From: a virus
Length of the DNA: 64,000 bases
Virus record (IMG/VR): IMGVR_UViG_3300028625_000001
Location: 1 to 64,000 of that record
Reading direction: 5' to 3' (one strand)
Shown: positions 1 through 64,000 of the stretch, piece by piece
Layout: each line of letters starts with the position of its first letter
How positions within the stretch are numbered: position 1 is the stretch's first letter
Made by a program: the position numbers and the translations under genes
Notes under the pieces: generated by a model
Databases searched by the model: none
The model's input: only the letters and a program-made list of their open reading frames with translations
What the model was told of the DNA's origin: nothing

Positions 1-117
1 GTTTAGAATTATCTTCTTATCGCTATACCTTACAATCGGTGTACTGTATAGGACCACTACAGTTTCACCGTTCAAATATGTTACGGTAGTGGCTTTCTTT
101 CTCTTTAATGCGACCAT
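1..117 (-). CDS. hypothetical protein, N-terminal 39 aa only (gene runs off window start)
   Basis: Minus-strand ATG at 117. GGAGG (rc of 126-130) lies 8 nt upstream. Frame stays open to position 1. Absent from the ORF track because it is truncated. Confidence 0.4.
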   Translation of the reverse strand, partial: MVALKRKKATTVTYLNGETVVVLYSTPIVRYSDKKIILN

Positions 118-136
118 TGTTCTAACCTCCTTTGTA

Positions 137-159
137 GGCCCCGGCGTTATGCCGGGACC
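137..159. repeat. GC-rich hairpin repeat, copy 1 (GGCCCCGGC-GTTAT-GCCGGGACC)
   Basis: 23-nt sequence identical to 357-379. Sits between the stop of minus ORF 164-340 and the RBS of minus ORF 1-117. Confidence 0.8.
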
Positions 160-163
160 GTGC

Positions 164-340
164 TCAGACCGTATACGTGTACGGTCTGTTTATGTTTGTG
201 TTCCAGAAGTTCAGATCAATGTTTGGCAGGTATGGCGACGTAAGTCGCCACCCAATGTATACCAGTGCTGTGTTCTGTTTTAGTATTCTCTCTCTGATTT
301 CTTTTGCTTTGCTGTATGTTTCTTTCAACCTTTTGTTCAT
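164..340 (-). CDS. hypothetical protein (58 aa)
   Basis: ORF track 164..355 trimmed to the internal ATG at 340, which follows GAGGAGGG (rc) with 6-nt spacing. Confidence 0.5.
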   Translation of the reverse strand: MNKRLKETYSKAKEIRERILKQNTALVYIGWRLTSPYLPNIDLNFWNTNINRPYTYTV

Positions 341-356
341 GTTATCCCTCCTCAAA

Positions 357-379
357 GGCCCCGGCGTTATGCCGGGACC
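357..379. repeat. GC-rich hairpin repeat, copy 2
   Basis: Identical to 137-159. Lies 3 nt after the stop of minus ORF 383-661 and just before the RBS of ORF 164-340. Confidence 0.8.
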
Positions 380-382
380 GTC

Positions 383-661
383 CTATACGTCGTTGCAGTA
401 TTTATCAAGATTCTCTTCGTTCATCACCAGAAGATCGCCACACTCGTTCCAGACGAGATAATATCCCTCTGGCAGATTAGCTTGAAGTTCTCCCTCATCA
501 AACTCGAACCCGTCAAGGTTCGGTCTCTTCAGAGGTTTCCTGCCGATCAATTCCCTAATCATGTTCTGTCTTTCGAGGATTGACCGGTTGTTATCAACAA
601 GGACTCCAAACCCGCCGTTCTTGTCGACCTCATCAATCAAAACCTTAATCTTTCTCTTCAT
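383..661 (-). CDS. hypothetical protein (92 aa)
   Basis: ORF track 383..709 trimmed to ATG at 661 (MKRKIKVL...), preceded by AAGGGAGGT (rc). Confidence 0.6.
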   Translation of the reverse strand: MKRKIKVLIDEVDKNGGFGVLVDNNRSILERQNMIRELIGRKPLKRPNLDGFEFDEGELQANLPEGYYLVWNECGDLLVMNEENLDKYCNDV

Positions 662-694
662 TTTTTGACCTCCCTTATTTAGTTGTCTCTTCCC

Positions 695-736
695 TTGCTC
701 AATACTCAACTATCATATTTCATAGTGCTTTGTCAA
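695..736 (-). promoter_or_regulatory. candidate leftward promoter A
   Basis: On the minus strand: TTGACA (rc of 731-736), 18 nt, then TAGTTG. The downstream box TAGTTGAGTATTGAGCAA is shared with 854-895. Upstream of ORF 383-661. Confidence 0.35.
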
Positions 737-824
737 GTGGTAGTTATGTAACAGTTTAATGAACGTGGTGACTATCGGTGTTCTGGAATAAAAACCTGAA
801 TCGGTGTTCTTTGTGTGTTCTATA

Positions 825-926
825 GACGGCTGACTTGGTTGTGTTCTATCTCGTTGCTTCAATACACAACTAACATGGTATTGAAGACTTGTCAAGTTAC
901 GGGTTGGTAACGTGTTTGTGTTCTAT
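825..926. repeat. GTGTTCTAT motif x3 (825-833, 841-849, 918-926)
   Basis: Exact 9-mer occurs three times here. GTGTTCTATAG recurs at 3213-3223. GTGTTCT cores also at about 776, 803 and 3729. Confidence 0.7.
854..895 (-). promoter_or_regulatory. candidate leftward promoter B
   Basis: On the minus strand: TTGACA (rc of 890-895), 17 nt, then TAGTTG followed by TGTATTGAAGCAA. Paralogous to 695-736. Confidence 0.3.
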
Positions 927-1163
927 CAATGAACCATATCCCACGTAAATAGATGATAGAATTTTTCGCGCGTGGGAGAGACTACCCGGTCCGATTGGTC
1001 AAACACCGATCGAACAACCCATGACGCAACAAAAAATGGTACGAACGTACCACCGGGTAACGATATATATTCTCGAACAATATACAACTAACCCGAAAAA
1101 CATCATAAGTCAATAGGTATACATAAGTGTATTTTAAGTAAGTCAATTGACCGAATATAAGAC

Positions 1164-1192
1164 TTGACAATCTGATAGCGCGATGATAGACT
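1164..1192 (+). promoter_or_regulatory. sigma70-type promoter
   Basis: TTGACA (1164-1169), 17 nt, TAGACT (1187-1192). Confidence 0.45.
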
Positions 1193-1496
1193 TGACTGAC
1201 TTTGTGAAAAAATACAACCGAATACCATTTTCAAACGACCGACTGTCAGCTATAATCAGCCATGCAAGCCGTACATAAACGAAAACGTCCATAACGCGCT
1301 TTCACAAAGGCAACGATATGATTATACATCGAACCCAAAAAACATTCAACGTCGATCATTCTGACACGTCTATTCTAAAACACGCATTATAAGCCGATTA
1401 TAACCATGGTCAAATGACTGAAAACGAACTCGCGGCGTGACGCGTGCGACCGGCCGAATAACCCATGTAACGATAGAAAAGTTTACAAAAAACCAT

Positions 1497-1526
1497 TTGA
1501 CAAAGCTAATTCAAACGTGATAGAAT
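1497..1526 (+). promoter_or_regulatory. sigma70-type promoter (extended -10)
   Basis: TTGACA (1497-1502), 18 nt, TGaTAGAAT (-10 at 1521-1526). About 90 nt upstream of ORF 1619. Confidence 0.55.
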
Positions 1527-1618
1527 AGAAGCGTAGCGACGAAGACAAGAAGCATTCAAGGCCACCATTCATTCAGTCGATCGACTTATTAGATAGTCGG
1601 TCGGAAAGGAGAAGAAAA

Positions 1619-1864
1619 GTGATAATCGGAAGAGAAGAACTAGAGTACGCAAGAACGGAAGCCGCGCGCGACCCGCGCGAGTATTACGTCTATTCCCCCG
1701 AGACAGACATGTATAGCAGGACCAGCAACCCAGCAGAAACCGACCAGGTCATTTTTGACCCATACCAAATTTTAGATGTGTGTAAACACCTGACCATCGA
1801 AGAAGAGAACGAAATATTACAGGCAGCAGCATTGCTTAAGATCTTGAAAGAGATCTCGCAGTGA
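1619..1864 (+). CDS. hypothetical protein (81 aa)
   Basis: GTG start after GGAAAGGAGAAG. First gene of a rightward operon. Confidence 0.55.
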   Translation: MIIGREELEYARTEAARDPREYYVYSPETDMYSRTSNPAETDQVIFDPYQILDVCKHLTIEEENEILQAAALLKILKEISQ

Positions 1865-1878
1865 GAGGAGGAGAGAAC

Positions 1879-2055
1879 ATGAAGATAACCATCATCGGTG
1901 GAAGGAAGACCTACGGACGGCATGGCAACGCTTTGCGCCTTGCCATCGCCGAAGCCGCCTACCGCCACCAGAACACCATTCTTCATTTCGCCCTAAGGAC
2001 CGACCAACCGATAACCGACATGCCAGCCTATAGCCTTTGGCATGGCTGGCATTGA
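1879..2055 (+). CDS. hypothetical protein (58 aa)
   Basis: ORF 1861..2055 trimmed to ATG 1879 (MKITIIGG...), preceded by GAGGAGGAGAG. Confidence 0.5.
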   Translation: MKITIIGGRKTYGRHGNALRLAIAEAAYRHQNTILHFALRTDQPITDMPAYSLWHGWH

Positions 2056-2067
2056 TAGGAGGATAAC

Positions 2068-2595
2068 ATGACTAGAGCAGGAAGAGAAGAACGGGAACTG
2101 CTAGAAACCCGGAGGATCGAGAACCGGGAAGAGAGAGAGAAACGGATACGACGGGAGCTTATCCGAGGATACTGGAACTCTTATAACAACGGAGATCCCA
2201 TAGGCGCGAGTCAGCGCCTTGGGAACGCGTTGGAAGAGTGGATATCGAAACTGACCAAGCCGTCAAGCGTTTTTTCGTGGCTCATGGACCAAGTGAGAGT
2301 GAACGGAGAAATATCGTTCGTCAGCAGCGACCCGGCTGACGTGATATATGCCGGGAGCTTCCATCTTTTGGGAGAGTCCGGAGGAAACCTCCCAGAAGAG
2401 ATGGTGCCTTATGTCTATCGTTGGAGCACCGGTCCCGCGGCCAATCTACCAGGTTTGATTTTACGCAAGCTCCAAGAGTACACCCCGACCGATATCATCT
2501 TCCAGTCCGTCAATCAACCGAACCGCAAGAGGTTCGGATATGTCTTAAAGACCAAGCGCCCGAGCGCGCAAGTCTTCAAGACCACTAAACCGTAA
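2068..2595 (+). CDS. hypothetical protein (175 aa, Arg/Glu-rich N-terminus)
   Basis: ATG after TAGGAGGA. Followed by a strong terminator. Confidence 0.6.
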   Translation: MTRAGREERELLETRRIENREEREKRIRRELIRGYWNSYNNGDPIGASQRLGNALEEWISKLTKPSSVFSWLMDQVRVNGEISFVSSDPADVIYAGSFHLLGESGGNLPEEMVPYVYRWSTGPAANLPGLILRKLQEYTPTDIIFQSVNQPNRKRFGYVLKTKRPSAQVFKTTKP

Positions 2596-2610
2596 CGCCC
2601 CCCGCACGAA

Positions 2611-2635
2611 GGCGCCGCAAGGCGCCTTTTTTTTT
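2611..2635 (+). terminator. rho-independent terminator
   Basis: GGCGCC-GCAA-GGCGCC hairpin followed by T9. Confidence 0.85.
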
Positions 2636-2768
2636 ATCATCACGAACCAGGAAACGCCCCCCGTTCGACCACTTCATCAAAACTTTCCGCGCGCCAAACA
2701 CCCGGAGCCCCCTTTCACCAAACCAAACCCAACCAATCCGAAAGAGAACCAGACCAGAAGAACCAAAA

Positions 2769-2842
2769 GACCAATAGACAGAAAACAGAAGACCACAGGA
2801 CATGACCAATAGACCACAGACCGTTGACAAGGGACAATAGAC
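2769..2842. repeat. GACCAATAGAC-type direct repeats x3
   Basis: Copies at 2769-2779, 2804-2814 and 2833-2842 (the last lacks one C). Embedded in an A/C-rich, T-poor stretch. Confidence 0.7.
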
Positions 2843-3008
2843 GAAGGGGACCGTTTCATGCCCACAAAAAACGCCTCAAAGCCGCATCAGCAGCCGGATT
2901 TGTTCGTTGCCGCGTGACGGCGCCGTACACAATGCGATACCGCTATACCCATTTATTCGTTTCAGGCAAAAACCACGCGTACTTTCTATGAAGATCCCCC
3001 TCTCACAC

Positions 3009-3113
3009 ACAGTCGGTCCGTCACGCAGTCAGTCGGTCAAACAGTCTGTCGGGCATGTAGTCAACCATACGGTCAATCATATAGTCGGTCGGTGTCGGTC
3101 ATACAGTTGGTCA
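3009..3113. repeat. AGTCGGTC-type short repeats (at least 6 copies)
   Basis: AGTCGGTC at 3011 and 3031, and a double copy at 3083-3100. Degenerate copies AGTCTGTC and AGTTGGTC. ATAGTCGGTCGG also occurs near 1593. Confidence 0.65.
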
Positions 3114-3516
3114 GGAACGTTTTTTATACAGTCTTGTTCTATTGTCTATATAAACTGTCTATGTATGCGGGGGAGAGTTGAATTTACTGGCTGGTTAAAG
3201 ATATGGTTAGGTGTGTTCTATAGGGTGTTTTTGGTTAGGGGGGTATTGGAGTTAGCCTCGCGGATTCTGCCCGCGGAAATTTTTGACTAACCATGCGGGT
3301 TCTAGCAGGGGCGGTCTATTATCATACCCCTGGCAAGTATGCGGCAAAACAGAGTCAAGCTAGGTTTTGACGTAGGTCTAGATAGCCTTTTAAGCCAATC
3401 ATAGTAAAATTGCCACTTCTTACGGACACGGTGGCAAAATCTCTCCTTTTTACTGTAACCGGCTTATATAGCCAAAACTTACAAAAGTCCCCCTTTTCTA
3501 CCATTGAGAAAAGCCG

Positions 3517-3612
3517 AATTTCACAAAGTTTTCGTTTTTTAAATATCGGCTTTTTATGCGGTTCTCCTAAGATTTTTTCCTAGACAGAGTGTCATTTTAA
3601 ATTTCACAAAGT
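3517..3612. repeat. AATTTCACAAAGT direct repeat x2
   Basis: Exact 13-mer at 3517-3529 and 3600-3612. Core TTTCACAAAG also at 1300-1309 (+) and 1200-1209 (rc). Confidence 0.75.
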
Positions 3613-3714
3613 CGGGTCAATTCGAGAATTTTTCGACTTATTTCATGGCTATATTTGACGTAAATACATAGACTTATTGATATATAAGGCTTGCATCAAT
3701 TTGGAGCATATCGC

Positions 3715-3743
3715 TTGACAAAAGACAAGTGTTCTGATACTAT
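3715..3743 (+). promoter_or_regulatory. sigma70-type promoter
   Basis: TTGACA, 17 nt, TACTAT. About 95 nt upstream of the methyltransferase gene. The spacer contains GTGTTCT. Confidence 0.55.
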
Positions 3744-3837
3744 CTAGTTGTGGTTATGAAAGAGGTTGGTCTTTGACATATTAATAGGCAAGAGATACTT
3801 ATATTTAAGGCTGAAGTGAGAAAGGAGAAAAGGACAA

Positions 3838-4809
3838 TTGGAAGTAGATAGAATCATACATGGCGACTGCCTTGAGGTATTGAAGACATTAGACGGAAAC
3901 AGCATAGATTGCTGTGTCACTTCACCCCCTTATTGGGGTTTGAGAGATTACGGAGTAGAGGGACAATTAGGACTCGAGAACACACCGGAAGAATACATAG
4001 AGAAACTTGTCTCTGTCTTTCGTGAAGTAAAACGAGTGTTGAAAAGAGAAGGAACACTTTGGTTAAATCTTGGAGATAGTTATAGTGGCAGTATGAAAGG
4101 TATTGGCAGCGATGGAACTGCCTATGCTGGTAAAAAGCAAGTGACAAATCGTGGGAGCGTAGGGATATATCACGAAAAACCACCATCTACCAATGCTATT
4201 GGGTTAAAACCCAAAAACCTTATAGGGATTCCCTGGCATGTGGCCTTTGCCTTGCAAGCTGACGGCTGGTATCTGCGTTCAGATATAATATGGCACAAGC
4301 CTAATCCCATGCCTGAATCCGTTAGAGACAGACCAACAAAGGCTCATGAATATATATTTCTGATGAGCAAATCTTCTAGATACTATTATGACCAAGATTC
4401 CGTTAGAGAGAAGTATATCGAGCCTATCAATCGGTGGGGAGGCCAACACATACGTAATGTAAAAAACAAAAGCTCTTGGGATGAAGCCACAGGGCAATTA
4501 ACGTATCGTCAACGAAATATGAGACCAAACTCAAAAGGCAGAAACAAACGCACTGTTTGGACTGTATCAACAAAACCTTTTAGAGAAGCTCACTTTGCAA
4601 CGTTCCCGCCAGACTTAATTAAGCCTTGCATACTTGCTGGATGTCCCTCTGGCGGACTTGTGCTTGATCCATTTTTCGGTGCAGGAACAACAGGCTTGGT
4701 AGCTATGAAAGCTGGCAGACATTTCATTGGCATTGAACTGAACGAAGAATATATAGAAATTGCTAAAAAGAGACTGAATGTGGAACAAATGCAACTTGGC
4801 ATGAATTAA
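3838..4809 (+). CDS. DNA methyltransferase, beta-class N6-adenine/N4-cytosine (orphan)
   Basis: DCCVTSPPYWGLRDYG (SPPY catalytic motif) near the N-terminus and LDPFFGAGTTG (AdoMet motif) near the C-terminus. TTG start after AAGGAGAA. No adjacent restriction endonuclease ORF. Confidence 0.8.
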   Translation: MEVDRIIHGDCLEVLKTLDGNSIDCCVTSPPYWGLRDYGVEGQLGLENTPEEYIEKLVSVFREVKRVLKREGTLWLNLGDSYSGSMKGIGSDGTAYAGKKQVTNRGSVGIYHEKPPSTNAIGLKPKNLIGIPWHVAFALQADGWYLRSDIIWHKPNPMPESVRDRPTKAHEYIFLMSKSSRYYYDQDSVREKYIEPINRWGGQHIRNVKNKSSWDEATGQLTYRQRNMRPNSKGRNKRTVWTVSTKPFREAHFATFPPDLIKPCILAGCPSGGLVLDPFFGAGTTGLVAMKAGRHFIGIELNEEYIEIAKKRLNVEQMQLGMN

Positions 4810-4824
4810 TAGGAGGCTCTTTGT

Positions 4825-5262
4825 ATGGATATGTATGAACGGATAGGTTGCCCCGGGAAGCCGCCCGTCGGGGCAATGCGACAGGAAATATACGAAGACA
4901 GAGGCAATTGGGAGGCAAAGAAGATAGGCGACTGGATGCTGAGTAATGGTGAAATCTATCTTCATAAGGTTTTCATTAACTTTTATAAGCCGGTAGAGAA
5001 GAATGTCCCGCGGTTTATGCCCGGCGACAAGGTCTACTTCAAAAAAACTGCTCGTGTAGGCCATTTTATGCCATTCATAGTTCAAGATGTCGTTATTGAT
5101 GGTTCTGACGTGCTTTATTTCCTTCATTTCTCAGGGACTATTACACAAGACCAGTTCGTCTCTGAGCGAGAAGCTTATTTGCTGTATGAGCAACACCTTC
5201 AAAACACTTTACAGGAAGTAAGAGAAAAACTGAAGGGCTTTGAGAAGGAGGTTGGTAGATGA
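4825..5262 (+). CDS. hypothetical protein (145 aa)
   Basis: ATG 8 nt after AGGAGG. Confidence 0.6.
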   Translation: MDMYERIGCPGKPPVGAMRQEIYEDRGNWEAKKIGDWMLSNGEIYLHKVFINFYKPVEKNVPRFMPGDKVYFKKTARVGHFMPFIVQDVVIDGSDVLYFLHFSGTITQDQFVSEREAYLLYEQHLQNTLQEVREKLKGFEKEVGR

Positions 5263-5636
5263 TAAAGGTTAAGGTCGAAAAGGTTTGGGAAGGCGAAAAG
5301 AAGAAAGTGAAACTGATTGGATTCAAAGGTTTGGGTTCGCATTCTTTGCCGAGAGAGTATATGACAACACAACCCAAAGACGGGAAATGGGAAGCTTGTG
5401 TGGTTGTTAACGAAAGACACTGCCTGATTAGGCCAGCTCATGAAGACATTGAAAAATGGGCGACTGTTTTTGGATTGGTGTTTGGGACTTGGTATAAATT
5501 CGTACCCAACAACTGTCTGACTCTCCAACAATGGGATTTGGTTAGAGAAACAATCTCGAAAGCGGGGAATAGACTTAAACGCATCAACGACAAAATACGT
5601 AAAGAATGGTCTGGAACGAAGGTCTATAAGTGGTGA
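5259..5636 (+). CDS. hypothetical protein (125 aa)
   Basis: ATGA overlap with the upstream stop. RBS GAAGGAGG. Confidence 0.6.
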   Translation: MIKVKVEKVWEGEKKKVKLIGFKGLGSHSLPREYMTTQPKDGKWEACVVVNERHCLIRPAHEDIEKWATVFGLVFGTWYKFVPNNCLTLQQWDLVRETISKAGNRLKRINDKIRKEWSGTKVYKW

Positions 5637-5645
5637 GGTGAGTTC

Positions 5646-6161
5646 ATGTTCATAAAGAAAACTAAAGACGGACTCAGACAAGCAACTGAAGAAGAGGTTA
5701 AGGCTGCTTTCGCCGATCGATGTATGATGGGTAAACCCATCGAGTGGGCTGTGATGGCGGACATAATGAAGAAAGGTCCCGGTTGGTATTCGGGTAGAGA
5801 TGGGACAGAATACGCCTGGTGTGAAGAGGTCGAAAGCCCGGAGAGCAATAAGTTGTTCGTCGGGATATTGACCAAAGAGACAAAGGAACTTGTGGTTGTT
5901 GGCGGGCAGACCCCAGCGCAAGCCTACCATCACATCTTACAGGGGAAATTCCTAGCCTCTCATCCGCAAGCCACCGAGACGACAAAAGTCGAAATACTCG
6001 ACGAAGAGTTCAAGACCATTAACCATGCTATATGGGAAGCCCAGGGACTGATATCGAATCCCAATTCTTGGAGCCATAAAAGACTTGCAAAAATTCCAAG
6101 GTTGGTAGCCCATACTGAGACAGCCAGGCCAGATAAACAAGAGGAGGTTGAACAATGCTAA
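5646..6161 (+). CDS. hypothetical protein (171 aa)
   Basis: ATG after GAGGTGAG. Confidence 0.6.
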   Translation: MFIKKTKDGLRQATEEEVKAAFADRCMMGKPIEWAVMADIMKKGPGWYSGRDGTEYAWCEEVESPESNKLFVGILTKETKELVVVGGQTPAQAYHHILQGKFLASHPQATETTKVEILDEEFKTINHAIWEAQGLISNPNSWSHKRLAKIPRLVAHTETARPDKQEEVEQC

Positions 6162-6271
6162 TAGCGTTTCTAATCCTGTTAGGTATAGTCGGTTATTCGG
6201 TTTTTTGGTTATCCGGGACAATTAGCCAGGAAGAAGAAAAGCAAATAAAAAAGGAGGCGGCGAATGACTAG
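6155..6271 (+). CDS. small membrane protein (38 aa)
   Basis: ATG overlaps the stop of the upstream gene. RBS GAGGAGG at 6141. MLIAFLILLGIVGYSVFWL is a single TM helix. Below the ORF-track length cutoff. Confidence 0.4.
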   Translation: MLIAFLILLGIVGYSVFWLSGTISQEEEKQIKKEAAND

Positions 6272-6575
6272 AGTTCTAAAAGGTGTAGTCCTGGTTCTGT
6301 TAGTAGCAACGATAATTATTCTTATAGCATCGATAATCTCTATGGCGTTCTTCGGCATAATGAGTCATTATCATAAAGTCAATAATCCTGCCCTTTTAGC
6401 CTTCTTAGATTATGAGGTCGGGGAAATGTCCCCGCCGCTGACGGCTTTGATTGCTCAACATGCAGCTTATGAGTTTTGGGAACTATTCAGTTTAGCAGTT
6501 ACACTTATTTCTTTTGTCGCTCTTGGAGTCTTTGCTTATATCGGCAGTGTGACGGATGCTTTCGAGGAGTATTAA
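6264..6575 (+). CDS. membrane protein (103 aa, 3 predicted TM segments)
   Basis: RBS AAGGAGG. Hydrophobic stretches VLVLLVATIIILIASIISMAFFGI and LAVTLISFVALGVFAYI. Confidence 0.6.
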   Translation: MTRVLKGVVLVLLVATIIILIASIISMAFFGIMSHYHKVNNPALLAFLDYEVGEMSPPLTALIAQHAAYEFWELFSLAVTLISFVALGVFAYIGSVTDAFEEY

Positions 6576-6814
6576 TGAAAAAGACGTGGGTACATATAAG
6601 AAGGTCTCCTTACAAAGAAGCCATGTATATTAATGGTAATAAAGCCTTAGAAGATGATGTATATCTCGATGCTATTGATTTGACACGAAAGATAGCGTCT
6701 ATTGGCGAGGGAATATCGCTTGAAGTAACCTTCGATGAAGTATCAGTAGAGCCCGGAACTGAAGCTGCCCCCTTTCCCACGAAGATAACCCGTGCCGACA
6801 TCCTTGATTATTAG
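6575..6814 (+). CDS. hypothetical protein (79 aa), paralog of 42210-42476
   Basis: ORF 6476..6814 trimmed to ATG 6575 after GAGGAG. MKKTWVHIRRSPYKEAMYINGNK aligns with KTLWVHVRSSGSYQALYINGIK of 42210. Confidence 0.6.
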   Translation: MKKTWVHIRRSPYKEAMYINGNKALEDDVYLDAIDLTRKIASIGEGISLEVTFDEVSVEPGTEAAPFPTKITRADILDY

Positions 6815-6845
6815 GAGGTCCATCCTTGAAAAAACTAAGAAGGAA

Positions 6846-7137
6846 AAACGATGAGACTTCAAGTCAACGACCCCCGGCTGAAGCCGGGAGCTTGTAGCTC
6901 AGGTTGACTAGCCTGAGTGCTTCGGACACTACGTTACCGACAAATGTATAGGCACCATAGGATGCGTTCCCAAGTCTTATGCTCTGCGGTTAGTGGTTAA
7001 ACAGTCCTGATGGGTAGGGACAGTACTGCTAACGAGAAACTGTCGGATAACATTGGCGATGGGAGAATTACTCCGTAAGGAGGTAGGCTATAGATTAGCC
7101 TACACGGAGCTGGAGAGATCCAGCTCCTTACCACTAT
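6846..7137 (+). ncRNA. IscB-type omega-RNA (HEARO-like), ORF-less copy; putative guide 6846-6861
   Basis: From 6862, AGTCAACGACCCcCGGCTgAAGCCGGGAGCTTGTAGCTC... is about 85% identical over about 95 nt to the leader of iscB (40656 onward). Further shared blocks: CTGCGGTnAnTGnTTAAACAG and GATAACATTGGCGA. Confidence 0.65.
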
Positions 7138-7197
7138 GTGAAAGGAGGCAGGCGGCTTCCTCCCCACAGCTAAAGCAGGGGTTCTCCGCCGATTAAT
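6862..7197 (+). mobile_element. miniature (iscB-deleted) IS200/IS605-like OMEGA element: left end/omega-RNA plus right end
   Basis: The left part matches 40656-40890. The last 60 nt (7138-7197, GTGAAAGGAGG...GCTAAAGCA...) match the 60 nt after the iscB stop (42148-42207), with covarying hairpin stems. Confidence 0.6.
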
Positions 7198-7200
7198 ACG

Positions 7201-7434
7201 ATGAATCTAACCCTTTGGAACGCGTTGAACATAGAGACAGAACCTGACATATTAGTCAATCTTGAGGTGACTAGCTACAAAGGATCGGTCGGGTTTATGC
7301 CGGTGTTCGAAACGAAAGAGGCGATAGAAACTTATCTAAAGTCGGTTAATGCCCCAATCGACAATTATCATGAGGTGGCAGTCCCGACTGCCGCGTTTAT
7401 AAAAGAAGAGGAGGTTGATAAAACAAATGAGTAA
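7201..7434 (+). CDS. hypothetical protein (77 aa)
   Basis: ORF track entry. Its ATG directly abuts the mini-element right end. Confidence 0.5.
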   Translation: MNLTLWNALNIETEPDILVNLEVTSYKGSVGFMPVFETKEAIETYLKSVNAPIDNYHEVAVPTAAFIKEEEVDKTNE

Positions 7435-7978
7435 TCTACTAGACGAAGCAAAGCATCTCAAGGCTATAGGTGAGTTCTCCAGCACGGAAGAGGCAATAAA
7501 CTTCATCATCTTTGATACAGTTACGCCCAAAAAGGAGATTGAAGAGATGAAAGAATCCGCTACGCAAGAAGGGATCTCGTTCTGCAAGGTTTGTGGCTCG
7601 GCAATGATCGATGGAGAATGTTATCTATGCAAAAAAGTCAGCGAGTCAAGTCAATGTGTTCAAACCGATCAGCCCGCAGAGGTTCTTTACAAGAGCAAAG
7701 AGGTAAAAGACCTGACTTTAGGCAGTGTCGTTGCCGCGGTTGATGAAGACGACGAAGACGAGAAGGCGACAGTAGTTACTCTATTCAATGCGGACTATAC
7801 CTATGAGGTCCTGGTCGAGCTAGACATAGCCTATCTGTATTATTACCTGATGGACTGTAAGAAAATCTCACTTATCTTCAATCCAGAGACTGTTCTTCTG
7901 CATATAGAGCTTGCACAAGGCGAAGAGTCTCCTTTCGCGGCGATGGCTACTAAAGTGGTTTTGCTGGAGGTTTATTGA
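7427..7978 (+). CDS. hypothetical protein with CxxC...CxxC zinc ribbon (183 aa)
   Basis: Trimmed to ATG 7427 after GGAGG. CKVCGSAMIDGECYLCKK. Confidence 0.55.
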   Translation: MSNLLDEAKHLKAIGEFSSTEEAINFIIFDTVTPKKEIEEMKESATQEGISFCKVCGSAMIDGECYLCKKVSESSQCVQTDQPAEVLYKSKEVKDLTLGSVVAAVDEDDEDEKATVVTLFNADYTYEVLVELDIAYLYYYLMDCKKISLIFNPETVLLHIELAQGEESPFAAMATKVVLLEVY

Positions 7979-8565
7979 TGCTTACACCAGGAAAGTTGAT
8001 AGACGCGCTCCTTCCCCACGGTGCGGTGTTTATCGATAAAACCCCCGTTGTTGCTAGTAACGAACCGGAAGTAGTAGTGACTTTTATAAAACAAACGACG
8101 GGTCGCTACCGGTACATCTTCTATAAAGGTGAACTGGTTCGGATAACGAAGAAACTGTCAGATACTGAAATAAAGATTGTTTGGGATAAAGTGCTCCCCT
8201 GGTACGAAGACCGGCGGTTAGTACTCCTTGGCATAATAAACGACTATCTTTGGGAATACGTCAACAAAGACCAGTATAAAATGACGGTGACGCAATTTGA
8301 GTATGACGCGAACTGCGATTGTGCGAGCATCGATATCAAGATCGATTTCCCGAAGAGATTGACGTCCGCGACTATTCCCTTCTTTATTCCTAAGGAGGGA
8401 GACATCCAGATAGATATTGCTATCGATCCCAACAGATTGTCCCTTGATAATTTCTGGATTGCCCTGGGCATACTTATGGGTCCGTGGCGGTGTGTTCATT
8501 GTGGGGAACCTACCGGAGACCCGAATAAGGAGTGCTATCGCTGTCGTCATCGCAAAAATGAATAA
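7975..8565 (+). CDS. hypothetical protein with C-terminal zinc ribbon (196 aa)
   Basis: ATGA overlap with the upstream stop. CVHCGEPTGDPNKECYRC at the C-terminus. Confidence 0.6.
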   Translation: MMLTPGKLIDALLPHGAVFIDKTPVVASNEPEVVVTFIKQTTGRYRYIFYKGELVRITKKLSDTEIKIVWDKVLPWYEDRRLVLLGIINDYLWEYVNKDQYKMTVTQFEYDANCDCASIDIKIDFPKRLTSATIPFFIPKEGDIQIDIAIDPNRLSLDNFWIALGILMGPWRCVHCGEPTGDPNKECYRCRHRKNE

Positions 8566-8770
8566 ATGTTGCGAATGGTGCGAGCCGCTATGCGCTTTCT
8601 GTATCTACTCGGAAGATCGAGACGGTAAACAGGTCTATTGTGCTTTGGCCGAGAAGGTCCGACGGGAGGACTACTGGTGCTGGTATTTTCATTGCAAAAA
8701 CAACCACATAGCACTCCCAGAGTTCTCAGAGCATGTAAGACGTCAATTCTACAGAGGAGATAGTTGTTGA
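8558..8770 (+). CDS. Cys-rich small protein (70 aa)
   Basis: ORF 8417..8770 trimmed to ATG 8558. MNKCCEWCEPLCAFC...CWYFHC. Confidence 0.5.
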   Translation: MNKCCEWCEPLCAFCIYSEDRDGKQVYCALAEKVRREDYWCWYFHCKNNHIALPEFSEHVRRQFYRGDSC

Positions 8771-8941
8771 ATGAAAAACAAAACTAGATTAAGTATTTCA
8801 ATTCCCAATACTATGTACGACTACATAGAGAGGAAAGCGTGGTCGCTGGGGCTGTCCAAAAACGCGGTAATCCTCCTGATGCTTAACGAGGTGTTTAAGA
8901 GTGACAAGAAGCGAAGTCGAGAGAAAACTAATAAAACTTGA
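8771..8941 (+). CDS. ribbon-helix-helix (CopG/Arc-like) DNA-binding protein (56 aa)
   Basis: ATG 8771. TRLSISIPNTMYDYIERKAWSLGLSKNAVILLMLNEVF fits a beta-strand/helix/helix RHH pattern. Below the ORF-track cutoff. Confidence 0.5.
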   Translation: MKNKTRLSISIPNTMYDYIERKAWSLGLSKNAVILLMLNEVFKSDKKRSREKTNKT

Positions 8942-9323
8942 GGTTCGGGGAAACTCCTCCTTTCCTCCCGAATCTTTCAAAGATCAGCGAAATACGGCCC
9001 AGGCTATGGCGCAAATGCTTCTTTGGATGTTGACGGGTGGTTTTATCAGTCTCCCTATAAAAACTCAATACAGACCCATTATAACGCTAGATATCGAAGG
9101 GGATTTTGCCCAGGCCGCCTGGCGGTATGAAGCGAGTCGGGGACATGACAGCGGAGAATATGAGTTCTATAAAGCTAAATGGATAACAACGAAGGATTTA
9201 CTCGAAGCCGCGGCAAATATTACGGAAGAGTCCCGCTCACTCCTATCGTCTAATATAGTCCTCAACGAAGTAAAGAGAGAGGCGCGAACACAAAAGATAG
9301 AGGAGGACGAGGAAAATGTTTGA
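8901..9323 (+). CDS. hypothetical protein (140 aa; start uncertain)
   Basis: GTG start 9 nt after GAGG. Overlaps the end of the RHH ORF by 41 nt. Confidence 0.45.
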   Translation: MTRSEVERKLIKLEVRGNSSFPPESFKDQRNTAQAMAQMLLWMLTGGFISLPIKTQYRPIITLDIEGDFAQAAWRYEASRGHDSGEYEFYKAKWITTKDLLEAAANITEESRSLLSSNIVLNEVKREARTQKIEEDEENV

Positions 9324-9801
9324 CTTAGTAGCCACGTTTGAAGAAGAGGCCAAGCGCACGACTCCAAATATCCCACACGCAGTAATTTCTATAACAAGCG
9401 AGGACAGGGAGGTTGATTTTCCGCCTAACCCGTATAGGAAAGTCCTCTTGAGGCTGAGGTTCCACGACGAAGAACGCCCACGGAACAACTATACAACGAT
9501 GTCCTCTCTTGATGCGGCAAGAGTTTGGAGCCTGGTTCAGAAAGTTCAGGGAGAGATCGGGTTATTGATTATCCATTGTCTTGCGGGATTCTCAAGGTCG
9601 CCCGCAATAGCCGCGGCAATAGACGAGGTTTTGGATATATATGACGACAATCGATGGTTTACGAACTATTCCCCGAATAGGCATGTGTATAGAATTATGT
9701 TGAACACTTACCACTTCTACGATGAAGCCGTTGAAGGGCTTAAAAAGAAAGGAATCAATCTGGAAGAATATGGGATTGTGCATCCTCTATTCTTGAAGTG
9801 A
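9316..9801 (+). CDS. Cys-based protein phosphatase (dual-specificity/PTP-like)
   Basis: IIHCLAGFSRSPA matches the HCX5R(S/T) P-loop signature. RBS GAGGAGGA. Confidence 0.6.
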   Translation: MFDLVATFEEEAKRTTPNIPHAVISITSEDREVDFPPNPYRKVLLRLRFHDEERPRNNYTTMSSLDAARVWSLVQKVQGEIGLLIIHCLAGFSRSPAIAAAIDEVLDIYDDNRWFTNYSPNRHVYRIMLNTYHFYDEAVEGLKKKGINLEEYGIVHPLFLK

Positions 9802-10142
9802 GGTCGAGATTTGTGAAGATTATAGTCATAGCAATTATAGTCCTGATTGTAATTGCTATTGCAGGGTCGATGATTTTGCAATTGGGTATGAAACAGGCAC
9901 TTACCGTAACAATTACGAACAAAGAACGGGTAATGAAGGATAAGGATAGCTACTATCTTGTCTGGACTGATAAAGAAGTCTTCTCCCTGAAGGATTCGTT
10001 TTGGAACTTTCAGTTTCGCTCCTCCGATTTATATGGGAAGCTTCAGCCGGGCAAAACTTACGAAGTCGTTGTCTATGGTCTGAGAATCCCGTTCTTCTCC
10101 TGGTATAGAAACATTATCAGCGTAAAGGAGGTTTTTGAGTGA
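9798..10142 (+). CDS. membrane-anchored protein (114 aa)
   Basis: N-terminal TM helix IIVIAIIVLIVIAIAGSMIL. GTG at 9798, or alternatively 9813. Confidence 0.55.
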   Translation: MRSRFVKIIVIAIIVLIVIAIAGSMILQLGMKQALTVTITNKERVMKDKDSYYLVWTDKEVFSLKDSFWNFQFRSSDLYGKLQPGKTYEVVVYGLRIPFFSWYRNIISVKEVFE

Positions 10143-10525
10143 GGAAGTTAGAGATCAACATAACAGAAGACGGGCCAAAGGCGATTGCCTGTTTTCAAGT
10201 CTCTAATCCTCAACAACTAAAAATACTTTACTCTATCCTCATAGAGTTCACGGAGGCCGGGGTAATCAAAGAAGGTTTAACTCCTGAGCAAACAGAAGAA
10301 CTCGAAGTCATTCTTGCCCGGGACAAAGAAGTTGCGAAATACATGGCGGCGGAGATTGCTACAGTCCTGTCCGCGCAGGGACACATAGACCAAGTAAATA
10401 AATACTTCAGAGAAGTAATTGTCGATGGGAAGACAGAAGAGGAAGTTACCGAAGAGATGCTAAAAGAACTCAAAGCGAAAGCGGAAAAACTCACTGAGGA
10501 GGATACGGAATGTTTGGATGGGTAG
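10139..10525 (+). CDS. acidic hypothetical protein (128 aa)
   Basis: GTG after AAGGAGG. Confidence 0.55.
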   Translation: MRKLEINITEDGPKAIACFQVSNPQQLKILYSILIEFTEAGVIKEGLTPEQTEELEVILARDKEVAKYMAAEIATVLSAQGHIDQVNKYFREVIVDGKTEEEVTEEMLKELKAKAEKLTEEDTECLDG

Positions 10526-10743
10526 AAGTTAATGGCATAATGGTTCGGATAAGAGACATTATCGCTCTCGGACCAATTATCCAGACTGAAGTTACGCAAA
10601 AGTTCATGTTCTATGTTCAGGGCACCAGGGAAAGATATTACTCGCAGTCTTATGACTCCAAGCTCGCGGCCAGTGTCCATTGGGCCAACATCTTAGACGC
10701 TATTTCCAAGTACGAGAAATCTTTTTGCCATAACGCATTATAA
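10510..10743 (+). CDS. hypothetical protein (77 aa)
   Basis: ATG after GAGGAGGA. Confidence 0.55.
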   Translation: MFGWVEVNGIMVRIRDIIALGPIIQTEVTQKFMFYVQGTRERYYSQSYDSKLAASVHWANILDAISKYEKSFCHNAL

Positions 10744-10758
10744 ACGGAGGTAAAACCT

Positions 10759-11109
10759 ATGGCCCGCTTGCTCCTGGGACCCACCTTTGATATTTATTTG
10801 ACTATAGACGAAACGGCTGAACTTCTCAGCAAGTCGCCTGAAGAAATAGAGAAAACTTTTGACCTCTATCAGTTGAATGGCAAGGGTGAGTATTATGTCT
10901 GTATGTCTCAGACCTTCAAAGACCTAAACAGTCCGAAAGCCAAATATTTGATGGATCTTTTTTCGTCGGCCATAGGTGATATACAGACAATTGTCGAAAC
11001 CCTACAGCTTATTAGTAGGGATCTTGTTGAGTTATTGAAAAAAGAGCACTTTGAGATAGTTGAAAAATCGCTGCCACAAAGGGGGCGGGGGAGATCCCGG
11101 AAGCAATAA
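10759..11109 (+). CDS. hypothetical protein (116 aa)
   Basis: ATG after ACGGAGGT. Confidence 0.55.
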   Translation: MARLLLGPTFDIYLTIDETAELLSKSPEEIEKTFDLYQLNGKGEYYVCMSQTFKDLNSPKAKYLMDLFSSAIGDIQTIVETLQLISRDLVELLKKEHFEIVEKSLPQRGRGRSRKQ

Positions 11110-11141
11110 TACAGACCAGCTACTTCTTAAAGGTCATAAAA

Positions 11142-11453
11142 TTGGGGATTTTAGAGAGGGCGGTATCTATTTCGCCTGAACCCCCGCCGGGGATAGACCT
11201 TCCATGCTACCCCGCCCTTATCCCTCCCTTATTTTTACAGCAAGACTTCTCAAGAGACGGAAACACCTTGATGTATCGCCGCAAGTATTTTCGTCAATTA
11301 ATGAAGTTAGATCCCTACAAAGTCTTAAAAGACTTAGGCGGAAAGATCCTGTGTTGTACAGAGGACTCGGAGATTTTCTGTCATAGACACTTGATCTCCG
11401 AGTGGATATACGTCGAGACAAAACACTTCATAACGGAGATTTACATTGATTGA
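11142..11453 (+). CDS. DUF488-like protein (start uncertain)
   Basis: KILCCTEDSEIFCHRHLISEWI resembles the LLC.C....CHR motif of DUF488. Weak RBS with TTG start. Confidence 0.4.
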   Translation: MGILERAVSISPEPPPGIDLPCYPALIPPLFLQQDFSRDGNTLMYRRKYFRQLMKLDPYKVLKDLGGKILCCTEDSEIFCHRHLISEWIYVETKHFITEIYID

Positions 11454-11465
11454 AAGGACTCTTTT

Positions 11466-11714
11466 TTGCCACAATACGATATCTGGAAAGGTTATCTCTA
11501 TAACTTCCCTGCCCGGGAGACTACTTATATCACTTTCGATTCTCAGACAGGAGACATGTATATGTATGAGGTATTCGAAGTTCCTTATCTCATAGACTAC
11601 TTAGAACTGGAGGACGAGATTGAACAAACCAATGACTATACTGATGGTGACTTGGTTGCCAATGAAGAGACGGTATCAGTTCAAGAAACTGAAAGCCTTG
11701 CCGCAGAACCTTGA
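11466..11714 (+). CDS. acidic hypothetical protein (82 aa)
   Basis: ORF track entry with TTG start. Confidence 0.45.
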   Translation: MPQYDIWKGYLYNFPARETTYITFDSQTGDMYMYEVFEVPYLIDYLELEDEIEQTNDYTDGDLVANEETVSVQETESLAAEP

Positions 11715-11937
11715 CAACCTTTCACTTTTAAAGGTCGCGGAGAAGTATGGAGAAGAGTTTGAGATAGTGGCGGTTTACGATATAGGCAACTTAGGAACTC
11801 TCCCCACGACCCTTGCCGCGGCAACCGGCAAGACCACCTATGACCAGCTCACCATTCCACAATGGCAAATCTTCTGGGCGCTAGAACAAGCGGCGGGATT
11901 TACCCCGCATCGAATAACGAAGAAGGAGGCAATATGA
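11662..11937 (+). CDS. hypothetical protein (start uncertain)
   Basis: ORF 11620..11937. The internal ATG at 11662 still overlaps the upstream ORF by 53 nt. Confidence 0.35.
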   Translation: MKRRYQFKKLKALPQNLDNLSLLKVAEKYGEEFEIVAVYDIGNLGTLPTTLAAATGKTTYDQLTIPQWQIFWALEQAAGFTPHRITKKEAI

Positions 11938-12410
11938 AAGAAGGATATACCAACTTTTCAGACGAAGAAAGAATAGTCGGGATAAAAGAGAGGCTGAAGG
12001 ACTACAGAGGAATAGTTTCTAAGATAAAAGAGAAAAACAAAGACGATGAATCTTCTATCTGGTATAACTTAGCCATAAAAAAGCTTGCTTTTGCCGACTT
12101 CGCGGAGGGCGACATCGAGTTTTTGTTATCTAAACTCGAAAGTTCAGAAGATAGGTTAGACAATTCTCGACAAAACCTGTATCGACAGGTAAAGAAGTTT
12201 TCTCAAGACCTACTAGACATCTTCAAAGACGAAAAGTCTTATATCGCCTTCCTGGATAAATTAGCCGACGAATACTTTTCACCTAGCGGGCGGCAACGAT
12301 CGCTTATGTTCAAACAACTTAAAAATGCCAATACCCAGACCGAACCTTTCGTAAGTAAAATGGACGCAATCGTTCTTATAGTCTCTCTTATAGAAGAGCT
12401 TTATACTTGA
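11934..12410 (+). CDS. hypothetical protein (158 aa)
   Basis: Trimmed to ATG 11934 after GAAGGAGG. ATGA overlap with the upstream stop. Confidence 0.55.
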   Translation: MKEGYTNFSDEERIVGIKERLKDYRGIVSKIKEKNKDDESSIWYNLAIKKLAFADFAEGDIEFLLSKLESSEDRLDNSRQNLYRQVKKFSQDLLDIFKDEKSYIAFLDKLADEYFSPSGRQRSLMFKQLKNANTQTEPFVSKMDAIVLIVSLIEELYT

Positions 12411-12427
12411 CCGGTGCCAGAGAATTG

Positions 12428-12454
12428 CTTAAGGAGGGGAGTACCCTCCTTAAG
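12428..12454 (+). terminator. terminator-like hairpin
   Basis: CTTAAGGAGGG-GAGTA-CCCTCCTTAAG, an 11-bp perfect stem, followed by TTATGTT. Confidence 0.5.
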
Positions 12455-12477
12455 TTATGTTACAGCTTAAAGATAGC

Positions 12478-12506
12478 TTGACATTCGTAAAGTCATATGA
12501 TATTAT
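12478..12506 (+). promoter_or_regulatory. sigma70-type promoter
   Basis: TTGACA, 17 nt, TATTAT. Confidence 0.6.
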
Positions 12507-12563
12507 CTAATCGTGGAACCTAGAAAAGCCACTTACAGAACTTAATATCATAGGAGGTAAAAG

Positions 12564-13079
12564 ATGGAAGAGCTTAGGAAAATGAAAGTCTATAGCAGAG
12601 CAAGTAAGAAAGTAGGATTTGTAGAACGGTTTGACAGAAAGCACGGACTTGTAGTGAGTTGTGAAAAGAATGGAATAGTAGAGATCGAGAACATACTTCC
12701 TGCCGATGCCGTCTTCCTGGCAGATGCGAAAATTGTCGATCATGCCGGGCAACCCCTCTTCGAATACGACTACATAAGGCACTATCTCCACGGGGAGATA
12801 TCCAGCAACTTCTACATTCTTCGCTTCGGGCCTTACCAATTCGAAAATTATAGACACATAGGCTTCTATCTTGAAAAAGTCGGTTATGTCGATGCTAAAG
12901 GAGACTGTAAGGAAAAAAGCCTCAAGATGAAAGAGAGAGAGACTTTCCCTATAGGCGTCTTATTTGAGAACTTTAATAACTCCTTCTATGTTGACGGTAG
13001 TCTCCTGGATGATCCTAAAAGATTCAAGCCGGAAAAAGAAATTATCCCGGAGCTGGAGGTTGCGAGATTTACGATATAG
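12564..13079 (+). CDS. hypothetical protein (171 aa)
   Basis: ATG after TAGGAGGT. Confidence 0.6.
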   Translation: MEELRKMKVYSRASKKVGFVERFDRKHGLVVSCEKNGIVEIENILPADAVFLADAKIVDHAGQPLFEYDYIRHYLHGEISSNFYILRFGPYQFENYRHIGFYLEKVGYVDAKGDCKEKSLKMKERETFPIGVLFENFNNSFYVDGSLLDDPKRFKPEKEIIPELEVARFTI

Positions 13080-13176
13080 TCCGGTTGATCTTCATCGATA
13101 TAACTCCCAAAGTCTTCATTGTTGCTGTGTTACTCTACCTAGTTTTCAAACTCGAAGATGACGAAAGGAGAAGACG

Positions 13177-13497
13177 TTGATTGAGAAGGAAGACTTTTTG
13201 GAATACGTAAAGGCGGCCGACGAAGCCGTCCAGAGGCTTAAAAGGATTGCAGGAGATCCAGAGACTAAGAGAATTTTTCTCTTTGAAAAGATAGGACCAG
13301 GGCACCATATCCCGCTTGATTATGAACTTATATGGGACATCGACGACCAACTAATTCCAGCTTCAAGACTTATCAACAAAGACACTCCCCGCGGGACCGA
13401 ACTACTAACCACCTTAAATAAAGCCTTAGCAGAAGAAGCCTTATACCAGATCATAAGCTGGAGACTCAAACAAGACCTAAAAAAGAAAGGAAACTGA
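13177..13497 (+). CDS. hypothetical protein (106 aa)
   Basis: TTG start after AAGGAGAAG. Confidence 0.5.
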   Translation: MIEKEDFLEYVKAADEAVQRLKRIAGDPETKRIFLFEKIGPGHHIPLDYELIWDIDDQLIPASRLINKDTPRGTELLTTLNKALAEEALYQIISWRLKQDLKKKGN

Positions 13498-13589
13498 TAA
13501 AAGGAGGATAAGCGCAAATAATGGAAGAAGGGGTTAAGAGATGACTTATAAAGACATCGAAGAAGCAAAAAGCTTAAGGAGGAAGATGA

Positions 13590-13943
13590 ATGAAGCCTGA
13601 AAAGTATACAACAAAAATCCTGGTAGAAGCGATGAAACTAACCAAGAGAAACCTACACTGGATAAAAGATTGGCTAGGGCAACATGGATATATAGACTTT
13701 GAGGTCGATCTTTATGGTTCTTGCGGCGATGTCCGCCGGTTAACACCAGGCTCGGCGACAGACATGAACGATGACTACGAAGTATTGACTCTTACTGCGA
13801 TGAGTGCAACCGAAGACAAAATAACGATAACAGGTGACGATTGGCTGGTCAAACTACCGACAAGCAAGTTTATTTGTGTCCCTGAGAAGCTATTTGAGGC
13901 GGTTTATGAAGAATGGGAACCGCTATACGCAGCACAAGGATAA
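13590..13943 (+). CDS. hypothetical protein (117 aa)
   Basis: ATG after AAGGAGGAAG. Confidence 0.55.
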   Translation: MKPEKYTTKILVEAMKLTKRNLHWIKDWLGQHGYIDFEVDLYGSCGDVRRLTPGSATDMNDDYEVLTLTAMSATEDKITITGDDWLVKLPTSKFICVPEKLFEAVYEEWEPLYAAQG

Positions 13944-13954
13944 GGGAGGTCCTA

Positions 13955-14227
13955 ATGTCGAACAACGAACATTGGTTTGCCAGAGATCACGCTCTCCCCG
14001 AAGGCGAGAAGAGATGTTATTCCGGGAGAGAACTAGATAGATTTAAGAAAACGTGGCGTTTCGAGATGACTAACCACAAAGGGGAAGTTGATGACGTTAC
14101 AAATGACGTCGAGGAGTTGTGGGAACAGGGTGGCAGAGGTTTTTATAGTGTGCTGCTTACTAAGGCTGGTCCGCCAGAAGTTTGTTGTTTTAATATCCCT
14201 GGTGAAATACAGATGGTTAGGAGGTAG
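13955..14227 (+). CDS. hypothetical protein (90 aa)
   Basis: ORF 13913..14227 trimmed to ATG 13955 after AAGGGAGGT. Confidence 0.55.
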   Translation: MSNNEHWFARDHALPEGEKRCYSGRELDRFKKTWRFEMTNHKGEVDDVTNDVEELWEQGGRGFYSVLLTKAGPPEVCCFNIPGEIQMVRR

Positions 14228-14230
14228 TGT

Positions 14231-14398
14231 ATGTGTTACGATGGTTTCACGTCTACTTCTTCTCAAGCGCCGTTGTGTGTTTGTTGCGGCGCCAAGATTA
14301 CCGACCTCACCCTTCATTGGTCAAATAAAGAAGGCGGGTATGTGTGCGAGAAATGCTTGGCGGAAATTGAGAAAACATTGAGGAGTGCTGGAAAATGA
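14231..14398 (+). CDS. zinc-ribbon protein (55 aa)
   Basis: ATG 14231 after TTAGGAGGT. CVCCG...CEKC. The stop overlaps the next ATG. Below the ORF-track cutoff. Confidence 0.5.
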   Translation: MCYDGFTSTSSQAPLCVCCGAKITDLTLHWSNKEGGYVCEKCLAEIEKTLRSAGK

Positions 14399-14814
14399 AG
14401 CCGAAATTTAGTATGTGGATACCTGAACATAAGCTACTTTGTTTAGTTGAGACTATCGATTTTGCTATGAATGGCGACATTGCCTATGTTATGCCCGAAA
14501 TCCCCGACCCGAAAAATCCTGCATATAGAGCATATGATCCGAAAGAGGTAGTTTTACTTCTTGGGACAGGAAAGATAGATAAAAATGGATTTGAGATATT
14601 TGAGGGTAACATCATAGAGCATAAATATAACAGTCCTCTTTCTGGTGAAGAAGTTATCCATAGATATCAAGTTGTTTGGAATGAGACATTTGCTATGTTT
14701 AGCGCGGTAGGCATAGGAATTAGAAACCAAACCAGTCTAAATAGTTCAGCCCGACGTTTTGAAATTATTGGGACTATCTATACTGATCCAGAGCTATTGG
14801 GAGTAGAGAAATGA
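14395..14814 (+). CDS. YopX-family protein, paralog 1
   Basis: Typical YopX pattern: MKPKFSMW..., LLLGTGKIDKNGFEIFEGNII, C-terminal FEIIGTIYTDPELL. Confidence 0.65.
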   Translation: MKPKFSMWIPEHKLLCLVETIDFAMNGDIAYVMPEIPDPKNPAYRAYDPKEVVLLLGTGKIDKNGFEIFEGNIIEHKYNSPLSGEEVIHRYQVVWNETFAMFSAVGIGIRNQTSLNSSARRFEIIGTIYTDPELLGVEK

Positions 14815-15029
14815 AAAGAAGAAGCGAGGAGATATTTTTCGAAAGGTATGTCGGCGGGGAATATCTTCGCGTTGTCAAGGTTTCTGAAGCGACACCTCCT
14901 TTTCGCGCATATGGTGTTTCACCTTCTCAAGTCACAACAATAATGGGCTTTACGTATACAGAGCTAATGGACAATATTCGAAGGGATAAACCCGAATGGG
15001 CGAAAGAAATTGATATGGCAGGGGCTTGA
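14811..15029 (+). CDS. hypothetical protein (72 aa)
   Basis: ATGA overlap with the upstream stop. Confidence 0.5.
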   Translation: MKRRSEEIFFERYVGGEYLRVVKVSEATPPFRAYGVSPSQVTTIMGFTYTELMDNIRRDKPEWAKEIDMAGA

Positions 15030-15077
15030 AGGAGGCAGAGAAAAATAATATACCAAAATGAAGATGTAAAACTCATT

Positions 15078-15323
15078 TTGAAGAGGCTGGAAGACAGGTA
15101 CGAAGTCAAAATGTACACAGACTTCGATTATAACCAAATAACTATTATGAGGCGCGAGTTTAGGACTAGAGATGAGGCCGCCGAAGCATTTCAACGAGCA
15201 AAGGAGCTCATTGAGTTCTTCGAAAAAGCAACACTACCGCCCAGGCCGAAGAATCCGCGAATAATCACATTAGACGAAATAGGCACAATAGAAAGTCGAG
15301 ATTACCTAGATCACTACGACTAA
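15078..15323 (+). CDS. hypothetical protein (81 aa; start uncertain)
   Basis: ORF track entry with TTG start and no clear RBS. Confidence 0.4.
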   Translation: MKRLEDRYEVKMYTDFDYNQITIMRREFRTRDEAAEAFQRAKELIEFFEKATLPPRPKNPRIITLDEIGTIESRDYLDHYD

Positions 15324-15422
15324 CTAAGCGTTAAAAAAAGGCAAGGAATGACATCCACAGGGGTTTTTCGAAAGGACTAAGCGCGACTCTAGTTGTAAGA
15401 ACTACGAAAGGAGGATAGATAG

Positions 15423-15929
15423 ATGAACCCTAAATTCCGAATATGGGTAAAGCAAGAAAAGAAGATGTTTCCAGTTGCTGGATTAGCCTTTTCTAAAGAA
15501 GGAGAAATAGAAGAGATTTATCCGTTTCTTCCTGAAATAGAAAAGTTTGGCGATTGGCCTGAACCGTATTGGTCTAACCAAGTAGTTCTTATGCAATCGA
15601 CCGGGCATAGGGGCATCGATGGCACGGAGCTTTTTATAGATGATGTATTTTTTAACCCCGAAGATCCCTCACAAGAGTTGTTTACGATAGCCAGCTTAGA
15701 GGACTGGTTCTCGTTCAAATCAAGTTATATTTTTGCCGAGATAGAGATCCTTGGGAACATTCACGAAAACCCAGAGCTACTTATCCAGATTAACGAGGCA
15801 GATAAGAAACGTTGGGCTGATGAAGAAGTTGAACCAGCGGCATCGTACCAGGCACATGCGCTAAAGATGTTGTCCGCATTAGACGAAGAAGGAAAAGAGG
15901 AATGGCGCCAAAATATAGAGCTTGGATAA
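15423..15929 (+). CDS. YopX-family protein, paralog 2
   Basis: MNPKFRIW..., MQSTGHRGIDGTELFIDDV, EILGNIHENPELL. RBS AAGGAGGA. Confidence 0.65.
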   Translation: MNPKFRIWVKQEKKMFPVAGLAFSKEGEIEEIYPFLPEIEKFGDWPEPYWSNQVVLMQSTGHRGIDGTELFIDDVFFNPEDPSQELFTIASLEDWFSFKSSYIFAEIEILGNIHENPELLIQINEADKKRWADEEVEPAASYQAHALKMLSALDEEGKEEWRQNIELG

Positions 15930-16459
15930 GAAGTGCTAAAGAGATGCTTTATAAGGGGTATAGCATTAGTTTTGATGAAAACACAGGACATCCTTATCTC
16001 ACAACCCGTTCGCGCGGGGTTAACAACTATTATCCCCACGAAAGTTCTAATTTCATCCTAATGCAGACGACGGGACTGAAAGATATGCTAGACACAGAAA
16101 TCTACGAGGCAGACATCTTGCTTGGATGCGACAATTCCCGAGACTACTTCAAAAAGGTAATCGTTGTCTGGGACAGAAAGAAAGCGGCTTTTAGGTTATT
16201 AAACGCTCCAATAAAACAAATCGACTTAGAGGTATTATTCACTACTCAAAAGCCCCCAGAGGTATGGAGTGTTACTGAACCAAGAGGTTTCGACTTACAA
16301 AAGCTACATACATTATACCGACCGGTGGTAATAGGGAATGTTTTCGAGACGCCGTGGCTGGTTTCAGAATTACCCGACAAATACACCACCAACACAACTG
16401 ACACAACAAGTAGGGGGATTGAGTTTATAGCCAGTCAATCTAGCGAACAGATGGCTTAA
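15902..16459 (+). CDS. YopX-family protein, paralog 3
   Basis: MAPKYRAW..., MQTTGLKDMLDTEIYEADIL, VVIGNVFETPWL. Confidence 0.6.
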   Translation: MAPKYRAWIRSAKEMLYKGYSISFDENTGHPYLTTRSRGVNNYYPHESSNFILMQTTGLKDMLDTEIYEADILLGCDNSRDYFKKVIVVWDRKKAAFRLLNAPIKQIDLEVLFTTQKPPEVWSVTEPRGFDLQKLHTLYRPVVIGNVFETPWLVSELPDKYTTNTTDTTSRGIEFIASQSSEQMA

Positions 16460-16479
16460 CAAAGAAAGGAGGCTAGGTA

Positions 16480-17142
16480 ATGGGAGAAAAATGTCAGCGT
16501 TGCGATTGGGTTTATGAGACTGTTTATCGAATAGACGACAGTCTCTGGGAAAGGATATCTCCAAAGAAATCTAAAGCTGGATTGCTTTGTCCAGAGTGCG
16601 CCGACGAACTTGCAAGACGACAAGGGATTACTCTCTTCTGGGAGGCGAAGCAGGGGGAATATCCATCAGTTGTTGCCGCAAAGGGGCGGGACATACTTTC
16701 TGAAGCCTTGATGGAAATAAGGGCTTATGCCGATCTAAAGTTTGAAGAGACGAAAAATAAGTATTTCGAAGTACTGGCGGGCATAGCCAACGAAGCTTTA
16801 GATGAAGTATTTTATATTGATGGGAGACTTAAAGACTTAAAGGAGATTGAAACCAAAATAGAGGAATTACAGGCAATGGTCCGGTTTTGGGGCAACAGGT
16901 ACGTCCAGCTTCTACAAGACTTCATAAAATACACGAATCACTATTCTGAGTTGGCGCGACGAGTAAGGCGTGCGCCGGGGGCGTCCGGCAAAGACAGAGC
17001 GGCGAACGATTCTGCTATTAACGATCTTTGCCTTATCGCAGAAGACAGCCAGCGAGACTTTCAGAAAGCCGTAGAAAAACTAAAAGAACTCGATAAGATC
17101 GCAGAAGCTTGCCTAAAAGAGAGATTGAATGAAAGAAACTGA
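16480..17142 (+). CDS. hypothetical protein with N-terminal zinc ribbon (220 aa)
   Basis: CQRCDW...CPEC. RBS AAGGAGG. Confidence 0.55.
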   Translation: MGEKCQRCDWVYETVYRIDDSLWERISPKKSKAGLLCPECADELARRQGITLFWEAKQGEYPSVVAAKGRDILSEALMEIRAYADLKFEETKNKYFEVLAGIANEALDEVFYIDGRLKDLKEIETKIEELQAMVRFWGNRYVQLLQDFIKYTNHYSELARRVRRAPGASGKDRAANDSAINDLCLIAEDSQRDFQKAVEKLKELDKIAEACLKERLNERN

Positions 17143-17824
17143 TCTTGCACAACCAATCATACATTGTCTTGAATCCCGGAATTGGGATGTGTATCAAGAA
17201 GTACCTTGTGGATCTGGTGTTGCTGATATTGTGGCTGTCCTCGACAATAAGATATGGGTGGTTGAACTCAAAAAGTCTCTATCCCTGCAATTGCTTGACC
17301 AAGCAATTTATAGATGCGCCAGGGTTCATTATGTTTCTATTGGTATTCCGAGCCGCAAATATAATCTAGGAAGAAAAAACTACGCAGTAAGGACAATCTT
17401 AGATCACTACGGAATAGGTGTATTTATGGTAGGTGTAAGCGGGAGGCTGGATGAGGAAAGAAAGCCGAGACTGAACGAAGATCCTTTTCGTTATGATCTC
17501 AACAAAACTTTCAAAGCCCTTCATCCAAAAATGAAGCAAAATAAAGCAGGCTCATTGCCCGGAAATAACTGGACGCCGTGGAAGGAATGGAAGGCAGATG
17601 TTGAACACATTGTGGCCGAAAACCCCGGCATTACCCCTAAAGAGATGGTGGACAGATTAAAAACACTATACCCCTACAAAAAGCCTGAAAATGCGATGCA
17701 CGCGGCAGTTTATTATGCAAGAAGCGGACTTATAGAAGGTGTCGAAGTCCGTAAAGAAAATAGACGTCTTCGGCTATATCCAGTTAAACAATTCAAACCT
17801 AAAGGAAAAGGCATGTGGGGATAA
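17129..17824 (+). CDS. PD-(D/E)XK-fold nuclease-like protein (Hjc/Mrr-like N-terminal domain)
   Basis: GSGVADIVAVLDNKIWVVELKKS fits a D...(D/E)xK core. The assignment rests on this motif only. Confidence 0.4.
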   Translation: MKETDLAQPIIHCLESRNWDVYQEVPCGSGVADIVAVLDNKIWVVELKKSLSLQLLDQAIYRCARVHYVSIGIPSRKYNLGRKNYAVRTILDHYGIGVFMVGVSGRLDEERKPRLNEDPFRYDLNKTFKALHPKMKQNKAGSLPGNNWTPWKEWKADVEHIVAENPGITPKEMVDRLKTLYPYKKPENAMHAAVYYARSGLIEGVEVRKENRRLRLYPVKQFKPKGKGMWG

Positions 17825-17850
17825 CGGAAGTGGAAAAGGAGGCATGTTTA

Positions 17851-18423
17851 ATGGGTTTAGAAACATTTTCTATGGAAGAAAAGGTTGATCTAATGCTGAA
17901 AAAGTTAGAGTATTTAGAGACAAAGATATCAGAGACGGGAGCAAAAAGAGGCAAGCCAAAACTCTTTAACGCTATGAGGGACGATCTTTGTACAACCAAC
18001 GGGAATCGATTAAAGAGGATTGCCACAGCACCTTATGCGTCAATCAGGAATATTGCCGACAATCGTGTCAATCGGTTTATTCGGATCTCTACAAGGTACG
18101 TGAAGAACTACCAAGACTTTCTCGGCGCGGCACAGATAATCCAGGCAAACGAGAACACAATCTTCATTGTCCCTGAACGAACCTCTTTATCTATATGGCA
18201 ACAGTCAAAGATTACCCAGACGAAAATCTCATACCATAGCGCATCGATAGGGTTTATATTGCCGAACGAAGTCAACCTAGGAAACTTCATTAGCGCTTAT
18301 TGTCATGCTAAGGTTGAAAAACGCTATATAAAGATCGATCTGAATTATGTAGTGCATCCAAAGACTGGTGAGTTGGTTTCTATGTGGGACAAATACAATC
18401 AGATGATAATAGGGGTCAACTAA
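17851..18423 (+). CDS. hypothetical protein (190 aa)
   Basis: ORF 17815..18423 trimmed to ATG 17851, which lies 8 nt after AGGAGG. Confidence 0.5.
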   Translation: MGLETFSMEEKVDLMLKKLEYLETKISETGAKRGKPKLFNAMRDDLCTTNGNRLKRIATAPYASIRNIADNRVNRFIRISTRYVKNYQDFLGAAQIIQANENTIFIVPERTSLSIWQQSKITQTKISYHSASIGFILPNEVNLGNFISAYCHAKVEKRYIKIDLNYVVHPKTGELVSMWDKYNQMIIGVN

Positions 18424-19118
18424 TGAAACATTACATAGCCTCATGGAGCGGGACGGCATCTTCCGTAACGTTAATAGATGCAATGGGAGATGAAGACCGG
18501 ATCTGTCAAGTTGCAAGAATTAGTTATAATAGGGAAGATGCAAAAGAAGGGTCGCGGCTAATCGCCTTCCTCTTAGAGCAAAAACACATGTCCCCCTTTG
18601 AGCATGTCGAGTTCGAGTTCTTTATCCATACTCCAATTCCGATAAGGACTCAGCTATTCAGGCATAGGACAGCCTCTCCTAACGAGTTGTCGGGCCGCTT
18701 TGTTTCCGCCAAAGACAGCGGGATCTATTTTCCTAACGCTCCTATGGATCTTCAAGGTAGACTTCAAAGTCTATACGAGGCTTCTTTAGAACTGTATAGC
18801 GACCTTTTAGCCAGTGGCATACCCAGAGAGGTTTCCCGTATGGTCCTCTTACAAGGACAAATGACTAAGTTTTATTTCAAGGTCAATGCCAGGAGTCTAA
18901 TCAACATCTTTGAACAAAGGTTATCCGATCATGCGCAATATGAAATGGTTGAGCTGGCAACAATGATGTTTAATGCCTTCGAACACATCTTACCCACAGT
19001 CGCGGAACGTTTTACCTGGATGCACCCGGTACTATATAGCAACATCTTGAAGTTAAGGAAAGGGATTGTTAAAGAGGAAGATCCCTGGAATCCAAAGATA
19101 AAGGGAGTTATGAAGTAA
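18423..19118 (+). CDS. thyX: flavin-dependent thymidylate synthase ThyX
   Basis: MSPFEHVEFEF... and the ThyX signature LFRHRTASPNELSGR (RHRxxSxxxxSxR). Trimmed to ATG 18423. Confidence 0.85.
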   Translation: MKHYIASWSGTASSVTLIDAMGDEDRICQVARISYNREDAKEGSRLIAFLLEQKHMSPFEHVEFEFFIHTPIPIRTQLFRHRTASPNELSGRFVSAKDSGIYFPNAPMDLQGRLQSLYEASLELYSDLLASGIPREVSRMVLLQGQMTKFYFKVNARSLINIFEQRLSDHAQYEMVELATMMFNAFEHILPTVAERFTWMHPVLYSNILKLRKGIVKEEDPWNPKIKGVMK

Positions 19119-19119
19119 G

Positions 19120-19148
19120 AGGCGGGGGATAATCCCCGCCTTCTTATT
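19120..19148. terminator. bidirectional terminator hairpin between convergent genes
   Basis: AGGCGGGG-GATAAT-CCCCGCCT followed by TCTTATTATT. Lies between the thyX stop and the stop of minus ORF 19147. Confidence 0.75.
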
Positions 19149-19761
19149 ATTCAAAGACGTACTCGAAGCAAGCCCTTTCTACAGGCGTAATAATCCAGAC
19201 CCTTATCCACTTTGTGTTTTCGTCTATAATCTCTTCGGAGTCTGAAGTCTTCTTGGGGAAAGCAAACGTGTTTAGACAAAAATAATATCCGTCTGCCAGC
19301 CTTTTAACTTCGTCTATGACTTTTACCTCCACTTTCACCTTTTTCCCCTTGTCGTTTATAAGGAGGATGTCAGTTATTTCGGTAAAGGAGGATTTTGAAT
19401 TAATATAGTCTCTATAGGGATAGTTATCTGAGTATAGAGATACCGCAATTATCCAACGCTGCTTAGTCATAGCCAGATTTTCTTCTCGGTATTTCAGGCG
19501 TTCTTCTTCGGTGAAAAAGTTGCGCTCTGCATGATAATCGGCGTTATGTATCAAGTATTCCGGGGTAAGGAACACCGCCTTTGAACTACTTCCCCAGACT
19601 GAGTTTTCAGTCTCTAATGTAACGCAAGAAAGATATCGCTGATGCACTTCGTCCATTGTGAGTTCTTCCGGCTCATGCGTCACGGGGTTCGGGATGGTTG
19701 CCGTGGCTAACATCGCCGCGGCTAAAACCAACGACACAACTACCAACAAAACTTTTTTCAT
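19147..19761 (-). CDS. secreted/exported protein (204 aa)
   Basis: N-terminal signal-like MKKVLLVVVSLVLAAAMLATATI. RBS GGTAGGGGA (rc). Confidence 0.6.
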   Translation of the reverse strand: MKKVLLVVVSLVLAAAMLATATIPNPVTHEPEELTMDEVHQRYLSCVTLETENSVWGSSSKAVFLTPEYLIHNADYHAERNFFTEEERLKYREENLAMTKQRWIIAVSLYSDNYPYRDYINSKSSFTEITDILLINDKGKKVKVEVKVIDEVKRLADGYYFCLNTFAFPKKTSDSEEIIDENTKWIRVWIITPVERACFEYVFE

Positions 19762-19800
19762 ACATTTTCCCCTACCTTCTTTATAGAATTTCCCCCACTC

Positions 19801-21270
19801 TTATGAAAGGACAGTTCTATCAGCCTCGATAAGGCTATCCATAATGATATGTTTCAAAAGTTCAGTATTGGTCTCTGTGACCACCACGGGTTTTACTCCA
19901 AAGCTCTTAAGCTTATCCCAAACCTTATGGCTGGCGAAACTTACATTCAAGACATTTACATGAGCCTTGATTATTGTGTCTGGCGGCCTTACTGGAGAAT
20001 ATATGTTAATTATGACATTATATTTCTTCATTTCGCCTACAATATAAGCATCGAGGCCGAAGTAGTTAACTACTTTCGGTGATTCAAATGGCAAATAATC
20101 ATTTCTCTTGATTTTCTCCTGGAGACTTGATATTGTGTCTATCAACGCTTTCTTCTCTTCTTCCAAAGAAGAGACATCTTCTGAAAGCCTCTGGTTTTCA
20201 TTGTATAATTCGTCCATCTCTCTATATAAATCCTTTTGATCGGAATTGTTTACGACAGGCATTGCTTCTGACTGTTTGATTCTCAATTCGCGCGATTTTG
20301 ACGCGAGTTTTCTAGCCATAACCGCAAGTCTTTCCTCCATACACATCTTGTCGTCTTTGTATTGCTCTAAAAATCTTCTGAACACAGCCTCTCCAGATTT
20401 ATCGGATTCCCTCATTTCTTTGATCTCTTCTTCAATAATGGTTATTCTGTTTAGAAGCACATAGTTGTAGGTGGCTGTTGCAAGAAAATGGCGTGCGGTA
20501 TTTTCAGACACAAGCAACTCATCGCCGACTCTTTTAGCTTCCAAGAATCTCACTACGTTGTCATCTATCTCTATGTCTTCAAACTTTTCTACTCCAAATA
20601 ATTTTCTTGCCTCACCTAGATAATGACTATCTACAACAGGATAAAGAGTATCCATCAAAAACGAAGATATCATGGTGTCGTTCAATTTTTTCGATATAGC
20701 TAAAGACGAGTCGTAATGATTTTTCATCTTGTCATCGTTTATATGGCTGGCAAATTCAAGCAATTCCACGACTCTGACGAAGTATTCAACAGGTCTGTTT
20801 CTCACTATCGAGTCGTACATCATCCAGAAGAAGGGAGTGCATTTCCATGTAATCGTATCTCCGCCAAGTATGTCGCTTTGTTCTGAAGAAAGTCTTTCGA
20901 GATCGTCGAGCGTAAATTCTGAATAGTTTTGATTTTTCTCATAACTGGTTTTCCAGTGATAATACCATTCCTTCATTACTGGCTTGGCATTTTCAGGGGC
21001 ATTTCCTGTTTCGCTTATAAACAGTATTATGCCGACGAAAGTACTTATAGAAGCGGACATGAAGTCGTCACCTTTTTCAAAAGAAGAGTATTTTTCTATC
21101 TCTTTGTTCAAAGCCTCTGCTTTTGAGTTGTTTACTCCGCTAACAAGAAATTCTGTTAGTATGCCAGCATTTGCTTTAACGCCAAGAGTTTTTTGTGATT
21201 CTCCTAAAGTCTTAGCCAGTTTTTTCCAGAACATAATGTGTGGTTCTCTCGCTATCTTGAATTTTGGCAT
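19801..21270 (-). CDS. hypothetical protein with central coiled coil (489 aa)
   Basis: Long minus-strand ORF with RBS ACGGAGGT (rc). Heptad-rich segment ...LYNENQRLSEDVSSLEEEKKALIDTISSLQEKIK. No family recognised. Confidence 0.6.
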   Translation of the reverse strand: MPKFKIAREPHIMFWKKLAKTLGESQKTLGVKANAGILTEFLVSGVNNSKAEALNKEIEKYSSFEKGDDFMSASISTFVGIILFISETGNAPENAKPVMKEWYYHWKTSYEKNQNYSEFTLDDLERLSSEQSDILGGDTITWKCTPFFWMMYDSIVRNRPVEYFVRVVELLEFASHINDDKMKNHYDSSLAISKKLNDTMISSFLMDTLYPVVDSHYLGEARKLFGVEKFEDIEIDDNVVRFLEAKRVGDELLVSENTARHFLATATYNYVLLNRITIIEEEIKEMRESDKSGEAVFRRFLEQYKDDKMCMEERLAVMARKLASKSRELRIKQSEAMPVVNNSDQKDLYREMDELYNENQRLSEDVSSLEEEKKALIDTISSLQEKIKRNDYLPFESPKVVNYFGLDAYIVGEMKKYNVIINIYSPVRPPDTIIKAHVNVLNVSFASHKVWDKLKSFGVKPVVVTETNTELLKHIIMDSLIEADRTVLS

Positions 21271-21307
21271 CGATTAACCTCCGTAAGTTTTCTTTACTAA
21301 CTGACGT

Positions 21308-21363
21308 AGATCTTAAGATCTTAGATCTTATTACTTAGTATCTAAAGAGCATATAAAAGATCT
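21308..21363. promoter_or_regulatory. AGATCT palindrome cluster (candidate operator)
   Basis: AGATCTTA x3 in tandem (21308-21330) plus AGATCT at 21358-21363. Lies 40-90 nt upstream of minus ORF 19801-21270. Confidence 0.5.
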
Positions 21364-21490
21364 TTGCAACGCCGTGCCAGTCAGCTAAAACCATTTTCCA
21401 ATCGGCGACACAGACGTTATTTAGAATCGTTTGAATGTAATAAAAAATAGTACTATTTTATATTACATCCTACAGGACCTAATAAAAAAA

Positions 21491-21616
21491 AGAACTATAC
21501 AAACGTATTATGTAATAGAATATAGAACTATACGAATGTATTATGTAATAAAAAAAAGAACTATACAGATGTATTATGTAATAGAAAAAAGAACCATACA
21601 AACGTATAACCTAATA
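21491..21616. repeat. four 33-bp-period iterons (parS/centromere-like)
   Basis: AGAACTATACAAACGTATTATGTAATA-type 27-mers start at 21491, 21524, 21557 and 21590 (exact 33-bp period). They lie immediately 3' of the par operon, like sopC. Confidence 0.7.
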
Positions 21617-21623
21617 GATTCTA

Positions 21624-22415
21624 TTACTTTTGATTTAGGGTTTTTTCAACGACCAAAGAGATAAGCTTATCGTACGACTTCAAGCTGCGGACTCTTATGT
21701 ATTCTTTTAGATTATCCTCAGAACCTCCGAGCGATTTGAGAAGTGCTCTTAGTTGTTCGCCGTTTATGATTACCGACTTGGCAAAGGTTATCTTATTGAT
21801 ATCGTCCAGGAGCTCATAAATGTCCTTGCCATATATTTCTTTGATGTCATCGGAAAGTTTATCGGTACGGATCTTGGTTATTTTCATGACCGGTGTTTTG
21901 TTCAGAGTCTCTTCTTTCTTCTCAAGATACCACGCCTTTTCGGGCGGGACCCATTCGATTCCATTTCCATTAGTCACAGGAAGATTCACGGTATAGCTGA
22001 TATGTCTTTCGGAAGGTTCTCCAGACTTAAGCGTCATTCTCTGATAGATAGAAATGAGTCCTTTAGAAAGGAGTTTGTCGAAAACACCCTTCATATTCTG
22101 AAGAGATATATTGGTATGCTTACATATAGTAGTCTTACTTATGAATCCGGTTCTTCCGGTAGGCAAATTACTCTCGAATGGTTTATACCCGTACGCCATT
22201 GAGTAACAGACAATATACGCCCTGAGTTCCATTTCTGTTATTTCCGACTTCAACACCAGGCTCATGAGGTCGCAAGGGAGCATTATGAAGTTACCTTTAT
22301 AGGAAAAGGCATCTACTTTCTCCTCGACTTCTTTCTTCTCGTCGAGCTTATGTTCGATATCGTCTATGTATTGGTTTAGTCGCTCAAGTCTTTCCTTATT
22401 GTCTCGCTTTGCCAT
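21624..22415 (-). CDS. centromere-binding partner of ParA (winged-helix protein; possibly a Rep-like initiator)
   Basis: Start overlaps the parA stop by 20 nt. wHTH-like segment FISKTTICKHTNISLQNMKGVFDKLLSKGLISIY. Function inferred from operon position. Confidence 0.45.
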   Translation of the reverse strand: MAKRDNKERLERLNQYIDDIEHKLDEKKEVEEKVDAFSYKGNFIMLPCDLMSLVLKSEITEMELRAYIVCYSMAYGYKPFESNLPTGRTGFISKTTICKHTNISLQNMKGVFDKLLSKGLISIYQRMTLKSGEPSERHISYTVNLPVTNGNGIEWVPPEKAWYLEKKEETLNKTPVMKITKIRTDKLSDDIKEIYGKDIYELLDDINKITFAKSVIINGEQLRALLKSLGGSEDNLKEYIRVRSLKSYDKLISLVVEKTLNQK

Positions 22416-23220
22416 ACGTCCACTCTAAAAATTCAGATACGAACTCTTCCCATTCTTCGGCGGCGGTGGGGAATCCTCGTTGCCCGGGAGCTCTTCTTTC
22501 AGGGGCAAAATCTGTCAGAGATTTTCTCTCGAAGAAAGCCCTGGGGAAAACCTTCAGCCTTGGAACAATAGACTTGAAGGCGTCGTCTCTCGCCGCTATC
22601 CTGCGGGCCATAGTCATATCGTCGGTTACTGTCCTGTTTATACTACTGGCAAGATATCTAAGTTCCTTACCTTTTATGTTGTAGTGAATCATTAATTCCT
22701 TGAATCCCGCAATACCAACCCACGAATGTTCAGACGGGTCAAGAGGTACTATTATGTGAGTCGAAGCGAATATGCCGGTAACGAACATAAAGGAAACAGA
22801 CGGGGCATAATCTAGCAAAACATAATCGAATGTAGATAGTCTTCTTGACCTGAGAAACATTTCCTGTAAATAGTCATATGGTTTATTGGCGAAAGCATAC
22901 GACTCTTTAACTGCCAGAAGAATGTCGGTTGATGGTACTATATAAGCATTGAGGTCGGGTATTGGTGATATGAGGTCGTCGATTTCGACTTTCTTCTCGG
23001 TTAGGATCTTTTTTATTCCCCCGGGAAGGGGGACCCCATACGCAAGAGTTTTGGTAAGGTTTGCCTGTGGGTCGGTATCTATGAACAAAACCTTCTTGCC
23101 CAGCTTAATAAGTTCTAACCCCAGCAAACCGCACAAAGTAGTTTTCCCTACTCCGCCTTTGAAATTAGTAAGTGAAACAACAATTGCCACAAGCTCACCC
23201 CCGATGCGCTTATTGTTCAA
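22396..23220 (-). CDS. parA: ParA/SopA-family partition ATPase
   Basis: Deviant Walker A LTNFKGGVGKTT, VLFIDTDPQANLT, and Walker B-like YVLLDYAPS. Confidence 0.85.
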   Translation of the reverse strand: MNNKRIGGELVAIVVSLTNFKGGVGKTTLCGLLGLELIKLGKKVLFIDTDPQANLTKTLAYGVPLPGGIKKILTEKKVEIDDLISPIPDLNAYIVPSTDILLAVKESYAFANKPYDYLQEMFLRSRRLSTFDYVLLDYAPSVSFMFVTGIFASTHIIVPLDPSEHSWVGIAGFKELMIHYNIKGKELRYLASSINRTVTDDMTMARRIAARDDAFKSIVPRLKVFPRAFFERKSLTDFAPERRAPGQRGFPTAAEEWEEFVSEFLEWTYGKARQ

Positions 23221-23348
23221 GGGTAGTATATCACATAACGCGAGCTATCCCTAATCCTTGTAATGAAATTACACCACCTATCAAACTCGCCATTTTAAGC
23301 CACATTTAGCAGCTCCTCAATCCTTACCGTGTAAATTTTATAGGTAAT

Positions 23349-23390
23349 ATATTCTATTACTTACTAGATTCTAGTACATAATATATTCTA
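23349..23390. promoter_or_regulatory. A(T/G)ATTCTA repeats with 17-bp period upstream of parA (candidate operator)
   Basis: Copies at 23349, 23366 and 23383. The same AGATTCTATTAC occurs at 21616-21627 beside the iterons. Confidence 0.5.
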
Positions 23391-23491
23391 GCACATACTA
23401 TAATCAAGAATACAATACAATATAGCACTTAATAAAAAGTAGCATGTAATATAATATATTACTTTCCGGCAGAATCTACATAACAAACCAC

Positions 23492-23520
23492 TTGACAACC
23501 ATCACACATAATGATATCAT
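23492..23520 (+). promoter_or_regulatory. sigma70-type promoter
   Basis: TTGACA, 17 nt, TATCAT. 22 nt upstream of ORF 23542. Confidence 0.6.
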
Positions 23521-23541
23521 ATAAGGTGTAGGGAGGCAGAG

Positions 23542-24024
23542 ATGGAAAAGTTTAGAGAAGACATAATAGAGTTTCTTAAGAAAATGCCAAAAGAGCTATT
23601 ATCGACGGCTATATTCATTGAAGAAGATTGGAAGCCTCTATACTTTTCTTTAGCTCTTCTCTCTGTAGGGCAGGGAGAAGCGGCGACCGTCAAGTATATA
23701 GGACTGCAACCGTTGGCAAGGTTCACAGGAATGAAGACGGTTAGAGTTTCTTCCATTCTTGCCAACATGAAGATAAAAGGGCTTATAGACTCTGTATATG
23801 TCGAACATGGTGTTGGAAGCCTTTACATAGTCCGCGCGGCCGACAATTCATTAGAGCTAAAGCCTATGCCTCAGTTCATGCCTGACCTCCTTCCGGCAGA
23901 AAAAACAATAGAAAGAGAACAAGAACTATACAGGGCTATGGGTAGATACCCTTACATTGCCGAGGCGAACAAAAAGATCGAGACAATTCTAAAGATAGAC
24001 ACCTTGAGGTATTTCTTGAAATAA
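23542..24024 (+). CDS. hypothetical protein, possible winged-helix DNA-binding (160 aa)
   Basis: RBS GGGAGG. TVRVSSILANMKIKGLIDSVYVE is HTH-like. Confidence 0.5.
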   Translation: MEKFREDIIEFLKKMPKELLSTAIFIEEDWKPLYFSLALLSVGQGEAATVKYIGLQPLARFTGMKTVRVSSILANMKIKGLIDSVYVEHGVGSLYIVRAADNSLELKPMPQFMPDLLPAEKTIEREQELYRAMGRYPYIAEANKKIETILKIDTLRYFLK

Positions 24025-24087
24025 CCAGGGTAAGACTCCCCCTTATTACAGTATGAGTCAAACACTATAACCTTTAAGGGGGCTTTT

Positions 24088-24831
24088 GTGAGAAACAGAA
24101 AAGAGAACTGGTCAGGTTTTGACCAGACGGTATATGAAAATATTATTCCTTCACTTATAGCGACGGAAGACATCCCAAAGACTATTGAAAAGAATGATTT
24201 GAAGCAGTCCCTGTTTCTTTTATACTGGACGGAGCGCCAGCGATTCAATAACAGGGATGTTGTCGCGCGCTGGCTTAAAGGCGCGCTACGGAATATTATT
24301 GTCGGGCTTCAATACAGACACTACCCTTCAATGGAGTATGTCATAAAGGATTCTGACTTCCATGACCTGGCTAATTATGTTTTGACTTCGCAAGAACTAG
24401 AGGTCTATGTTTTACGCGTGGGCAGTGCTTACCAATTTATAACCAACGTCAAAGACTATAGCGACGAAGATACAGAAGTAGACGATTCTTATCAGAGATG
24501 GTATATCGCCACTGTCAGAAGATTGATAAACAAAATCTTTGCGGAGACTTATTCAAGACCTTATCTAACCAACGAACAATGCGACGCATATCTCAACTTC
24601 TTATTGAGGAAGGTCACAAAAGAAGACTTCATTATTATCTTAAAGAAGACCCACGCACTCCCCTGTCGGAGCTCCAGGTTTATCAACCGACTTAACAAAC
24701 AACTTGCCGCCGGGCTATTCAAAGAAGGCTTAGTTTCTGAGCAAAAATTAATGGCTCTCGGCATTTCTGGCTGGAGAGAAAGGCTAGGCATTGTAGAAAA
24801 AGGGAATGTCAGTGAACTTACTGTTGAGTAA
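24088..24831 (+). CDS. hypothetical protein (247 aa; in the position of a small terminase subunit)
   Basis: GTG after AAGGGGG. Immediately upstream of the large terminase. No motif support for function. Confidence 0.45.
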   Translation: MRNRKENWSGFDQTVYENIIPSLIATEDIPKTIEKNDLKQSLFLLYWTERQRFNNRDVVARWLKGALRNIIVGLQYRHYPSMEYVIKDSDFHDLANYVLTSQELEVYVLRVGSAYQFITNVKDYSDEDTEVDDSYQRWYIATVRRLINKIFAETYSRPYLTNEQCDAYLNFLLRKVTKEDFIIILKKTHALPCRSSRFINRLNKQLAAGLFKEGLVSEQKLMALGISGWRERLGIVEKGNVSELTVE

Positions 24832-24879
24832 ATAAAATGTTACTATGATGTACACAGCGCCAGTTTCTTCTACTATTAT

Positions 24880-27366
24880 ATGTTGCCAAAAACAAGGACG
24901 GTGTTTGTTTTGAAAAGATTAGTCAGAGACAAGATTGACGAGGATCTGAAAAAGATACTCGGCAAAGACGCCAACCTTGACCTATTGACTAGGCAGGACA
25001 TGGTTGAATTGGTGGCCGCGGCCATGCTTCCGGGCAACCAGAAAGTTTTTACAGATAGAGCGAAAGGCATATACGCCGCCAGACTCAAAGAGTGGGAAAA
25101 GGATGAAGAGACCCGTTTGCTTCAAGAAGAGAAAGAGCAAGCGCAGAAGGAGCGAGACCAGGCGTCCGCTTTAGATCCTAATGATCCTCTCTTTGACGAT
25201 GAGAACTATACGTATTATCGAAAGCACGGGCCTAAGAAATTTATTTCTAAACGAAGGAAAGAGTTTGCTAACGAATACGACTTGAGCAACCCGGCCGACT
25301 CTTCTCAAATCCATACAGTAATAGTCGCGGAGCTCAGGCTCATGCAACTTACTGAGCAAGTAGAGATGTTGATTGCTGAGAATGAAGTCATTGGGAACGA
25401 TCTATACAGAGACATAGAAACGACTAGAATTTCGCTCTCGAAAGCGTTGTCTGACCTGTCGATACTAAAAAGGTTCAGGCCGGAGGACGAAACTAAAAAC
25501 AACCTTGCGGATCTCGTTAAGTTATACGATAAGTATTACGATATACCTCAGAAAGACTTGCTAAGGCATATACGAAATGAAAAAGTTGGCAAGACCTTGA
25601 CTGAAGAACAGATTGAAGAGATATCCAATCTAAGAAAGAAAATTAGGAACGATGAAGAAAACCAGGTTCCGATCCCCAAGCATTACCTTGAAGCTGTAAA
25701 AAAAAATATCTTGACTGAATCTGAACTTCTCTTTATAGAACATCTAAGAAACGACCCGGTTTATGCTGCCAAAGTCTTGTACGATATTTCTCTTGACTGG
25801 TATCAGGTAATGGTGCTTAGGAGCTGGTGGCAATTTAAGCCGTTTTATATGTATCTTGGAGCCCGTGGTGTTGCCAAGACTTTTCTCGGAGGGTTATATT
25901 CACTTTTGGTAATATCTCTCTTCACGAAAGAGATAGTGATTATTGTTGCCCCCTCTTTTAGACAGTCTTCGCAGATGTGGCAAGAAGCATCGAATGTTGT
26001 GACCGGGCAAAAAGGCAACGATTCTGATGTCGGACTTGCCTGTCTCGATGGCGAACCAAAAAGGAACCCGGACCAGAGAGAAATCAACTCAAAGACCGGT
26101 TCGAGAATCCTTGCACTCCCTTTAGGAACTGGCGAGAAGATAAGGTCGAAGCGCGCCAGTCGCCTAATGATCGACGAAAGGCAAGATGTGCCGCAATATG
26201 CTTTAGATGTCGTTGTAAAGCCTTTTGCCAACGTCAGTCAGAATCCTATGGAAAGGATTAGACAAAAACAGATGGGTATGGAGGCCGACCCCGCTTTCAG
26301 CATCATAAACTCCGGGACTGCCGGATTTGAAGATACCCCTTACCATAAAGACTTCCTTCATTTCATGGGAGAAGATGGAGACAAATATCAGCTAGACATA
26401 ATTACGATTGACGATCCTTCGCCAGGCTATATCAACGAAGACATTGTAGAAGACGTTAAAAGGTCGTTGAAAGACGATACGGGACTTTTCGGAGCGGAGT
26501 ATTATGGGAAGTTCATTTCGCAACAAAACATCTTCTATCCCCCATCTCTATTCTTAGACGCTTGTAGCGAACGGTGCCCCGTAAGGCTTATGGGACATCC
26601 AGGGAAAGAATACTATCTCGGGATTGACCCTATTAGCGGCGGCGAGACTACCGGAGATGTCATGGTTGTTTCAGTTTTTGAATATGACCCGGCGTTTGAT
26701 TATGCCAACCTTGTTTACCTGAAAGGTATTCATTTTGAATATGCTAAAGACCTAGCAAACTTTATCAGGGAACTGGTTGTCAGCTTTGAACACAATAATG
26801 GAACGGTCGCGGGAATAGCTCTTGAAATGCGTGGTGGAGGTTTCTCTATAAGAGAAAGACTTATGGAGGAAGGAGTCGTGAAGAACCCATTCACACTTAA
26901 AGACGCCAGAGTCCCCCCGCTTATTCCGGTCGATTCGCCTGACGACATTATCGGTCGGCGGCTGGTCCATTGCATTTTCGGAAATTCAACATTGAACATG
27001 GTTCACCATTTCAACTTCAAAGAAGCACTCAACAACCACGAACTTTACTTACCTAAAGAAGCCACTACACAAGACAAACAATTGGACAGGCAGTATTTTG
27101 CCGAAATCCAGTCGATATTTGATGAGTTTATCATTCTTCGACAGGAGGCAAAGAGCCTGGTGACTAAAACCACCAGAGGTGGTGATATTGTTCTACAACC
27201 CCCTTCTGATAGATATCACGACGACTATGTATTTGCCTCGATTAGAGGATATTCGCTTGTAAAAGAGAGACAACTTCAGGGTAGCAAACGTAAAGCGAAA
27301 ACAAAATTGATTATCCATGATGGCTCTCTTTGGGCTACGGGAGGCAACGCCTATGGAATTAGATAA
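24880..27366 (+). CDS. terL: terminase large subunit with long N-terminal extension
   Basis: Walker A-like LGARGVAKTF and Walker B LMIDERQD at about aa 325-430. Followed by the portal-sized ORF. No RBS at 24880, so the start is uncertain. Confidence 0.65.
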   Translation: MLPKTRTVFVLKRLVRDKIDEDLKKILGKDANLDLLTRQDMVELVAAAMLPGNQKVFTDRAKGIYAARLKEWEKDEETRLLQEEKEQAQKERDQASALDPNDPLFDDENYTYYRKHGPKKFISKRRKEFANEYDLSNPADSSQIHTVIVAELRLMQLTEQVEMLIAENEVIGNDLYRDIETTRISLSKALSDLSILKRFRPEDETKNNLADLVKLYDKYYDIPQKDLLRHIRNEKVGKTLTEEQIEEISNLRKKIRNDEENQVPIPKHYLEAVKKNILTESELLFIEHLRNDPVYAAKVLYDISLDWYQVMVLRSWWQFKPFYMYLGARGVAKTFLGGLYSLLVISLFTKEIVIIVAPSFRQSSQMWQEASNVVTGQKGNDSDVGLACLDGEPKRNPDQREINSKTGSRILALPLGTGEKIRSKRASRLMIDERQDVPQYALDVVVKPFANVSQNPMERIRQKQMGMEADPAFSIINSGTAGFEDTPYHKDFLHFMGEDGDKYQLDIITIDDPSPGYINEDIVEDVKRSLKDDTGLFGAEYYGKFISQQNIFYPPSLFLDACSERCPVRLMGHPGKEYYLGIDPISGGETTGDVMVVSVFEYDPAFDYANLVYLKGIHFEYAKDLANFIRELVVSFEHNNGTVAGIALEMRGGGFSIRERLMEEGVVKNPFTLKDARVPPLIPVDSPDDIIGRRLVHCIFGNSTLNMVHHFNFKEALNNHELYLPKEATTQDKQLDRQYFAEIQSIFDEFIILRQEAKSLVTKTTRGGDIVLQPPSDRYHDDYVFASIRGYSLVKERQLQGSKRKAKTKLIIHDGSLWATGGNAYGIR

Positions 27367-28687
27367 TCTTGTGCTTGAGTTCAATCCCGGCATATTCTCT
27401 CTCGGGACAATAAAAAGCGTAGCGATGAAGACTATTAACGGAAGCCCTCTCTCTATTTCTTCTTCAGACGAGATGTCGTCAGACGAAATAGTCTTGATGC
27501 AGAACTGTCTTGACGCGTATTTTAATGATGAAATCGTCGGTGGAGCCATAGAGATTGCTGTGGGATTGAGCATTTCAGATTATACCCTTACACAGGTAGA
27601 TGAACAAAATGCGGATCTATATAAATGGTATATCGATGAGATTCTTGACATAGACAGCTTTCTTGAAGATGTTTTTTGGGGACTTCTTGTCACAAATAAT
27701 GTATATCTTCAGAGAATACTAGGGGTTGAAGAGGTCCCTAACGACATCAAAATAAAGAACTCAAAAGCGATTGTCGGGCGGTATCAGAATATAAACCCTC
27801 TTTCGGTCATTATTGAAGGGGCTTTGAATGAGCCTGACAAACTTACATACATAGTTACTACCGAAGGGGATGACGCAGAAGAAGAGACCCTAAAGGCTGA
27901 GGAAATAATTCATATATCCGATAAAAGACCATATCAACGCTATGGAATACCGATGCTTAAGAGGGCATTGCCCGCGCTGCTTCGTAAAACAAAAATGAAT
28001 CAGGCGGACGTAGCCACGCTCAATGGAATAATCCATCAAATAGTTTTGATAACACTTGCTTCTCCCGAAGAAGGAGAGTTAGAAGATATAAGCAGTAAGT
28101 TGACGAACATCGCTAGAGCGATGACAATTGTCTATGATGACAGGTTGAAAGTCGAGTTTAAGCACCCGGACACCAACATCCTTAATCCGACCAAGTATAA
28201 CGATGTCAATGACACTATAGCAAATGCGACAGGCGTCAACTTTGGGTTTACCAACAAAGAAACCAGTTATGCTTCAGGGACAATAGACTTAAGGTTGCTA
28301 ATTAAGAGACTAACCAGACTACGTAAGATTGTTGCCAAAGTCATAACGAAAGAGCTTCGCCGTTTTGCAACTGCCGTTGGATTGAAAGACCGTGTTCTTT
28401 TCAAGTTTAAACCGTTCGATCTTGAGAATGAGAAGTATATAGGCTCCGTTCTCTTGCCACTCCGCCGGGAAGGTCTCCTTTCTGCAACTACAGCACTTAA
28501 CAGCGCAAACTTCAATCCTGACTATGAGTTTAAGCAACTTCAGGAGGAATTGGCGCTACAAAAGAAGGGGTTGTTGCTTCCGTTCAATAACAGTCCAAGA
28601 GCCGGGAGACCTGCCGGGACCACATCACAAAACGACTATCCAGAAGAAAGAAATGAGATCACCGACTCCCCAACGGGCAATCAATAA
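27317..28687 (+). CDS. portal protein (positional call)
   Basis: 456-aa ORF overlapping the terL 3' end. Size and position are typical for a portal protein. No motif recognised. Confidence 0.5.
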   Translation: MMALFGLREATPMELDNLVLEFNPGIFSLGTIKSVAMKTINGSPLSISSSDEMSSDEIVLMQNCLDAYFNDEIVGGAIEIAVGLSISDYTLTQVDEQNADLYKWYIDEILDIDSFLEDVFWGLLVTNNVYLQRILGVEEVPNDIKIKNSKAIVGRYQNINPLSVIIEGALNEPDKLTYIVTTEGDDAEEETLKAEEIIHISDKRPYQRYGIPMLKRALPALLRKTKMNQADVATLNGIIHQIVLITLASPEEGELEDISSKLTNIARAMTIVYDDRLKVEFKHPDTNILNPTKYNDVNDTIANATGVNFGFTNKETSYASGTIDLRLLIKRLTRLRKIVAKVITKELRRFATAVGLKDRVLFKFKPFDLENEKYIGSVLLPLRREGLLSATTALNSANFNPDYEFKQLQEELALQKKGLLLPFNNSPRAGRPAGTTSQNDYPEERNEITDSPTGNQ

Positions 28688-28701
28688 GGGGGTGTATTAC
28701 C

Positions 28702-29970
28702 TTGCTTGAAGGGTTAAAAACGACCATCGTCGTGCGGCCGGACGACATAAAAATTGCCGCAAACGCAGCCGACGGCAAGCCCAGCAAACTTGAGATGAAA
28801 TATATCCTTCTTCATACCCTGCCGATTGAATTTGGCAGCGATATTGAAAAGGTGAGTAAATTCTTCAATGGGAATGGGCTTGGCTTTTTGGATGAAGACG
28901 TAAAAAAGACCTATGCGACCATTAACGGCTCTCTTGTTAGGGTCGAGCACAACCCCAGAGAAAACATTGCCGCGAACATAGCCTCTGAATACACTGAAGC
29001 GACAGCTAACGAGGGCGGCTATATCACCGTTACGGCAATACTTGATCTTGAAGCAGTAGACGATTGGGTTTTGTCAGCTCTTGTAGATAAGAAGGCGTCC
29101 TTCTCTATGGAGGTTTACTTCAAACACTTCAAATATATGTGGGCTGATAAAGATGGGGAGATCAAAATAACAGATTACTATCCGTTGGGCGGAGATGACA
29201 TTACTTTTATTGGATGGGTTGCAAGTGAAATTGCTGAGTTTTCCGGTAGTGCCGTCACACTGAATCCGGCAGATAAGGGAGCCGTCTTATTGGAGATCAC
29301 AGATGCCTCCGACAGTCGTTCCATTAGAGAGTCTGCCTCTATGAAGGAGAAGAACGTTGGGTCAGAAGCCGATAAAGAAGATGCTGAACCGGAAACGGGA
29401 GAGACACCTCCAGGACCTTCAGAGGATCAGCATGACGTGGCAGACTCAACGGATATTGCGGAGCCGACTCCAGAGCCTGAAAAAATAGACGCGGAGGAGG
29501 AGAAGCCTGAAGAAGAAACAGTCACGCCAGAAGGAAGAGATCAAGAAGAAACTGATGTTGTCGAAAATATTCTCATTGAAAAGGCCAGACTGGATGAACT
29601 TCTTGCCAAAGAAAGGGAGCTCGAAGAGACCAAAGCCGCACTTGAATCGACAAAAGCTTCCGAAAAGATTTATAAGGAGCTCTCCGAATCTCTTCAGAAC
29701 AAGCTTACAGCAAATGAAAGCGAGCTAAAGGAACTCGCTTCGAAGATAAGGTTTAACGAAGTTAAGAATAGGCTGACAACAGAGGAAATCTCTCTTTCCG
29801 AAGAGGAAACGAAGGCTCTTGCTTCTAAGACCGACGAGGAAATAGAGTTTATCATCTCTCTTGCCAAGAAGGCAGGGGGGAGCAAAGGAAAGCCGCTCAA
29901 CACAGAACTCACAATTGGAAAAAGCAACGAAAATCCATTTACGAGATATAGGGAATCGCAAAGGGGGTAA
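28702..29970 (+). CDS. scaffolding protein (possibly a protease-scaffold fusion)
   Basis: Acidic Pro/Glu-rich linker followed by a long coiled coil (EKARLDELLAKERELEETKAALES...). Lies between portal and capsid genes. Confidence 0.45.
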   Translation: MLEGLKTTIVVRPDDIKIAANAADGKPSKLEMKYILLHTLPIEFGSDIEKVSKFFNGNGLGFLDEDVKKTYATINGSLVRVEHNPRENIAANIASEYTEATANEGGYITVTAILDLEAVDDWVLSALVDKKASFSMEVYFKHFKYMWADKDGEIKITDYYPLGGDDITFIGWVASEIAEFSGSAVTLNPADKGAVLLEITDASDSRSIRESASMKEKNVGSEADKEDAEPETGETPPGPSEDQHDVADSTDIAEPTPEPEKIDAEEEKPEEETVTPEGRDQEETDVVENILIEKARLDELLAKERELEETKAALESTKASEKIYKELSESLQNKLTANESELKELASKIRFNEVKNRLTTEEISLSEEETKALASKTDEEIEFIISLAKKAGGSKGKPLNTELTIGKSNENPFTRYRESQRG

Positions 29971-29976
29971 ACTAAC

Positions 29977-30384
29977 ATGTTAGTTGTCCAGAATACTTAT
30001 GCTGAAAATATTCAAGTCTATTGGGCTCCTGGTGTAGTTAGCCAGCAAACCAACATGGTTGCCGCCGCCGATCTTGTCAGCGGCCAGCCAGTCAAGAGAA
30101 GCGAGGGCAAGATTGCCGCTATAACCGACACTGACACTCCTGACGGGTTTGTCCTTCACACAGTGGCGGAAGGAGAATATGTCGTTATAGTAGCCAACAT
30201 TTCCAAGGTTCAGCTCAAGGTTTCTAGTGCGCTTTATACTGATATAACCTTCGAGGTTGACGATACCGTTTATTGGAGCACTGACAACTCCAAATACACC
30301 GAGACATCAAACGCCGACGATACAGTAGAAATCGGGAAGGTTGTTGCTGTCGAGAGCGACTATATCATAGTCGTTCTGAAATAA
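29977..30384 (+). CDS. small head-associated protein (decoration/DUF2190-like, positional)
   Basis: 135-aa ORF directly upstream of the capsid gene. Confidence 0.35.
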   Translation: MLVVQNTYAENIQVYWAPGVVSQQTNMVAAADLVSGQPVKRSEGKIAAITDTDTPDGFVLHTVAEGEYVVIVANISKVQLKVSSALYTDITFEVDDTVYWSTDNSKYTETSNADDTVEIGKVVAVESDYIIVVLK

Positions 30385-30420
30385 CTCGTATTTTTAAGTC
30401 CTATCAAGGGGGTTTTGCAA

Positions 30421-31398
30421 ATGTCCAAAGCAGCTATGACACCAGAAGAAATAATGCAATTAAGGCAGCTTTATAGAGAAACGGCCAGTGGAAACCCTGA
30501 AGCGATAAGAAAGAACAACGAAGATTTGTCTCTGGGGGTAGAGGAAGATACTGAAGAAGTAATGAAGCAGATCGGTGCCTACACTCCTCCGACGAATATC
30601 TCTGATACCGTTGCTCTTAACACTATCGACGTCGGGTATGCCAGAAAGCTTCTCGGATTCAAAAAGCTCACAGATCCCACTATGGTTCCTGGGTTTATCA
30701 ACACAAATGCCAACGTCAAACTCAGGATCATCACGATAAATAAGTACGGAGGTATGCCACAGGAAATTATCGCCGAGCCTGGTTTCACGACATTTACCGA
30801 ATATATGATCGGCGATACTGTTTATGTACCGGAAAGCAATGTCCTCAGTGGGAATCTCGATGAAAGAAATAATGCAAGAAAACAGCTAGTAAACAACCTT
30901 CTTTATAAAGAAGACCAGGACTTCAAAATCATCCTCGCGGAGGCCATCAACAAAGACAATTACGACAACACGACCTCATGGGGATCTGATGAAGTCACCA
31001 CGGCAAACCTTAGACGGGTCGTTTCCTGGTTTGCCGACAACGGCATGACCGACGAGTCAAAAATAATCGCTCTTATGCCGTTTACTATTAAAGAAGCTCT
31101 AAACGAAAACGCACTGGCAACATATAAGCTCAACCTTGCCGATAGATTCTCCGGCACTGTCCTGACGGTTCCTGTCTCTGAAAGAGACGGCGACCTTAAG
31201 ACGACCTTTGAAGCCGATGAGATTTACTTCATCTACAACGATACCTATCAGGGGAGAATTTGGTCAAGAGGTAATACGAACATTCTTCAAATGGAGAATA
31301 GAAGAGGCGAATATCTTGTTGGATATAGAGGGGACAGAGCTCTGGCTATGGGTATATTCGACCCCTATCACTTCTACAAAGTAACAATTACTGCCTAA
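30421..31398 (+). CDS. major capsid protein (positional call)
   Basis: 325 aa. ATG 30421 after AAGGGGG. Follows the scaffold gene and is followed by a strong terminator. Confidence 0.55.
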   Translation: MSKAAMTPEEIMQLRQLYRETASGNPEAIRKNNEDLSLGVEEDTEEVMKQIGAYTPPTNISDTVALNTIDVGYARKLLGFKKLTDPTMVPGFINTNANVKLRIITINKYGGMPQEIIAEPGFTTFTEYMIGDTVYVPESNVLSGNLDERNNARKQLVNNLLYKEDQDFKIILAEAINKDNYDNTTSWGSDEVTTANLRRVVSWFADNGMTDESKIIALMPFTIKEALNENALATYKLNLADRFSGTVLTVPVSERDGDLKTTFEADEIYFIYNDTYQGRIWSRGNTNILQMENRRGEYLVGYRGDRALAMGIFDPYHFYKVTITA

Positions 31399-31403
31399 TC
31401 TTG

Positions 31404-31437
31404 GGAGCGGGCTAATCCCCGCTCCTCTTCTTAGTTT
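31404..31437 (+). terminator. rho-independent terminator
   Basis: GGAGCGGG-CTAATC-CCCGCTCC followed by TCTTCTTAGTTTT. Confidence 0.7.
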
Positions 31438-31453
31438 TGGAGGTGAAACGTTA

Positions 31454-31813
31454 ATGTTCTATAAGAATGTCACAGAGAAGATGCTTGTCGTCAAGAACTA
31501 TTTAGTTGCTCCTGGTAAGCAGGTGTATATAACGCCAAGAGATGAAGAGCGCGCAAGAGACTTCATAGATAAACTCATCGAAAAAGGAAAACTCGTCAAA
31601 GTAGAGACTGGCGAATACATGAAGGCTAACGGTAAAGCACCGGCCAATCCAAAGCAGATAGCAGAAGCTATCGATGCCGGGGCAATGGTCGCGCAAGAAA
31701 TTATCGAAGAAAAAACCGAAGAGTCTCCAGCGGACGAAATTTCTTCGGAGCAACCGGAAGAGAAACAAAAAGAATCAGCTCCCAAAAAGAGAGGAAGACC
31801 GAATAGGAAGTAG
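31454..31813 (+). CDS. hypothetical protein with Lys/Glu-rich C-terminus (119 aa)
   Basis: RBS TTGGAGGTG. Confidence 0.55.
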   Translation: MFYKNVTEKMLVVKNYLVAPGKQVYITPRDEERARDFIDKLIEKGKLVKVETGEYMKANGKAPANPKQIAEAIDAGAMVAQEIIEEKTEESPADEISSEQPEEKQKESAPKKRGRPNRK

Positions 31814-31833
31814 CACATAGGGGGGCGATACCT

Positions 31834-32226
31834 ATGACGATCTCAGAAGATGTCCAAAAAGTTATAGATAAGTCCAGAAGACTTGCCAAGAAACACATAC
31901 TAGGGATCAGCGACGCTGATCTAGTCGGATATATCGAAGACGCAATAATCTCTATCCCGTCGTCTATAGCGACTCTTGAAGACGGAGAACTTGTAATCAC
32001 TAATTCCGACACCAATTATGCCACTTACTTCATAGCCTTACATGTGGCTAAAAAAGTCATTTTAGGCAGCGACATTGAAGATTCCCAGAGAATCACTATG
32101 GGTACGCTTACGGTATCTAAGGGGAGAAGAGGAGAGAAAGAAAACCTAGTTAGACAATTAGAGGATGAGATAAAGAAATTGAGCCGACAGCTTAGAGATT
32201 ACGGCGCTGTCATCAAGTTCGAATAA
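31834..32226 (+). CDS. head-tail connector/adaptor candidate (130 aa)
   Basis: RBS AGGGGGG. Position downstream of the capsid gene. Confidence 0.4.
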   Translation: MTISEDVQKVIDKSRRLAKKHILGISDADLVGYIEDAIISIPSSIATLEDGELVITNSDTNYATYFIALHVAKKVILGSDIEDSQRITMGTLTVSKGRRGEKENLVRQLEDEIKKLSRQLRDYGAVIKFE

Positions 32227-32238
32227 GGGGGTCTTCCT

Positions 32239-32670
32239 ATGGACGAACTACACGACGCCCTGACGGAGCTTTTTACAACCGTCTATTCATATTCTGAGAA
32301 CGTCTTCAAGAGGACTCTAAAAGTCAAGTCTGCCTTCCCGCGAAGCAATTACCCTTTTGCCCGTCCTTTACCTGAGCAAACAACTATCTCTGACTTTGTA
32401 GTTAAAATCCCAAAAACTGATTTTGGATATCAAAGTTTTCTCCCCGGCGGACCTCTAGTCTCCTCATCTGGTGATTCTTACATACTTATTAAAGCCTCAA
32501 GCGAGCTATTTACTGATATAGATTGGGACATGGTGAAGGAAGTTTTCATTACCGATGAATGGACTGGCAAGGAAGTAAAAGAATCCACGTATGAAGTATT
32601 GGAAAAACTCCCCGTGGGTACTTCCAATAACCCTGTTGGACTTATCCTTACCATAAAGAAGACGGTATGA
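32239..32670 (+). CDS. head-tail joining candidate (143 aa)
   Basis: RBS AAGGGGG. Positional call. Confidence 0.4.
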   Translation: MDELHDALTELFTTVYSYSENVFKRTLKVKSAFPRSNYPFARPLPEQTTISDFVVKIPKTDFGYQSFLPGGPLVSSSGDSYILIKASSELFTDIDWDMVKEVFITDEWTGKEVKESTYEVLEKLPVGTSNNPVGLILTIKKTV

Positions 32671-33356
32671 AGTTTAAGGTCAAAGTAACTGAAAAGAACG
32701 CGAAGAAGAATCTTGAAAAGTTTCTCTCTAAAGTCAGAGACGAAGTAAAGACCAATATCGACGAAATCCAAGACTCTTTGTTTTGGAGCATCATGGGTAT
32801 TGCCGGATGGATATCTCCGAAGCCTATTTATGAGCCGGAGTTTAGATATATCTACAATAAATACCTTGACTATCTCAGAGATCAAAATGTCCAATTCTAC
32901 TATAAGTCCGGCGGCGGTTTCGGGGTAGGTTGGCTTACAGTAACGGGACTGGACGATGCGACGCGGGCGAATTATCCAGTGGACGTAGCAGTCCAAATGT
33001 ATAAAGACAAAGAGATCAGAACTCTTACTTATGCCCCGGAAAGGATTGTTCCATACTGGCGCTTACTTGAATGGGGACAATACCTAGAAAAGGAAAAGAA
33101 CCTCTCTCCCAATCCGAAAGGCGAAAGTCCTAGACACACAGAAGTCTGGTATTTGCCGGTGGGGGAAATCATTTCTGGTCCAGCGTCGGGAAAACCTTTC
33201 ACTTATTTTACATATAATGTCAGAGAAAATTGGGATTCCTCAATAGTACCCCCTTACGAAGTGTTGAAAAAATTATGGTCGAAGACATATCCAGACTTTA
33301 GGCAGCTAGTCAGACAAGCTATATTGAAAAACCTGCCCCAGGCAAAGGGGGGTTGA
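32667..33356 (+). CDS. head-tail joining/neck candidate (229 aa)
   Basis: ATGA overlap with the upstream stop. Positional call. Confidence 0.4.
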   Translation: MKFKVKVTEKNAKKNLEKFLSKVRDEVKTNIDEIQDSLFWSIMGIAGWISPKPIYEPEFRYIYNKYLDYLRDQNVQFYYKSGGGFGVGWLTVTGLDDATRANYPVDVAVQMYKDKEIRTLTYAPERIVPYWRLLEWGQYLEKEKNLSPNPKGESPRHTEVWYLPVGEIISGPASGKPFTYFTYNVRENWDSSIVPPYEVLKKLWSKTYPDFRQLVRQAILKNLPQAKGG

Positions 33357-33357
33357 C

Positions 33358-34128
33358 ATGGCTAATTCACCGACCAAGAATCTTTTTTACTTTTTACAAT
33401 ACGAATTACTTAAGTTAAATCACTATCGGCGGGTAACAGAGCAAGCGAGACGTATAAAAACCGGAATCTGGGAAGTCTCAACCAAATTCCATTCGGTGTT
33501 TATGCAAGTAGGAGACACGGACCTATCACCAACAATAACGATCGACGGCGAAGAGTATCAAAACTTTCTACAATTAGCACCAGGCGAGTTCTCAGAAGAA
33601 TTAGGGGAGTCTCCGACGTTTCGCTATTCTCCTCTTAACGGACTTATAGAGACGTCGGCGGCGATAGACAACACCACGGAAGTCTATCTCACTTTCACCA
33701 AACCAACTTACACAGTTATAGACGGATACTTCAAATATCACGTTGACACCAACCTTCTTAGATCCATTGTTCCCTTTTATGTTGTCGGGTTCAACATGAA
33801 CAACTTCAATGCGTTCGAACTTGGCGGAGGACTGACCCGGAGCACTATGTCCGTCACGATAGAACTTGTCGCTTCTTACGGCGACCAAATTGAAGAAATG
33901 AGCAACATTTTAGGAGAACTTCTTGCTTCATCAGGGGTTTTAGAAATTGACTTAACACAAGAGCCATTGACTCAAGATCCTTCTGTGGGTTATGCGTTTG
34001 TAAATCTTGAATACGACCATAAGGTCATAGGAGGTTGGGATGTCAACCGAGTGCCGATCAGGAACGTTAGTTTCGGATACGGCGACCTCAATGCGTACAG
34101 GGCAGTCACAGAGATATTTTTGAGCTAA
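33358..34128 (+). CDS. tail terminator/neck candidate (256 aa)
   Basis: Start abuts the upstream stop. Positional call. Confidence 0.4.
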   Translation: MANSPTKNLFYFLQYELLKLNHYRRVTEQARRIKTGIWEVSTKFHSVFMQVGDTDLSPTITIDGEEYQNFLQLAPGEFSEELGESPTFRYSPLNGLIETSAAIDNTTEVYLTFTKPTYTVIDGYFKYHVDTNLLRSIVPFYVVGFNMNNFNAFELGGGLTRSTMSVTIELVASYGDQIEEMSNILGELLASSGVLEIDLTQEPLTQDPSVGYAFVNLEYDHKVIGGWDVNRVPIRNVSFGYGDLNAYRAVTEIFLS

Positions 34129-34141
34129 AGGGGGAGAAACA

Positions 34142-35572
34142 ATGCCTAAAGAAGTCATTCAACAGAAGCAATTAAGGCCGTTTGTGAACGGTCATAATAT
34201 TTATCGTGCTGAAGAGAGCACCGGCTCACCGAGAATAACTGCCGCCAAGTCCGAAGAGCTCGGCGCGCCGAATATCCTTGGAGTCGATGTTGAAGAGATA
34301 AACTCTGACATAACACTCAGGATAAGAGAACAAGGTAGCCTTTATCCCTATCTTGCCATCTTTAAGGATTATTCCTACGACCTCGAAGAGGCCGCGCTTC
34401 CTACCTCACTTTCTACTCTTGATATGGTCTCAAGTTTTGCCAACTTCGTGTTCCCCGTTATCAAGAAAGAAGAAATAGGCGACCCGAAACCGACGATCTG
34501 GAGAAACTATGTCATGGATAAGGCAGGAGTTACCAGCATCGGCTGGAATTTCAACGTCGATGGTCCGAGCACGATTAACATCTCTCTTCAGGGGTCAAGC
34601 TACAAGATATTCAAAGATTCAGCCATCCTCGTGGAACGTCACGCGGCGGTGACGGCCGGAGCTGTTACGCCTGAGCAAACTCCGACGAAGGTTATTAGGG
34701 TTATAGCAGAAGGCCCAGAGGAAATAGCCGGAGAAGATATAACGGATGTTTGTTCCGTTGGCACTGGAACTATAGCAGTTGGCACGTTTAACGGAGAAAC
34801 CCCGACTATGGTTACGGTGGTATATTCTTATGAGCAAACTACCGGAGATCCCGCATTGTTTTATGGGAGAGTTCTCTCCGAGACCGTAGAGGCCGAAGGT
34901 GTCGATTCGCTTACTGTTACTCACAATGTCACCAACATCATTGGAGTCAGGACAACTGCCGGAGTAATTGTTGCCGGGCCGTGGACTATCGACTCTAAAG
35001 ACCCCAAAACCATTACCGGGGGTACGGTGGTTGCAGAAACAAGTTATGTAGTCAACTATATAACTGCGGACGAACCGGCGGGACTCCTTAGACAGGCGAC
35101 GAAAGGCAAAATCAAGATATACATGGCGGAAAGTTACGCTACGAAAGGCGGAAGACTCAGAGGGGTTTCTTCTGTAGCAGCGAATTGGGGATTAAACTCC
35201 GATAGCAGACAGGAGCTTGGAAGTGAAGATCCATATCTCACGATAGCCAACCTCCCGGCGGAAATCACCGTTGATCTATCACTTGATGAGACTGAAGACA
35301 TAGACACTTTCCTTGCCAAGATAATCGATGTCGGAGAAGACGATCCTCTTATCGACCTCAAGAACATTAACCATGACATGAATCTCTACGTTGAGGTTAT
35401 AGGTCTTGATGAATCTGGCGATGAAGAAGTTAAGTTGGTCTACAAGTTCCCGAGGCTCATGCTTACATCTACAAGTTCAAGTCTTGCCCTCGGCGGGACG
35501 GTCAACAGACCTCTCAGCTTTACTTCCGACGATGTAATAATCACGACAAACACTGAATTAAGTGGTTTATAA
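34142..35572 (+). CDS. major tail protein candidate (476 aa)
   Basis: RBS AAGGGGGAG. Last structural ORF before a strong terminator. Thr/Val/Gly-rich and beta-like. Tube versus sheath is unresolved. Confidence 0.4.
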   Translation: MPKEVIQQKQLRPFVNGHNIYRAEESTGSPRITAAKSEELGAPNILGVDVEEINSDITLRIREQGSLYPYLAIFKDYSYDLEEAALPTSLSTLDMVSSFANFVFPVIKKEEIGDPKPTIWRNYVMDKAGVTSIGWNFNVDGPSTINISLQGSSYKIFKDSAILVERHAAVTAGAVTPEQTPTKVIRVIAEGPEEIAGEDITDVCSVGTGTIAVGTFNGETPTMVTVVYSYEQTTGDPALFYGRVLSETVEAEGVDSLTVTHNVTNIIGVRTTAGVIVAGPWTIDSKDPKTITGGTVVAETSYVVNYITADEPAGLLRQATKGKIKIYMAESYATKGGRLRGVSSVAANWGLNSDSRQELGSEDPYLTIANLPAEITVDLSLDETEDIDTFLAKIIDVGEDDPLIDLKNINHDMNLYVEVIGLDESGDEEVKLVYKFPRLMLTSTSSSLALGGTVNRPLSFTSDDVIITTNTELSGL

Positions 35573-35598
35573 CGTCTCACTTTCCTTCTTATCTTATA

Positions 35599-35632
35599 GG
35601 GCTATCTATCTCGAATAGGTAGCCCCTTTTTT
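35599..35632 (+). terminator. rho-independent terminator
   Basis: 10-bp stem GGGCTATCTA/TAGGTAGCCC followed by CTTTTTT. Confidence 0.85.
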
Positions 35633-35651
35633 CTAAAAAGGGGGTCTAAGC

Positions 35652-35903
35652 ATGATTGGACAAGACAAGATCCTTCACTTCATGTTTTCATTTATCATCG
35701 CTTTAGTCCTCGGTCTTTCAACCAGTTCTCCTATTCTTGGGTTTATGGGATCTCTGGGGATTGGTGGTGCGAAAGAGATTTATGATATGATCTCGCCCAC
35801 GGGCTTTGCTGAATTTGGCGACTTAATCGCCAATTCGATAGGGGCAGGAATTGCCACTATCTTATGCTATATAGCTCTAAAAGTCAATTCAGAAGCCAAA
35901 TAA
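35652..35903 (+). CDS. small membrane protein (83 aa, 2-3 TM segments)
   Basis: RBS AAAGGGGG. FMFSFIIALVLGL, ILGFMGSLGIGG, SIGAGIATILCYIAL. Confidence 0.55.
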   Translation: MIGQDKILHFMFSFIIALVLGLSTSSPILGFMGSLGIGGAKEIYDMISPTGFAEFGDLIANSIGAGIATILCYIALKVNSEAK

Positions 35904-35923
35904 AAAAATTCTTTTCATATCAC

Positions 35924-35952
35924 TTGACAAATAAAAAGTCATGTGTTATATT
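35924..35952 (+). promoter_or_regulatory. sigma70-type promoter (extended -10) driving the tmRNA/tRNA cluster
   Basis: TTGACA, 17 nt, TGtTATATT. 44 nt upstream of the tmRNA 5' end. Confidence 0.6.
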
Positions 35953-35995
35953 TAAGTTGTTGAAGGAAGACGGCTCATTGAAAAGTAAAAAAGTT

Positions 35996-36295
35996 GGGGA
36001 TGACAAGGTTTCGACAGGGCTGTACAAGTATTGACCTCATGCCGTCGAGAGACGTAAAACCTAAACTAAGAACTGACAACCCATTACTTGAAAGAGCGGC
36101 TGCTTAGTCGCTCCCCGTCCGAAAATTTCCTACTCTTATATCGGGTTACGGGTCATAAAGAGTAGGGCTACGAGCCCCAAGTTTGTGTAGAAGTTCTTGT
36201 TAAAAACTTCTATTCGCCTCCAAGCATAGGAAAGCATGTAAAGGGTCGGCATGGAACAGTTTTGGACCCGGGTTCGACTCCCGGCATCTCCACCA
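35996..36295 (+). ncRNA. ssrA: tmRNA (one-piece SsrA)
   Basis: 5' GGGGATGACAAGGTTTCGACAGGG and 3' GGACCCGGGTTCGACTCCCGGCATCTCCACCA form the tRNA-Ala-like domain. An internal frame ends ...D-N-P-L-L-E-R-A-A-A-TAG (stop 36105-36107). Confidence 0.85.
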
Positions 36296-36357
36296 GCTCT
36301 TTTGCCAGTGCACACCAGTAGAACGGAAAGACCTTTTTCATCAAACCTCCTTTCAAG

Positions 36358-36399
36358 CGGGGTCATGGTTTAGGCGGGGTTCGATTCCCCGCGGCCCCG
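36358..36399 (+). other. tRNA-like acceptor/T-arm minihelix (no D or anticodon arm)
   Basis: GGGGTCA pairs with CGGCCCC (6/7 including a G-U). CGGGG-TTCGATT-CCCCG is a perfect T-arm. Only 9 nt separate the 5' acceptor strand from the T-arm. Confidence 0.45.
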
Positions 36400-36443
36400 T
36401 CAGAGTTGGACAAACTCATTACTGGCATTTCGTTTGAAAGAAC

Positions 36444-36517
36444 TGAGAGATAGTGTAATGGAAACACACTTGATTTTGGCTCAAGTGATATAGGTTCGAA
36501 TCCTATTCTCTCAGCCA
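36444..36517 (+). tRNA. tRNA-Gln (UUG), CCA encoded
   Basis: Acceptor TGAGAGA/TCTCTCA. D-arm GTGT-AATGGAA-ACAC. Anticodon arm CTTGA-TTTTGGC-TCAAG. T-arm ATAGG-TTCGAAT-CCTAT. Ends G-CCA. Confidence 0.85.
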
Positions 36518-36568
36518 GTCTCATAAGAGACGACGGTGCTTGCAACTGAAACTCACCCCTAAAATAAA

Positions 36569-36647
36569 GCCGATGTCTTCTAAAAGGAAAGATAAGCTCC
36601 TGCCGTGAGAGGGGCAGAGAATGTGAGTTCGAATCTCACCATCGGCT
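36569..36647 (+). tRNA. tRNA-like gene with oversized anticodon region (identity unresolved; GCC at nominal 34-36)
   Basis: Perfect acceptor GCCGATG/CATCGGC. U8, A14, G18G19 and A21 present. T-arm GTGAG-TTCGAAT-CTCAC. The region between D- and T-arm is 6 nt too long, and the best hairpins have 8-nt loops. No CCA. Confidence 0.5.
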
Positions 36648-36787
36648 TTAGTTTTGTCGGCCACAAAACGTACAAACGTTTGTCTTGCAGAGCTACTTTT
36701 GTCGGGTCTTTTTACCCGGCAATTGTCGCTCGTCGGGGGGTGCCGGTCTTGGTGCCGACCCCCCGATATTTTTATGGAGGAAGTGAG

Positions 36788-37480
36788 ATGCAAAAATTGA
36801 TAGTTGCGTTCGAAGGAATCGATGGTGCGGGAAAAACAACACAGATCCGAATGGCAGAGAGTTATCTTCAAGATAAGGGAGTTCTCTGTAAAAGGTTCCG
36901 AGAGCCTGGCGGCACAAAACTTGGCGAAACCTTAAGGGATATTATACTTAATAATCCTGATATAAACATCTATTCTGAGACAGCCCTATTTGCCATAGCC
37001 CGCCGGGAATTGATAGAAAATGAAGTTTGCAAAGCTGTGCAAAATGGCGAAATTATTTTACTCGATCGATCTTTCTATTCTTCTTTAGCTTACCAAGGAG
37101 TGCGTTTTGGCTATGATGGTACGTATATAGTGCGAGAAATCAATTACAGCATCCTTGGTGGATTAAAAGAATATCTTCCTACTCATATATTCTTCTTTGA
37201 CCTTTCGCCAGACATAGCCTTGGCAAGGATTGATAAAAGGGGACAACAGGCGACTCGTTTTGAAACATCTTCTGATGGGGATTATCTCAGTAAAGTTGCC
37301 GAGAAATATAAACTGGTTTTGTCCAGTTCCTGGAGTCCTATTGCCTCTGAGACTTTCTTTTTCAATGCAAACCAACCCCCTTCGACTATTTTTTTGAAAG
37401 TGAAGACCGTATTAGATTACCTTATTTTTCTACGAGAAACCGAGTTAGACCGAATACTAAAAAAGGAGGAGTCGGTGTGA
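36788..37480 (+). CDS. tmk: thymidylate (dTMP) kinase
   Basis: FEGIDGAGKTTQ P-loop and REPGGT motif. ORF 36605..37480 trimmed to ATG 36788 after GGAGGAAG. Confidence 0.85.
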   Translation: MQKLIVAFEGIDGAGKTTQIRMAESYLQDKGVLCKRFREPGGTKLGETLRDIILNNPDINIYSETALFAIARRELIENEVCKAVQNGEIILLDRSFYSSLAYQGVRFGYDGTYIVREINYSILGGLKEYLPTHIFFFDLSPDIALARIDKRGQQATRFETSSDGDYLSKVAEKYKLVLSSSWSPIASETFFFNANQPPSTIFLKVKTVLDYLIFLRETELDRILKKEESV

Positions 37481-37872
37481 CAAGAAAGAAGTTAATTCTA
37501 GTCCTTTCAGCTGTCGTAGTAGCCTTCATTATCACGGGCTGTGTGCAGATTACAGGACTTCCGAACCTAAGCGGTGCCTGGACTCTTACGATGAATCCAT
37601 ATGCTCAAGACATAGAGTTCGACATGACAGTTATCCAGGAAGAAGGTTCTTTATCCTTTGAGGCTGAGGCTGATAACCCTGCAATAATCGTGTCTGGCGG
37701 GGCAGTAACCTACAGCCCGATAAACAGAGTAGGGATGACGGTAACAGTTAATGGACATCTATACTCTCTGTTTGGGGAAGTGAAAACAGACCTACTGACT
37801 GGCTTTTTGCGAGACGGAGTTTATGGTGACGTAGTAGGCCATTGGTCTGCTACCAAAGGAGTGATGGAATGA
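37477..37872 (+). CDS. lipoprotein (131 aa)
   Basis: Signal peptide LILVLSAVVVAFIITGC with lipobox I-T-G-C. GTG after AAGGAGGAG. Confidence 0.6.
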   Translation: MTRKKLILVLSAVVVAFIITGCVQITGLPNLSGAWTLTMNPYAQDIEFDMTVIQEEGSLSFEAEADNPAIIVSGGAVTYSPINRVGMTVTVNGHLYSLFGEVKTDLLTGFLRDGVYGDVVGHWSATKGVME

Positions 37873-38492
37873 GAAAACTTGTATGTATTCTTACTCTTAT
37901 CCTGGTGGTGACATTAATCTTCGGCATAAAAATAGCTCCCTTTGTAGATGCTGACAGTTTTGGGAAGCTTGACGTGGGGGCGGAGCTCTTCCTTACCGAA
38001 GATATAGTAGACCTGTCTGTGAAAGGAGTATATGATGTTCCAGCAAAAGACCTATATCTTGACGGATTGCTCACCCTTAAAAACGACATAGGTTTTCTCA
38101 AAGTCAAAGGGAGTTATGAAACGACCGGTGCTTCACCTACGATAGGATTTTTGGCAACAACCTCACCACTAAAGCTTGATGTTTTTAGTATCTATGGAAT
38201 AGCTGGAACTGGAGATTTTAGAAACAACGATTTTGGCAACAAGGTGCTTGGGGACCTCTTGGCAGACAATAAAGCGCTCTCTGTGTTGGGGGGCGCGAAA
38301 CTAGGACTCGGTTATACGTGGTTTGATCTATCTGCTAAGTTGGAGGCTGGGTACTTTATAAAAGCTGAAGAATACCAGGTGGCTGCTATTGTTGATGGCA
38401 AGTTATTTACTCTGATTGATGTAAAAGCTAAACTTGTACTACTTCCTGAATTTTCATGGTCTGTCTTTGCGCAAACGACTTTTGAGTTCTAA
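37869..38492 (+). CDS. secreted beta-rich protein, possible outer-membrane beta-barrel (207 aa)
   Basis: Trimmed to ATG 37869 (overlaps the upstream stop). Signal peptide MRKLVCILTLILVVTLIFG. Alternating-hydrophobic strands. C-terminal ...TTFEF (terminal Phe). Confidence 0.5.
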   Translation: MRKLVCILTLILVVTLIFGIKIAPFVDADSFGKLDVGAELFLTEDIVDLSVKGVYDVPAKDLYLDGLLTLKNDIGFLKVKGSYETTGASPTIGFLATTSPLKLDVFSIYGIAGTGDFRNNDFGNKVLGDLLADNKALSVLGGAKLGLGYTWFDLSAKLEAGYFIKAEEYQVAAIVDGKLFTLIDVKAKLVLLPEFSWSVFAQTTFEF

Positions 38493-38507
38493 TTATTGAT
38501 TGAAAGT

Positions 38508-38629
38508 TGCCCCGTGGCGGAATGGTAACGCCTAGCAAAACGGTAGGTCGATACGGTGGGGGTGTCCCCGCCGTCCAAACAGCTCGGAAGAGTCTGGATT
38601 CGTTGTGGGTTCAAGTCCCACCGGGGCCG
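38508..38629 (+). tRNA. tRNA-like gene with about 50-nt extra structured insert (122 nt)
   Basis: Acceptor (T)GCCCCG/CGGGGC(C). D-arm GGCG-GAATGGTAA-CGCC. T-arm GTGGG-TTCAAGT-CCCAC. Internal 8-bp hairpin at 38554-38573 and a GGAA-tetraloop hairpin at 38582-38593. No canonical anticodon arm found. No CCA. Confidence 0.45.
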
Positions 38630-38638
38630 TTATATATG

Positions 38639-38714
38639 GGTAGTTTAGGTTAAATTGGCAAACCGCTTTGGCTCATAAGCCAGAGAAGCGCGGGTTCAAA
38701 TCCCGTAACTGCCC
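38639..38714 (+). tRNA. tRNA (CAU; Met/Ile2-like) with an irregular 8-nt anticodon loop
   Basis: Acceptor GGTAGTT/AACTGCC. D-arm GGTT-AAATTGGCA-AACC. T-arm GCGGG-TTCAAAT-CCCGT. Anticodon arm CTTTGG-CTCATAAG-CCAGAG is 20 nt rather than 17. No CCA. Confidence 0.55.
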
Positions 38715-38720
38715 ACAGAC

Positions 38721-38894
38721 TTGACGGTGGCGGAACTGGTAGACGCTATCGTGGCCTTTTGGCAACGCACAACAAAAGTGCGACCTTGCAGTTATATGAC
38801 TGTATTTGGTGGGGCTCGATGAGAAAACATCGAAAACAAACTTGCTAGAAGATAGACCCCAATCTTCGTATAGGTTCGAATCCTGTCCGTCAAG
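38721..38894 (+). tRNA. class-II-like tRNA-like gene with about 90-100-nt insert (174 nt)
   Basis: Perfect acceptor TTGACGG/CCGTCAA. Leu-like D-arm GCG-GAACTGGTAGA-CGC. T-arm ATAGG-TTCGAAT-CCTGT. Variable-arm-like hairpin GAAGAT/ATCTTC (38848-38867). Several internal hairpins. No CCA. Confidence 0.45.
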
Positions 38895-38923
38895 TTAGTA
38901 ACTTTTCTCCTATCTAAGGAGGA

Positions 38924-40378
38924 TTGGTCTATTTTTACAAGGGGGAGGGAACTGAATTGATTGTAGAAGATTTAGTCGTTAAAGAATTATCCGTGGGCAA
39001 TTCATATTCAAAAGAAGGTGTCTTGGACAAAGACAGAGTTTTGACAGTTAGCAAGGTAAAAATCGGCGATAAGACTAGCAATGTTGAAACGATCGATGAG
39101 GAACGAAACGCTTATCTAAAGACCGTACACATTGGGACGCCGGAGTCTAGTATTGAGATCATTGACGAGGACGGCAACGTCCTTCAGAGGCTCCCGGTTG
39201 GCGCTCCGGCGATAGCCACCGCCGCTTCAACCGACTTAACAATCTCTGGTGGAGTATCTAACGGAGAACTAATCGTTATTGGCGACTCTATTATTGAAGT
39301 CAATGACACGACCGCCAGTGATGAAGGTTATGAGCTCCTTAATACTGCCGAAGGAACGAAGACACAGGCCAGCGGTGAAATTACCGTGAGTGCTGCCCCA
39401 GCACACCTCGATTATGTCCAGGTCGGGGAAGACATATACGTTATGGACCTTATTGGAGACGGAGTGAGCGCGGGGGCTATCCAGGTCGATCTTTCAGCTT
39501 TTTATGAAGCTTCAACTGCTACCCTCGCTTTTTCAGACGTAGTATCCGATGGGGAAGTTGTAGAAATCAACGGAGTTAGTTTTGAGTTTGATACCGACGG
39601 CGAGATCACCGAAGGAAATGTAAGAGTTTGGATTGGCGCAAACACCACTGCGGGCGCTGCAATTATTGCTCTCGCTTCAGTTATCAGAGGCAACACGGCT
39701 TGTGGCGTCAATGCAGTCGATGGTGACGGAGACACTTTGGTTGTTACAGCTAGAACATTAGGTACTGTCGGCGACGCCATTACTGTTTCTACCACCTGCG
39801 CGAACGCCTCCTGGGGCGTTGATGTAACCCATCTTGCAGATGGAGCCAGTGCAACTCCCGCAGAGACCATAGCGGCTATTGTGGCAGCTTCTGCCGGTGG
39901 AACGGAAGCCGTTACCATAACTGCCGGTGAAGGCGACGATGCAGGCAAATTACTTATTGCCGCAACTGCCGCTGGTGTTCTTGATGGATCTGCCGGTAAC
40001 TCATGTGTGCTTGCGGTTTCCGGGGCTGGATTTACAGCAAGCGCTTCTACTCTTGAGGGAGGCACCGACATGACGGCAGCCGAGGCTATAGCGGCCCTTG
40101 ACGGAGTAGAGCTCCCTGAAGCAACTCTTGAGGCTGGTGAAGGACTTGTGGCAGTTACAGCCAACGAAGCTGGAGTCGCGGGAAACGCGATTGAAGTCTC
40201 TACGACTATGGAAAATGCCGCCTTTGATGGTGAATACCTTGAGGGCGGCATTGACGGCGGGGAATATACGGAAGCCGATGCGAGAATTGCCAGATATGCC
40301 GACGGTTATCTATATATAGGCGAATGGGTAAACGGGGCAATGAAATGGTATGCCTGGCAGGGGACTGCCTTGAACTAA
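38924..40378 (+). CDS. Ala/Gly/Thr-rich protein (484 aa), possible virion fibre/decoration protein
   Basis: TTG start after AAGGAGGA. Long low-complexity A/G/T/V-rich core. The Ala-rich minus-strand ORF 39502-40251 is its shadow. Confidence 0.55.
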   Translation: MVYFYKGEGTELIVEDLVVKELSVGNSYSKEGVLDKDRVLTVSKVKIGDKTSNVETIDEERNAYLKTVHIGTPESSIEIIDEDGNVLQRLPVGAPAIATAASTDLTISGGVSNGELIVIGDSIIEVNDTTASDEGYELLNTAEGTKTQASGEITVSAAPAHLDYVQVGEDIYVMDLIGDGVSAGAIQVDLSAFYEASTATLAFSDVVSDGEVVEINGVSFEFDTDGEITEGNVRVWIGANTTAGAAIIALASVIRGNTACGVNAVDGDGDTLVVTARTLGTVGDAITVSTTCANASWGVDVTHLADGASATPAETIAAIVAASAGGTEAVTITAGEGDDAGKLLIAATAAGVLDGSAGNSCVLAVSGAGFTASASTLEGGTDMTAAEAIAALDGVELPEATLEAGEGLVAVTANEAGVAGNAIEVSTTMENAAFDGEYLEGGIDGGEYTEADARIARYADGYLYIGEWVNGAMKWYAWQGTALN

Positions 40379-40390
40379 AGAGCAACGAGT

Positions 40391-40460
40391 AAGCGGGAAA
40401 GCTCATTGGAGAGCGCCCTAACAGATGGGGAGGTTGTGGGTCCGAATCCCGCCTCGCTTA
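40391..40460 (+). tRNA. tRNA-like gene with a short (15-nt) anticodon arm, loop AACAGAT (CAG with A33)
   Basis: Acceptor AAGCGGG/CCTCGCTT, extendable to 9 bp. D-arm GCTC-ATTGGA-GAGC. T-arm GTGGG-TCCGAAT-CCCGC (TCC rather than TTC). No CCA. Confidence 0.4.
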
Positions 40461-40483
40461 CTAGATTAGTTAGGGGGGAGAAC

Positions 40484-40609
40484 ATGATAAAGCGATTGAC
40501 TAATTGGTTCAAACGTCAGTGGAAGAAAGATATTGCGATAAACAGACAGCATACAGAAAGCATATATAACGCGTCGGACATTTTCGGAATCCCAGGAATA
40601 AGAGGTTAG
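40484..40609 (+). CDS. small basic protein (41 aa)
   Basis: ORF 40406..40609 trimmed to ATG 40484 after AGGGGGGAG. The upstream part overlaps the tRNA-like gene. Confidence 0.35.
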   Translation: MIKRLTNWFKRQWKKDIAINRQHTESIYNASDIFGIPGIRG

Positions 40610-40613
40610 GAGT

Positions 40614-40657
40614 AGGAGCGTAACTCAGTTGGTTAGAGTGCTGATCTGATACGTCAG
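40614..40657 (+). pseudogene. 5' two-thirds of tRNA-Ile (GAU), truncated at the omega-RNA scaffold
   Basis: AGGAGCG-TA-ACTC-AGTTGGTTA-GAGT-G-CTGAT-CTGATAC-GTCAG is a canonical acceptor 5' strand, D-arm and anticodon arm. No variable loop, T-arm or 3' acceptor strand follows. Confidence 0.7.
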
Positions 40658-40897
40658 TCAACGACCCACGGCTAAAGCCGGGAGCTTGTAGCTCTTGTTG
40701 ACCAGCTTGAGTGTTTTGAGCACTACGTTACGGGTGAATACATAGGCACTCCGGGGTGACGCCACCAGCCCCGGACACTGCGGTGAATGATTAAACAGGT
40801 TGAGGGTCTAAACCAGTGTTGTTCACATTAAACCACTTGATAACATTGGCGAGGTGGACTTTACCGGCGTATGCCGAGAATTGAGAGGTAACTATCT
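40640..40897 (+). ncRNA. IscB omega-RNA (putative 16-nt guide 40640-40655 plus about 240-nt scaffold)
   Basis: Structured leader directly upstream of iscB. Homologous to 6862-7137. Contains conserved hairpins such as CCACGGCT-AA-AGCCGGG and AGTG-N7-CACT. Confidence 0.7.
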
Positions 40898-42207
40898 ATG
40901 CAACGTGTATTTGTAGTTGACAAAAACAGAGAGCCACTGATGCCGTGTCATCCAGCGCGGGCAAGGGAATTACTAAAAAATAGACGGGCAAAAGTGTTAC
41001 GCCGCTACCCGTTCACCATCATCCTGCTGGACCGTGAGGGTGGTGATGTACAACCAGTTGCATTGAAGATTGACCCGGGTAGCAAAACTACAGGGTTGGC
41101 GCTGGTCGCTGATGGCCAGCGTGGGAAACGCGTGGTATGGGCAGGCGAACTTAACCACCGTGGAGAACAGATAAAAGCAAGTATGCTGTCAAGAAAACAG
41201 TTGCGGCGTGCACGCAGATCACGTAAGACTCGCTACCGTCAGCCGCGTTTCGACAATCGCCGCCGGGCCGAGGGGTGGATACCGCCGTCGCTGCGAAGTC
41301 GCGTGGACAACGTGTTGACATGGACAGAACGATTGCGTAGGTTCACACCTATCTGCGCCGTGAGTATGGAGTTGGTGAAATTTGACACACAGGCTATGCA
41401 AAACCCGGAAATCAGTGGTATTGAGTATAAACAAGGCGAATTGATGGGATATGAAGTGCGTGAGTATTTGCTTGAAAAGTTTGGTCGAAGGTGTGCTTAT
41501 TGCGGAGCGACTGGCGCGCCACTAGAAATCGAACATATTATTCCAAAGTCTCGTGGTGGGTCAAATAGGGTAAGCAACCTAACACTGTCTTGTACCGTAT
41601 GTAATCAGCATAAAGGCAATCAGACGGCAACAGAGTTCGGACATCCAACAATTCAGGACAAAGCGAAGCAACCATTGAAAGATGCGGCGGTTATGAATAC
41701 AACACGTTGGACACTTTATCGCAGCTTAAAACAATTAGGCTTACCAATGGAAGTCGGTACTGGTGCACGGACTAAATACAATCGAGTACGACAGAATTAT
41801 CAGAAAGAACACTGGATTGACGCAGCCTGCGTGGGTGTAAGCGGAGAAAAAGTGTATATATCTTCTGGCACAATACCACTGGTTATTAAGGCTACCGGTC
41901 GCCAGTCACGTATCATGTGTCGCCCGGATAAGTACGGTTTCCCGCGCACGAAAGCTAAACAAGGCCGTGTTCACTACGGTTTCCAGACGGGCGACATCGT
42001 GCTGGCAACAATTCCTGAAGGTAAACATACCGGGGTACATATTGGACGTGTGGCAGTTCGTAACAGACCATCGTTTCGACTGAACGATTTTGATGTACAT
42101 CCAAAATACTTAAAAGTTTTGCATCATTCAGACGGCTACAGTTATCAGTGAAAGGAGGGAGCGCCATTCCTCACCGCGCTAAAGCACGGTGTCCCCTGGC
42201 GCAATTT
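40656..42207 (+). mobile_element. IS200/IS605-superfamily OMEGA element (omega-RNA + iscB + right end), no tnpA
   Basis: The boundaries are where similarity to the 6862-7197 copy starts and stops. The right-end hairpin CACCGCGC-TAAA-GCACGGTG covaries with CCCCACAGC-TAAA-GCAGGGG in the mini copy. Confidence 0.6.
40898..42151 (+). CDS. iscB: IscB RNA-guided nuclease (PLMP, split RuvC, bridge helix, HNH, TID)
   Basis: REPLMPCHPARAR (PLMP). KIDPGSKTTGLAL (RuvC-I). RRARRSRKTRYRQPRFDNRRR (bridge helix). MELVKFD (RuvC-II). CAYCG...EIEHIIPKSRGGSNRVSNLTLSCTVCNQHKGN (HNH). EHWIDAACVG (RuvC-III). 417 aa. Confidence 0.85.
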   Translation: MQRVFVVDKNREPLMPCHPARARELLKNRRAKVLRRYPFTIILLDREGGDVQPVALKIDPGSKTTGLALVADGQRGKRVVWAGELNHRGEQIKASMLSRKQLRRARRSRKTRYRQPRFDNRRRAEGWIPPSLRSRVDNVLTWTERLRRFTPICAVSMELVKFDTQAMQNPEISGIEYKQGELMGYEVREYLLEKFGRRCAYCGATGAPLEIEHIIPKSRGGSNRVSNLTLSCTVCNQHKGNQTATEFGHPTIQDKAKQPLKDAAVMNTTRWTLYRSLKQLGLPMEVGTGARTKYNRVRQNYQKEHWIDAACVGVSGEKVYISSGTIPLVIKATGRQSRIMCRPDKYGFPRTKAKQGRVHYGFQTGDIVLATIPEGKHTGVHIGRVAVRNRPSFRLNDFDVHPKYLKVLHHSDGYSYQ

Positions 42208-42209
42208 CT

Positions 42210-42476
42210 ATGGGAATAAAAGCAAAGACGTTGTGGGTGCACGTTAGGTCTTCAGGTTCATATCAGGCATTGTACATTAACGGAATTAAAGAAATCGAAG
42301 GCGAACAAATAGACATTGTTGAAGCTTTTGACCTCTTGGCCGAAAGAACGAATAACGAAGCCTATATCCTCGATTATACATACGAAGACATAGACGAGGA
42401 AGAAGATCCTTTTGATAATGCAGTAGATCGTGACTTCGATTTCCCGGAATCGCTTGACAAAAAGGACGTTATATAG
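42210..42476 (+). CDS. hypothetical protein (88 aa), paralog of 6575-6814
   Basis: ORF 42189..42476 trimmed to ATG 42210 by alignment with paralog A. The ATG abuts the element right end. Confidence 0.5.
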   Translation: MGIKAKTLWVHVRSSGSYQALYINGIKEIEGEQIDIVEAFDLLAERTNNEAYILDYTYEDIDEEEDPFDNAVDRDFDFPESLDKKDVI

Positions 42477-42560
42477 CAGATAGGGTAGTTTATTCTGCAA
42501 GATGGTCAAAATAAAGAACAAAACTAGAGTTTTGCAGAATAATGCAGAAAAGAAAAACGC

Positions 42561-42689
42561 GGGCGCATGGCAAAATTGGCAGATGCTATCGTGACCGAAA
42601 GGTTAGGAGTCTCGTGAGTGAACACGTGAAAAAGCTCGCTAGAATGGGGATCTTGACCATTCGTACAGGTTCGAATCCTGTCGCGCCCA
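42561..42689 (+). tRNA. class-II-like tRNA-like gene with about 50-nt insert (129 nt), paralog of 38721-38894
   Basis: Acceptor GGGCGC(A)/(C)GCGCCC. D-arm GCA-AAATTGGCAGA-TGC. T-arm ACAGG-TTCGAAT-CCTGT. Shares GCTATCGTG...GCTAGAA...TTCGT with 38721. GAAA-tetraloop hairpin at 42590-42607. No CCA. Confidence 0.45.
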
Positions 42690-42699
42690 TTAGACCCCG

Positions 42700-43000
42700 G
42701 CAGGGTCATATTAAACCAGAGAGCAGTTAAGTCTTTCTGTACCAATAGCCGGGTGCAGTCTCTGTTGTAATCCGTTGGCCCGTTTCAGGTACAGAGACGA
42801 AGCAGAAGCGGGCATAAAATTAACCTCCATATCGGACCTTCCGATGGACGCATCGAGAACGGCTAACCGGTATGGCAGAATTGATCCCCACGTCCGCCCT
42901 GCATGTCGACGGGCAGTGATAGGTCAACGGGCGTGGTAGTTAATCCGCGGGACAGTACGCCGAGCCGCTGAAAGGGAAAGTCCTTATGTGACCGGAGTAC
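42700..43000 (+). ncRNA. candidate structured RNA (about 300 nt, unclassified; some group-I-intron-like boxes)
   Basis: ORF-free and more GC-rich than its flanks. Many perfect helices: CCCGGC/GCCGGG, GTCTCTGT/ACAGAGAC, ATCGGA/TCCGAT, GGCGT/ACGCC. Motifs GAAGCGGGCAT, TAATCCGCGGG and AGGGAAAGTCC. Confidence 0.35.
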
Positions 43001-43004
43001 GAGC

Positions 43005-43075
43005 AGAGGGGTAGCTTAATAGGTAAAGCTGATCTCATCCATGGATGTATGCAGGTTCGAATCCTGCTCCCTTTG
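43005..43075 (+). tRNA. tRNA-like gene, loop CATCCAT (UCC with A33), short variable region
   Basis: Acceptor AGAGGGG/TCCCTTT (two G-U pairs). D-arm GCTT-AATAGGTA-AAGC. T-arm GCAGG-TTCGAAT-CCTGC. 4-bp anticodon stem. No CCA. An alternative perfect 5' strand AAAGGGA lies at 42971. Confidence 0.45.
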
Positions 43076-43089
43076 CTAGAAGGAGTTGG

Positions 43090-43620
43090 TTGGTTGTGTT
43101 TTTTAGAAAAACGTTGAAGGAAATAATTTCCAAGATTACCAAGGGGAATTTAGTAATATGCAACAAGGTCAAGTATGTAGAAGAGGCCGTCAACGACGAA
43201 CGCCAATTGATATATGGTCTTAGCGGCGAGATAAAAGCGCTTCGAGATGCGATAGTAGAGAACCCTTTTGCTAATCCTCAAAAGGGGAATTTATCTATCC
43301 AACAAGAAGTGTATATAGAACACAGCGACGGGGCTAGGGAAAAGACGGACGAACTCCGCCGCTTAGTCCTTGGAGCAACTTATAAACATTTCAAAGGAGA
43401 CAACTATAGAGTCCTTGGACTTGCAAAACACCACGAAAGCGGCGAAATACTGGTAATTTACCAGATGGTATATAACTACCTAAACACTTATTTGTCGATA
43501 GCTACCGTCGGCGAAATCTATGCCCGGCCAATAGATGACTTTCTTTGTCTGGTAGAGCGCGACGGGGAAGTTAAACAAAGATTCCAGCTTATAAGCGAGC
43601 TGAGAAAGGAGGAGACATGA
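43090..43620 (+). CDS. DUF1653-domain protein
   Basis: ATYKHFKGDNYRVLGLAKHHESGEILVIYQ...YARPIDDF resembles the DUF1653 core. Start is TTG 43090 or GTG 43096, after AAGGAG. Confidence 0.55.
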   Translation: MVVFFRKTLKEIISKITKGNLVICNKVKYVEEAVNDERQLIYGLSGEIKALRDAIVENPFANPQKGNLSIQQEVYIEHSDGAREKTDELRRLVLGATYKHFKGDNYRVLGLAKHHESGEILVIYQMVYNYLNTYLSIATVGEIYARPIDDFLCLVERDGEVKQRFQLISELRKEET

Positions 43621-43889
43621 ACGGCGCTAAGGAATATGCAGAGAAATATTTTATAGCAATCAGTGGATATGAAACAGATGTTCGTTACGCCTTAAACATT
43701 GCTTTCTTTAGGAGACTGGCGGTAAGAATGGGCGCCGCCGATGATCCCGATGCGGACGCGCTTCTTAAAAAAGGCGATGAGTTCTATAAAGAAAACAGAG
43801 ATGAAATATTAAAGGCATTACGGGCGAATCCATCTTGGACATCAGAAGAAGAAGCATATATAGAAAAAGAAATAACGGGAGGGAATTGA
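43617..43889 (+). CDS. hypothetical protein (90 aa)
   Basis: ATGA overlap with the upstream stop. Confidence 0.55.
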   Translation: MNGAKEYAEKYFIAISGYETDVRYALNIAFFRRLAVRMGAADDPDADALLKKGDEFYKENRDEILKALRANPSWTSEEEAYIEKEITGGN

Positions 43890-43891
43890 GA

Positions 43892-44245
43892 TTGACTAAA
43901 CGTTTTTGCGATCATTGCGGTGAAGCGATCCCTGACAAAGATAGTTTTTATACCGTTGAACTTAACGGCAAGCAGTATGATTTTTGTTCTATAGCCTGTC
44001 ATGAGGCGTTCGTCGCCGCACATAAAGATGAGATCGAAAAGCATCAGCTTGAAAGAAGAAACAAAGAGCTTGACAAAAGACATAAGGAACTTGAGGCAAG
44101 GATTCATAAGTTAGAAGAGCGAATCTCTTCTCTTGAAATGATGGAAATGTGGAAGGAATTTTTCCCTGTGCAATTCCCTGACTTGCAAGTTGCCTCGGAT
44201 ACTAATGAGAGCGCCAGACTCCCCTTTGTTACTTATACCCTTTAG
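43892..44245 (+). CDS. zinc-binding (CxxC...CxxxC) coiled-coil protein (117 aa)
   Basis: ORF 43835..44245 trimmed to TTG 43892 after GGGAGGG. FCDHCGE...DFCSIACHEAF. Confidence 0.5.
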   Translation: MTKRFCDHCGEAIPDKDSFYTVELNGKQYDFCSIACHEAFVAAHKDEIEKHQLERRNKELDKRHKELEARIHKLEERISSLEMMEMWKEFFPVQFPDLQVASDTNESARLPFVTYTL

Positions 44246-44255
44246 CAAAATACAG

Positions 44256-44329
44256 GGCGAGGTAGAGTAGCGGCCACTCGAAGGTCTCATAAGCCTTATA
44301 GGAGGGTTCAACTCCCTCCCTCGCTCCCA
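44256..44329 (+). tRNA. tRNA-Met (CAU), CCA encoded
   Basis: Acceptor GGCGAGG/CCTCGCT. D-arm GAGT-AGCGGCC-ACTC. Anticodon arm AAGGT-CTCATAA-GCCTT. T-arm GAGGG-TTCAACT-CCCTC. Ends C-CCA. Confidence 0.85.
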
Positions 44330-44382
44330 GGATAGGCATCTTACATACCCGAAAGTAACTTACTCAAGAGTATCTTGTTTGC

Positions 44383-44468
44383 GGCGGGGTAGTCTAATTG
44401 GCAAGGCAGCGGTCTTGAAAACCGTCGGGCGAAAGCCTTTGAGAGTTCGACTCTCTCTCCCGCCGCCA
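44383..44468 (+). tRNA. tRNA-Ser (UGA), class II, CCA encoded
   Basis: Acceptor GGCGGGG/TCCCGCC. D-arm GTCT-AATTGGCA-AGGC. Anticodon arm GCGGT-CTTGAAA-ACCGT. Variable arm GGGC-GAAA-GCCT. T-arm GAGAG-TTCGACT-CTCTC. Ends G-CCA. Confidence 0.85.
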
Positions 44469-44490
44469 GAAAAGATTAGGAGATGAATAG

Positions 44491-44952
44491 GTGAACCCCT
44501 TTTTTAAGTATCTGAAATACCTGCTAAAACATCGTTGGTACGTATTTGTCGAATGTTGTAAGTTAGGAATTCCTTGGCGAGGTTTAACACATGACATAAG
44601 CAAGTTCCTGCCTGATGAATGGATTCCTTATATGCGACATTTCTACATGTCATACATAACCAGACCGGAATGGAAGACGCAATATAACATTGCATGGCTT
44701 AAACATCAAAACCGAAACAGACACCATTGGCAATATTGGCTACTCTGGAAAGATAGCGGCAAGGTCTTACCTCAAGAAATGCCAATGAGATACCGAAAAG
44801 AGATGTTGGCAGATTGGCGTGGCGCCGGACGCGCCATTACCGGGCGAGACGACACAAGAGAGTTCTACCTAAAGAATAAAGACAATATAACTCTCGCACC
44901 AGAAACTAAACGATGGGTAGAGGCAAAATTAGGGATAGATCGATCGAATTAA
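44491..44952 (+). CDS. hypothetical protein (153 aa, His/Trp-rich)
   Basis: GTG after TTAGGAG. LTHDISKF...HQNRNRHHWQYW. No family assigned. Confidence 0.5.
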   Translation: MNPFFKYLKYLLKHRWYVFVECCKLGIPWRGLTHDISKFLPDEWIPYMRHFYMSYITRPEWKTQYNIAWLKHQNRNRHHWQYWLLWKDSGKVLPQEMPMRYRKEMLADWRGAGRAITGRDDTREFYLKNKDNITLAPETKRWVEAKLGIDRSN

Positions 44953-44962
44953 AGGAGGGATA

Positions 44963-45262
44963 ATGCCGTGGCTTAACTTCTATTTTTGGAGGGAACCCAT
45001 GAGCAGAAGCTATACAAAAGCAGTCAGGATTCATCGAGGAAAACCTAAAACGGCCAGAAAGAACAACGCAAGAGTTTGTAGACGGAAAGTAAAACAGTTT
45101 ATCAAAGGCAGGAAGTTGGATAAGGCTGCAAGCTACGCTGGGAAAGACCACTATTCAACATTCTACGAGGTTTGGGAATTAAAGGCTGTCTGGTTTGTAG
45201 AAGAACTCTATAACTGGATATATAAAGGGAAAGAAAGTCTAAAAAAGCTTAGAAGTAAATAG
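44963..45262 (+). CDS. basic small protein (99 aa)
   Basis: ATG after AAAGGAGGG. Confidence 0.5.
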   Translation: MPWLNFYFWREPMSRSYTKAVRIHRGKPKTARKNNARVCRRKVKQFIKGRKLDKAASYAGKDHYSTFYEVWELKAVWFVEELYNWIYKGKESLKKLRSK

Positions 45263-45354
45263 TTAGGTTCGTCGAAGAGGGGTAAGTTTCAATGAGAGCA
45301 ATCATGTTCTCAATGCGACTTACCCTCATTTTTTATCAACAGGAGGCTTTTAAA

Positions 45355-45813
45355 ATGGAAGTCTTTTATAGCAACAAGTTATTGACAATCGCCTTATCCA
45401 TAGTCTTTCTTCTATTGTGTGGAAACTTTTCATTATCAACCTACATGCTCAACGCTCCGCCTCTAGTTATTAGAGGGGATCTCTCTGGCGCGAAAGTCGC
45501 CTATGGCTCCGCTCCGGCAGCGTTTCAGTCTCTCTTTACTATTCATCTTAATGAGAAAGTCGGAAATTATACAACCATCAGGCATGAGTATCAACACTAT
45601 ATACAAAGTGCCCTATTAACTCCATTTGGTGCGGCGATAGGCTATCAATGGCAGCGATGCATATTGGGCAAAAGCTACAATGAGAACTGGTTTGAACTAG
45701 ACGCAGACCGGGCAAGAGAAGACGGCCTGATGTTTGATGTTTTTGTCTGGAACACTAAAGAACTTGTCACCATAATACCAGGACAATACTACTTCGATCT
45801 AGGGGTGGAATAA
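45355..45813 (+). CDS. membrane-anchored HExxH protein (putative metallopeptidase-like), paralog 1
   Basis: Trimmed to ATG 45355 after ACAGGAGG. TM helix LLTIALSIVFLLLCG. IRHEYQHYIQSALLTPFG contains HEXXH. Confidence 0.5.
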   Translation: MEVFYSNKLLTIALSIVFLLLCGNFSLSTYMLNAPPLVIRGDLSGAKVAYGSAPAAFQSLFTIHLNEKVGNYTTIRHEYQHYIQSALLTPFGAAIGYQWQRCILGKSYNENWFELDADRAREDGLMFDVFVWNTKELVTIIPGQYYFDLGVE

Positions 45814-46235
45814 TGGAAAATCTATACACAAACCCGTGGGTAACTATCCCCCTCACGATACTATACGCTTGCCTTGCGTTGAATTTTGCCGGGGCAATTT
45901 TTGCGTTGAACGCCGACCCGATATTGATCCCAATAGAAACCAAAAACCCTTCATTCACAGGAATAACGATAGCGCCTTTCATAATACTTAAAAACGAATG
46001 TTTGACATACACAGATTTAAGACGCGAATACCAGCATTATATGCAGCAATCGTTGTTGACGCCTTTAGGCTTCTTAGGATTCTATATTGGAGAATACTTA
46101 CTTGAGGGTAGTTTTGACAATGTATCTTTTGAACAAGAAGCCGTCAAGAAGGAAAACGATTCTCTTGAGTTTGAGGTGTTCAACATAAAGACTTTTAAGA
46201 AGATGAAAGTATATTCAGACATGGGGGGGGATTGA
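45813..46235 (+). CDS. membrane protein, degenerate paralog of 45355-45813 (REYQH instead of HEYQH)
   Basis: LRREYQHYMQQSLLTPLG aligns with the HEXXH region of the upstream gene. N-terminal TM segments. Confidence 0.5.
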   Translation: MENLYTNPWVTIPLTILYACLALNFAGAIFALNADPILIPIETKNPSFTGITIAPFIILKNECLTYTDLRREYQHYMQQSLLTPLGFLGFYIGEYLLEGSFDNVSFEQEAVKKENDSLEFEVFNIKTFKKMKVYSDMGGD

Positions 46236-46979
46236 ATGAGCGAAAGAGACGACCAGGTAGCGACCCTGGGGATTGAAATAAAAGAAAACGAGGCTGTCAA
46301 AGCTTTACATCCCGAAGATGACGAAGGAATAACCGCCGTCGAGGCGGCGGAGGCTTTTGACACAATCGAGCATGGCTATAAACTCTGGGAGTATGCACCC
46401 GGCGTTAAGTTCAGACTCTATTTCCCCTCCGCGGAAGTTGCGGGAGAAGCCAACTTCGTCTATTCAAAGATGTATCTTACATACATAAAGGGCGGCGCAC
46501 TCCCCTTACAAAAGCTTATGGCTTTAATGGACGCTCAGGGGTTATGGACTAAAGAAGACGAAAAGAAGTTTATGGAAGCAGAAAAAGAGCTTCGAGAACA
46601 ATCCTTGCGCTATTTGAATCTCAGAAAAAAGGTTGTAGAAAACCCTGAAGAAAGACTCGCGGGGGAAGTTATCAATGCCGATGCCGCATATAAAGAAGCA
46701 TATGAGGAATATATAAAACTTAAGGAAACGAAAGAAAACATCGTCAGCCTTTCAGCGGATTCCCTGGCGGACACTCAAAGAAGAGCTTATTACGTATATA
46801 GACTGACTAGACTAGAGGACGGAAGTCCTAAATGGGCTTCTTTCGATGACTTACTAAAAGAGACAGAGATGGTCATAGACAAGATATGGCAACAAATACT
46901 AGCCTTCTATGTCAAGTATGGTGATCGTTTTTTAGGAAGCTTGCCCGTTCAAGACACTGGAAAGACAGACAAAAAGTAG
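46236..46979 (+). CDS. hypothetical protein (247 aa; in the position of a tail assembly chaperone)
   Basis: ATG after GGGGGGGATTGA. Upstream of the tape measure gene. Function is positional only. Confidence 0.45.
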   Translation: MSERDDQVATLGIEIKENEAVKALHPEDDEGITAVEAAEAFDTIEHGYKLWEYAPGVKFRLYFPSAEVAGEANFVYSKMYLTYIKGGALPLQKLMALMDAQGLWTKEDEKKFMEAEKELREQSLRYLNLRKKVVENPEERLAGEVINADAAYKEAYEEYIKLKETKENIVSLSADSLADTQRRAYYVYRLTRLEDGSPKWASFDDLLKETEMVIDKIWQQILAFYVKYGDRFLGSLPVQDTGKTDKK

Positions 46980-47005
46980 GGGAGGAGTTAAATCTCCCCG
47001 TTTTT
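46979..47005 (+). terminator. terminator-like hairpin
   Basis: GGGGAG-N9-CTCCCC followed by GTTTTT. Confidence 0.55.
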
Positions 47006-47038
47006 CGACTTCCGTCATATGCTTCACAAATAAACCCT

Positions 47039-47278
47039 TTGCTTTCCAAATTCATTAGCTATGTTGTTTTTTACAACAACATCTTGTCCGAACCCGTCAA
47101 CAGACCGCCGGACTCAATTATCAAGATCGATGAAAAAGTGGACGAATGGGTCAAGAAGCGCTACGACGATCTTGAGTCTCAGAGAATGGATTATTACCTC
47201 AAGTACATGAGGAATATCAGACCCATAGCTGGTCCTGATGATGACGGGTTCGTCTTTATAGGCGACGGGAACGATTAG
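47039..47278 (+). CDS. hypothetical protein (79 aa; start uncertain)
   Basis: ORF track entry with TTG start. Immediately upstream of the tape measure gene. Confidence 0.4.
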   Translation: MLSKFISYVVFYNNILSEPVNRPPDSIIKIDEKVDEWVKKRYDDLESQRMDYYLKYMRNIRPIAGPDDDGFVFIGDGND

Positions 47279-47290
47279 GGGGGGATAAAC

Positions 47291-50200
47291 ATGGAACCAC
47301 AAGACACCTATGATTATCTATTGACTATGGGCGTTGATGCCAAAAAAGTCTTTGAGACGTTTAACAAGATTGATGAGCGGGCCGATCAGATTGGACAGAA
47401 TATAGACTTGAAAGGTTTACAACGCCTCACCACAGAAATGACTAATGTCCAGAAACAGCTTACCACAATCATAACCGACTTCAATAGACTAGGTACAATT
47501 ACAGGGAAAGTTGCAGCGCCTATCAACACTAAAGGAATAGAAAACGCGAAACAACAAGTAAGTAGCCTCAGCGACGCGATAAACAAGGTGAATCAACAAG
47601 TCGGAGCCTCTATAGAAAGTCAGTCAAAACAGGTAGAACAAAAATTTACCAAGAGTCTTAGCGACTTTGTAAAGAAGAACAAGGAAATAAGCTCAAGTAT
47701 TCCCGCTACATATAAAGACGCTTTCGCCGCGTTATCCGCCGAGGTACAAAAAACGATCCCGAAGATCCAGGAAGAGATGCGAAAGCTCGTCGATATATGG
47801 GATCAGCAATCACCAGAAGTCAAAGGACAAACCCCCCTTAAGAGTCTTATCCCCTCTCAACAAATAGCCTTAGATATGGAAGACGGCAAAAAAGCTATCT
47901 TTGAAGTAACTTATCAGTATGACAGGCTCAAGGACGAAATGACCGCCGTTGTTAAAGCTTCTAATGATGTAGCAAAGTCTATGAAGGATATTCCCACAAT
48001 GAAAGTCTTTGGTCAGGCGGTCGAGCCAGTCGAAAAGGTAAAAACCTCGCTCGAAGAAACGGCAACGACCATCAAGACCAGATATGGAGAAGCTTTCCAA
48101 ACTTTCAATAGACACATCAACGAGTCTTTCCCTAAAGCGGAAGAGAGAATAAAAAAGTTTGCCGATGAATGGGCCAAAATGTCGGAGGAACAAAAAAGAC
48201 AAACCCCCTTAAGTAAGATAGCAGATCCTGACTATTTTGTCATCGAGCTTGAAGACGGCAAAAAAGCTCTTTATGAAATAAGTTATGCCTATGACGAAGT
48301 GAATAAACAAGTAGTAGCCAACGTAAAGGCACATAACGAGTTTGCGAAATCACTTGATGAGATCCCTAACAAAGTCAAGTTAAGCGGCCAGGCTATGGTC
48401 AACAACTTCAGCAATGCAACTGAAGTCACTAGAAAAACACAGAGCGCCTTTATGGACTTGGCGCGGGAGATAAAAGACTCCGTTCCGGTCATGAAAGAGC
48501 AAATGGAAAGTTATGTCCGTGAATGGGAGAAAGTTAGAGGTATTGACCAAGAATCGATTCCTCTTGACGCCATGAAAAAGACCAAGCAATTTGTAGTCGA
48601 TATAGGCAATGGGCAAAAAGCACTCTATGAAGCTACTTATACATTCAACAGAATGACCGGCGAAGTCTCTACCTCCGTGAAGGCGGTTAATGACTTTGCT
48701 AAAGCCTTCGATGGTATACCCGGGAAGTTTGATGTTGCGAAAAGGGCCGGTCGTGGCGTAGTCGATACTCTTAGAAATATTCAGACCGTAGGGCTCGCCG
48801 CGCAAAAGGTTTTTACCTGGTTGGTCGCTACAACCCTAATATATGGGACCATCAGATCCTTCCAGAAATACGTTTCTATGTTGTCGGAGATCGAGGAGAA
48901 GTTTATTACTCTCCAGAAAGTTACAAGCGATACCGGGACAGTCGAGAGATATTTTGAAACAGCAATGGTCCTTGCAGATGCTTACCGCATGAAGATTCAA
49001 GATACCCTCGATGTCATGACCGAGTTTGCACGGCAGGGTCTGAGAGGCGAAGAACTCTTATATGCCACTCAAGCCGGACTTTTAGCGACTCAGGCGACCC
49101 CTTTAAGCGCAGAAGAATCTACTAAAGCGCTTATCGCTATGTCAAAACAATTCAATATAGCGGCTGAGGATCTTGCTCAGACAGTTGACAAGATAACGAA
49201 CGTAGCCAACAACTTTGCAGTAGAAGCAAAAGACCTTACAGAAGGGCTTTCTATCGTGGGACAAGTAGCTTCTATAACCGGGGCTACGATAGATGACATG
49301 TCCGCAATCATTGCCACGGCGGGAACCGTGACTAAAAAAGCGGGAAACGAAATAGGTAATGCCTGGAAGGTGATAATAAGTAGGATTTATGGTAGCGAAC
49401 AATCCCAGAGAGAAATATCTAACCTTCTTGGTCTTCCTATGGTAGATATCGTTAATCAACCGTTGGTGGAGCTCCTGGCTCAAATGGCGGACAGATGGAA
49501 GACGGTAGACGAGTCTCAGAAAAACGCCGTTGCCAGCGCTATTGTCGGACGCAGAAGATATGCCGATCTTGTGGCGGTCCTTGAGAATTTTGATCTCGTG
49601 GTCGATGCGGCCGCAACCTCTATCTCTTCTTTTGGTGCCGCAGAAAGGGCCGTCTCCTTACAGTTTGACAGCTTTAAGAGTGCGGTTCAGGAATTAAAGA
49701 ATACTGCTTATAACCTGACCAGGACTTTTGGAGACGAACTACTCAATGCCCTGGCGGGAGCGATAGACCCGGAAAGGATCGGGGCATTGATTACAGCGAC
49801 AGTAGCTCCCACGGTCATAAACGCTTTCTATAAGATATTCACAAAAACCGCTTTCCTTTCAAAGGGTTGGCTTGGCTTAGTCACCGCGGCTATTGCTGGG
49901 ATAGGTTTCGCAATAGTCTCTCATCTTGAAAAGGTAGAACAACTTAGGCGGCACTACACGAGGCTAGACAATGAAGTAGATACCCTTACAAAAGGATATA
50001 AAGACTTACAAGTTCAGCTTAGTAAAATAGATTCTTCGACAAAAGATGCAGCTTTTGAACAACAGAAATTACAGCTCGCTTTGACCAAGACTAAAGACAG
50101 GATAAGAGAACTCATTCCTTTTGTCACCAAGATAAGTGAGATCGATGGCAAGTTGTCTTTTGACATTGACGAAGAGTCTTATATGTATGCGCAGGAATTG

Positions 50201-53200
50201 TTGGACAAGCTACCAAAAGAGAAGAATATAAAACTCTTGCTTGAGTTCGACCCCGACAATATCAAGGCTGTCCAAGAAGCGCTTTCCGGCTCTCTTCAAG
50301 ACCTACTGGACCAGAAGATAAAAGAGTCAGGGTTTGGCGGCTTAATCAATACAATAACCGGCAAAACGGGGACTTCTTCTGCTTTATTAGCCTTGTTGCA
50401 GAAAGACTTTTATACACAAAGCCTAAAGAGTCCAATGGAGACATATAGGGAAATATTCAGACATCTCTATGGTGTTTCCAATGAAGGTGCATTTTACGAG
50501 TCTCAATTGGCAATCACCGAGATTTTAGGTAAGCGGATGGAAGGGTTAACGAACCTAATCGAAGAGCTTGACCGGTATGAGGCTATCTATAACGAGATTC
50601 TTAGTTTACCAGAGGAAAGAAGAAGTTCCGCAGGGAAGGAGTTCGTGTCCATCTTCGACTCTCTTGACCTCAAAAACGTGAAAAGAGAGTATATGTTACT
50701 TTTCGAAGGTTATAGAAGCTATATAGAACTCTTCCAAGAATATACAAAAGAAATAGAAGGAATGGCCTTCTCGGATTATATTGATGCTAATTTTGATATC
50801 TCTAACCTAGACTTCGACAATGCAGAAAAACTTATAGAAGCCTTACAGGGAGAAAACACAGAAAGGTCCTTGAAGCAGATTCTTATTTTAAGTGCTGCAA
50901 TTGGACAGGCCACAAAGAGGATAGAGGGGTTGGGGAACGAGCTCCAGGATGTCGAAATTCCCCAGGATGATCTTGATGCGCTTATAAAGTCTTTCAATAT
51001 CCAGGAGCAAACAAATGTCCTCGGAGATATAGGAGAGGATATCGAGATCGGTGTTGGTGCAATCAACAAGATTTACTCCGACGTTATGAAGACGATTCTC
51101 TCTCTCGATTCATTCAAAGCGCTTGAACAAATTAAGAACTTACAATCTCAGTTCGCGGCGTATCATATGGTCGAGAAAAGTAGCGTTGTTTATGCTCTTG
51201 ATGACTATTTTCAGACCTTCAAAGACTTGCAGCCACTGGAACAAGTTCTATCAACCACGTTTGGTAAGACTTCGTGGAAAGGGATGTTAGCCAGACTAAA
51301 TCTCCTTGAGAGTACGAAAGAGGAGAGTCTAGCCCCGGAAATAATAGGGATCTATAAACCCTTCTTAGAGGATATGGTAGCAATTCAAGAACTTGCTCTT
51401 GAATACATAACCAATGAGCTTAACTCTCTTAAGGAAATTGAGGATGCAACTTTTGCCACGACAGAAGAGGCAATTAACTATCTCTTCAAGACTAATTTTG
51501 GAGCCAATTGGGAAGACATAGCCCAGCTTGCTATAGGGCAGCCCGGGGTCAGAGGGGACAAACTTGTTTCTCAGCTAGGAATACTTGTCGGACAGGTAAA
51601 GTCGGCGAAACCGGAGGAACTAGACATAGAATCTCTCTATAAAGACATTATCGGAAACCTCGATATGCTTTCTTCTGAAGAGTTCGCAATAGTTCAGAAC
51701 ATGATCCTTGCCGGTGATAGAAGTGTTGACTGGATAAAGAAGTATTCCGACATAATCAATAAGAGAGAGGATACGCTTTCTGAGGCGGAATCGGTCATAA
51801 GACGTCAACTTGACGAGATGAAGCTTTCTATGCCAGACACTCAGGTACGCGATCTCCGTTGGTCCGGGGCGTATTCCCCAGACAAAGAAATAGAGATCGT
51901 TACTAAATACATAAGTCAAGTCTCCGCACTTGTTGCTGCTCAGACTAAGGCTTTAGGCATAGAAGACCCATTAATAATAGAAAAGTTGCAGGACGCCTTC
52001 GATATCGGCGCCGGGAGTTCTTTTATTGAACGTCTTGGTGATTTAGAGCTTCAGATAAAGGAGAATACCGAACAGTTTCTTAGCCAATACCAGAGCGTTC
52101 TTGACGGAGTAACTTTCCCAATAGAGCTGGCGGCAGAAATGCAATCAGACCTGACTAAAAAAGCCGCGGTCATAAGGAATAAGACCAGACATGTTTTTAC
52201 CACAGTCCCAGAGGTCTTGAAGACCTATGTAGATCGATTGATAAATCTCATAGGGTCAAGAGACATGGTATATATCGAGAACGAACTAAACGATATACAG
52301 ACCAGCCTTAAGGAGATCGACCCGACAAGTCTTACTGAACAAGATCTTGATAAACTGTCCGAACTGATGGGATATGTCAATTCATGGTCATCTACCATAG
52401 TAGATGCAATCTATGGAAACGTAGGTTCTACTCAGAAAGAATTAACCAACACCATAAATCTTCTAAGACAGAACCAGAACGAACCCATCTTAGAAGAACA
52501 ATACCAGAATCTATTCGACGCGATCCTTGAAATGTATGATAATATCCTTTCTAATGCCGAATCGATGGAGGATAACCTGGCGATAATCGGGAAAAATACG
52601 CTACGGACAACGATTATCTCCACTATCGAACAGGCAAAAAAAGAGGTTGAAGCGATTGCCAAGCAAGGGACGGGCGCCGATCTCAATAAACTCCAATCCC
52701 TCCTTGATCTATCCTCTGTCCTACAGGCTAGAATTGATAGCTACAATGAACTCTCGGCTAGTATAGAAGCCGGGATTAGCATGTATGACAAGAACGAAAC
52801 CATACAATTGATAGTGAATGGTATGGAGGAGATTTTTGAGCGCGGGGAGAAGAGGCTTGCCGAGTCTCTAACAATCAGGGTAGAAGACATATACGCAATA
52901 ATGAGTTCCTTGATAAGCGGAGATACCGCCGGACTAGCTTTCAGCGAAGATGTGTCTGGACTCATAGCCTCTCTTAATGCCGATCAGAGAAAAGCTGTGT
53001 ACGATAGATTCAATAGAGAGGTTCAAAAAACCAGATTTGGCGCTCAACAGAACATCGAAGCTCTCTTAAACCAGACACAGTACGGTCAGTTTACCGACCA
53101 GATAACCAGCATAGAGAATCTCTTGGGCCTAAACCGTGAACTTGGCGGGACTGGACTCGCAAAGCTTATACAGACCTCTTTAGATCAATTATACGGTGAT

Positions 53201-56200
53201 ATATATGCTTCGATAATAGGGGTTGTAGCTTCTGTGGATTCAGATATCCAATCTTATATAGACTCCGGTTTTGCGGCGGAATATCTTCCCGATCTGACTC
53301 TTCTTAAAAACAGACTTATTTCCTTTTTGGAAACACCTATAACTACTCTTGAAGAGGCAAAAGAGGCGGCAGTAGAGTTAGAAAAGTTTACAGATGAGTT
53401 TGACAGGATCTCGACCGCAACAGCTTCAAGAAGAACCGAAGCACAAAGAGAGGCAGAAAGAATATTAGAGTCGATTGACACAATTATAGGCTCGGATAAT
53501 GAGTCGATTGAAGTATATAGACGTGCTTTGCAAGAGATGCGAACTCTCGATATAACCGATCCATTTGTCAAAAGCCTACTTTCAAAAGAACTCGCTCAAA
53601 GAGAGAAAGAGTACAACGCGGCTATAGCAGATTACTTTGTTATGAATACCGATAACACAGTCTCCAGAGTCATAGAGGAAATAGAGATATATTCAAGAGC
53701 CGAAAGAGGACAGAGAGAGTACGACTATATCGACGACCAGGTAATCGGCTTGAAGGATAATCTAACCTCTCTCCGCGAGACTATAAATGAAGCTTTACAG
53801 TATGGCATCTCTGCCCCTGAAACAATTAGAAAGCTGGATGAATACATTTCGGGGCTAGATTCTATAACTAAAGAGAACCTTCTTGACCAGGGAGTCGAAA
53901 TCCTTGCGAGGTTAGACCTAGAATTAAAGTTTATAACTGATACGTCCAGAGAGGTTAGAGAAGAACAAACTCGCTTCTTGGGGCAATACGAGGGGTATTT
54001 TGACCGTTTCTCCGAACTCTCCCTTGATACGGTTGAAAACATTCGCAAGTACCGTGAGGTATATGAGCAAGCAAGGGCTGAAATCGATACTTCAATCCCC
54101 TTTCTTGCCGAAGGGATGAGGAATGTCGAGGAGAATATTCTATCGGCTTACGAACCACAACTAGACCTCATTAAGAGTCTAGCCGACCTTCATTTCGATT
54201 ACTGGCTTATGGGCTATGGTGGTCCCGAATACGACAAGATCAAAGAGTATATAAAGCAGCTTGAAGCCATGCCTGCACAGGCGACGGCTCCCGGAGAGGT
54301 TTTTACCTACCTCGAAGACATCTTGACCATAAGAGAGTCTGTGGATCTCTGGACTGACGAGTTTAACTCTCTTTCCAACGAATATACCAAGCAGTTCAGA
54401 GACTATCAGAAGAGGTTTGATGAAGTGAGCTCGATGACCTCGATCTATGAGCAAGCCCGTGCAGCGGGACAGCTCAGGGACGAATTAAAGGCTCAAATGC
54501 AGATCCTTCAGACAAAAGAAGTCTCTGCCTATAGCACATATGCTATAAACAATCTGACTGAAATGTTCAATTCCCTTACTGAAATAGTCGATGACTACGG
54601 TACTCAGTTTAAGATGGACTACCTCGGTTCCTTCAAACAAATGGTGATAGAAAGGACCGACACTTCTCAATTCAGGGAACGAATGATCGATCAATCACTT
54701 GATTGGTTGAGCACTCTTTATGGCTATCGTCAGCAATTGACAGAGGCAATGCCGTGGGGATGGGAAGACAGAGGAGGACTACTCTCTTTAATCGATGAGG
54801 CTGTCGCCGCTTTAAGAGGAGAAATTACAGGGACCGATTTCCTTGAAGAAGGAGACTTAAACAATCTCGAAGCCATCATAGCTAAAATGAAGCAAGCGCT
54901 AGTAGATTTGTCTGAGGTCCAGAACGACTTTACTCAAAGATTCGGTTTGACTATAGAACAAATTGGAGAAATATCGCTCAACACCGCAATCTCTCTCCAG
55001 GACTACAACGATAGGCTCATTCAGTTGAAGGCGGATATATCTGAGCATTACGAGGGACAGATCCCGCAAAACGTATTAGAAATCATAGAAGGGCTTGAAA
55101 AGAGTTATGTCAATGCTAAGACCTCTCTTATAGAATCGATTAAGAAGGACGCGGAAAATCTAGCCCTTGGAGAATATTCAAGTATCCTCCTTTCTCTTTC
55201 CGCTGTGGTTGGCGATAACAGGTTGCCCGGGGCGGAAGACGCCCAAGCCATGATAGAAGGATCTTTAACCAAAGAATTGAAGTCTATGTTTAAGAGTAAT
55301 ATCTATCAAATGAGGACCGATCTTATATCCAGAAGAAGATGGTTGACGACCCAACCGAACGCAGGCAAAGACATCGAGACTATCGATGCACTCCTCTCTG
55401 ATTTAGCTTCTATCAATTTTGCAGAAGCTACAGACTTGGCCTCTTTAACTAACGTAGCCAAAAGAGTGGTGGTACTTTCTTCAAACATCAAAGACCTTCT
55501 CGATGGTTACGATAGGATTGAGGAAGAGATTGAGTCTAACACTATTCTTCAGGATCTCCAGGCTGAATTGGAAACGATAAAAGGAGAGAAGGATGTAATA
55601 GTCCAATACCAATTAGCTCAAAAATTCAAAGGAAAGTTGGCCGCGGCAAGCCTCTTCGCCAGCAACATTATCGGGGGTATAATGGGAGACCTCATAGCCC
55701 AACAGATAAATATGTGGCTTAGAGAACTCACCGACATGACTAATATAGACATAAGAGACTCCGAAATAGTCAACATTATCGATATGATAAGGCAAGTCCA
55801 GACTGGATATCCTCATTCACAATCGATGGTTCGAACAACACTTAGAGATTATGTGCTCGGTCTTAGCAGTAATGTATCTATGATAAATGAAGCTGCCAGC
55901 TATGGAATCGGCGGGACTGAACAAGTCTTGTTAGGGATAGAAGAGATAGCGAGGTTGATAGATCAGGCGATAAGCGATCCCAGCTCAGTTAGCCTGACTG
56001 ATCTTGAAAACAAGATCGAAGAAGTCAAAGAACGTATAGACAATATAAAGACCTTCTCTGAAGATGCCCAAAGAAAGTTCTCTTCAAAATACGGATTCGC
56101 AGTAGAGGAGCTTCAACAGAGGGATGTGTCTGACTTAACTGCCGCTTTAGACTTCTTAAATGATTATGTCGAGTTAAGAGACTTGATACTAAGCGATGCG

Positions 56201-57907
56201 GATTATGCCAACGCTCCGGCTATACAAAGTTTGCTTAATAGCTTAAAAGCACGCGTTACAGACAGCACGGCTTTGTCCGCATTTAATATCCAGGAGAACC
56301 TTCTCTGGAAACTGAAGACGACTCAAGAAAACGTCCTCTCGATGACTGGAACTTCAGACCCACAACAGAGATATAAGATGGTCCTGGATATACTCGATCA
56401 GTTAGCTTTTATTGAATCGACGGCTCCGGTGGGGTTTAAGACTAGCTTGACTAAAGGGTTATCCGCTCCATACGCATTGGCCAACGTTGGTAGTTTTCAG
56501 GACGCTTTAGCCTTTAGACTTGCAAATATCATAAACGAGATAGCTTCACCGGAATATCTCAGCGCACTCGCCGCAGATCTTTTTGCAGAAGAAGAGAATA
56601 AGACTTATAAAGACAGCCTAAGCGCGAGCATAAGGGGGAAACTCGCCGACGTAAAACTTCTCTATGACGAGATAGGCTCCCTTGCCGGAGAATACGTTGT
56701 GACTAACTTCTCCCTTCAGACAGAAGAGATGACGAACACTTTCTACGACTATATCTCTAGCGTCAAGAATATCTATGACCAGATGAAAGAAGTAGGACTC
56801 ATAGATAGAGGTTGGTGGGATGAAAATGTTGCCCCGATGTTGGCAACGATGGAGATCCCGGACGGGGAAGTTACCGCCGAACAATTTGTTGCTTTCTATG
56901 AAAAGATTATATCCTTCATAACCATGTTCGAGGAACAAGGGATCGGTGAAGGCGGCTATATCTACCAGAGTATGCTGGATTACATCTCGGAGATAGAAAA
57001 TGCACTTGCACTAGAACCAGAATCGACCTTTGAGGCGAATCTAAAGCGGACAGCACAGGGCTTGCTTGCAGAGAAAAATAAGATAGACTTCGTGAAGTCT
57101 ATGGGCTTTAATACAGAAAGATTGCAACAACTCTGGCTGGAGAAGGTTTTAGAACAGGCTAATAAGGGAGTAGAGGATTACAAAACCTTACTTGAGGAAT
57201 ATCAAGAGGGTTTAGGATTCTATGAAATAGAAGACCCGCAGTATAAGGCGGCACTAGAAAAGGCAATTCAGGAACTTGAGAAGATCGATTCCTTCCCTGA
57301 GATGGTGGAGAAGATGGCTGAGATATTCTCCCTCATTGCCGAAGCGGGGGGCTCCCTTGAAAAATTAAACAACGAGATTGAAAAGACAGCCGCCATTGAT
57401 GAATTGAGAGAAGCGATAGGCACCGGGCTCGGAGGTATTGCCGGGTCTGTGTCTCATCCAGCCTTCAAAGGATTCTTTAACCTACTTTCAGATGCGACAA
57501 AGTTCCTTGACCCGAAGATAACCGAGCAACAAATGAAGGAAGCTTACTCTCTTATGGCGGAGAATTTCATAAACATATTTACTGGACTATTCGATCAAGA
57601 CCAGGGTTGGGTAAAGGGAATGAATATAGGAGCTCAATTCGGTCAGACAGTTGGCCCGGCTCTAACTTCGATGATAGCAAGTATGGGATATTCCAATCCT
57701 ATGATCTCCTTTGGAACCGTTATAGTCTCGGCGCTCGCCGGGGCAATAATCGGTTCTCTTACAGACAATTCAGAAAGTACAAGAGACAATACAGAGGCAA
57801 TAAGAGAACTTACAAGGACTATGAAAGAGTTTAAGTTGCAGACCTTTGCTATGCCGGACGCTTTTTATATGTACGGCATCAATATTCAACGCGGATATTC
57901 TAGTTAA
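47291..57907 (+). CDS. tail tape measure protein (3538 aa)
   Basis: Mostly helical, coiled-coil-like sequence. TP901-type TMP core (...MTEFARQGLRGEELLYATQAGLLATQATPLSAEESTKALIAMSKQFNI...VANNFAVEAKDLTEGLSIVGQVASITGATIDD...). Hydrophobic segments. RBS AGGGGGGA. Confidence 0.85.
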   Translation: MEPQDTYDYLLTMGVDAKKVFETFNKIDERADQIGQNIDLKGLQRLTTEMTNVQKQLTTIITDFNRLGTITGKVAAPINTKGIENAKQQVSSLSDAINKVNQQVGASIESQSKQVEQKFTKSLSDFVKKNKEISSSIPATYKDAFAALSAEVQKTIPKIQEEMRKLVDIWDQQSPEVKGQTPLKSLIPSQQIALDMEDGKKAIFEVTYQYDRLKDEMTAVVKASNDVAKSMKDIPTMKVFGQAVEPVEKVKTSLEETATTIKTRYGEAFQTFNRHINESFPKAEERIKKFADEWAKMSEEQKRQTPLSKIADPDYFVIELEDGKKALYEISYAYDEVNKQVVANVKAHNEFAKSLDEIPNKVKLSGQAMVNNFSNATEVTRKTQSAFMDLAREIKDSVPVMKEQMESYVREWEKVRGIDQESIPLDAMKKTKQFVVDIGNGQKALYEATYTFNRMTGEVSTSVKAVNDFAKAFDGIPGKFDVAKRAGRGVVDTLRNIQTVGLAAQKVFTWLVATTLIYGTIRSFQKYVSMLSEIEEKFITLQKVTSDTGTVERYFETAMVLADAYRMKIQDTLDVMTEFARQGLRGEELLYATQAGLLATQATPLSAEESTKALIAMSKQFNIAAEDLAQTVDKITNVANNFAVEAKDLTEGLSIVGQVASITGATIDDMSAIIATAGTVTKKAGNEIGNAWKVIISRIYGSEQSQREISNLLGLPMVDIVNQPLVELLAQMADRWKTVDESQKNAVASAIVGRRRYADLVAVLENFDLVVDAAATSISSFGAAERAVSLQFDSFKSAVQELKNTAYNLTRTFGDELLNALAGAIDPERIGALITATVAPTVINAFYKIFTKTAFLSKGWLGLVTAAIAGIGFAIVSHLEKVEQLRRHYTRLDNEVDTLTKGYKDLQVQLSKIDSSTKDAAFEQQKLQLALTKTKDRIRELIPFVTKISEIDGKLSFDIDEESYMYAQELLDKLPKEKNIKLLLEFDPDNIKAVQEALSGSLQDLLDQKIKESGFGGLINTITGKTGTSSALLALLQKDFYTQSLKSPMETYREIFRHLYGVSNEGAFYESQLAITEILGKRMEGLTNLIEELDRYEAIYNEILSLPEERRSSAGKEFVSIFDSLDLKNVKREYMLLFEGYRSYIELFQEYTKEIEGMAFSDYIDANFDISNLDFDNAEKLIEALQGENTERSLKQILILSAAIGQATKRIEGLGNELQDVEIPQDDLDALIKSFNIQEQTNVLGDIGEDIEIGVGAINKIYSDVMKTILSLDSFKALEQIKNLQSQFAAYHMVEKSSVVYALDDYFQTFKDLQPLEQVLSTTFGKTSWKGMLARLNLLESTKEESLAPEIIGIYKPFLEDMVAIQELALEYITNELNSLKEIEDATFATTEEAINYLFKTNFGANWEDIAQLAIGQPGVRGDKLVSQLGILVGQVKSAKPEELDIESLYKDIIGNLDMLSSEEFAIVQNMILAGDRSVDWIKKYSDIINKREDTLSEAESVIRRQLDEMKLSMPDTQVRDLRWSGAYSPDKEIEIVTKYISQVSALVAAQTKALGIEDPLIIEKLQDAFDIGAGSSFIERLGDLELQIKENTEQFLSQYQSVLDGVTFPIELAAEMQSDLTKKAAVIRNKTRHVFTTVPEVLKTYVDRLINLIGSRDMVYIENELNDIQTSLKEIDPTSLTEQDLDKLSELMGYVNSWSSTIVDAIYGNVGSTQKELTNTINLLRQNQNEPILEEQYQNLFDAILEMYDNILSNAESMEDNLAIIGKNTLRTTIISTIEQAKKEVEAIAKQGTGADLNKLQSLLDLSSVLQARIDSYNELSASIEAGISMYDKNETIQLIVNGMEEIFERGEKRLAESLTIRVEDIYAIMSSLISGDTAGLAFSEDVSGLIASLNADQRKAVYDRFNREVQKTRFGAQQNIEALLNQTQYGQFTDQITSIENLLGLNRELGGTGLAKLIQTSLDQLYGDIYASIIGVVASVDSDIQSYIDSGFAAEYLPDLTLLKNRLISFLETPITTLEEAKEAAVELEKFTDEFDRISTATASRRTEAQREAERILESIDTIIGSDNESIEVYRRALQEMRTLDITDPFVKSLLSKELAQREKEYNAAIADYFVMNTDNTVSRVIEEIEIYSRAERGQREYDYIDDQVIGLKDNLTSLRETINEALQYGISAPETIRKLDEYISGLDSITKENLLDQGVEILARLDLELKFITDTSREVREEQTRFLGQYEGYFDRFSELSLDTVENIRKYREVYEQARAEIDTSIPFLAEGMRNVEENILSAYEPQLDLIKSLADLHFDYWLMGYGGPEYDKIKEYIKQLEAMPAQATAPGEVFTYLEDILTIRESVDLWTDEFNSLSNEYTKQFRDYQKRFDEVSSMTSIYEQARAAGQLRDELKAQMQILQTKEVSAYSTYAINNLTEMFNSLTEIVDDYGTQFKMDYLGSFKQMVIERTDTSQFRERMIDQSLDWLSTLYGYRQQLTEAMPWGWEDRGGLLSLIDEAVAALRGEITGTDFLEEGDLNNLEAIIAKMKQALVDLSEVQNDFTQRFGLTIEQIGEISLNTAISLQDYNDRLIQLKADISEHYEGQIPQNVLEIIEGLEKSYVNAKTSLIESIKKDAENLALGEYSSILLSLSAVVGDNRLPGAEDAQAMIEGSLTKELKSMFKSNIYQMRTDLISRRRWLTTQPNAGKDIETIDALLSDLASINFAEATDLASLTNVAKRVVVLSSNIKDLLDGYDRIEEEIESNTILQDLQAELETIKGEKDVIVQYQLAQKFKGKLAAASLFASNIIGGIMGDLIAQQINMWLRELTDMTNIDIRDSEIVNIIDMIRQVQTGYPHSQSMVRTTLRDYVLGLSSNVSMINEAASYGIGGTEQVLLGIEEIARLIDQAISDPSSVSLTDLENKIEEVKERIDNIKTFSEDAQRKFSSKYGFAVEELQQRDVSDLTAALDFLNDYVELRDLILSDADYANAPAIQSLLNSLKARVTDSTALSAFNIQENLLWKLKTTQENVLSMTGTSDPQQRYKMVLDILDQLAFIESTAPVGFKTSLTKGLSAPYALANVGSFQDALAFRLANIINEIASPEYLSALAADLFAEEENKTYKDSLSASIRGKLADVKLLYDEIGSLAGEYVVTNFSLQTEEMTNTFYDYISSVKNIYDQMKEVGLIDRGWWDENVAPMLATMEIPDGEVTAEQFVAFYEKIISFITMFEEQGIGEGGYIYQSMLDYISEIENALALEPESTFEANLKRTAQGLLAEKNKIDFVKSMGFNTERLQQLWLEKVLEQANKGVEDYKTLLEEYQEGLGFYEIEDPQYKAALEKAIQELEKIDSFPEMVEKMAEIFSLIAEAGGSLEKLNNEIEKTAAIDELREAIGTGLGGIAGSVSHPAFKGFFNLLSDATKFLDPKITEQQMKEAYSLMAENFINIFTGLFDQDQGWVKGMNIGAQFGQTVGPALTSMIASMGYSNPMISFGTVIVSALAGAIIGSLTDNSESTRDNTEAIRELTRTMKEFKLQTFAMPDAFYMYGINIQRGYSS

Positions 57908-57910
57908 TTA

Positions 57911-57947
57911 GAGGGCGGGGATATCCCCCGCTCTCCTTCTTCTTTTT
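57911..57947 (+). terminator. rho-independent terminator
   Basis: GAGGGCGGGG-ATATC-CCCCGCTCTC followed by CTTCTTCTTTTT. Confidence 0.75.
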
Positions 57948-57962
57948 GAGAGGAGGATCATC

Positions 57963-58406
57963 ATGACCTATAAATGGTTAATTACATACACAGAGGGCAG
58001 CGAACAAAAAAACAAAGAACTGAAAGTAAACCCGACCTCGATGCGAGATGGTTCTTCAGTCTCGGTCCAGAAAGATATCGATTTGAAGAATCAACCCATG
58101 ACAATTATTATTGGCGATTACCAGAGAACTTCTTTCACGGCCGAAATCCTTTATGGCGATGAAGAAGAACTCTTGTTTTGGAATACCCTAGCAGCTATGC
58201 AAACGGTCTTTACAATAAAGGATCATGTGTATCGCAGAGCCGAAAGCGACGGAGTATTTCCCGTGGGTGTAACTACTCTTACAGAGCTGGAACCGTTACA
58301 CAAACACCAGTGCGTGTTATCCAACATAAGTCACACCTATATAACGCGGACTGTCCCCCAGAGATACAACATTACCCTGACTTTTGAGCCTGTGGTGACG
58401 TCATGA
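57963..58406 (+). CDS. distal tail protein candidate (147 aa)
   Basis: RBS GAGAGGAGGA. First ORF after the tape measure gene (positional call). Confidence 0.45.
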   Translation: MTYKWLITYTEGSEQKNKELKVNPTSMRDGSSVSVQKDIDLKNQPMTIIIGDYQRTSFTAEILYGDEEELLFWNTLAAMQTVFTIKDHVYRRAESDGVFPVGVTTLTELEPLHKHQCVLSNISHTYITRTVPQRYNITLTFEPVVTS

Positions 58407-61400
58407 CGTATATAGGGACTCAGAATTTCTTCAATCTAAAGTATAAGGTCGAAGTATATGATGGTGCTTCTTGGGTAGAAGTCCGCCTGGGGACAGGGAC
58501 TCTCGACAGAGACGTCGATTATATCTCTTCGACTCTAACTCTTCAAGGGATAGACGGTGCTTATTGGTATAGAAACTCCGACCCTATTCTGGGAGCCGAT
58601 GATGAGCCTTTATTGAAGGCTGGAAGACGGATAAGGGTAATGAGAATTTGGGGCAAGACCAACCCAATAAGCGAACAACGTTTCGTCGGCTATATAGGGA
58701 CGCCGAAATACGATGCAAAAACAAGAAAAGTCTCTGTAGAGGCTTATTGTGATCTATATTGGGTCTTAAGGTCGGAAGTCGTCTTCGATACGATTAATAG
58801 AAACAACAGCACTAAACGGGTCGTTTCTTTCAATGGAGCTTATGATGAAACTAAGACTTTACTGTATTCAGAGACGACTAATTGGTATGACTTTGCGGGG
58901 CCTACCGGCGGCTTAATTCGCCCGCGGATACAACTTACCATTCCTTCGGCTTATTCTACAAAGCCTTATATATTAGGAAGACTATCCAATATAAAGCTTG
59001 AGATAAAGAACCCCGGCCCATTTCTGAACGATCAGGTCAATATAGAGATGACTACCTTTCTTTATGTCAATGGAGATGAAGACGCACGCGTAGCGGAAGT
59101 GAAGACGACCATCAATAAGTCCGCAAAACCGAATGATGTAATAGAAATTTCCCTGGGGGATATCTCCTTCGCGCTAACTTCTTATCCTAGTCAAATACAT
59201 CTTGGTGCGGATTTTGAACTGCTTGAAGGTTGTGCAATTTTCACTTCTTTAATCCCTGGCCTGGGGAATATCCTTGCGGGCTGTCTTTATAGATATAGCT
59301 ATGATCTGTTTATCACGGGGTATGAAACGACAGACGACATAATAACAGTAGATAAAACGGTAGTTGGAGACGGAATAGTCTTGACTATACAAGACTCATC
59401 AGGCAGTCCGAAAACGATAGATGAGTCTATGTTCGTGGGCGTAAAGATCCTTTCCCCATTCATAAACCCAAAGACAAAAGATTGGTTCACTACAGAAGAA
59501 TTGACAGATGAACAGCCGACTCCGACAGGGCTTATATCGGAAAAGGAGGTCCTGCCGGGGGACCAGGGCTTTGTTTTGGGTGCACTAAAGGGACAGATCA
59601 TTTTACCAAGCACAACAATTCCCAATCATATAAGAGATTACGTAGTCTATCAGAAAGAATGGCTTCTCTCAGACATTATAAAGAACGCCATTATCACGGC
59701 TTATCTCATAGATTCCAACTATTCCCTTCAAGAACTCCTGACCGATCTATTGACCAGGAGCGGCGCGAGCAACTTGAGCCTAACCTCCACTTATCCTACT
59801 CTTGTAAAGGTTGGAAGCTATTCGATCGCTAAGAGGACGAAGTTTGAAGATATTCTACGCGAGCTGAAGGGCGGCGTCTTGCCGCGGAGTTATGTCCTTT
59901 ATTCCGATACGAGCGGACAGGTCAAAGACGATGTTTATTCCGTTTCTTCTGCAAGTCTAAGACAGTTTTCAAGGGCAAAAAACAGGACCCCCGCGGAGAG
60001 ATCCCCCGACGAGCTGGTGACTGCCTATCAGATAACGGTAGGTAAGGTAGACTCCTTAGAAATACTGAAAAATAAGTCGTACTATGTCGGATTAGACTCG
60101 GATAATGAATCTTTTCTAAAGTCGGTCAACAACTATGGAGATTCCTTATTCGAAAAAGACTTGGGTGGAGAGACAACATTATACGCCTTCTTACAACCGG
60201 ACGTCATTCCAAGATACATCGATCTTCAGTTCGAATATATTCAGAACGACGATCCTGTAGAAGTTTCGTCTCAAGTATTCGTAGCTCTTTGGGAAGACTT
60301 GATGGACCTGTCAGGTCCTCTTTCTTTCAGCGATCTCCCCTGGAAGAATGTCGGCGGGCAAGGCAGCAACACTTATCTCGGGAGTGGATTAAGTACGATA
60401 GATATAAGCGGGATGATAAGCAGACCGGTAGCAGCGATTAAGATCGTCCTTGACATAAAAGGAACGGTAGCCTTCAAAAGGTGGTTCCTATACGAGGACA
60501 CAGAGACTAAGCACGTTGAGCTCTCCCCTTATCCGCAAAATGTCCCTGTAAAAGTTGCTAAATATGTTTGGAATGGAGACGAAGAACCGACGGGTGACGA
60601 CGTATCAAATATTGCAGCGACCGGATATATTGACCCGATACCAGGTTCTACGACCTATAAATTGATAGCCACAAAACACTTCCTTTATTCTCCATCATTA
60701 AGCAGGTTCGAGATAGATACCGATAGACCTGTGGTAGGAACCTCGAATAAAAACATCCTATTGCCCTATGAAGGACTTGCCGTATCAAACGAGAAGTATA
60801 TGGCAGCGCCTTTTGCCGACAACTGCAACCGGAACGAGGCACAATACGGTCTTGCTTGCGGAATATTCAAGGCTCGCGGAGAAGGATTGCCCAGAGCGAC
60901 GATAAGTCAGATAGATGTCTGGAGAGTCGGTCATATGGCAGACCAGGAACAATACACTTTCCCGACAAAAGGCGACCTCTCCGGGACTCCGAAAGGAGTC
61001 TTGATATTTACCAACGAGTCTTCCGACGACTCGGGAATAGACCATGACATAATATATATAGAGTCGGCCAATATGACTTATACAGCTAAAAAAATAAGCT
61101 TCACTCTACCGACGATGGTTCATATATTGTTGGTGTCAAGCAACCTTCCGGGAGTTTTAGATAAGAAGGTCAATGCTATTGCGGCTTTCAACTATACTTC
61201 ATCGCAAATCCCCTATATCTCCAGAGATTTAGGCAGAAACGACGCTTTCTTGGTGGATGACGGGATAATGCGATATCTCATGACTTATGCCGCGTTTGAT
61301 ACTATTACTTTCAATAAAGAGTCTTGTCCGGTTACGGTCCCTATAGACGATTCGGGCAATATTGTTGATTTCTTAGATCGAGTCGATATCTATGACCCCG

Positions 61401-61501
61401 ACCTTGATGATTATGTAGCGTCGGTAGTCCTGGCAACGCGAGAAAACTTCAGCGGGGAGTCGATAACGTTCAATTTTGATTTTGGCGTTTTGATTGAATA
61501 A
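58403..61501 (+). CDS. tail tip/baseplate hub protein candidate (1032 aa)
   Basis: ATGA overlap with the upstream stop. Large ORF second after the tape measure gene (positional call). Confidence 0.45.
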   Translation: MTYIGTQNFFNLKYKVEVYDGASWVEVRLGTGTLDRDVDYISSTLTLQGIDGAYWYRNSDPILGADDEPLLKAGRRIRVMRIWGKTNPISEQRFVGYIGTPKYDAKTRKVSVEAYCDLYWVLRSEVVFDTINRNNSTKRVVSFNGAYDETKTLLYSETTNWYDFAGPTGGLIRPRIQLTIPSAYSTKPYILGRLSNIKLEIKNPGPFLNDQVNIEMTTFLYVNGDEDARVAEVKTTINKSAKPNDVIEISLGDISFALTSYPSQIHLGADFELLEGCAIFTSLIPGLGNILAGCLYRYSYDLFITGYETTDDIITVDKTVVGDGIVLTIQDSSGSPKTIDESMFVGVKILSPFINPKTKDWFTTEELTDEQPTPTGLISEKEVLPGDQGFVLGALKGQIILPSTTIPNHIRDYVVYQKEWLLSDIIKNAIITAYLIDSNYSLQELLTDLLTRSGASNLSLTSTYPTLVKVGSYSIAKRTKFEDILRELKGGVLPRSYVLYSDTSGQVKDDVYSVSSASLRQFSRAKNRTPAERSPDELVTAYQITVGKVDSLEILKNKSYYVGLDSDNESFLKSVNNYGDSLFEKDLGGETTLYAFLQPDVIPRYIDLQFEYIQNDDPVEVSSQVFVALWEDLMDLSGPLSFSDLPWKNVGGQGSNTYLGSGLSTIDISGMISRPVAAIKIVLDIKGTVAFKRWFLYEDTETKHVELSPYPQNVPVKVAKYVWNGDEEPTGDDVSNIAATGYIDPIPGSTTYKLIATKHFLYSPSLSRFEIDTDRPVVGTSNKNILLPYEGLAVSNEKYMAAPFADNCNRNEAQYGLACGIFKARGEGLPRATISQIDVWRVGHMADQEQYTFPTKGDLSGTPKGVLIFTNESSDDSGIDHDIIYIESANMTYTAKKISFTLPTMVHILLVSSNLPGVLDKKVNAIAAFNYTSSQIPYISRDLGRNDAFLVDDGIMRYLMTYAAFDTITFNKESCPVTVPIDDSGNIVDFLDRVDIYDPDLDDYVASVVLATRENFSGESITFNFDFGVLIE

Positions 61502-61515
61502 GGGGGGATGGGTAA

Positions 61516-64000
61516 TGAACACCCTTGATAAATATGTTCAAAAACATATAGTGAAATACAGTGGCGCAGGCCCGATAAGTAAAGGCGGCGGGGCTTCTTC
61601 TAATCTATCTATGAGTCTTGACACTGCCGCACTCGCGGGCAGGATAGACGATATTGAAGAACAACTCAAGCTGATTGCCGCATCTCTTAAGAATTATCAT
61701 ACGCTTTCAATTACTTTCGAGAATATAGACCTCCCACTGGTAGATATACATGTCAGCGGAGGAATGGCGGTCTTAAGTGGCTATACAGAAGTTATACCTG
61801 AGACTACGATAACCGTAGACACTTCTTTGTGGGTTGCAGGAGTCAACAAGTATATCGTTTGGTATAACGGGACGATCGTTGTTGCCGATGAAATACTTGA
61901 GGGATATAAGTTACTTGCCTACATAATAATTCCCGAAGATTGGGACGGAACGGTAAGTAATTCATATAAAGACGGCGCGGCTTATATTTCTATTGCCGGA
62001 CCGATAGATGAACTCGATCCCTATTATGGAGAGGTACTGATCCTTGAGCTCGATGCGGAGGCCGGTCCTTTCTTCTGTATTGTCCATGCTTCGTGGGACC
62101 CCCTTGGATCTCCCGATGTTTCTCACTATATCCTTTCTTATACAATAGACGGGAATAACTGGGAGAATATAAGCACGGCGAACCCCGCGGCAAGCTTCGA
62201 GGCCCCGCACAACATCCAAGTCGCAGCCAAGGTCCAGGCCGTGTTCAATAATGGAAGAAAAACTCATTGGTCGGCGACAGAAATTATTCAGACCCCCGGC
62301 GACGACACCATTCCCCTGCCTGTAACAGGTCTTGAGGTCACAAGTCAGTTTGGAATAATTAAAGCTATCTGGGATGAGAGTACAGATATAGACTTTGATA
62401 CGTTTGAAATACAGGTAGCTAGAGACGATCAATTCACAGACCCGGAAGTCACTTTTACCACAAACACCAGCTATGCCTTTGCGGGAGAACCGGAAGCTAC
62501 TTACTATATAAGGGTAAGAGTTATAGACTACTCTAGCAATACTTCTTTGTGGTCTGACACTATAGAGATTGAAACGGTTATGGGCGACGGGAATACTCCC
62601 GCGGCCCCCACTGGGCTAACCCTCGTCCCAATTCTTGAAGACGAGACTTCATACATAACTGCTACGTGGGATAGGAACGAAGAATTAGATATAGTCAGTT
62701 ATGAATTAGCTATCAGCTATGACCAGACTAATTGGGTAGACTACCAGACGCCAAAAACAACCAAGACCATAGAAGTAGTCGGCGGAGTCACCCTTTACGC
62801 AAAAGTAAGGGCTTTAGACAATGAGGGGTTAGTCTCTGCATGGTCCGATATTGTAGAAACAACCACAGCACATGACACTGAAGCGCCTAATATTCCAGTA
62901 GGATTAACTATTACCAATAGTTTTGGTATAGTGTACTTTACCTGGACTGCCAATGGAGAAGCCGACTTTAGTCATTATATAATTCAGATATCTCAAACCG
63001 ATCAATTCTCTACCTATGACGAGGTTATCCAAAGGACAAATAGCTATAGTTTCTCAGGAATCCCGGGGACAACTTATTATGTAAGAATTAAGTCTGTGGA
63101 TTACTCCGGGAATGAGTCAGACTGGTCTTCAATCGCAAGCACGACGGTAACAGCCGGAGACGGGCAGCCGCCCGCGACCCCCACGGGGCTTAGTCTGACA
63201 ACCTATCTTCAATCTTATAGCAGCTATATAGAAGCGACATGGGATGAGAACGAAGAGGTAGACTTACTCGGTTATCAAATAGCCTGGTCGCTCGACCAGT
63301 TGAAATGGAATATACTGTCTGTCAATTCTCCAGAAGCAAATTTTTCTGTCCCGGGCAACAGCACAATCTATGTTAAGGTCAAAGCGCTTGATGTCGAAGG
63401 GTTGGCCTCTCAATGGAGCGACGCAGAAAGCATAACCAGCACAGAGGACGAAGAAGCCCCGGCAACCCCCGTTCTCTTATCAAACATTCCCCTTTACGCT
63501 AGGGCGTTGATAGAGATAGAAGAGCAGGAAGAGTCAGACTTTAGTCACTTTCTTGTCTCTTATAAAGATAGGAGCTTTACGACTTCTACAACCAACATCG
63601 AGATTCCCCTAGACCCTGGAGAATCAGGGGTGTCCGTCTCTATTAAAGCCGTCGATCTTAGCGGAAACGAGTCCCCGGCACTCGCGGTGTCCGCCTCCGC
63701 CAGAACATTGTCGGAAGCTGAAGAAGAGTTCTTTGAACTAATCAACAAGGTTCATGGAGGATCTACCAATACAGAGACTATAGCCTATATAACCGACGAT
63801 CTGGTAGACCATATGAACATCACAAAGCCGACGGCTTTTGATCGCTCCGGGCTACTTAAAGACGATGTATACGACACTATCGACAGGATAGACAACATAG
63901 ATTATGGAGATTTAACCCTCCCGATGGAAAGCGTCTTTGAGAGAATCGATACCGATTTTATAAGTGTCGGCAGCTCACTATTCGAGGCCCGCTCAAAGAT
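61516..64000 (+). CDS. tail fibre/host-recognition protein with tandem FN3-like modules (partial, at least 828 aa)
   Basis: I translated this from ATG 61516 (RBS AAGGGGGGA). The frame stays open to the window end, so it is missing from the ORF track. At least six ~90-aa modules with P-x-x-P-x-G-L...W...Y...Y-V-(K/R)-(V/I)...D-x-(S/E)-G-N/L-x-S-x-W-S. Confidence 0.7.

Follow-up and report, generated by a model that had tools for sequence, protein, structure and literature searches.

The window, the whole 64,000-nt stretch analysed here (positions 1 to 64,000 of IMG/VR record IMGVR_UViG_3300028625_000001), is part of a tailed-phage genome with a large terminase, a portal, a cement protein, a 3538-aa tail protein, a tmRNA and several tRNAs. 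HEARO (Rfam RF02033), the RNA family today called IscB omega-RNA, is represented in it twice. A whole-window scan matched omega-RNA A at 6863-7071 (+ strand, 143.1 bits, model positions 1-211, E about 1e-30) and omega-RNA B at 40657-40864 (+ strand, 134 bits, model positions 1-211), the gathering score being 83. Chance resemblance is excluded because the Rfam E-values are about 1e-30, and the same scan of the window gave no HEARO match beyond A and B and no CRISPR features. A reading made from the sequence alone had described A as an ORF-less, structurally complete second omega-RNA with its own guide in a genome with one IscB gene. That description stands: the match covers the full model, no ORF longer than 56 aa lies within 6863-7200, and iscB occurs once in the window (40898-42151). 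Omega-RNA A agrees with HEARO in its full-length match far above threshold, its helices and its conserved junction motifs. The family name, however, implies an adjacent HNH ORF, and A does not lie directly upstream of an IscB (HNH) ORF; only stubs of ribosome-binding site (RBS), start and stop are left.

Omega-RNA A is part of a 338-bp, protein-less insertion of IS200/IS605 type (6863-7200, + strand; GTCAACGACC...GATTAATACG), hereafter element A, with borders taken from element-free alleles. The guide of A (6847-6862, +; AACGATGAGACTTCAA) is phage DNA immediately outside the transposon right end (RE), as element-free siblings establish, and the border is the first scaffold base, 6863. The complete IscB-type scaffold (6863-7071, +) doubles over its first ~57 nt as the RE with its hairpin. 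Comparison with a full A-type element (contig L082) and with a second copy of A (contig L068) identifies 7071-7103 (+) as a remnant of the 5' end of a deleted A-type iscB. It consists of an RBS inside a GNRA-capped hairpin (CTCC-GTAA-GGAG) and a 7-bp hairpin that formerly held the start codon, which is an intact ATG in L068 and has mutated to AGA in the window (7092-7094). Element A thus keeps the RBS, the first four codons and the last codons of its former gene. At the internal deletion junction stands a perfect 9-bp hairpin (7106-7127, +) with a GAGA loop (GAAA in L068). The transposon left end (LE; 7138-7200, +) comprises GTGAAAGGAGG, an outer stem GGCGG/CCGCC, the inner hairpin CCCCACAGCTAAAGCAGGGG, the linker TTCTCC and the terminus GATTAATACG, and abuts the transposon-adjacent motif (TAM) ATGAAT (7201-7206, +), whose ATG starts ORF 7201-7434. 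Both ends of A carry subterminal hairpins (RE CCCCCGGCTGAAGCCGGGAG, LE CCCCACAGCTAAAGCAGGGG), with neither terminal inverted repeats nor a duplication.

Looking up the exact proteins of the flanking genes retrieved sibling contigs with near-identical flanks from independent assemblies (ENA, JGI and Logan). The window, L044, L047 and L068 (the last found by a pattern scan) carry element A; L042, L043, L045, L046, L048 and L049 lack it. The junctions read ...CTTCAA|GTCAAC...AATACG|ATGAAT in independent ENA, Logan and JGI assemblies; against near-identical empty contigs the left flank is ...GACTTCAA, the right flank ATGAAT, and no target-site duplication is seen. The only clean empty site is the L049 allele (...GATGAGACTTCAA|ATGAATCTAACC...), which is the exact donor joint expected upon excision. 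L042, L043, L045, L046 and L048 have 50 nt (ATGAAGAAAG...TTTAGCT) at the junction, so that against the commonest sibling allele A replaces 50 nt and is not a pure insertion. Alleles of the L042 type contain a perfect guide-A 16-mer directly before ATGAAG; L049 contains the guide-A target with one TAM-distal mismatch, followed by ATGAAT. The window and L068 have A at one and the same site, in copies of 97% identity. These alleles also shift the sequence-only borders slightly: the repeated tail, given as 7138-7197, does align with the tail after iscB, but the right border is 7200, and the guide lies one base to the right of the 16-mer that had been proposed. By the empty sites, the left border falls at 6863 (GTCAAC); the A preceding GTCAAC in both copies is a coincidence. 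The two guides, said to differ completely, nearly do so, with agreement at 1 of 16 positions. Paralogous small ORFs beside both loci (31% identity) were considered as element parts and rejected, lying outside the borders set by the empty sites. Beyond the sibling contigs, INPHARED phage DNA searches around both loci gave as their only match a 67% HEARO match in a huge-phage record, IMG/VR searches with neighbouring proteins found no relatives, and an IMG/VR search with the guide-A target 18-mer returned only unrelated chance matches. Within the window, no extra match to either guide with up to four mismatches had an adjacent scaffold or was a plausible target.

The resident B-type IscB element (40657-42209, +) consists of omega-RNA B (40657-40864), iscB (40898-42151), which starts 33 nt past omega-RNA B, and an LE (42148-42209). 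The gene encodes 417 aa with Pfam RRXRR and HNH domains, and its product matches PDB IscB structures with conserved RuvC and HNH motifs. Immediately upstream lies the 5' half of a phage tRNA-Ile(GAT) gene (40614-40656, +), severed by the element; its last 16 nt (40641-40656, CTGATCTGATACGTCA), the anticodon arm, are the guide of omega-RNA B. Element-free siblings (L052, L054, L055, L057, L059) have an intact tRNA-Ile(GAT) at this site, called by ARAGORN (tRNA-Ile gat), by Rfam (68 bits) and by alignment. The element stands in place of ~155 nt, that is, the tRNA 3' half and the spacer up to the ATG of an 88-aa gene; the 3' half is absent from the window downstream of iscB and present in siblings only. 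On the other side the element abuts ATGGGA (42210-42215, +), the ATG of which is the start codon of ORF 42210-42476. Some siblings carry an IscB 90% identical to the window IscB, cleanly inserted between ...AGGAGGCTTTTAAA and ATGGAAGTC..., which corresponds to window position 45291|45292; the window is therefore an unoccupied target for that IscB (ACAGGAGGCTTTTAAA + ATGGAA, 45276-45297, +; occupied in L052, L054, L055 and L104). The IscB element of L052, compared with the window, has the same layout with the guide outside the border. In both window elements, the DNA replaced lies on the guide side and has a TAM-like pentamer at its end.

The structural integrity of scaffold A was assessed in an alignment of 13 scaffolds (A-type, B-type and two more distant). 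Their consensus structure has 61 pairs, with 99% of cells paired and 25 pairs changed on both sides; none of 500 column shuffles matched the covariation values, and slid registers fall to 30-40% pairing. Every scaffold helix is retained in A, with compensatory changes against the B type, and the single-stranded junction motifs GTCAAC, ACGTTAC, ATAGGCAC, CTGCGGT, TTAAACAG and GATAACATTGGCGA are identical in both types. Relative to full A-type scaffolds, the differences in the window copy are one compensatory pair, switches between G-U and Watson-Crick pairs, and loop positions, so that pairing is preserved; over its 209 nt, scaffold A has no indels and one weakened pair. The covariation reported earlier for the hairpin of the tail is likewise borne out (inner stem CCCC/GGGG in A, CACCG/CGGTG in B) and extends to the outer stem (GGCGG/CCGCC in A, GCGCC/GGCGC in B). 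Across 15 family members the LE inner stem shows compensatory changes in 6 of 7 pairs. The outer stem comes from direct inspection, RNAalifold having missed it because MAFFT offset it. Element A differs by 3.0% between its two carrier phage lineages and the flanks by 2-4%, figures that neither support nor contradict purifying selection after the loss of the ORF.

Scaffold A is 93-96% identical to the omega-RNAs adjoining a 419-aa A-type IscB (L082, L095) and 64-65% identical to all B-type scaffolds, and the A-type IscB is 35-36% identical to the window IscB at the protein level. Contrary to what had been supposed, omega-RNA A therefore does not duplicate the leader of the resident iscB: its scaffold belongs to another IscB lineage, with a cognate protein ~35% identical to the resident one. 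The similarity that suggested a copy is real, if unevenly spread. The ~85% identity claimed over the first ~95 nt comes close (82.7% over the first 81 aligned nt), followed by ~60% over the rest and 65% overall; the shared blocks, CTGCGGT..TTAAACAG and GATAACATTGGCGA, belong to the core motifs that do not vary within the family; and the tail (7138-7200 versus 42148-42209) has 45 identities over 61-63 nt. The local resemblance over the first ~80 nt and the 60-nt tail arises because A, B and TnpB elements have IS200/IS605-type ends in common, and the RE of A also occurs, reverse-complemented, at the end of TnpB elements. The description of A as a miniature derivative of an IscB transposon proved right, given that ends, scaffold and iscB stubs are all kept. 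Judged from its sequence, A is an internal-deletion derivative of a foreign A-type IscB element that is distantly related to the resident B-type. Descent by deletion from the resident iscB element itself was considered and is ruled out by lineage (scaffold 65%, protein 35%).

A survey of the family by a degenerate right-end pattern scan of JGI metagenomes yielded 50 stretches, which were sorted by what follows the RE. The same RE bounds B-type IscB, A-type IscB (L082, L095; 419 aa), TnpB elements, gene-less mini elements and a truncated omega-RNA (L075/L062). The same LE, with GAAAGGAG, a nested hairpin and a TTTCT-like terminus, bounds IscB, TnpB and mini elements; the truncated omega-RNA has no left end and is the third omega-RNA of a complete 113-kb sibling genome. 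That genome has only three right-end matches, with no A-type IscB among them. Mini elements arose more than once. Contig L095 carries, besides a full A-type element, an A-type mini distinct from A. A B-type mini recurs with the same deletion junction at three unrelated sites (L077/L098, L101 and L103), one of which is occupied by the full IscB in another contig, L096. In L058 a TnpB element sits in the neighbouring tRNA-like gene, with the first ~40 nt of the IscB omega-RNA, reverse-complemented, as its RE. Several host contigs of the family are phage-like, with tRNA clusters and, flanking the A-type element of L082, a DNA polymerase and a primase.

All 22 distinct LE flanks begin with ATGA or ATGG, and two clean empty sites place the ATG motif in the target and not in the element. 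B-type elements abut ATGG at 6 of 6 sites; A-type and TnpB-type elements abut ATGA. In the IS200/IS605 family, pairing takes place between the cleavage site and a guide within the transposon end, a rule that predicts a split of linkers by flank. The LE linker base does track the flank in 17 of 17 unique LEs (TCCCC with ATGG, TCTCC or TTTCC with ATGA), with weak statistics, as this is a single clade-level change. The motif read by TnpA is also the motif read by the nuclease (Meers et al. 2023, bioRxiv 10.1101/2023.03.14.532601). ATGG is probably the preferred motif of the resident IscB; the target of omega-RNA A precedes ATGA. Since resident B-type elements stand at ATGG and the target of A at ATGA, use of A in trans by the resident nuclease is doubtful. 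As a separate observation, members of the family lie directly at start codons, towards which they turn a Shine-Dalgarno sequence; of 22 distinct flanking ATGs, 15 begin an ORF of 50 codons or more, against a background of 29% (p = 2e-4). Such siting, together with the outward Shine-Dalgarno sequence, may explain how phages with densely packed genomes tolerate elements of this kind.

The right end of an IscB transposon is itself the omega-RNA scaffold; the guide is whichever DNA borders the insertion, beyond the element, and transcription has to come in from upstream (Meers et al. 2023, 10.1101/2023.03.14.532601). The genes upstream of A are co-oriented with it, and a prediction scan, which is weak evidence, gave no + strand promoter or terminator signal near A; both accord with such entry from upstream. 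We infer that read-through from these genes would produce an RNA of guide and scaffold, and that a compatible IscB would load it. The loaded complex would then cut the uninterrupted allele, in which the guide match is followed by ATGA, either in co-infecting siblings or at the donor joint after excision. Recombination with element-bearing genomes would copy A back, which would amount to homing or retention. Transposition to new sites would need a Y1 TnpA in trans. None of the 54 window ORFs matches a Y1 transposase, and the 64-kb window has no A-type IscB; use of A by the resident IscB is therefore rated low. More likely, the natural partners of A are A-type IscB, with TnpA, from the host or from co-infecting phages. 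Use of omega-RNA A by the resident B-type IscB is possible on the sequence comparisons, if less likely.

In our judgement A is very probably a non-autonomous, internally deleted element of the IS200/IS605 family (PATE- or MITE-like), of IscB type, in a ~113-kb phage genome. The sequence-only reading had gone further and seen a CRISPR-like multi-guide arrangement, in which A would be a working second guide of the phage's own IscB, a two-guide weapon or drive with trans-loaded omega-RNAs. Here the observations pull in both directions. One genome does combine an intact IscB, catalytic motifs included, with an intact second scaffold, the core motifs of A and B are identical, most of their differences are compensatory changes in helices, and A co-occurs with B-type IscB in at least two phage lineages, with matching targets in siblings; trans-acting standalone omega-RNAs are, moreover, documented (PMC9581776). 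Nevertheless, identity is only 35% between the cognate protein and the resident IscB and 65% between the scaffolds, and the flank motifs are ATGA and ATGG. The guides of A and B, single copies at two unrelated sites, are the DNA flanking each insertion and were not acquired; array, repeats and adaptation genes are all lacking, and the same architecture recurs as simple deletion derivatives. We accordingly regard a working second guide as unlikely, and the CRISPR-like part of the earlier interpretation falls. That A arose instead as an assembly artefact, a chimera of the iscB leader and tail, has practically no chance of being true: repeats can mis-assemble, and contigs of SRR8476429 break 48 nt inside A and exactly at the right border, but the same junctions occur in the window, ENA ERZ27257502, JGI Ga0116194 and Logan, the JGI copy is marked by SNPs of its own, and A, 65% identical to locus B, is not a mosaic of it.

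An appreciable minority chance goes to A being an inert relic, a dead passenger never loaded or moved again that is inherited with the phage and slowly decays. The scaffold without indels and with one weakened pair in 209 nt, and end hairpins that are intact with compensatory changes, speak against decay; the site is polymorphic, with L049 showing the exact joint expected from excision, and sister minis have clearly moved as minis. Decay would nonetheless fit a window with neither cognate IscB nor TnpA, a leftover start codon that has already mutated and a divergence equal to that of the flanks. There is a slim chance that A is kept as a cis expression element, its LE serving as a structured RBS for ORF 7201-7434 with the scaffold irrelevant. 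The LE does run from an outward-facing GAAAGGAGG through a hairpin and 7-10 nt to the ATG, IscB-, TnpB- and mini-type elements alike keep GAAAGGAG in the LE, invariably directed at the flanking ATG, those ATGs show the excess of ORFs of at least 50 codons given above (15/22 versus 29%), and L052 has a clean insertion exactly between a native AGGAGG and its ATG. However, the ATG bias is also expected from a TAM of ATG(A/G) combined with selection against gene disruption, and the role in expression would be a harm-limiting side-adaptation that leaves the conserved omega-RNA structure unexplained.

As a non-autonomous element, A is a further instance of a described class, that of standalone omega-RNAs and PATEs, and a good natural phage example of it. 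Standalone omega-RNAs that function with IscB have already been described (OMEGA systems; PMC9581776, citing Altae-Tran et al. 2021). They resemble A in having a complete scaffold and a 5' guide, no adjacent IscB gene and an IscB elsewhere in the genome. The scaffold of A is not close to the cognate omega-RNA of the IscB in the same genome (65%), and the only IscB in view belongs to another protein lineage (35%) with apparently another flank motif. Further differences are the location of A in a phage and its documented borders and empty sites. PATEs of the IS200/IS605 family encode omega-RNAs that need a nuclease in trans (Meers et al. 2023, 10.1101/2023.03.14.532601). Like them, A keeps both ends, which it shares with nuclease-bearing relatives (A- and B-type IscB and TnpB elements), has no protein gene, has a short conserved motif (ATGA) on the LE side of the insertion, and would depend on another element's nuclease and on TnpA in trans. 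The PATEs discussed there for trans use are TnpB-paired, whereas A is of IscB type, with its scaffold at the RE in the opposite orientation, and keeps recognizable stubs of the deleted iscB.

With CRISPR and multi-guide Cas9, A has in common a RuvC/HNH nuclease family that is in principle programmable by several guide RNAs. Unlike CRISPR, it has no repeat-spacer array, spacer acquisition or tracrRNA, and the guides of A and B are fixed by transposon position and target their own empty sites. The free-standing homing endonucleases of T-even phages, Seg and Mob, cause intronless homing and marker exclusion. They are, like A, phage-borne selfish elements whose site lies in or near a tRNA cluster; in both cases a nuclease would cut the empty allele of a co-infecting relative and repair would copy the element. 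Unlike Seg and Mob, A carries no nuclease, and the target would be recognised through a guide RNA and a 4-nt motif, not through a protein. A literature search found no usable work on the cross-compatibility of omega-RNAs among IscB orthologues.

That IS200/IS605 elements home by RNA guidance between co-infecting phages has hitherto been a mainly theoretical proposal (review PMC13565253), and copying of A into co-infecting element-free siblings would be the 'non-restorative homing' proposed there for phages and plasmids. The phage population described here is a natural test set at single-base resolution, in which the same backbone occurs with and without a gene-less omega-RNA element, IscB is found at two alternative sites, a TnpB element lies in the neighbouring tRNA-like gene, and the genomes without each element hold the matching target and TAM. 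The nuclease encoded in the same genome is not necessarily the partner of an orphan omega-RNA, which calls for caution when multi-guide systems are inferred from sequence alone. It is improbable that, in co-infections, the resident IscB would load the foreign-lineage omega-RNA A and cut element-free siblings where the 7201 gene begins. If it did, a gene-less 338-bp RNA element would be a phage-against-phage gene drive or exclusion weapon, and sibling phages would fight with interchangeable RNA-guided homing modules, in IscB, TnpB and mini copies, aimed at start codons.

At the site of the 338-bp gene-less omega-RNA mini-element (copy A, window 6863-7200), the commonest element-free allele carries a 50-nt segment (ATGAAGAAAG...TTTAGCT) at the position of the window's 6862|7201 junction, and the segment lengthens the downstream ORF to 106 aa (contigs L042, L043, L045, L046 and L048). 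It is absent from both the element-bearing allele and L049, and the L049 allele is identical to the donor joint expected after excision. The flank motif that abuts the left end of these transposons occurs a second time, as CTTCAT, at the minus-strand end of the 50-nt segment. The small ORF upstream of copy A (6575-6814) is paralogous to one downstream of the resident iscB element (42210-42476; 31% identity, E 7e-9), and both fall outside the element borders.

The resident iscB element (40657-42209) has destroyed a tRNA-Ile(GAT) gene of the phage, as seen by comparison with the sibling phage L052 (3397-3474). What remains, at window 40614-40656, is the 5' half alone, reaching the anticodon stem, and approximately 155 nt found in sibling phages, namely the 3' half of the tRNA gene and a spacer, are absent from the window. 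The minus-strand end of this missing segment is GCCCAC, which resembles the family flank motif (CCCAT). Two weak tRNA-model matches are found on either side of the resident element, at 40392-40459 (28.3 bits) and at 42561-42689 (29.3 bits); the latter extends over 129 nt, which implies that a tRNA gene has gained some 58 nt, through either an intron or a disruption. Further T-arm-like fragments lie close to 36379, 36627 and 38874. In a relative, the tRNA-like gene equivalent to 40392-40459 houses an element with a 393-aa TnpB (L058 2006-3200; JGI Ga0209510_1004386), the right end of which is common to the IscB elements. The phage also encodes a tmRNA (35996-36295, 109 bits) with an unusual predicted tag, VKPKLRTDNPLLERAAA; after it, at 36258-36381, comes a weak match for the permuted form of the tmRNA model.

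A third omega-RNA is present in a complete sibling phage genome (L075 5481-5705; JGI Ga0116194_1000082) and also in L062. It shares 97% identity with the resident scaffold of the window and ends just past the iscB RBS, with no left end; its guide, AAATAGGGAGTCGTAA, is different again. For true trans-use by a B-type IscB, this copy is a better candidate than copy A. Elsewhere, on contig L006, a Blastocatellia IscB element is preceded, at a distance of about 1 kb, by a twister-P5 ribozyme match (1721-1783, 50.7 bits).

The left flanks of contigs L096 and L103 match at 98% over 700 nt and represent one site in another phage-like genome, occupied by a full IscB element on one contig and by a gene-less mini on the other. 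The hairpin of this mini is of the GCAAGTC variant, which is typical of minis elsewhere; this hints at replacement by gene conversion rather than deletion in situ. Throughout the family, an outward-facing GAAAGGAGG is conserved 5' of the left-end hairpin (for example, at window 7140-7200 and 42150-42209). The flank beside the left end begins with ATG in every case, and of 22 such ATGs, 15 start an ORF of 50 codons or more. This arrangement may constitute a split Shine-Dalgarno that rescues translation of a gene with a displaced RBS.

An unoccupied IscB-element target, ACAGGAGGCTTTTAAA followed by ATGGAA, lies at window 45276-45297 and exactly matches the insertion position in siblings; the same position is occupied by an IscB element in sibling phages L052, L054, L055 and L104. 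In a co-infection, the window genome is the one predicted to fall victim to its siblings' IscB element or to receive it.

Follow-up and report, generated by a model that had tools for sequence, protein, structure and literature searches.

tRNA-shaped elements in a phage RNA island

The question raised by this locus is what kind of RNA is encoded by genes that keep the frame of a tRNA but have no anticodon arm. Three such elements, designated here A (38508-38629), B (38721-38894) and C (42561-42689), had been picked out by a sequence-only reading of a 64,000-nt stretch of viral DNA (hereafter, the window; positions 1 to 64,000 of the IMG/VR record IMGVR_UViG_3300028625_000001), and all three were found at these positions on the plus strand. 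The window comes from an uncultivated tailed phage. Encoded in it are the large terminase (24880-27366), the portal protein (27317-28687) and a tail protein of 3538 aa. The window had no nucleotide homologue among 50,697 phage records searched by megablast and blastn.

The elements lie in an RNA island on the plus strand (35996-44468). The first part of the island comprises a tmRNA (35996-36295, plus strand, found by ARAGORN and Rfam, whose tmRNA models match only this stretch of the window), a minihelix consisting of an acceptor/T-arm inside a long stem, tRNA-Gln, element A, the CAU tRNA at 38638, which has an abnormal loop, and element B. The second part starts with a weak tRNA-like sequence at 40392, a fragment of tRNA-Ile fused to a HEARO/IscB element and truncated by it, and element C; it ends with a structured stretch of about 315 nt, tRNA-Gly (43005), tRNA-Met and tRNA-Ser. 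Several irregular tRNAs are also present in the island. The T-loop motif GGTTCRANYCC occurs nine times in the window, with 0.39 occurrences expected by chance. The elements are placed 4-8 nt from real tRNAs. The sole strong promoter-like site (11/12 matches) was located upstream of the tmRNA, and no promoter-like or terminator-like sites were found flanking the elements; co-transcription and tRNA-type processing are therefore the simplest assumption.

In all three elements the acceptor stem is paired and the T arm perfect, as had been described, and the D arm is of the tRNA-Leu type. The usual landmarks are present, namely the 7-bp acceptor with its discriminator, the D arm with A14 and G18G19, and the T arm of the UUCRANY type. 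The segment between the D and T arms is indeed overlong, measuring 71-120 nt in A, B and C, and the inserts amount to 45-95 nt. The remark that none of the elements encodes CCA is true of A, B and C; however, this trait is not discriminating, since tRNA-Gly and the CAU tRNA do not encode it either. B, C and tRNA-Gly share a UUAG trailer, which, judging by what is known of RNase Z substrates, fits a CCA-less route of 3' end formation.

Element C is a complete tRNA-shaped RNA of 129 nt with the discriminator A73, and it scores 141 bits against the family model R1. Its acceptor stem GGGCGCA/CGCGCCC (42561-42567 with 42682-42688; 1-7:122-128 in C numbering) has 6 bp plus an A.C. It is followed by U8 and G9 (8-9 in C numbering) and by a class II D arm of the tRNA-Leu type, GCAAAAUUGGCAGAUGC (42570-42586), in which A14, A15 and G18G19 are conserved and 10-12 pair with 24-26 to form the D stem. 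The next helix, P_ac, is the remnant of the anticodon stem (UAUCG/CGCUA, 42587-42591 with 42637-42641; 27-31:77-81), and its centre is an invariant U.C. In the consensus structure, the hairpin H1 (UGACC-GAAA-GGUUA, 42592-42605; 32-36:41-45), with 5 bp and a GAAA tetraloop, is stacked directly on P_ac. Then come a junction strand, GGAGUCU (42606-42612; 46-52, consensus GGAGNNN), whose GGAG is invariant in the C and E types, the hairpin H2 (CGUG-AGUGAA-CACG, 42613-42626; 53-56:63-66) and an A-rich strand, UGAAAAAGCU (42627-42636; 67-76), with invariant AAAAA and CU positions. The hairpin H3 (42642-42662; 82-87:97-102), with 6 bp and the 9-nt loop GGAUCUUGA, is the long variable arm, having the position and shape expected of a class II tRNA and a loop of 8-9 nt across the family. 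A linker that includes U48 (103-104) leads to the T arm ACAGG-UUCGAAU-CCUGU (42665-42681; 105-121), and the discriminator stands at position 129.

Element B is an expanded member of 174 nt (69.5 bits against R1, E 4e-12), whose G73 is pairable with C-1. Its acceptor UUGACGG/CCGUCAA has 7 bp, or 8 bp including C-1:G73, and its D arm is GCGGAACUGGUAGACGC. P_ac of B (UAUCG/UGCUA, 38747-38751 with 38843-38847) differs from that of C in one pair, G:C being replaced by G:U. H1 of B (UGGCC-UUUU-GGCAA, 38752-38765) was read from the sequence; in the model alignment it falls in an insert region. B has two additional hairpins between its H1 and its junction strand, CGCAC-AACAAAA-GUGCG and UGCAGU-UAUAUG-ACUGUA (38766-38804), which are absent from all other members. 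These are followed by H2 (CGAUG-AGAAAA-CAUCG, 38817-38832), which adds one A:U pair relative to C, by H3 as the variable arm (GAAGAU-AGACCCCA-AUCUUC, 38848-38867) and by the T arm AUAGG-UUCGAAU-CCUGU (38870-38886). The borders said to be common to B and C (GCTATCGTG ... GCTAGA ... TTCGT) were recovered, as was the hairpin that follows the D arm in both. Based on the structural model, the anticodon loop of the B/C family appears to be replaced by a conserved three-way-junction module. In this predicted module, a hairpin capped by a GNRA loop is coaxial with the 5-bp stem remnant; a hairpin at the side has an AGUGAA/AGAAAA loop, and the returning strand is rich in A. In B the same model turns the three-way junction into a five-way junction.

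Element A is built on the same plan, a tRNA frame and no anticodon arm, with a divergent insert. It has the acceptor GCCCCG/CGGGGC (6 bp plus a U.C), the D arm GCGGAAUGGUAACGCC and the T arm GUGGG-UUCAAGU-CCCAC, and its insert contains a 9-bp GC hairpin (38553-38574), the sequence AAACAGCUCG and a further hairpin (38585-38602). A and C have AGCUCG...GGAU...UUCGU in common. Against the family model A gives 31 bits, which is about the level of ordinary tRNAs (29 bits). On sequence grounds, A may be considered a divergent member, the insert of which is not demonstrably homologous to those of B and C.

Relatives and structural constraint

Homologues of the two flanking proteins were found in Logan, JGI, ENA and NCBI assemblies, and further copies of the elements were sought on the contigs of these homologues and by a pattern scan of metagenomes. 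As a result, orthologues and paralogues of B and C were obtained from at least 10 other metagenomic contigs of the same phage clade and from different samples. B/C-type elements are carried by L005, L025, L089, L106, L127, L128, L129, L131 (two copies) and L132. The pattern scan gave three real loci among 119 (L025, L089 and L106); the pattern was too loose because GCTAGA occurs in ordinary D loops too.

Six distinct sequences, B to G, all from one phage clade, make up the B/C family. D was found at L005:1709-1835 and E at L025:6137-6263, the latter being identical in L106, L127, L128, L129, L131 and L132. F (L089:2071-2197) has a different gene context, and G (L131:12682-12810) is orthologous to C. 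The site of A, the CAU tRNA and B in the window holds the E type in most relatives. L131 contains one E-type and one C-type copy and the window contains B and C, so that one genome can hold two paralogues. In addition, L135 is identical to the window across 36001-46000, and the first bases of A were also seen at the end of L134, from another sample.

No relatives were detected in IMG/VR with two DNA patterns and the two neighbouring proteins (one chance match, in an HU gene) or by a pattern search of GTDB genomes (one chance match, in a coding region). In L002, L003, L004 and L006, which are more distant relatives, the model R1 detected no members. None of the searched collections of RNA families or sequences contained the B/C-G family. 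Outside these tRNA frames the inserts were not found; being confined to the frames, they do not represent a dispersed mobile element.

Covariation argues for selection on the structure. In the five C/E-type sequences, standard pairs occupied 96.5% of the cells and both sides had changed at 13 pairs, and none of 500 shuffles reached the observed pairing and compensatory changes. When the partners were slid by 1-3 columns as a control, pairing fell to 35-46%. The addition of B through the covariance model raised the number of pairs with double changes to 16, in an alignment that is fitted to the model and hence leans towards the structure. The acceptor stem had 6-7 covarying pairs and 97% pairing, and in the five C/E-type sequences six of its seven pairs change on both sides. 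One covarying pair each was found in the D stem and the T stem. H1, paired in 100% of cases, showed two double and two single changes, and H3 showed three pairs with double changes (stems AAUGG/CCAUU, AGAGG/CCUCU, GAGGG/CCCUC and AAGAU/AUCUU). Most of H2 is invariant; its support comes through B and through G, which has a G:U instead of the G:C of C. P_ac is invariant, so covariation neither supports nor refutes it. RNAalifold pairs the centre of the insert differently, joining 54-59 to 74-79. Folding of single sequences beat the shuffles for the three elements of the window (z = -1.9, -3.0 and -3.1).

The acceptor stems are almost wholly different in sequence (GGGCGCA, UGUCUUG, UGCUCUG, UUGACGG), yet always paired, while the unpaired motifs of the insert (GGAG, AGUGAA, AAAAA, CUCGCUA and GGA-CUUGA) are invariant between paralogues. 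Constant motifs in the insert together with rewritten but paired acceptors are the reverse of the pattern of a passive intron or of decaying DNA. Two further pairings were considered and rejected. Pairing of the junction strand (GAG/GGG) with the H3 loop (CUU/CCC) as a pseudoknot is kept in B, but 74 of 500 shuffles matched it; a long-range GGUU:UUGACC pairing, resembling the Y-RNA helix, would leave a C.A mismatch in F.

These data bear on the possibility that the elements are decaying, functionless tRNA pseudogenes with junk or mobile-element insertions. Damaged tRNAs do occur in the island, such as the tRNA-Ile truncated by IscB/HEARO, next to the irregular tRNAs mentioned above. However, compensatory changes affect five helices, the inserts are not repeated elsewhere, and the elements are kept in phages whose neighbouring protein has fallen to 69-85% identity, which makes decay scarcely credible. 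B, C and D-G constitute a conserved, structurally constrained family of tRNA-Leu-derived RNAs. The proposal of tRNA-derived ncRNAs selected for structure is supported by 13-16 covarying pairs in six distinct sequences from several metagenomes and by the invariance of the unpaired insert motifs.

The gene context suggests another explanation. The E/B type is always flanked by a 207-aa OMP-like gene on one side and a 473-aa Ala/Gly-rich gene on the other, all on one strand. The tRNA shape could therefore act in cis as processing or stability punctuation, recruiting RNase P and RNase Z to define the ends of the neighbouring mRNAs around an insert that has no function of its own. The lack of promoter-like or terminator-like flanking sites agrees with such a role. 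However, an ordinary tRNA or a minihelix would suffice for it, and this explanation does not say why the loops are invariant, why H1, H2 and H3 covary, why two paralogues are kept per genome or how F comes to stand in an unrelated gene context. We consider punctuation alone quite unlikely.

Anticodon search and the intron alternative

It was confirmed that a 5-bp/7-nt anticodon arm is absent from all three elements of the window, and neither ARAGORN with default settings nor Rfam at the gathering score calls any of them. Based on ARAGORN, Rfam and the deletion analysis described below, no consistent 5-bp stem closing a 7-nt loop with U33 and a purine at 37 was found. The Rfam tRNA model (RF00005, gathering score 29 bits) gave 29.3 bits for C, in the permissive run only and with a 65-nt insertion at the anticodon-loop site; A and B were not reported.

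The sequence-only reading had offered a new class of small introns as one possibility. In that case the elements would be true class II (Leu/Ser) tRNAs, from which the intron is removed by a phage or host activity. It is worth noting that the tRNA frame is complete, that P_ac could act as an anticodon stem closing the insert, and that the intron mode of ARAGORN gives a call for every element; furthermore, the distant relative L002 encodes an RNA ligase of the T4 Rnl1 type. However, the calls do not agree with each other: Phe-AAA for A, Ser-GCU for B and F, Gly-ACC for C and G, and Ser-UGA for D and E, with intron borders that also differ among the elements. In C, D, E, F and G, what was taken for an anticodon lies in the 5' strand of H1, a strand that covaries with the one it pairs with.

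A brute-force analysis led to the same result. Every possible segment between the D and T arms was deleted, and ARAGORN was re-run on the 7,378 constructs obtained. The commonest products (Arg-CCG, Ser-UGA and Ala-GGC) differed between orthologues and all used the H1 stem, and no single-segment deletion produced a canonical tRNA common to the orthologues. The only loops that P_ac could close after excision are AAAAACU, AAAAGCU and ACAAACU, in which position 33 is A or C, not U, and position 37 is C, not a purine.

Known splicing or regulatory modules were not recognised either. Self-splicing introns are much larger than the inserts (45-95 nt), and an Rfam search of 38300-43200 detected no intron (group I included), ribozyme, riboswitch, tmRNA or Y-RNA family inside them at E<=10. 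Upon inspection of the consensus structure, no bulge-helix-bulge was seen at the exon-intron borders, where P_ac abuts H1 and there are no 3-nt bulges. No good match to hammerhead cores, K-turn motifs, box C/D motifs or CsrA GGA sites was found by inspection, and the insert of B has no GGA site at all. A mini-ORF in the C type, with a Shine-Dalgarno (SD) sequence and a GUG start, was dismissed, being out of frame in D. Finally, conservation is higher in the unpaired insert motifs than in the "exonic" acceptor stem. Based on the above results, the elements are unlikely to be intron-containing tRNAs, and the new intron class found no support.

Known RNAs, the leucine frame and a possible role

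Several known systems were compared with the elements. The closest classical analogue seems to be the pair of T4 species 1 and species 2 RNAs (rnaC and rnaD), stable small RNAs of still unexplained function that, like the elements, are located in a tRNA cluster next to tRNAs. Moreover, in the 3' 92 nt of rnaC an acceptor stem and a perfect T arm (CCGGG-UUCGAAU-CCCGG) enclose an interior unlike that of a tRNA, as they do in the elements. The likeness does not extend to homology of sequence or insert: model R1 gives rnaC 18 bits, all from the T arm and acceptor. Unlike the elements, rnaC is extended at its 5' end, and neither a D arm nor a variable arm of class II type is clearly recognisable in it.

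The order of parts in tmRNA (acceptor 5' strand, D-region, large structured insertion, T arm, acceptor 3' strand) is the same as in the elements. The elements differ from tmRNA in having a full D arm, in a length of 125-175 nt versus about 300 nt, and in the lack of a G3:U70 pair, position 3:70 being G:C, U:A, C:G or U:G. They also contain no conserved tag reading frame, which shifts between C and D, and they are not matched by the tmRNA models.

YrlA RNAs deserve a closer comparison. They are tRNA-derived, keep the D arm, T arm and acceptor, serve as substrates of tRNA enzymes and are known in phages (PMC4201824). The elements might accordingly be Y-RNA-like partners of Ro60/Rsr, that is, circularly permuted YrlA, and both the mimicry of the tRNA D arm, T arm and acceptor and the occurrence in phages favour this idea. 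So does the distant relative L004, in which a TROVE protein is encoded beside a YrlA-like RNA (34.5 bits) and other odd T-arm RNAs. The neighbouring protein of L004 is 47% identical; this contig also encodes a tmRNA and a tRNA with an insert of about 150 nt in the anticodon loop, ending in its own acceptor/T-arm minihelix. However, a tblastn search of the 64-kb window with the L004 TROVE protein gave a best E of 2.2, the gene tables of L005 and L127-L132 contain no TROVE gene, and the family model finds nothing in L004. The YrlA model RF02553 matched only the T arm of A, with 17.8 bits against a gathering score of 69, and the Ro-binding strand GNCGAAN0-1G is absent from the terminal helix of the elements. 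The topology is also opposite: YrlA is permuted, ending in the Ro-binding stem with its acceptor closed by a loop, whereas the elements end at the acceptor stem. YrlA needs the Rsr-binding motif and a neighbouring Ro60 gene, neither of which was found with the elements. A Y-RNA identity is very unlikely for these reasons; the elements would not be YrlA members, although they may share with YrlA a comparable mode, tRNA mimicry by a non-coding RNA.

Irregular or allo-tRNA-like sequences from soil metagenomes (Mukai 2017) have long variable arms, some with proposed five-stem junctions; they are described as unusable in translation, with suspected roles in mobile elements or toxin-antitoxin systems (PMC7609411). 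Allo-tRNAs keep the anticodon loop and have an 8/4 or 9/3 acceptor/T geometry, whereas the elements have no anticodon loop and a 7/5 (or 8/5) geometry, with an acceptor of 7 bp (8 with -1:73) and a T stem of 5 bp. A tRNA frame that processes or stabilises a foreign RNA module is also familiar from recombinant-RNA tRNA scaffolds and from the tRNA-like/miRNA fusions of herpesviruses (TMERs), and in the engineered scaffolds the module is placed in the anticodon arm. As these are engineered or eukaryotic-virus systems, they are analogies to the elements and not relatives.

The origin of the frame can be narrowed further. The D arm UGGCGGAAYUGGUAGACGC is of the bacterial tRNA-Leu type. Among the T4 tRNAs, the class II pair tRNA-Leu (39 bits) and tRNA-Ser (34 bits) scored best against model R1, all others giving at most 23 bits. 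The tRNA tertiary core is fully kept (U8, A14, A15/U48, G18G19, the UUCGAAU T loop and the long variable arm). These sequence features suggest that the ancestor was a class II, tRNA-Leu-like tRNA.

In bacterial LeuRS charging the anticodon arm is dispensable, the substrate criteria being A73, U8-A14, the contact of G18/G19 with the T loop and a long variable arm (PMC2377443). C and G carry all of these features, including A73, and so plausibly possess the complete leucine identity set. Since LeuRS does not need the anticodon, the combination of A73 with the kept tertiary core means that the C type could even be leucylated. B, D, E and F have G73 instead, which in all four is pairable with C-1 to give an 8-bp helix, and the E/B type is probably not leucylated.

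Considering these lines of evidence, we think it probable, if by no means certain, that A, B and C specify structured ncRNAs derived from tRNA-Leu, which do not decode, are matured in the way of tRNAs and act as mimics of tRNA. We suggest the following pathway for them. The RNAs would be transcribed together with the surrounding plus-strand genes and tRNAs, the 5' end would be cut by RNase P, and the 3' end would be formed by the CCA-less pathway (UU trailer, RNase Z type), after which CCA would be added. Stable L-shaped RNAs of about 125-175 nt would then accumulate. Codon reading would be impossible because there is no anticodon. The tRNA-like acceptor and elbow would be offered to host tRNA-binding proteins, and the replacement module with its invariant loops may bind or block something else, so that the RNA might serve as a decoy, a sponge or an adaptor.

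In a more far-reaching version, the elements would be phage tRNA mimics of a new class, lacking an anticodon but open to aminoacylation. Host LeuRS would charge the A73 paralogue, and the RNA would then deliver or withhold the amino acid, the synthetase or EF-Tu outside decoding; alternatively, the RNAs would be bait for a host defence toxin that targets tRNA acceptors, with the three-way-junction module as a protein-binding handle. We regard this version as improbable.

The tRNA islands of phages are usually read as aids to codon usage or as replacements for tRNAs destroyed by defence systems. In the elements, the acceptor and elbow features are kept and the anticodon is discarded, which points to a role other than decoding, as with tmRNA, Y RNAs and T4 species 1 RNA. 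With a length of 125-175 nt and two paralogues per genome that differ at the discriminator, they provide a compact test case for the roles of tRNA mimics in infection. Furthermore, default tRNA finders and Rfam miss such genes, and viral metagenomes may consequently under-count similar elements.

As for a protein partner, neither the neighbours of E and F nor about 40 ORFs of the window gave a pointer to one, and the window and related contigs singled out no partner for the decoy, processing or primer roles that had been proposed. In about 50 ORFs from the window, L025 and L089, no Pfam match to an RNA ligase, Ro60, a nucleotidyltransferase such as the CCA-adding enzyme, or a synthetase was obtained. 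The only RNA-related Pfam match was to a PIN/PhoH-like protein, which is encoded about 4 kb from E in L025.

An IscB element in a tRNA-Ile gene

A fragment of a tRNA-Ile(GAU) gene joined to a HEARO/IscB element was found at 40617-42215. Only the 5' part of the tRNA is present, up to and including the anticodon arm, and it is directly abutted by a HEARO/omega RNA (40657-40864, 134 bits), with an IscB ORF (RRXRR and HNH) at 40898-42151. The relatives L005 (3552-3627) and L131 (12517-12593) retain an intact tRNA-Ile without IscB; the phage tRNA-Ile gene is therefore the landing site of an IscB element, and its 3' half was lost thereby. The would-be guide, immediately 5' of the omega RNA, consists of tRNA-Ile sequence.

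At 6863-7190 lies a second HEARO RNA (143 bits), which is not followed by an IscB ORF. The stretch on its 3' side, GTGAAAGGAGG...GCTAAAGC..., is similar to 42152-42215, i.e., the segment 3' of the IscB ORF. The HEARO at 6863-7190 appears to be a miniature form, lacking the ORF, that derives from the same kind of element as the IscB-bearing one at 40617-42215.

Irregular tRNAs and a minihelix in the RNA island

Other tRNAs of the island are also irregular. The CAU tRNA (38638-38716) has an anticodon loop of 6 or 8 nt, for which ARAGORN gives 'cata'. The tRNA-Gly (43005-43076) has A33, and its loop is CAUCCAU versus AACCCAU in L131. A 68-nt tRNA-like sequence (40392-40459, 28.3 bits) is kept in L005 and L127.

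The region separating the tmRNA from tRNA-Gln (36300-36435) contains a long stem, GCCAGUG.../...CAUUACUGGC. Inside this stem lies a minihelix made of an acceptor and a T arm (CGGGGUC ... GCGGGG-UUCGAUU-CCCCGC GGCCCCG), with neither D arm nor anticodon arm. Minihelix and stem are kept in L127, L131 and L132; the match to mascRNA is weak (23 bits versus a gathering score of 42.5).

Ends and flanks of the B/C-type elements

In B (38720/38894), a tRNA-shaped gene of the window without an anticodon arm, and in its relatives D (L005 1708/1835), E (L025) and F (L089), the -1 base is C and the discriminator is G (4/4); therefore, an 8-bp acceptor helix is possible. This end arrangement is a reversed tRNA-His-like one. 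UUAG directly follows B, its paralogue C, D, E, the C orthologue G, and tRNA-Gly. Immediately upstream of the E/D-type element stands a conserved hairpin, GCUGACAG-CCGCCUUUGGGGAUGGGGGA-CUGUCAGC (L005 1660-1707; also L025, L127 and L131), which is replaced in the window by the tRNA-shaped gene A and the CAU tRNA.

A structured stretch and the L004 cluster

The GC-rich non-coding stretch of ~315 nt between C and tRNA-Gly (42690-43004) has a very strong fold (consensus -108 kcal/mol), gave no Rfam match at E<=10 and is conserved in L131 (12811-13141), where a 16-nt hairpin is cleanly inserted. The stretch is a candidate for a large RNA not yet described. Its 3' end, GCCGCTGAAAGGGAAAGTCCTTATGTGAC, was found again in the distant relative L004 (11920-11950), likewise immediately 5' of a tRNA-like sequence.

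At 9236-12250 of L004, a TROVE/Ro60 protein gene precedes a series of RNA genes: several T-arm RNAs with a repeated GGAUACUUCA motif, tRNA-Met, tmRNA and a YrlA-like RNA (12126-12246). One L004 tRNA (11670-11875), whose CCA is gene-encoded and whose anticodon stem (CCGGC/GCCGG) is perfect, carries in its anticodon loop a ~150-nt insert ending in an 8-bp acceptor/T-arm minihelix.

What the first reader, a model, noticed from the sequence alone, without database searches (positions are those of the whole stretch)
40614..42207. Complete IscB/omega-RNA (OMEGA) RNA-guided nuclease locus inside a phage tRNA island
The 417-aa ORF at 40898-42151 has every IscB hallmark in the right order. These are the PLMP motif, RuvC-I IDPGSK, an Arg-rich bridge helix, RuvC-II ELVKFD, the HNH CxxC...EHIIP...CxxCN domain, RuvC-III HWIDAAC, and a C-terminal beta-rich TID-like tail. 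It is preceded by about 240 nt of highly structured leader where IscB loci encode their omega-RNA. No tnpA is present. The catalytic residues look intact. This suggests a domesticated or still-guided nuclease carried by a phage rather than a decaying IS. A phage-borne programmable nuclease could act in inter-phage competition, host-genome attack or element homing.
Basis: partly seen in the sequence, partly recalled or inferred. Interest (0 to 1): 0.8.

Follow-up and report, generated by a model that had tools for sequence, protein, structure and literature searches.

The report
Mobile IscB guide-RNA nuclease in phage
A tailed phage carries an intact, still-mobile IscB/omega-RNA transposon (the ancestor type of Cas9) whose guide was formed from a truncated phage tRNA-Ile gene, and closely related phages carry the same kind of element at other sites, so each phage's guide matches the other's element-free site; that is the arrangement needed for RNA-guided gene drive between phages.

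Summary
ORF 40898-42151 is an IscB: NCBIfam guided_IscB E=1e-137, all five catalytic residues intact, best structural matches are solved IscB complexes. 40657-40864 is a full-length HEARO/omega-RNA (134 bits, cutoff 83). No tnpA was found in the 64-kb phage window.

It is an ordinary non-autonomous IS200/IS605 IscB element, not a domesticated gene. Its limits are 40657-42209. Related phages carry 84-95% identical elements at at least seven other scarless sites, always next to ATGG. These sites are mostly between a Shine-Dalgarno and a start codon; one is inside a tRNA-Glu D-loop. dN/dS is 0.05-0.11. Copies 98.6-98.8% identical sit in unrelated backbones.

A second, ORF-less omega-RNA mini-element lies at 6863-7200.

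The window copy is unusual on its guide side. It abuts positions 1-43 of a tRNA-Ile(GAT) gene. Four related alleles keep that tRNA whole, plus about 115 nt of spacer. The 16-nt guide is therefore the anticodon stem-loop.

Phage L006 (95-98% identical backbone) holds the empty site for this element. The window holds the exact empty site (45339-45360, 16/16 guide match plus ATGGAA) for L006's element.

Phage IscB+HEARO loci already exist unrecognised in GenBank isolates. This is a new member of a known kind, of moderate interest.

The parts
40614..40656 (+). 5' fragment (positions 1-42; G43 is base 40657) of a phage tRNA-Ile(GAT) gene: acceptor 5' strand, D-arm and anticodon stem-loop. The 3' part is absent.
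   Evidence: Near-identical to the 5' part of intact tRNA-Ile(GAT) genes called by ARAGORN in related alleles L006 2416-2493, L187, L188 and L189. Backbone homology to L006 runs through window 40658 and then stops. No matching 3' acceptor strand lies downstream. Virtual excision does not restore a tRNA.
40641..40656 (+). Predicted 16-nt omega-RNA guide, CTGATCTGATACGTCA, which is the tRNA-Ile anticodon stem-loop.
   Evidence: It lies immediately 5' of the first scaffold base. In the alignment of 10 copies this segment is unconserved while the scaffold starts sharply at GTCAAC. The 16-nt guide length is taken from OgeuIscB work (PMC9640706). The 5' end of the RNA has not been measured.
40657..40864 (+). 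[quoted passage not shown]
   Evidence: 134 bits against a cutoff of 83, model positions 1-211 of 211. 24 of 59 consensus pairs show compensatory changes across 10 copies. Meers et al. state that the HEARO side is bounded by the RE.
40865..40897 (+). Linker containing a small hairpin (CGGCGTATGCCG) and the iscB Shine-Dalgarno (GAGAGG).
   Evidence: Read from the sequence; conserved in the IscB-bearing copies.
40898..42151 (+). iscB gene, 417 aa: PLMP, RuvC-I, bridge helix, RuvC-II, HNH, RuvC-III and a beta-rich C-terminal domain.
   Evidence: dN/dS 0.05-0.11. AlphaFold model pLDDT 74; top Foldseek hits are IscB-omega-RNA complexes, 8csz_D E=6e-22.
42152..42209 (+). Transposon left end (LE, the TAM-proximal end): GAAAGGAGG followed by a nested hairpin (GCGCC...CACCG-loop-CGGTG...GGCGC), ending ...CAATTTCT.
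   Evidence: Conserved at 94-96% in all IscB-bearing copies, with a compensated version in the mini copies. The end point is fixed by empty-site comparison. The hairpin is predicted.
42210..42215 (+). Transposon/target-adjacent motif ATGGGA. It is also the start codon of the downstream 88-aa gene (42210-42476).
   Evidence: ATGG follows all 7 IscB-type copies and ATGA follows all 3 mini copies. It is homologous to ATGGTA/ATGGGA at the start of the same gene in the empty alleles. This compares with the GstIscB TAM TTCAT, whose reverse complement is ATGAA.
6847..7206 (+). Second, ORF-less element of the same superfamily: guide 6847-6862 (AACGATGAGACTTCAA), omega-RNA scaffold 6863-7071, two hairpins, LE to 7200, then ATGAAT (start of a 77-aa ORF).
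   Evidence: HEARO 143 bits. The LE is homologous to 42147-42205. There is no IscB ORF. Sister mini copies occur in L016 and L013. It corresponds to the PATEs described by Meers et al..
45339..45360 (+). Element-free target site for the IscB element of the related phage L006: ACAGGAGGCTTTTAAA|ATGGAA, lying between the SD and the ATG of the 152-aa gene starting at 45355.
   Evidence: 16/16 match to the L006 left flank (its guide), followed by ATGGAA. Window blocks 42210-45354 and 45354-47500 are collinear with L006 2613-5756 and 7313-9457 at 97.8%.
45797..45818 (+). Element-free counterpart of a third insertion site (L181-type element sits immediately before this ATGGAA start codon).
   Evidence: L181 1557-4498 matches window 45813-48756 at 95.8%, directly after the L181 element's LE. 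The left flank of L181 is cut off by the contig end.

Best explanation
Window 40657-42209 is a complete, non-autonomous IS200/IS605-family OMEGA element: omega-RNA, iscB and both transposon ends, with no tnpA. It resides in a tailed-phage genome and belongs to a lineage that is actively moving among related and unrelated phages.

Shown here:
- Identity of the protein and of the RNA.
- Intact active sites.
- Purifying selection on iscB.
- Scarless insertions adjacent to ATGG at many sites.
- Reciprocal filled and empty sites between phages with 95-98% identical backbones.
- A truncated tRNA-Ile forms the guide-side flank of this copy.

Inferred from the established IscB/TnpB mechanism (Altae-Tran 2021, cited from memory; Meers 2023):
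- The element is transcribed by read-through from the upstream phage genes or tRNA.
- The RNA is trimmed to about 16 nt of flank plus the scaffold, and IscB binds it.
- The complex cuts any DNA that has the guide sequence followed by the TAM. That means the element-free allele: either the donor joint left after a TnpA excision, or the empty site of a co-infecting relative.
- Recombinational repair then copies the element in (restorative or non-restorative homing).
- New sites must be reached through a Y1 TnpA supplied in trans by the host or another element.

For this copy, the donor joint after excision would read CTGATCTGATACGTCA|ATGGGA, a canonical target. So the retention function is intact whatever the origin of the flank. 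The tRNA fusion most likely arose from a canonical insertion plus a deletion of about 150 nt. The order and side of those two events are unresolved.
For: Protein and RNA identity. Catalytic residues. Selection. Omega-RNA covariation. Boundaries and scarless insertion. Empty alleles with an intact tRNA-Ile. Reciprocal empty site in the window. Recent mobility (98.6-98.8% nt-identical copies at different sites and in different backbones; a 95% identical copy of the window element in the unrelated contig L177). TAM regularity. Co-orientation with flanking genes in every locus. The mechanistic frame (RE bounds the omega-RNA; TnpA and IscB share the TAM; only about 1.5% of iscB genes lie near a tnpA; PATEs exist; orientation bias): Meers et al. 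preprint. Homing into co-infecting phages proposed as a theoretical possibility: PMC13565253.
Against: There is no expression or cleavage data. No TnpA was found in the window, and the rest of the phage genome and its host were not available. In intact tRNA-Ile alleles the guide match is followed by GTGGGC or GTGAGC, not ATGG, so homing of this particular copy into those alleles is uncertain. The guide is itself a 5-bp hairpin, which may reduce targeting. The window phage and the L006-type phage were assembled from different samples, so co-infection is assumed, not shown. The predicted ancestral junction was not recovered.
Confidence: 0.78

Rival explanations
1. Retargeted phage weapon or gene drive. 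The deletion or insertion that fused the tRNA-Ile half to the scaffold gave the phage an IscB guide against a conserved phage tRNA-Ile anticodon stem-loop. In mixed infections the complex would cut the tRNA-Ile gene of relatives (L006/L187/L188 types, and other phages with the same stem-loop). The cut would either exclude them or convert their locus to the IscB allele. This would work like T4 SegB, which drives inheritance of the T4 tRNA region.
For: There is a 16/16 guide match in four related intact alleles and in about ten IMG/VR viral tRNA-Ile genes. Homologous flanks on both sides of the element (94.6% and 97.8%) would support recombinational copying. In OgeuIscB the first TAM base is not read and positions 3-4 are R-R (PMC9640706), so GTGG could be as acceptable as ATGG. 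SegB is cited as a precedent in PMC13565253.
Against: All 10 natural sites have A at TAM position 1, whereas the tRNA targets have G there. The TAM of this ortholog has not been measured. The fusion is found in one lineage only, while four lineages keep the intact tRNA. That gives no sign of a sweep, though sampling is thin.
Confidence: 0.3
2. Host-genome attack. The guide directs IscB to the host's tRNA-Ile(GAU) genes, which usually sit in rRNA operons, and so shreds the host chromosome.
For: Only the general idea that tRNA-Ile(GAU) genes are multicopy in bacteria (from general knowledge). No tool result supports it.
Against: Among the 120 bacterial-genome matches returned for the 16-mer, none is in a tRNA context. 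The number of matches is near chance expectation for 596 Gb. The anticodon stem (CUGAU/GUCAG with a U-G pair) was found only in viral tRNA genes.
Confidence: 0.03
3. Stranded passenger. The element is intact in sequence but is no longer mobilised or useful in this phage. It persists only because it was acquired recently, and the tRNA-derived guide has no biological target.
For: There is no TnpA in the window. The guide-side junction is non-canonical. The downstream gene has lost its own SD.
Against: Purifying selection is strong over dS of about 1. The omega-RNA fold is maintained by compensatory changes. Both ends are intact, and the post-excision donor joint would be a canonical target. There are multiple recent transpositions in the family.
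Confidence: 0.12

Closest known systems
IscB-omega-RNA OMEGA elements of the IS200/IS605 family (e.g. OgeuIscB, KraIscB, GstIscB; HEARO RNA RF02033)
   Same: Domain order and catalytic residues match. The omega-RNA lies upstream of the ORF with a 5' guide taken from the flank. The RE bounds the omega-RNA and the TAM abuts the LE. Insertion is scarless with no target duplication. tnpA is absent, as in about 98% of iscB loci. The element is co-oriented with the upstream gene, and ORF-less PATE derivatives exist.
   Different: It resides in, and moves among, tailed-phage genomes. The protein is compact at 417 aa (OgeuIscB is 496 aa), and sequence identity to solved IscBs is low (about 17-23% in the Foldseek alignments). 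The TAM inferred from natural sites is ATGG (ATGA for the mini copies). In this copy the guide is a tRNA anticodon stem-loop created by a rearrangement.
IscB+HEARO loci in sequenced phages (Ralstonia phages Adzire/Simangalove/Heva etc., Microcoleus phage My-WqHQDG, uncultured huge phage LR756508)
   Same: These are full-length IscB homologs (49-52% identity), with a HEARO hit above threshold directly upstream in Adzire (120 bits) and My-WqHQDG (129 bits).
   Different: Those records annotate the gene only as 'HNH endonuclease' or 'hypothetical'. No population-level filled/empty comparison or tRNA fusion is known for them, and I did not analyse them further.
Free-standing phage homing endonucleases, e.g. 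T4 SegB (tRNA-region homing) and SegF/SegG (marker exclusion)
   Same: The proposed outcome is the same: cleavage of the element-free allele of a co-infecting relative, then repair from the element-bearing genome. The location in a phage tRNA gene cluster is also shared (PMC13565253).
   Different: Recognition is by a 16-nt RNA guide plus a TAM rather than by protein-DNA contacts. The element is also a transposon that can reach new sites. It is not a member of the GIY-YIG or HNH homing-endonuclease families in architecture.
[quoted passage not shown]
   Same: An RNA-guided cut of the empty allele biases inheritance of the IS.
   Different: Those systems were shown experimentally in bacteria and plasmids with TnpB. 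Here the evidence is comparative only, the nuclease is IscB, and the replicon is a phage. I saw only the title and abstract of the plasmid preprint.

Membership tests
IscB (OMEGA RNA-guided nuclease, NCBIfam NF040563) | N-terminal PLMP domain, RuvC split by an Arg-rich bridge helix, and an inserted HNH domain, in that order | tested here: met
   NF040563 458 bits (cutoff 175) over residues 4-313. Pfam RRXRR 3e-74 plus HNH. Motif positions.
IscB (OMEGA RNA-guided nuclease, NCBIfam NF040563) | Catalytic residues of RuvC (D, E, H, D) and HNH (H) present | tested here: met
   D59, E158, H305, D308 and H213 align to OgeuIscB D61, E193, H340, D343 and H247. They are invariant in 33 homologs.
IscB (OMEGA RNA-guided nuclease, NCBIfam NF040563) | C-terminal WED/TAM-interacting beta-rich domain | tested here: inconclusive
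   Residues 317-417 are not covered by any sequence profile or PDB sequence hit. The model is beta-rich with pLDDT 85-94 over about 360-410. Foldseek alignments to IscB complexes span about 500 columns, but I did not inspect the domain-level superposition.
IscB (OMEGA RNA-guided nuclease, NCBIfam NF040563) | Cognate omega-RNA encoded immediately upstream, on the same strand | tested here: met
   HEARO RF02033 134 bits, full length, ending 33 nt before the ATG. Covariation in 24 of 59 pairs.
IscB (OMEGA RNA-guided nuclease, NCBIfam NF040563) | RNA-guided, TAM-dependent double-strand DNA cleavage | not testable with these tools
   Needs biochemistry or a plasmid-interference assay.
IS200/IS605-family transposable element | Precise insertion without target-site duplication, next to a short conserved motif at one end, with subterminal hairpins at both ends | tested here: met
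   Filled and empty allele pairs: L006 element against window 45339-45360. Virtual excision of the L179 copy restores tRNA-Glu. ATGG or ATGA is adjacent in 10 of 10 copies. Hairpins CGGCTAAAGCCG (RE side) and CACCGCGCTAAAGCACGGTG (LE side).
IS200/IS605-family transposable element | Y1 HUH transposase TnpA (autonomous members only) | tested here: not met
   No PF01797 hit among 75 ORFs of the window. This makes the element non-autonomous, like about 98% of iscB loci. It does not exclude family membership.
Domesticated or repurposed OMEGA derivatives (e.g. TnpB-derived TldR-type regulators) | Inactivated nuclease and/or a fixed genomic position with a guide aimed at a conserved host target | tested here: not met
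   The active sites are intact. The position is polymorphic among near-identical backbones. The transposon ends are intact.
IStron (group I intron fused to an IS200/605 or IS607 element) | A group I intron ribozyme flanking the element so that it splices out of the interrupted gene | tested here: not met
   There is no intron family hit at E<=1 in 35000-46000. The tRNA 3' half is absent, so splicing could not restore a tRNA.
PATE / ORF-less omega-RNA mini-element (the copy at 6863-7200) | Both transposon ends and the omega-RNA retained, with no protein-coding gene | tested here: met
   HEARO 143 bits. There is no IscB ORF. The LE is homologous to that of the IscB copy. Sister copies occur in L013 and L016.

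The most novel reading that the evidence does not exclude
IscB elements act as RNA-guided gene drives and exclusion weapons between co-infecting phages. In this phage group, each genome's omega-RNA guide matches the element-free allele of its relatives. The L006 guide against window 45339-45360 is a perfect canonical target. The window guide against the intact tRNA-Ile of L006, L187 and L188 is a perfect match with a near-canonical TAM. On this reading the tRNA-Ile fusion is a natural 'reprogramming' of a guide by a genome rearrangement, which points the nuclease at a conserved phage tRNA gene.
Probability: 0.3. Interest if true: 0.8.

Novelty: new member of a known kind. Interest (0 to 1): 0.55.

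Why it matters
IscB/omega-RNA is the accepted ancestor type of Cas9. Its natural role has been shown only for bacterial chromosomes and, for TnpB, for plasmids. Homing between co-infecting phages has so far been stated only as a theoretical possibility (PMC13565253).

This locus and its relatives provide a concrete natural test system:
- two phage backbones that are 95-98% identical;
- defined filled and empty alleles at three sites within about 5 kb;
- known guides and a simple inferred TAM;
- an ORF-less companion omega-RNA element.

Two further points follow. These elements repeatedly land exactly between the ribosome-binding site and the start codon of phage genes, or inside phage tRNA genes. 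And a simple deletion can hand the nuclease a new guide. On the practical side, a compact 417-aa IscB with intact active sites and an ATGG-type TAM is a candidate genome-editing scaffold.

Tried and rejected
1. Megablast of 38500-44500 against GenBank phages gave no match, so the phage has no close sequenced relative.

2. I looked for the missing 3' half of tRNA-Ile in the window, using the acceptor-strand motif and a T-arm pattern. It is absent.

3. Host-targeting idea: I scanned 185,579 species genomes for the 16-mer guide. Only chance-type hits came back, none in a tRNA. The scan was truncated at 120 rows.

4. Self-targets: neither window guide has a second match with 2 or fewer mismatches in the window.

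5. The predicted ancestral junction TTTAGCA|GTCAACGACCC in JGI metagenomes gave two unrelated chance hits. So the order of insertion and deletion remains unresolved.

6. Homologs of the 88-aa downstream gene, tried as a route to intermediate alleles, yielded only intact (empty) alleles.

7. The search for related loci in IMG/VR found nothing with the 484-aa neighbour and only one 67%-identical locus with IscB.

8. Idea that the LE supplies a hairpin-bridged Shine-Dalgarno for the downstream gene: the nested hairpin is predicted, but fold energies are not significant against shuffles (z -1.3 to -1.7; mini copy +0.5), and in the window fold the GGAGG is itself paired. I keep this only as a note.

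9. The promoter/terminator scan of 40300-42600 found nothing above shuffle expectation.

10. Assembly chimera: rejected, because identical junctions occur in independent JGI and Logan assemblies.

11. IStron or intron reading: rejected.
Full report

Yes. The 417-aa ORF at 40898-42151(+) is present. It carries the listed motifs in order: PLMP 13-16, IDPGS 58-62, an Arg-rich stretch at about 99-125, SMELVKFD 156-163, CAYC 199-202, EIEHIIP 210-216, CTVCNQHKGN 232-241 and EHWIDAAC 304-311.

It scores 458 bits against the NCBIfam equivalog model 'RNA-guided endonuclease IscB' (cutoff 175, E=1.2e-137). It also matches Pfam RRXRR (3e-74) plus HNH.

Sequence search of the PDB finds only IscB, IsrB and small Cas9 chains. 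In the alignment to OgeuIscB (7XHT), D59, E158, H213, H305 and D308 fall on D61, E193, H247, H340 and D343. Those are the residues Kato et al. name as the RuvC and HNH catalytic residues (PMC9640706; mapping). All five are invariant in an alignment of 33 homologs of 63-90% identity.

An AlphaFold2 model (mean pLDDT 74) finds solved IscB-omega-RNA-DNA complexes as its best matches (8csz_D E=6e-22, 9liq_A, 9k30_A).

The leader is a full-length match to Rfam HEARO (RF02033) at 40657-40864: 134 bits against a gathering score of 83. Across ten copies of this element family, 24 of 59 consensus pairs keep pairing through changes on both sides.

The window is a tailed-phage genome. It encodes a portal, large terminase, virion and tail proteins, and a 3538-aa tape-measure protein. 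A tmRNA and several tRNA genes lie between 35996 and 44468.

No Y1 transposase family appears among the 75 ORFs of at least 90 aa.

**2. What is actually there: element limits**

The related contig L006 (ENA k141_173841, 113 kb) has the same gene order as the window. It aligns to the window in four blocks:
- window 38195-40658 = L006 1-2461 (94.6%);
- window 40656-42213 = L006 5756-7317 (the two IscB elements, only 84.4%);
- window 42210-45354 = L006 2613-5756 (97.8%);
- window 45354-47500 = L006 7313-9457 (97.8%).

Each phage therefore carries an IscB element where the other has none.

At window 45339-45360 the sequence is ACAGGAGGCTTTTAAA|ATGGAA. In L006 the same bases flank a 1557-bp element, GTCAACG...GCAATTTCA. 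The insertion is scarless and has no target duplication, the signature of IS200/IS605 transposition.

By the same criterion the window element is 40657-42209 (1553 bp).

[quoted passage not shown] Here ATGG follows all seven IscB-bearing copies, and ATGA follows all three ORF-less copies.

**3. The family is mobile in phages**

Close homologs (84-97% aa identity) sit in other phage-like contigs at different sites, each with a different 16-nt left flank:
- L006/L007/L008: ACAGGAGGCTTT(T/C)AAA
- L012-L017: GAGGGGATGAATAATA
- L018/L019: AAGGAGATAGTTAACA
- L177: GAATAAGGATTAATAT
- L179/L180: TGGGGATATCTTCTAA
- L181: contig starts at the element, so the left flank is unknown; the insertion lies just before the homolog of the window gene at 45813.

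In four of these sites the junction lies between a Shine-Dalgarno with an 8-11-nt spacer and the ATG of the next phage gene.

In L179 the element sits in the D-loop of a tRNA-Glu(UUC) gene. Removing it in silico restores a tRNA that ARAGORN calls.

The iscB genes of L006, L018 and L179 are 98.6-98.8% identical in nucleotides although their backbones are unrelated. The window element has a 95% identical copy in the unrelated contig L177.

Pairwise dN/dS is 0.05-0.11 at dS 0.9-1.3.

The element is therefore neither decaying nor domesticated. It is an active, non-autonomous IS. Reaching new sites must depend on a TnpA encoded elsewhere. That step is inferred, because no TnpA was seen.

**4. A second copy in the window**

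Rfam finds a second HEARO at 6863-7071 (143 bits). No iscB follows it. After two hairpins comes a left end homologous to 42147-42205 with compensated stems (GGCGG/CCGCC in place of GCGCC/GGCGC), and then ATGAAT, the start of a 77-aa ORF.

This is an ORF-less mini-element spanning 6863-7200, with guide 6847-6862 (AACGATGAGACTTCAA). It is the kind Meers et al. call a PATE. Sister copies occur in L013 and L016.

I could not determine whether the window IscB can use this more divergent omega-RNA.

**5. The unusual feature: a tRNA-derived guide**

The 43 nt before the scaffold (40614-40656, plus G 40657) are the acceptor 5' strand, D-arm and anticodon stem-loop of a tRNA-Ile(GAT).

Four related alleles (L006, L187, L188, L189) have the whole tRNA. 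It is followed by about 115 nt of spacer, a Shine-Dalgarno, and ATGGTA or ATGGGA, the start of the 88-aa gene.

In the window, tRNA positions 44-76 and the spacer (about 150 nt in all) are missing. The element lies between G43 and that ATGG. Removing the element does not restore a tRNA.

The predicted 16-nt guide, CTGATCTGATACGTCA, is therefore the anticodon stem-loop.

Two histories fit:
- (A) A canonical insertion at the SD|ATGG of the 88-aa gene, which is the family's usual kind of site. A guide-side deletion followed, across a 3-4-nt microhomology: (C)AGT occurs both in the tRNA and at the inferred ancestral junction ...GCA|GTCAAC.
- (B) An insertion into the tRNA at GTCA|GTGG, followed by a deletion on the TAM side up to the next ATGG.

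I found no intermediate allele, so this stays open.

Either way both transposon ends are intact. The donor joint that a TnpA excision would leave (guide sequence followed directly by ATGGGA) is a canonical target. The retention mechanism described by Meers et al. would therefore still work for this copy.

**6. What could the guide hit?**

- In bacterial genomes, the 16-mer gave about the number of hits expected by chance for 596 Gb. None of the 120 returned lies in a tRNA.
- In IMG/VR, about ten viral tRNA-Ile genes have the identical stem-loop.
- In the related intact alleles, the match is followed by GTGGGC (L006, L187) or GTGAGC (L188, L189), which differs from the natural ATGG at position 1.

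In OgeuIscB the first TAM base is not contacted and positions 3-4 are read as purines (PMC9640706). GTGG may therefore be acceptable, but the TAM of this ortholog has not been measured.

By contrast, the L006 guide meets a perfect target with a canonical TAM in the window.

The comparative picture thus fits 'non-restorative homing' between co-infecting phages, which a 2026 review lists as a theoretical possibility (PMC13565253). I have no evidence that these phages co-infect, and the contigs come from different samples.

**7. Comparison with what is known, and novelty**

In every tested respect this is a member of the IscB/OMEGA, HEARO and IS200/IS605 families (see the membership table). Only biochemical activity could not be tested, and the C-terminal TAM-interacting domain is only partly tested.

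Phage carriage is rare but not new in the data. tblastn finds IscB homologs in 22 of 50,697 GenBank phage records. Rfam HEARO hits above threshold sit directly upstream of the gene in Ralstonia phage Adzire and Microcoleus phage My-WqHQDG, where the gene is annotated 'HNH endonuclease' or 'hypothetical protein'. A PHROG family annotated 'HNH endonuclease' (phrog_2214) matches one of the 75 window ORFs at 1.6e-136. The tool does not name the matching ORF; the E-value and annotation point to IscB, but I did not confirm it.

What this case adds:
- population-level evidence of movement within phage genomes;
- the SD|ATG and tRNA insertion sites;
- reciprocal guide/empty-site pairs;
- a guide created by rearrangement from a tRNA gene.

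I rate it a new member of a known kind, of moderate interest.

**8. Verdict**

The element is mobile rather than domesticated. The 'leader' begins with a truncated tRNA. A companion mini-element exists at 6863-7200.

The most likely mechanism is RNA-guided cleavage of element-free alleles, which promotes retention and homing of a TnpA-dependent transposon. The most novel reading still open is phage-against-phage gene drive and exclusion aimed at a tRNA-Ile gene, with a probability of about 0.3.

Noticed in passing
window 6847-7206: A second HEARO/omega-RNA (143 bits) with its own 16-nt flank and a homologous left end, but no iscB ORF. It is an ORF-less mini-element (PATE-like), and sister copies occur in L013 (about 9866-10210) and L016 (about 5790-6130).
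   Followed up: yes
window 38638-38716 (and L006 443-521): ARAGORN calls a tRNA with an 8-nt anticodon loop and a four-base anticodon: 'cata' in the window and 'caca' in the related phage. Rfam tRNA scores 41 bits. It may be a quadruplet-decoding or otherwise unusual phage tRNA.
   Followed up: no
window 40392-40459 (and L006 2197-2264): A tRNA-like sequence with good acceptor and T arms but an odd anticodon region that differs between related phages (CCCTAACAGATGGGG against CCCTGATGAACGGGG). Rfam tRNA scores 28.3 bits in the window (just under the cutoff) and 36.7 bits in L006. ARAGORN does not call it.
   Followed up: no
window 42561-42689: A 129-nt tRNA-like gene. Rfam tRNA scores 29.3 bits spanning the whole stretch. 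In intron mode ARAGORN models it as tRNA-Gly(acc) with a 38-nt insertion in the anticodon loop. It is followed by about 315 nt of ORF-poor, GC-rich sequence (42690-43004) with no Rfam hit.
   Followed up: partly
window 35996-36295: A phage-encoded tmRNA (Rfam 109 bits; ARAGORN tag peptide VKPKLRTDNPLLERAAA) at the head of the tRNA cluster.
   Followed up: no
window 6575-6811 and 42210-42476: The small ORF just upstream of the mini-element and the 88-aa gene just downstream of the IscB element are paralogs (31% identity, E=7e-9). Whether this reflects recombination between element-adjacent regions or is coincidence is unknown.
   Followed up: partly
window 42149-42212; also L006 7253-7316 and L018 7211-7273: The elements separate downstream phage genes from their own Shine-Dalgarno. 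The left end carries GAAAGGAGG immediately 5' of a nested hairpin that ends 7-9 nt before the ATG. It may be a hairpin-bridged ribosome-binding site, but the folds are not significant against shuffles.
   Followed up: partly
L179 2699-4290 (ENA k141_1170615): An IscB element of the same family is inserted in the D-loop of a phage tRNA-Glu(UUC) gene, with the ATGG TAM inside the D-loop. In-silico excision restores the tRNA. This contig also has a tRNA cluster.
   Followed up: yes
window 45339-45360 and 45797-45818: Two element-free sites, each an SD|ATGG at a gene start, are occupied by IscB elements in the related phages L006 and L181. With the occupied site at 40657, that makes three alternative insertion sites within about 5 kb of this phage group.
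   Followed up: yes
L186 (Nodularia phage vB_NspS-kac68v162, MK605246 62529-66788): The IscB homolog of this isolated cyanophage is flanked by genes annotated 'IS607 family transposase' and 'transposase'. No HEARO hit reached the gathering score there.
   Followed up: no
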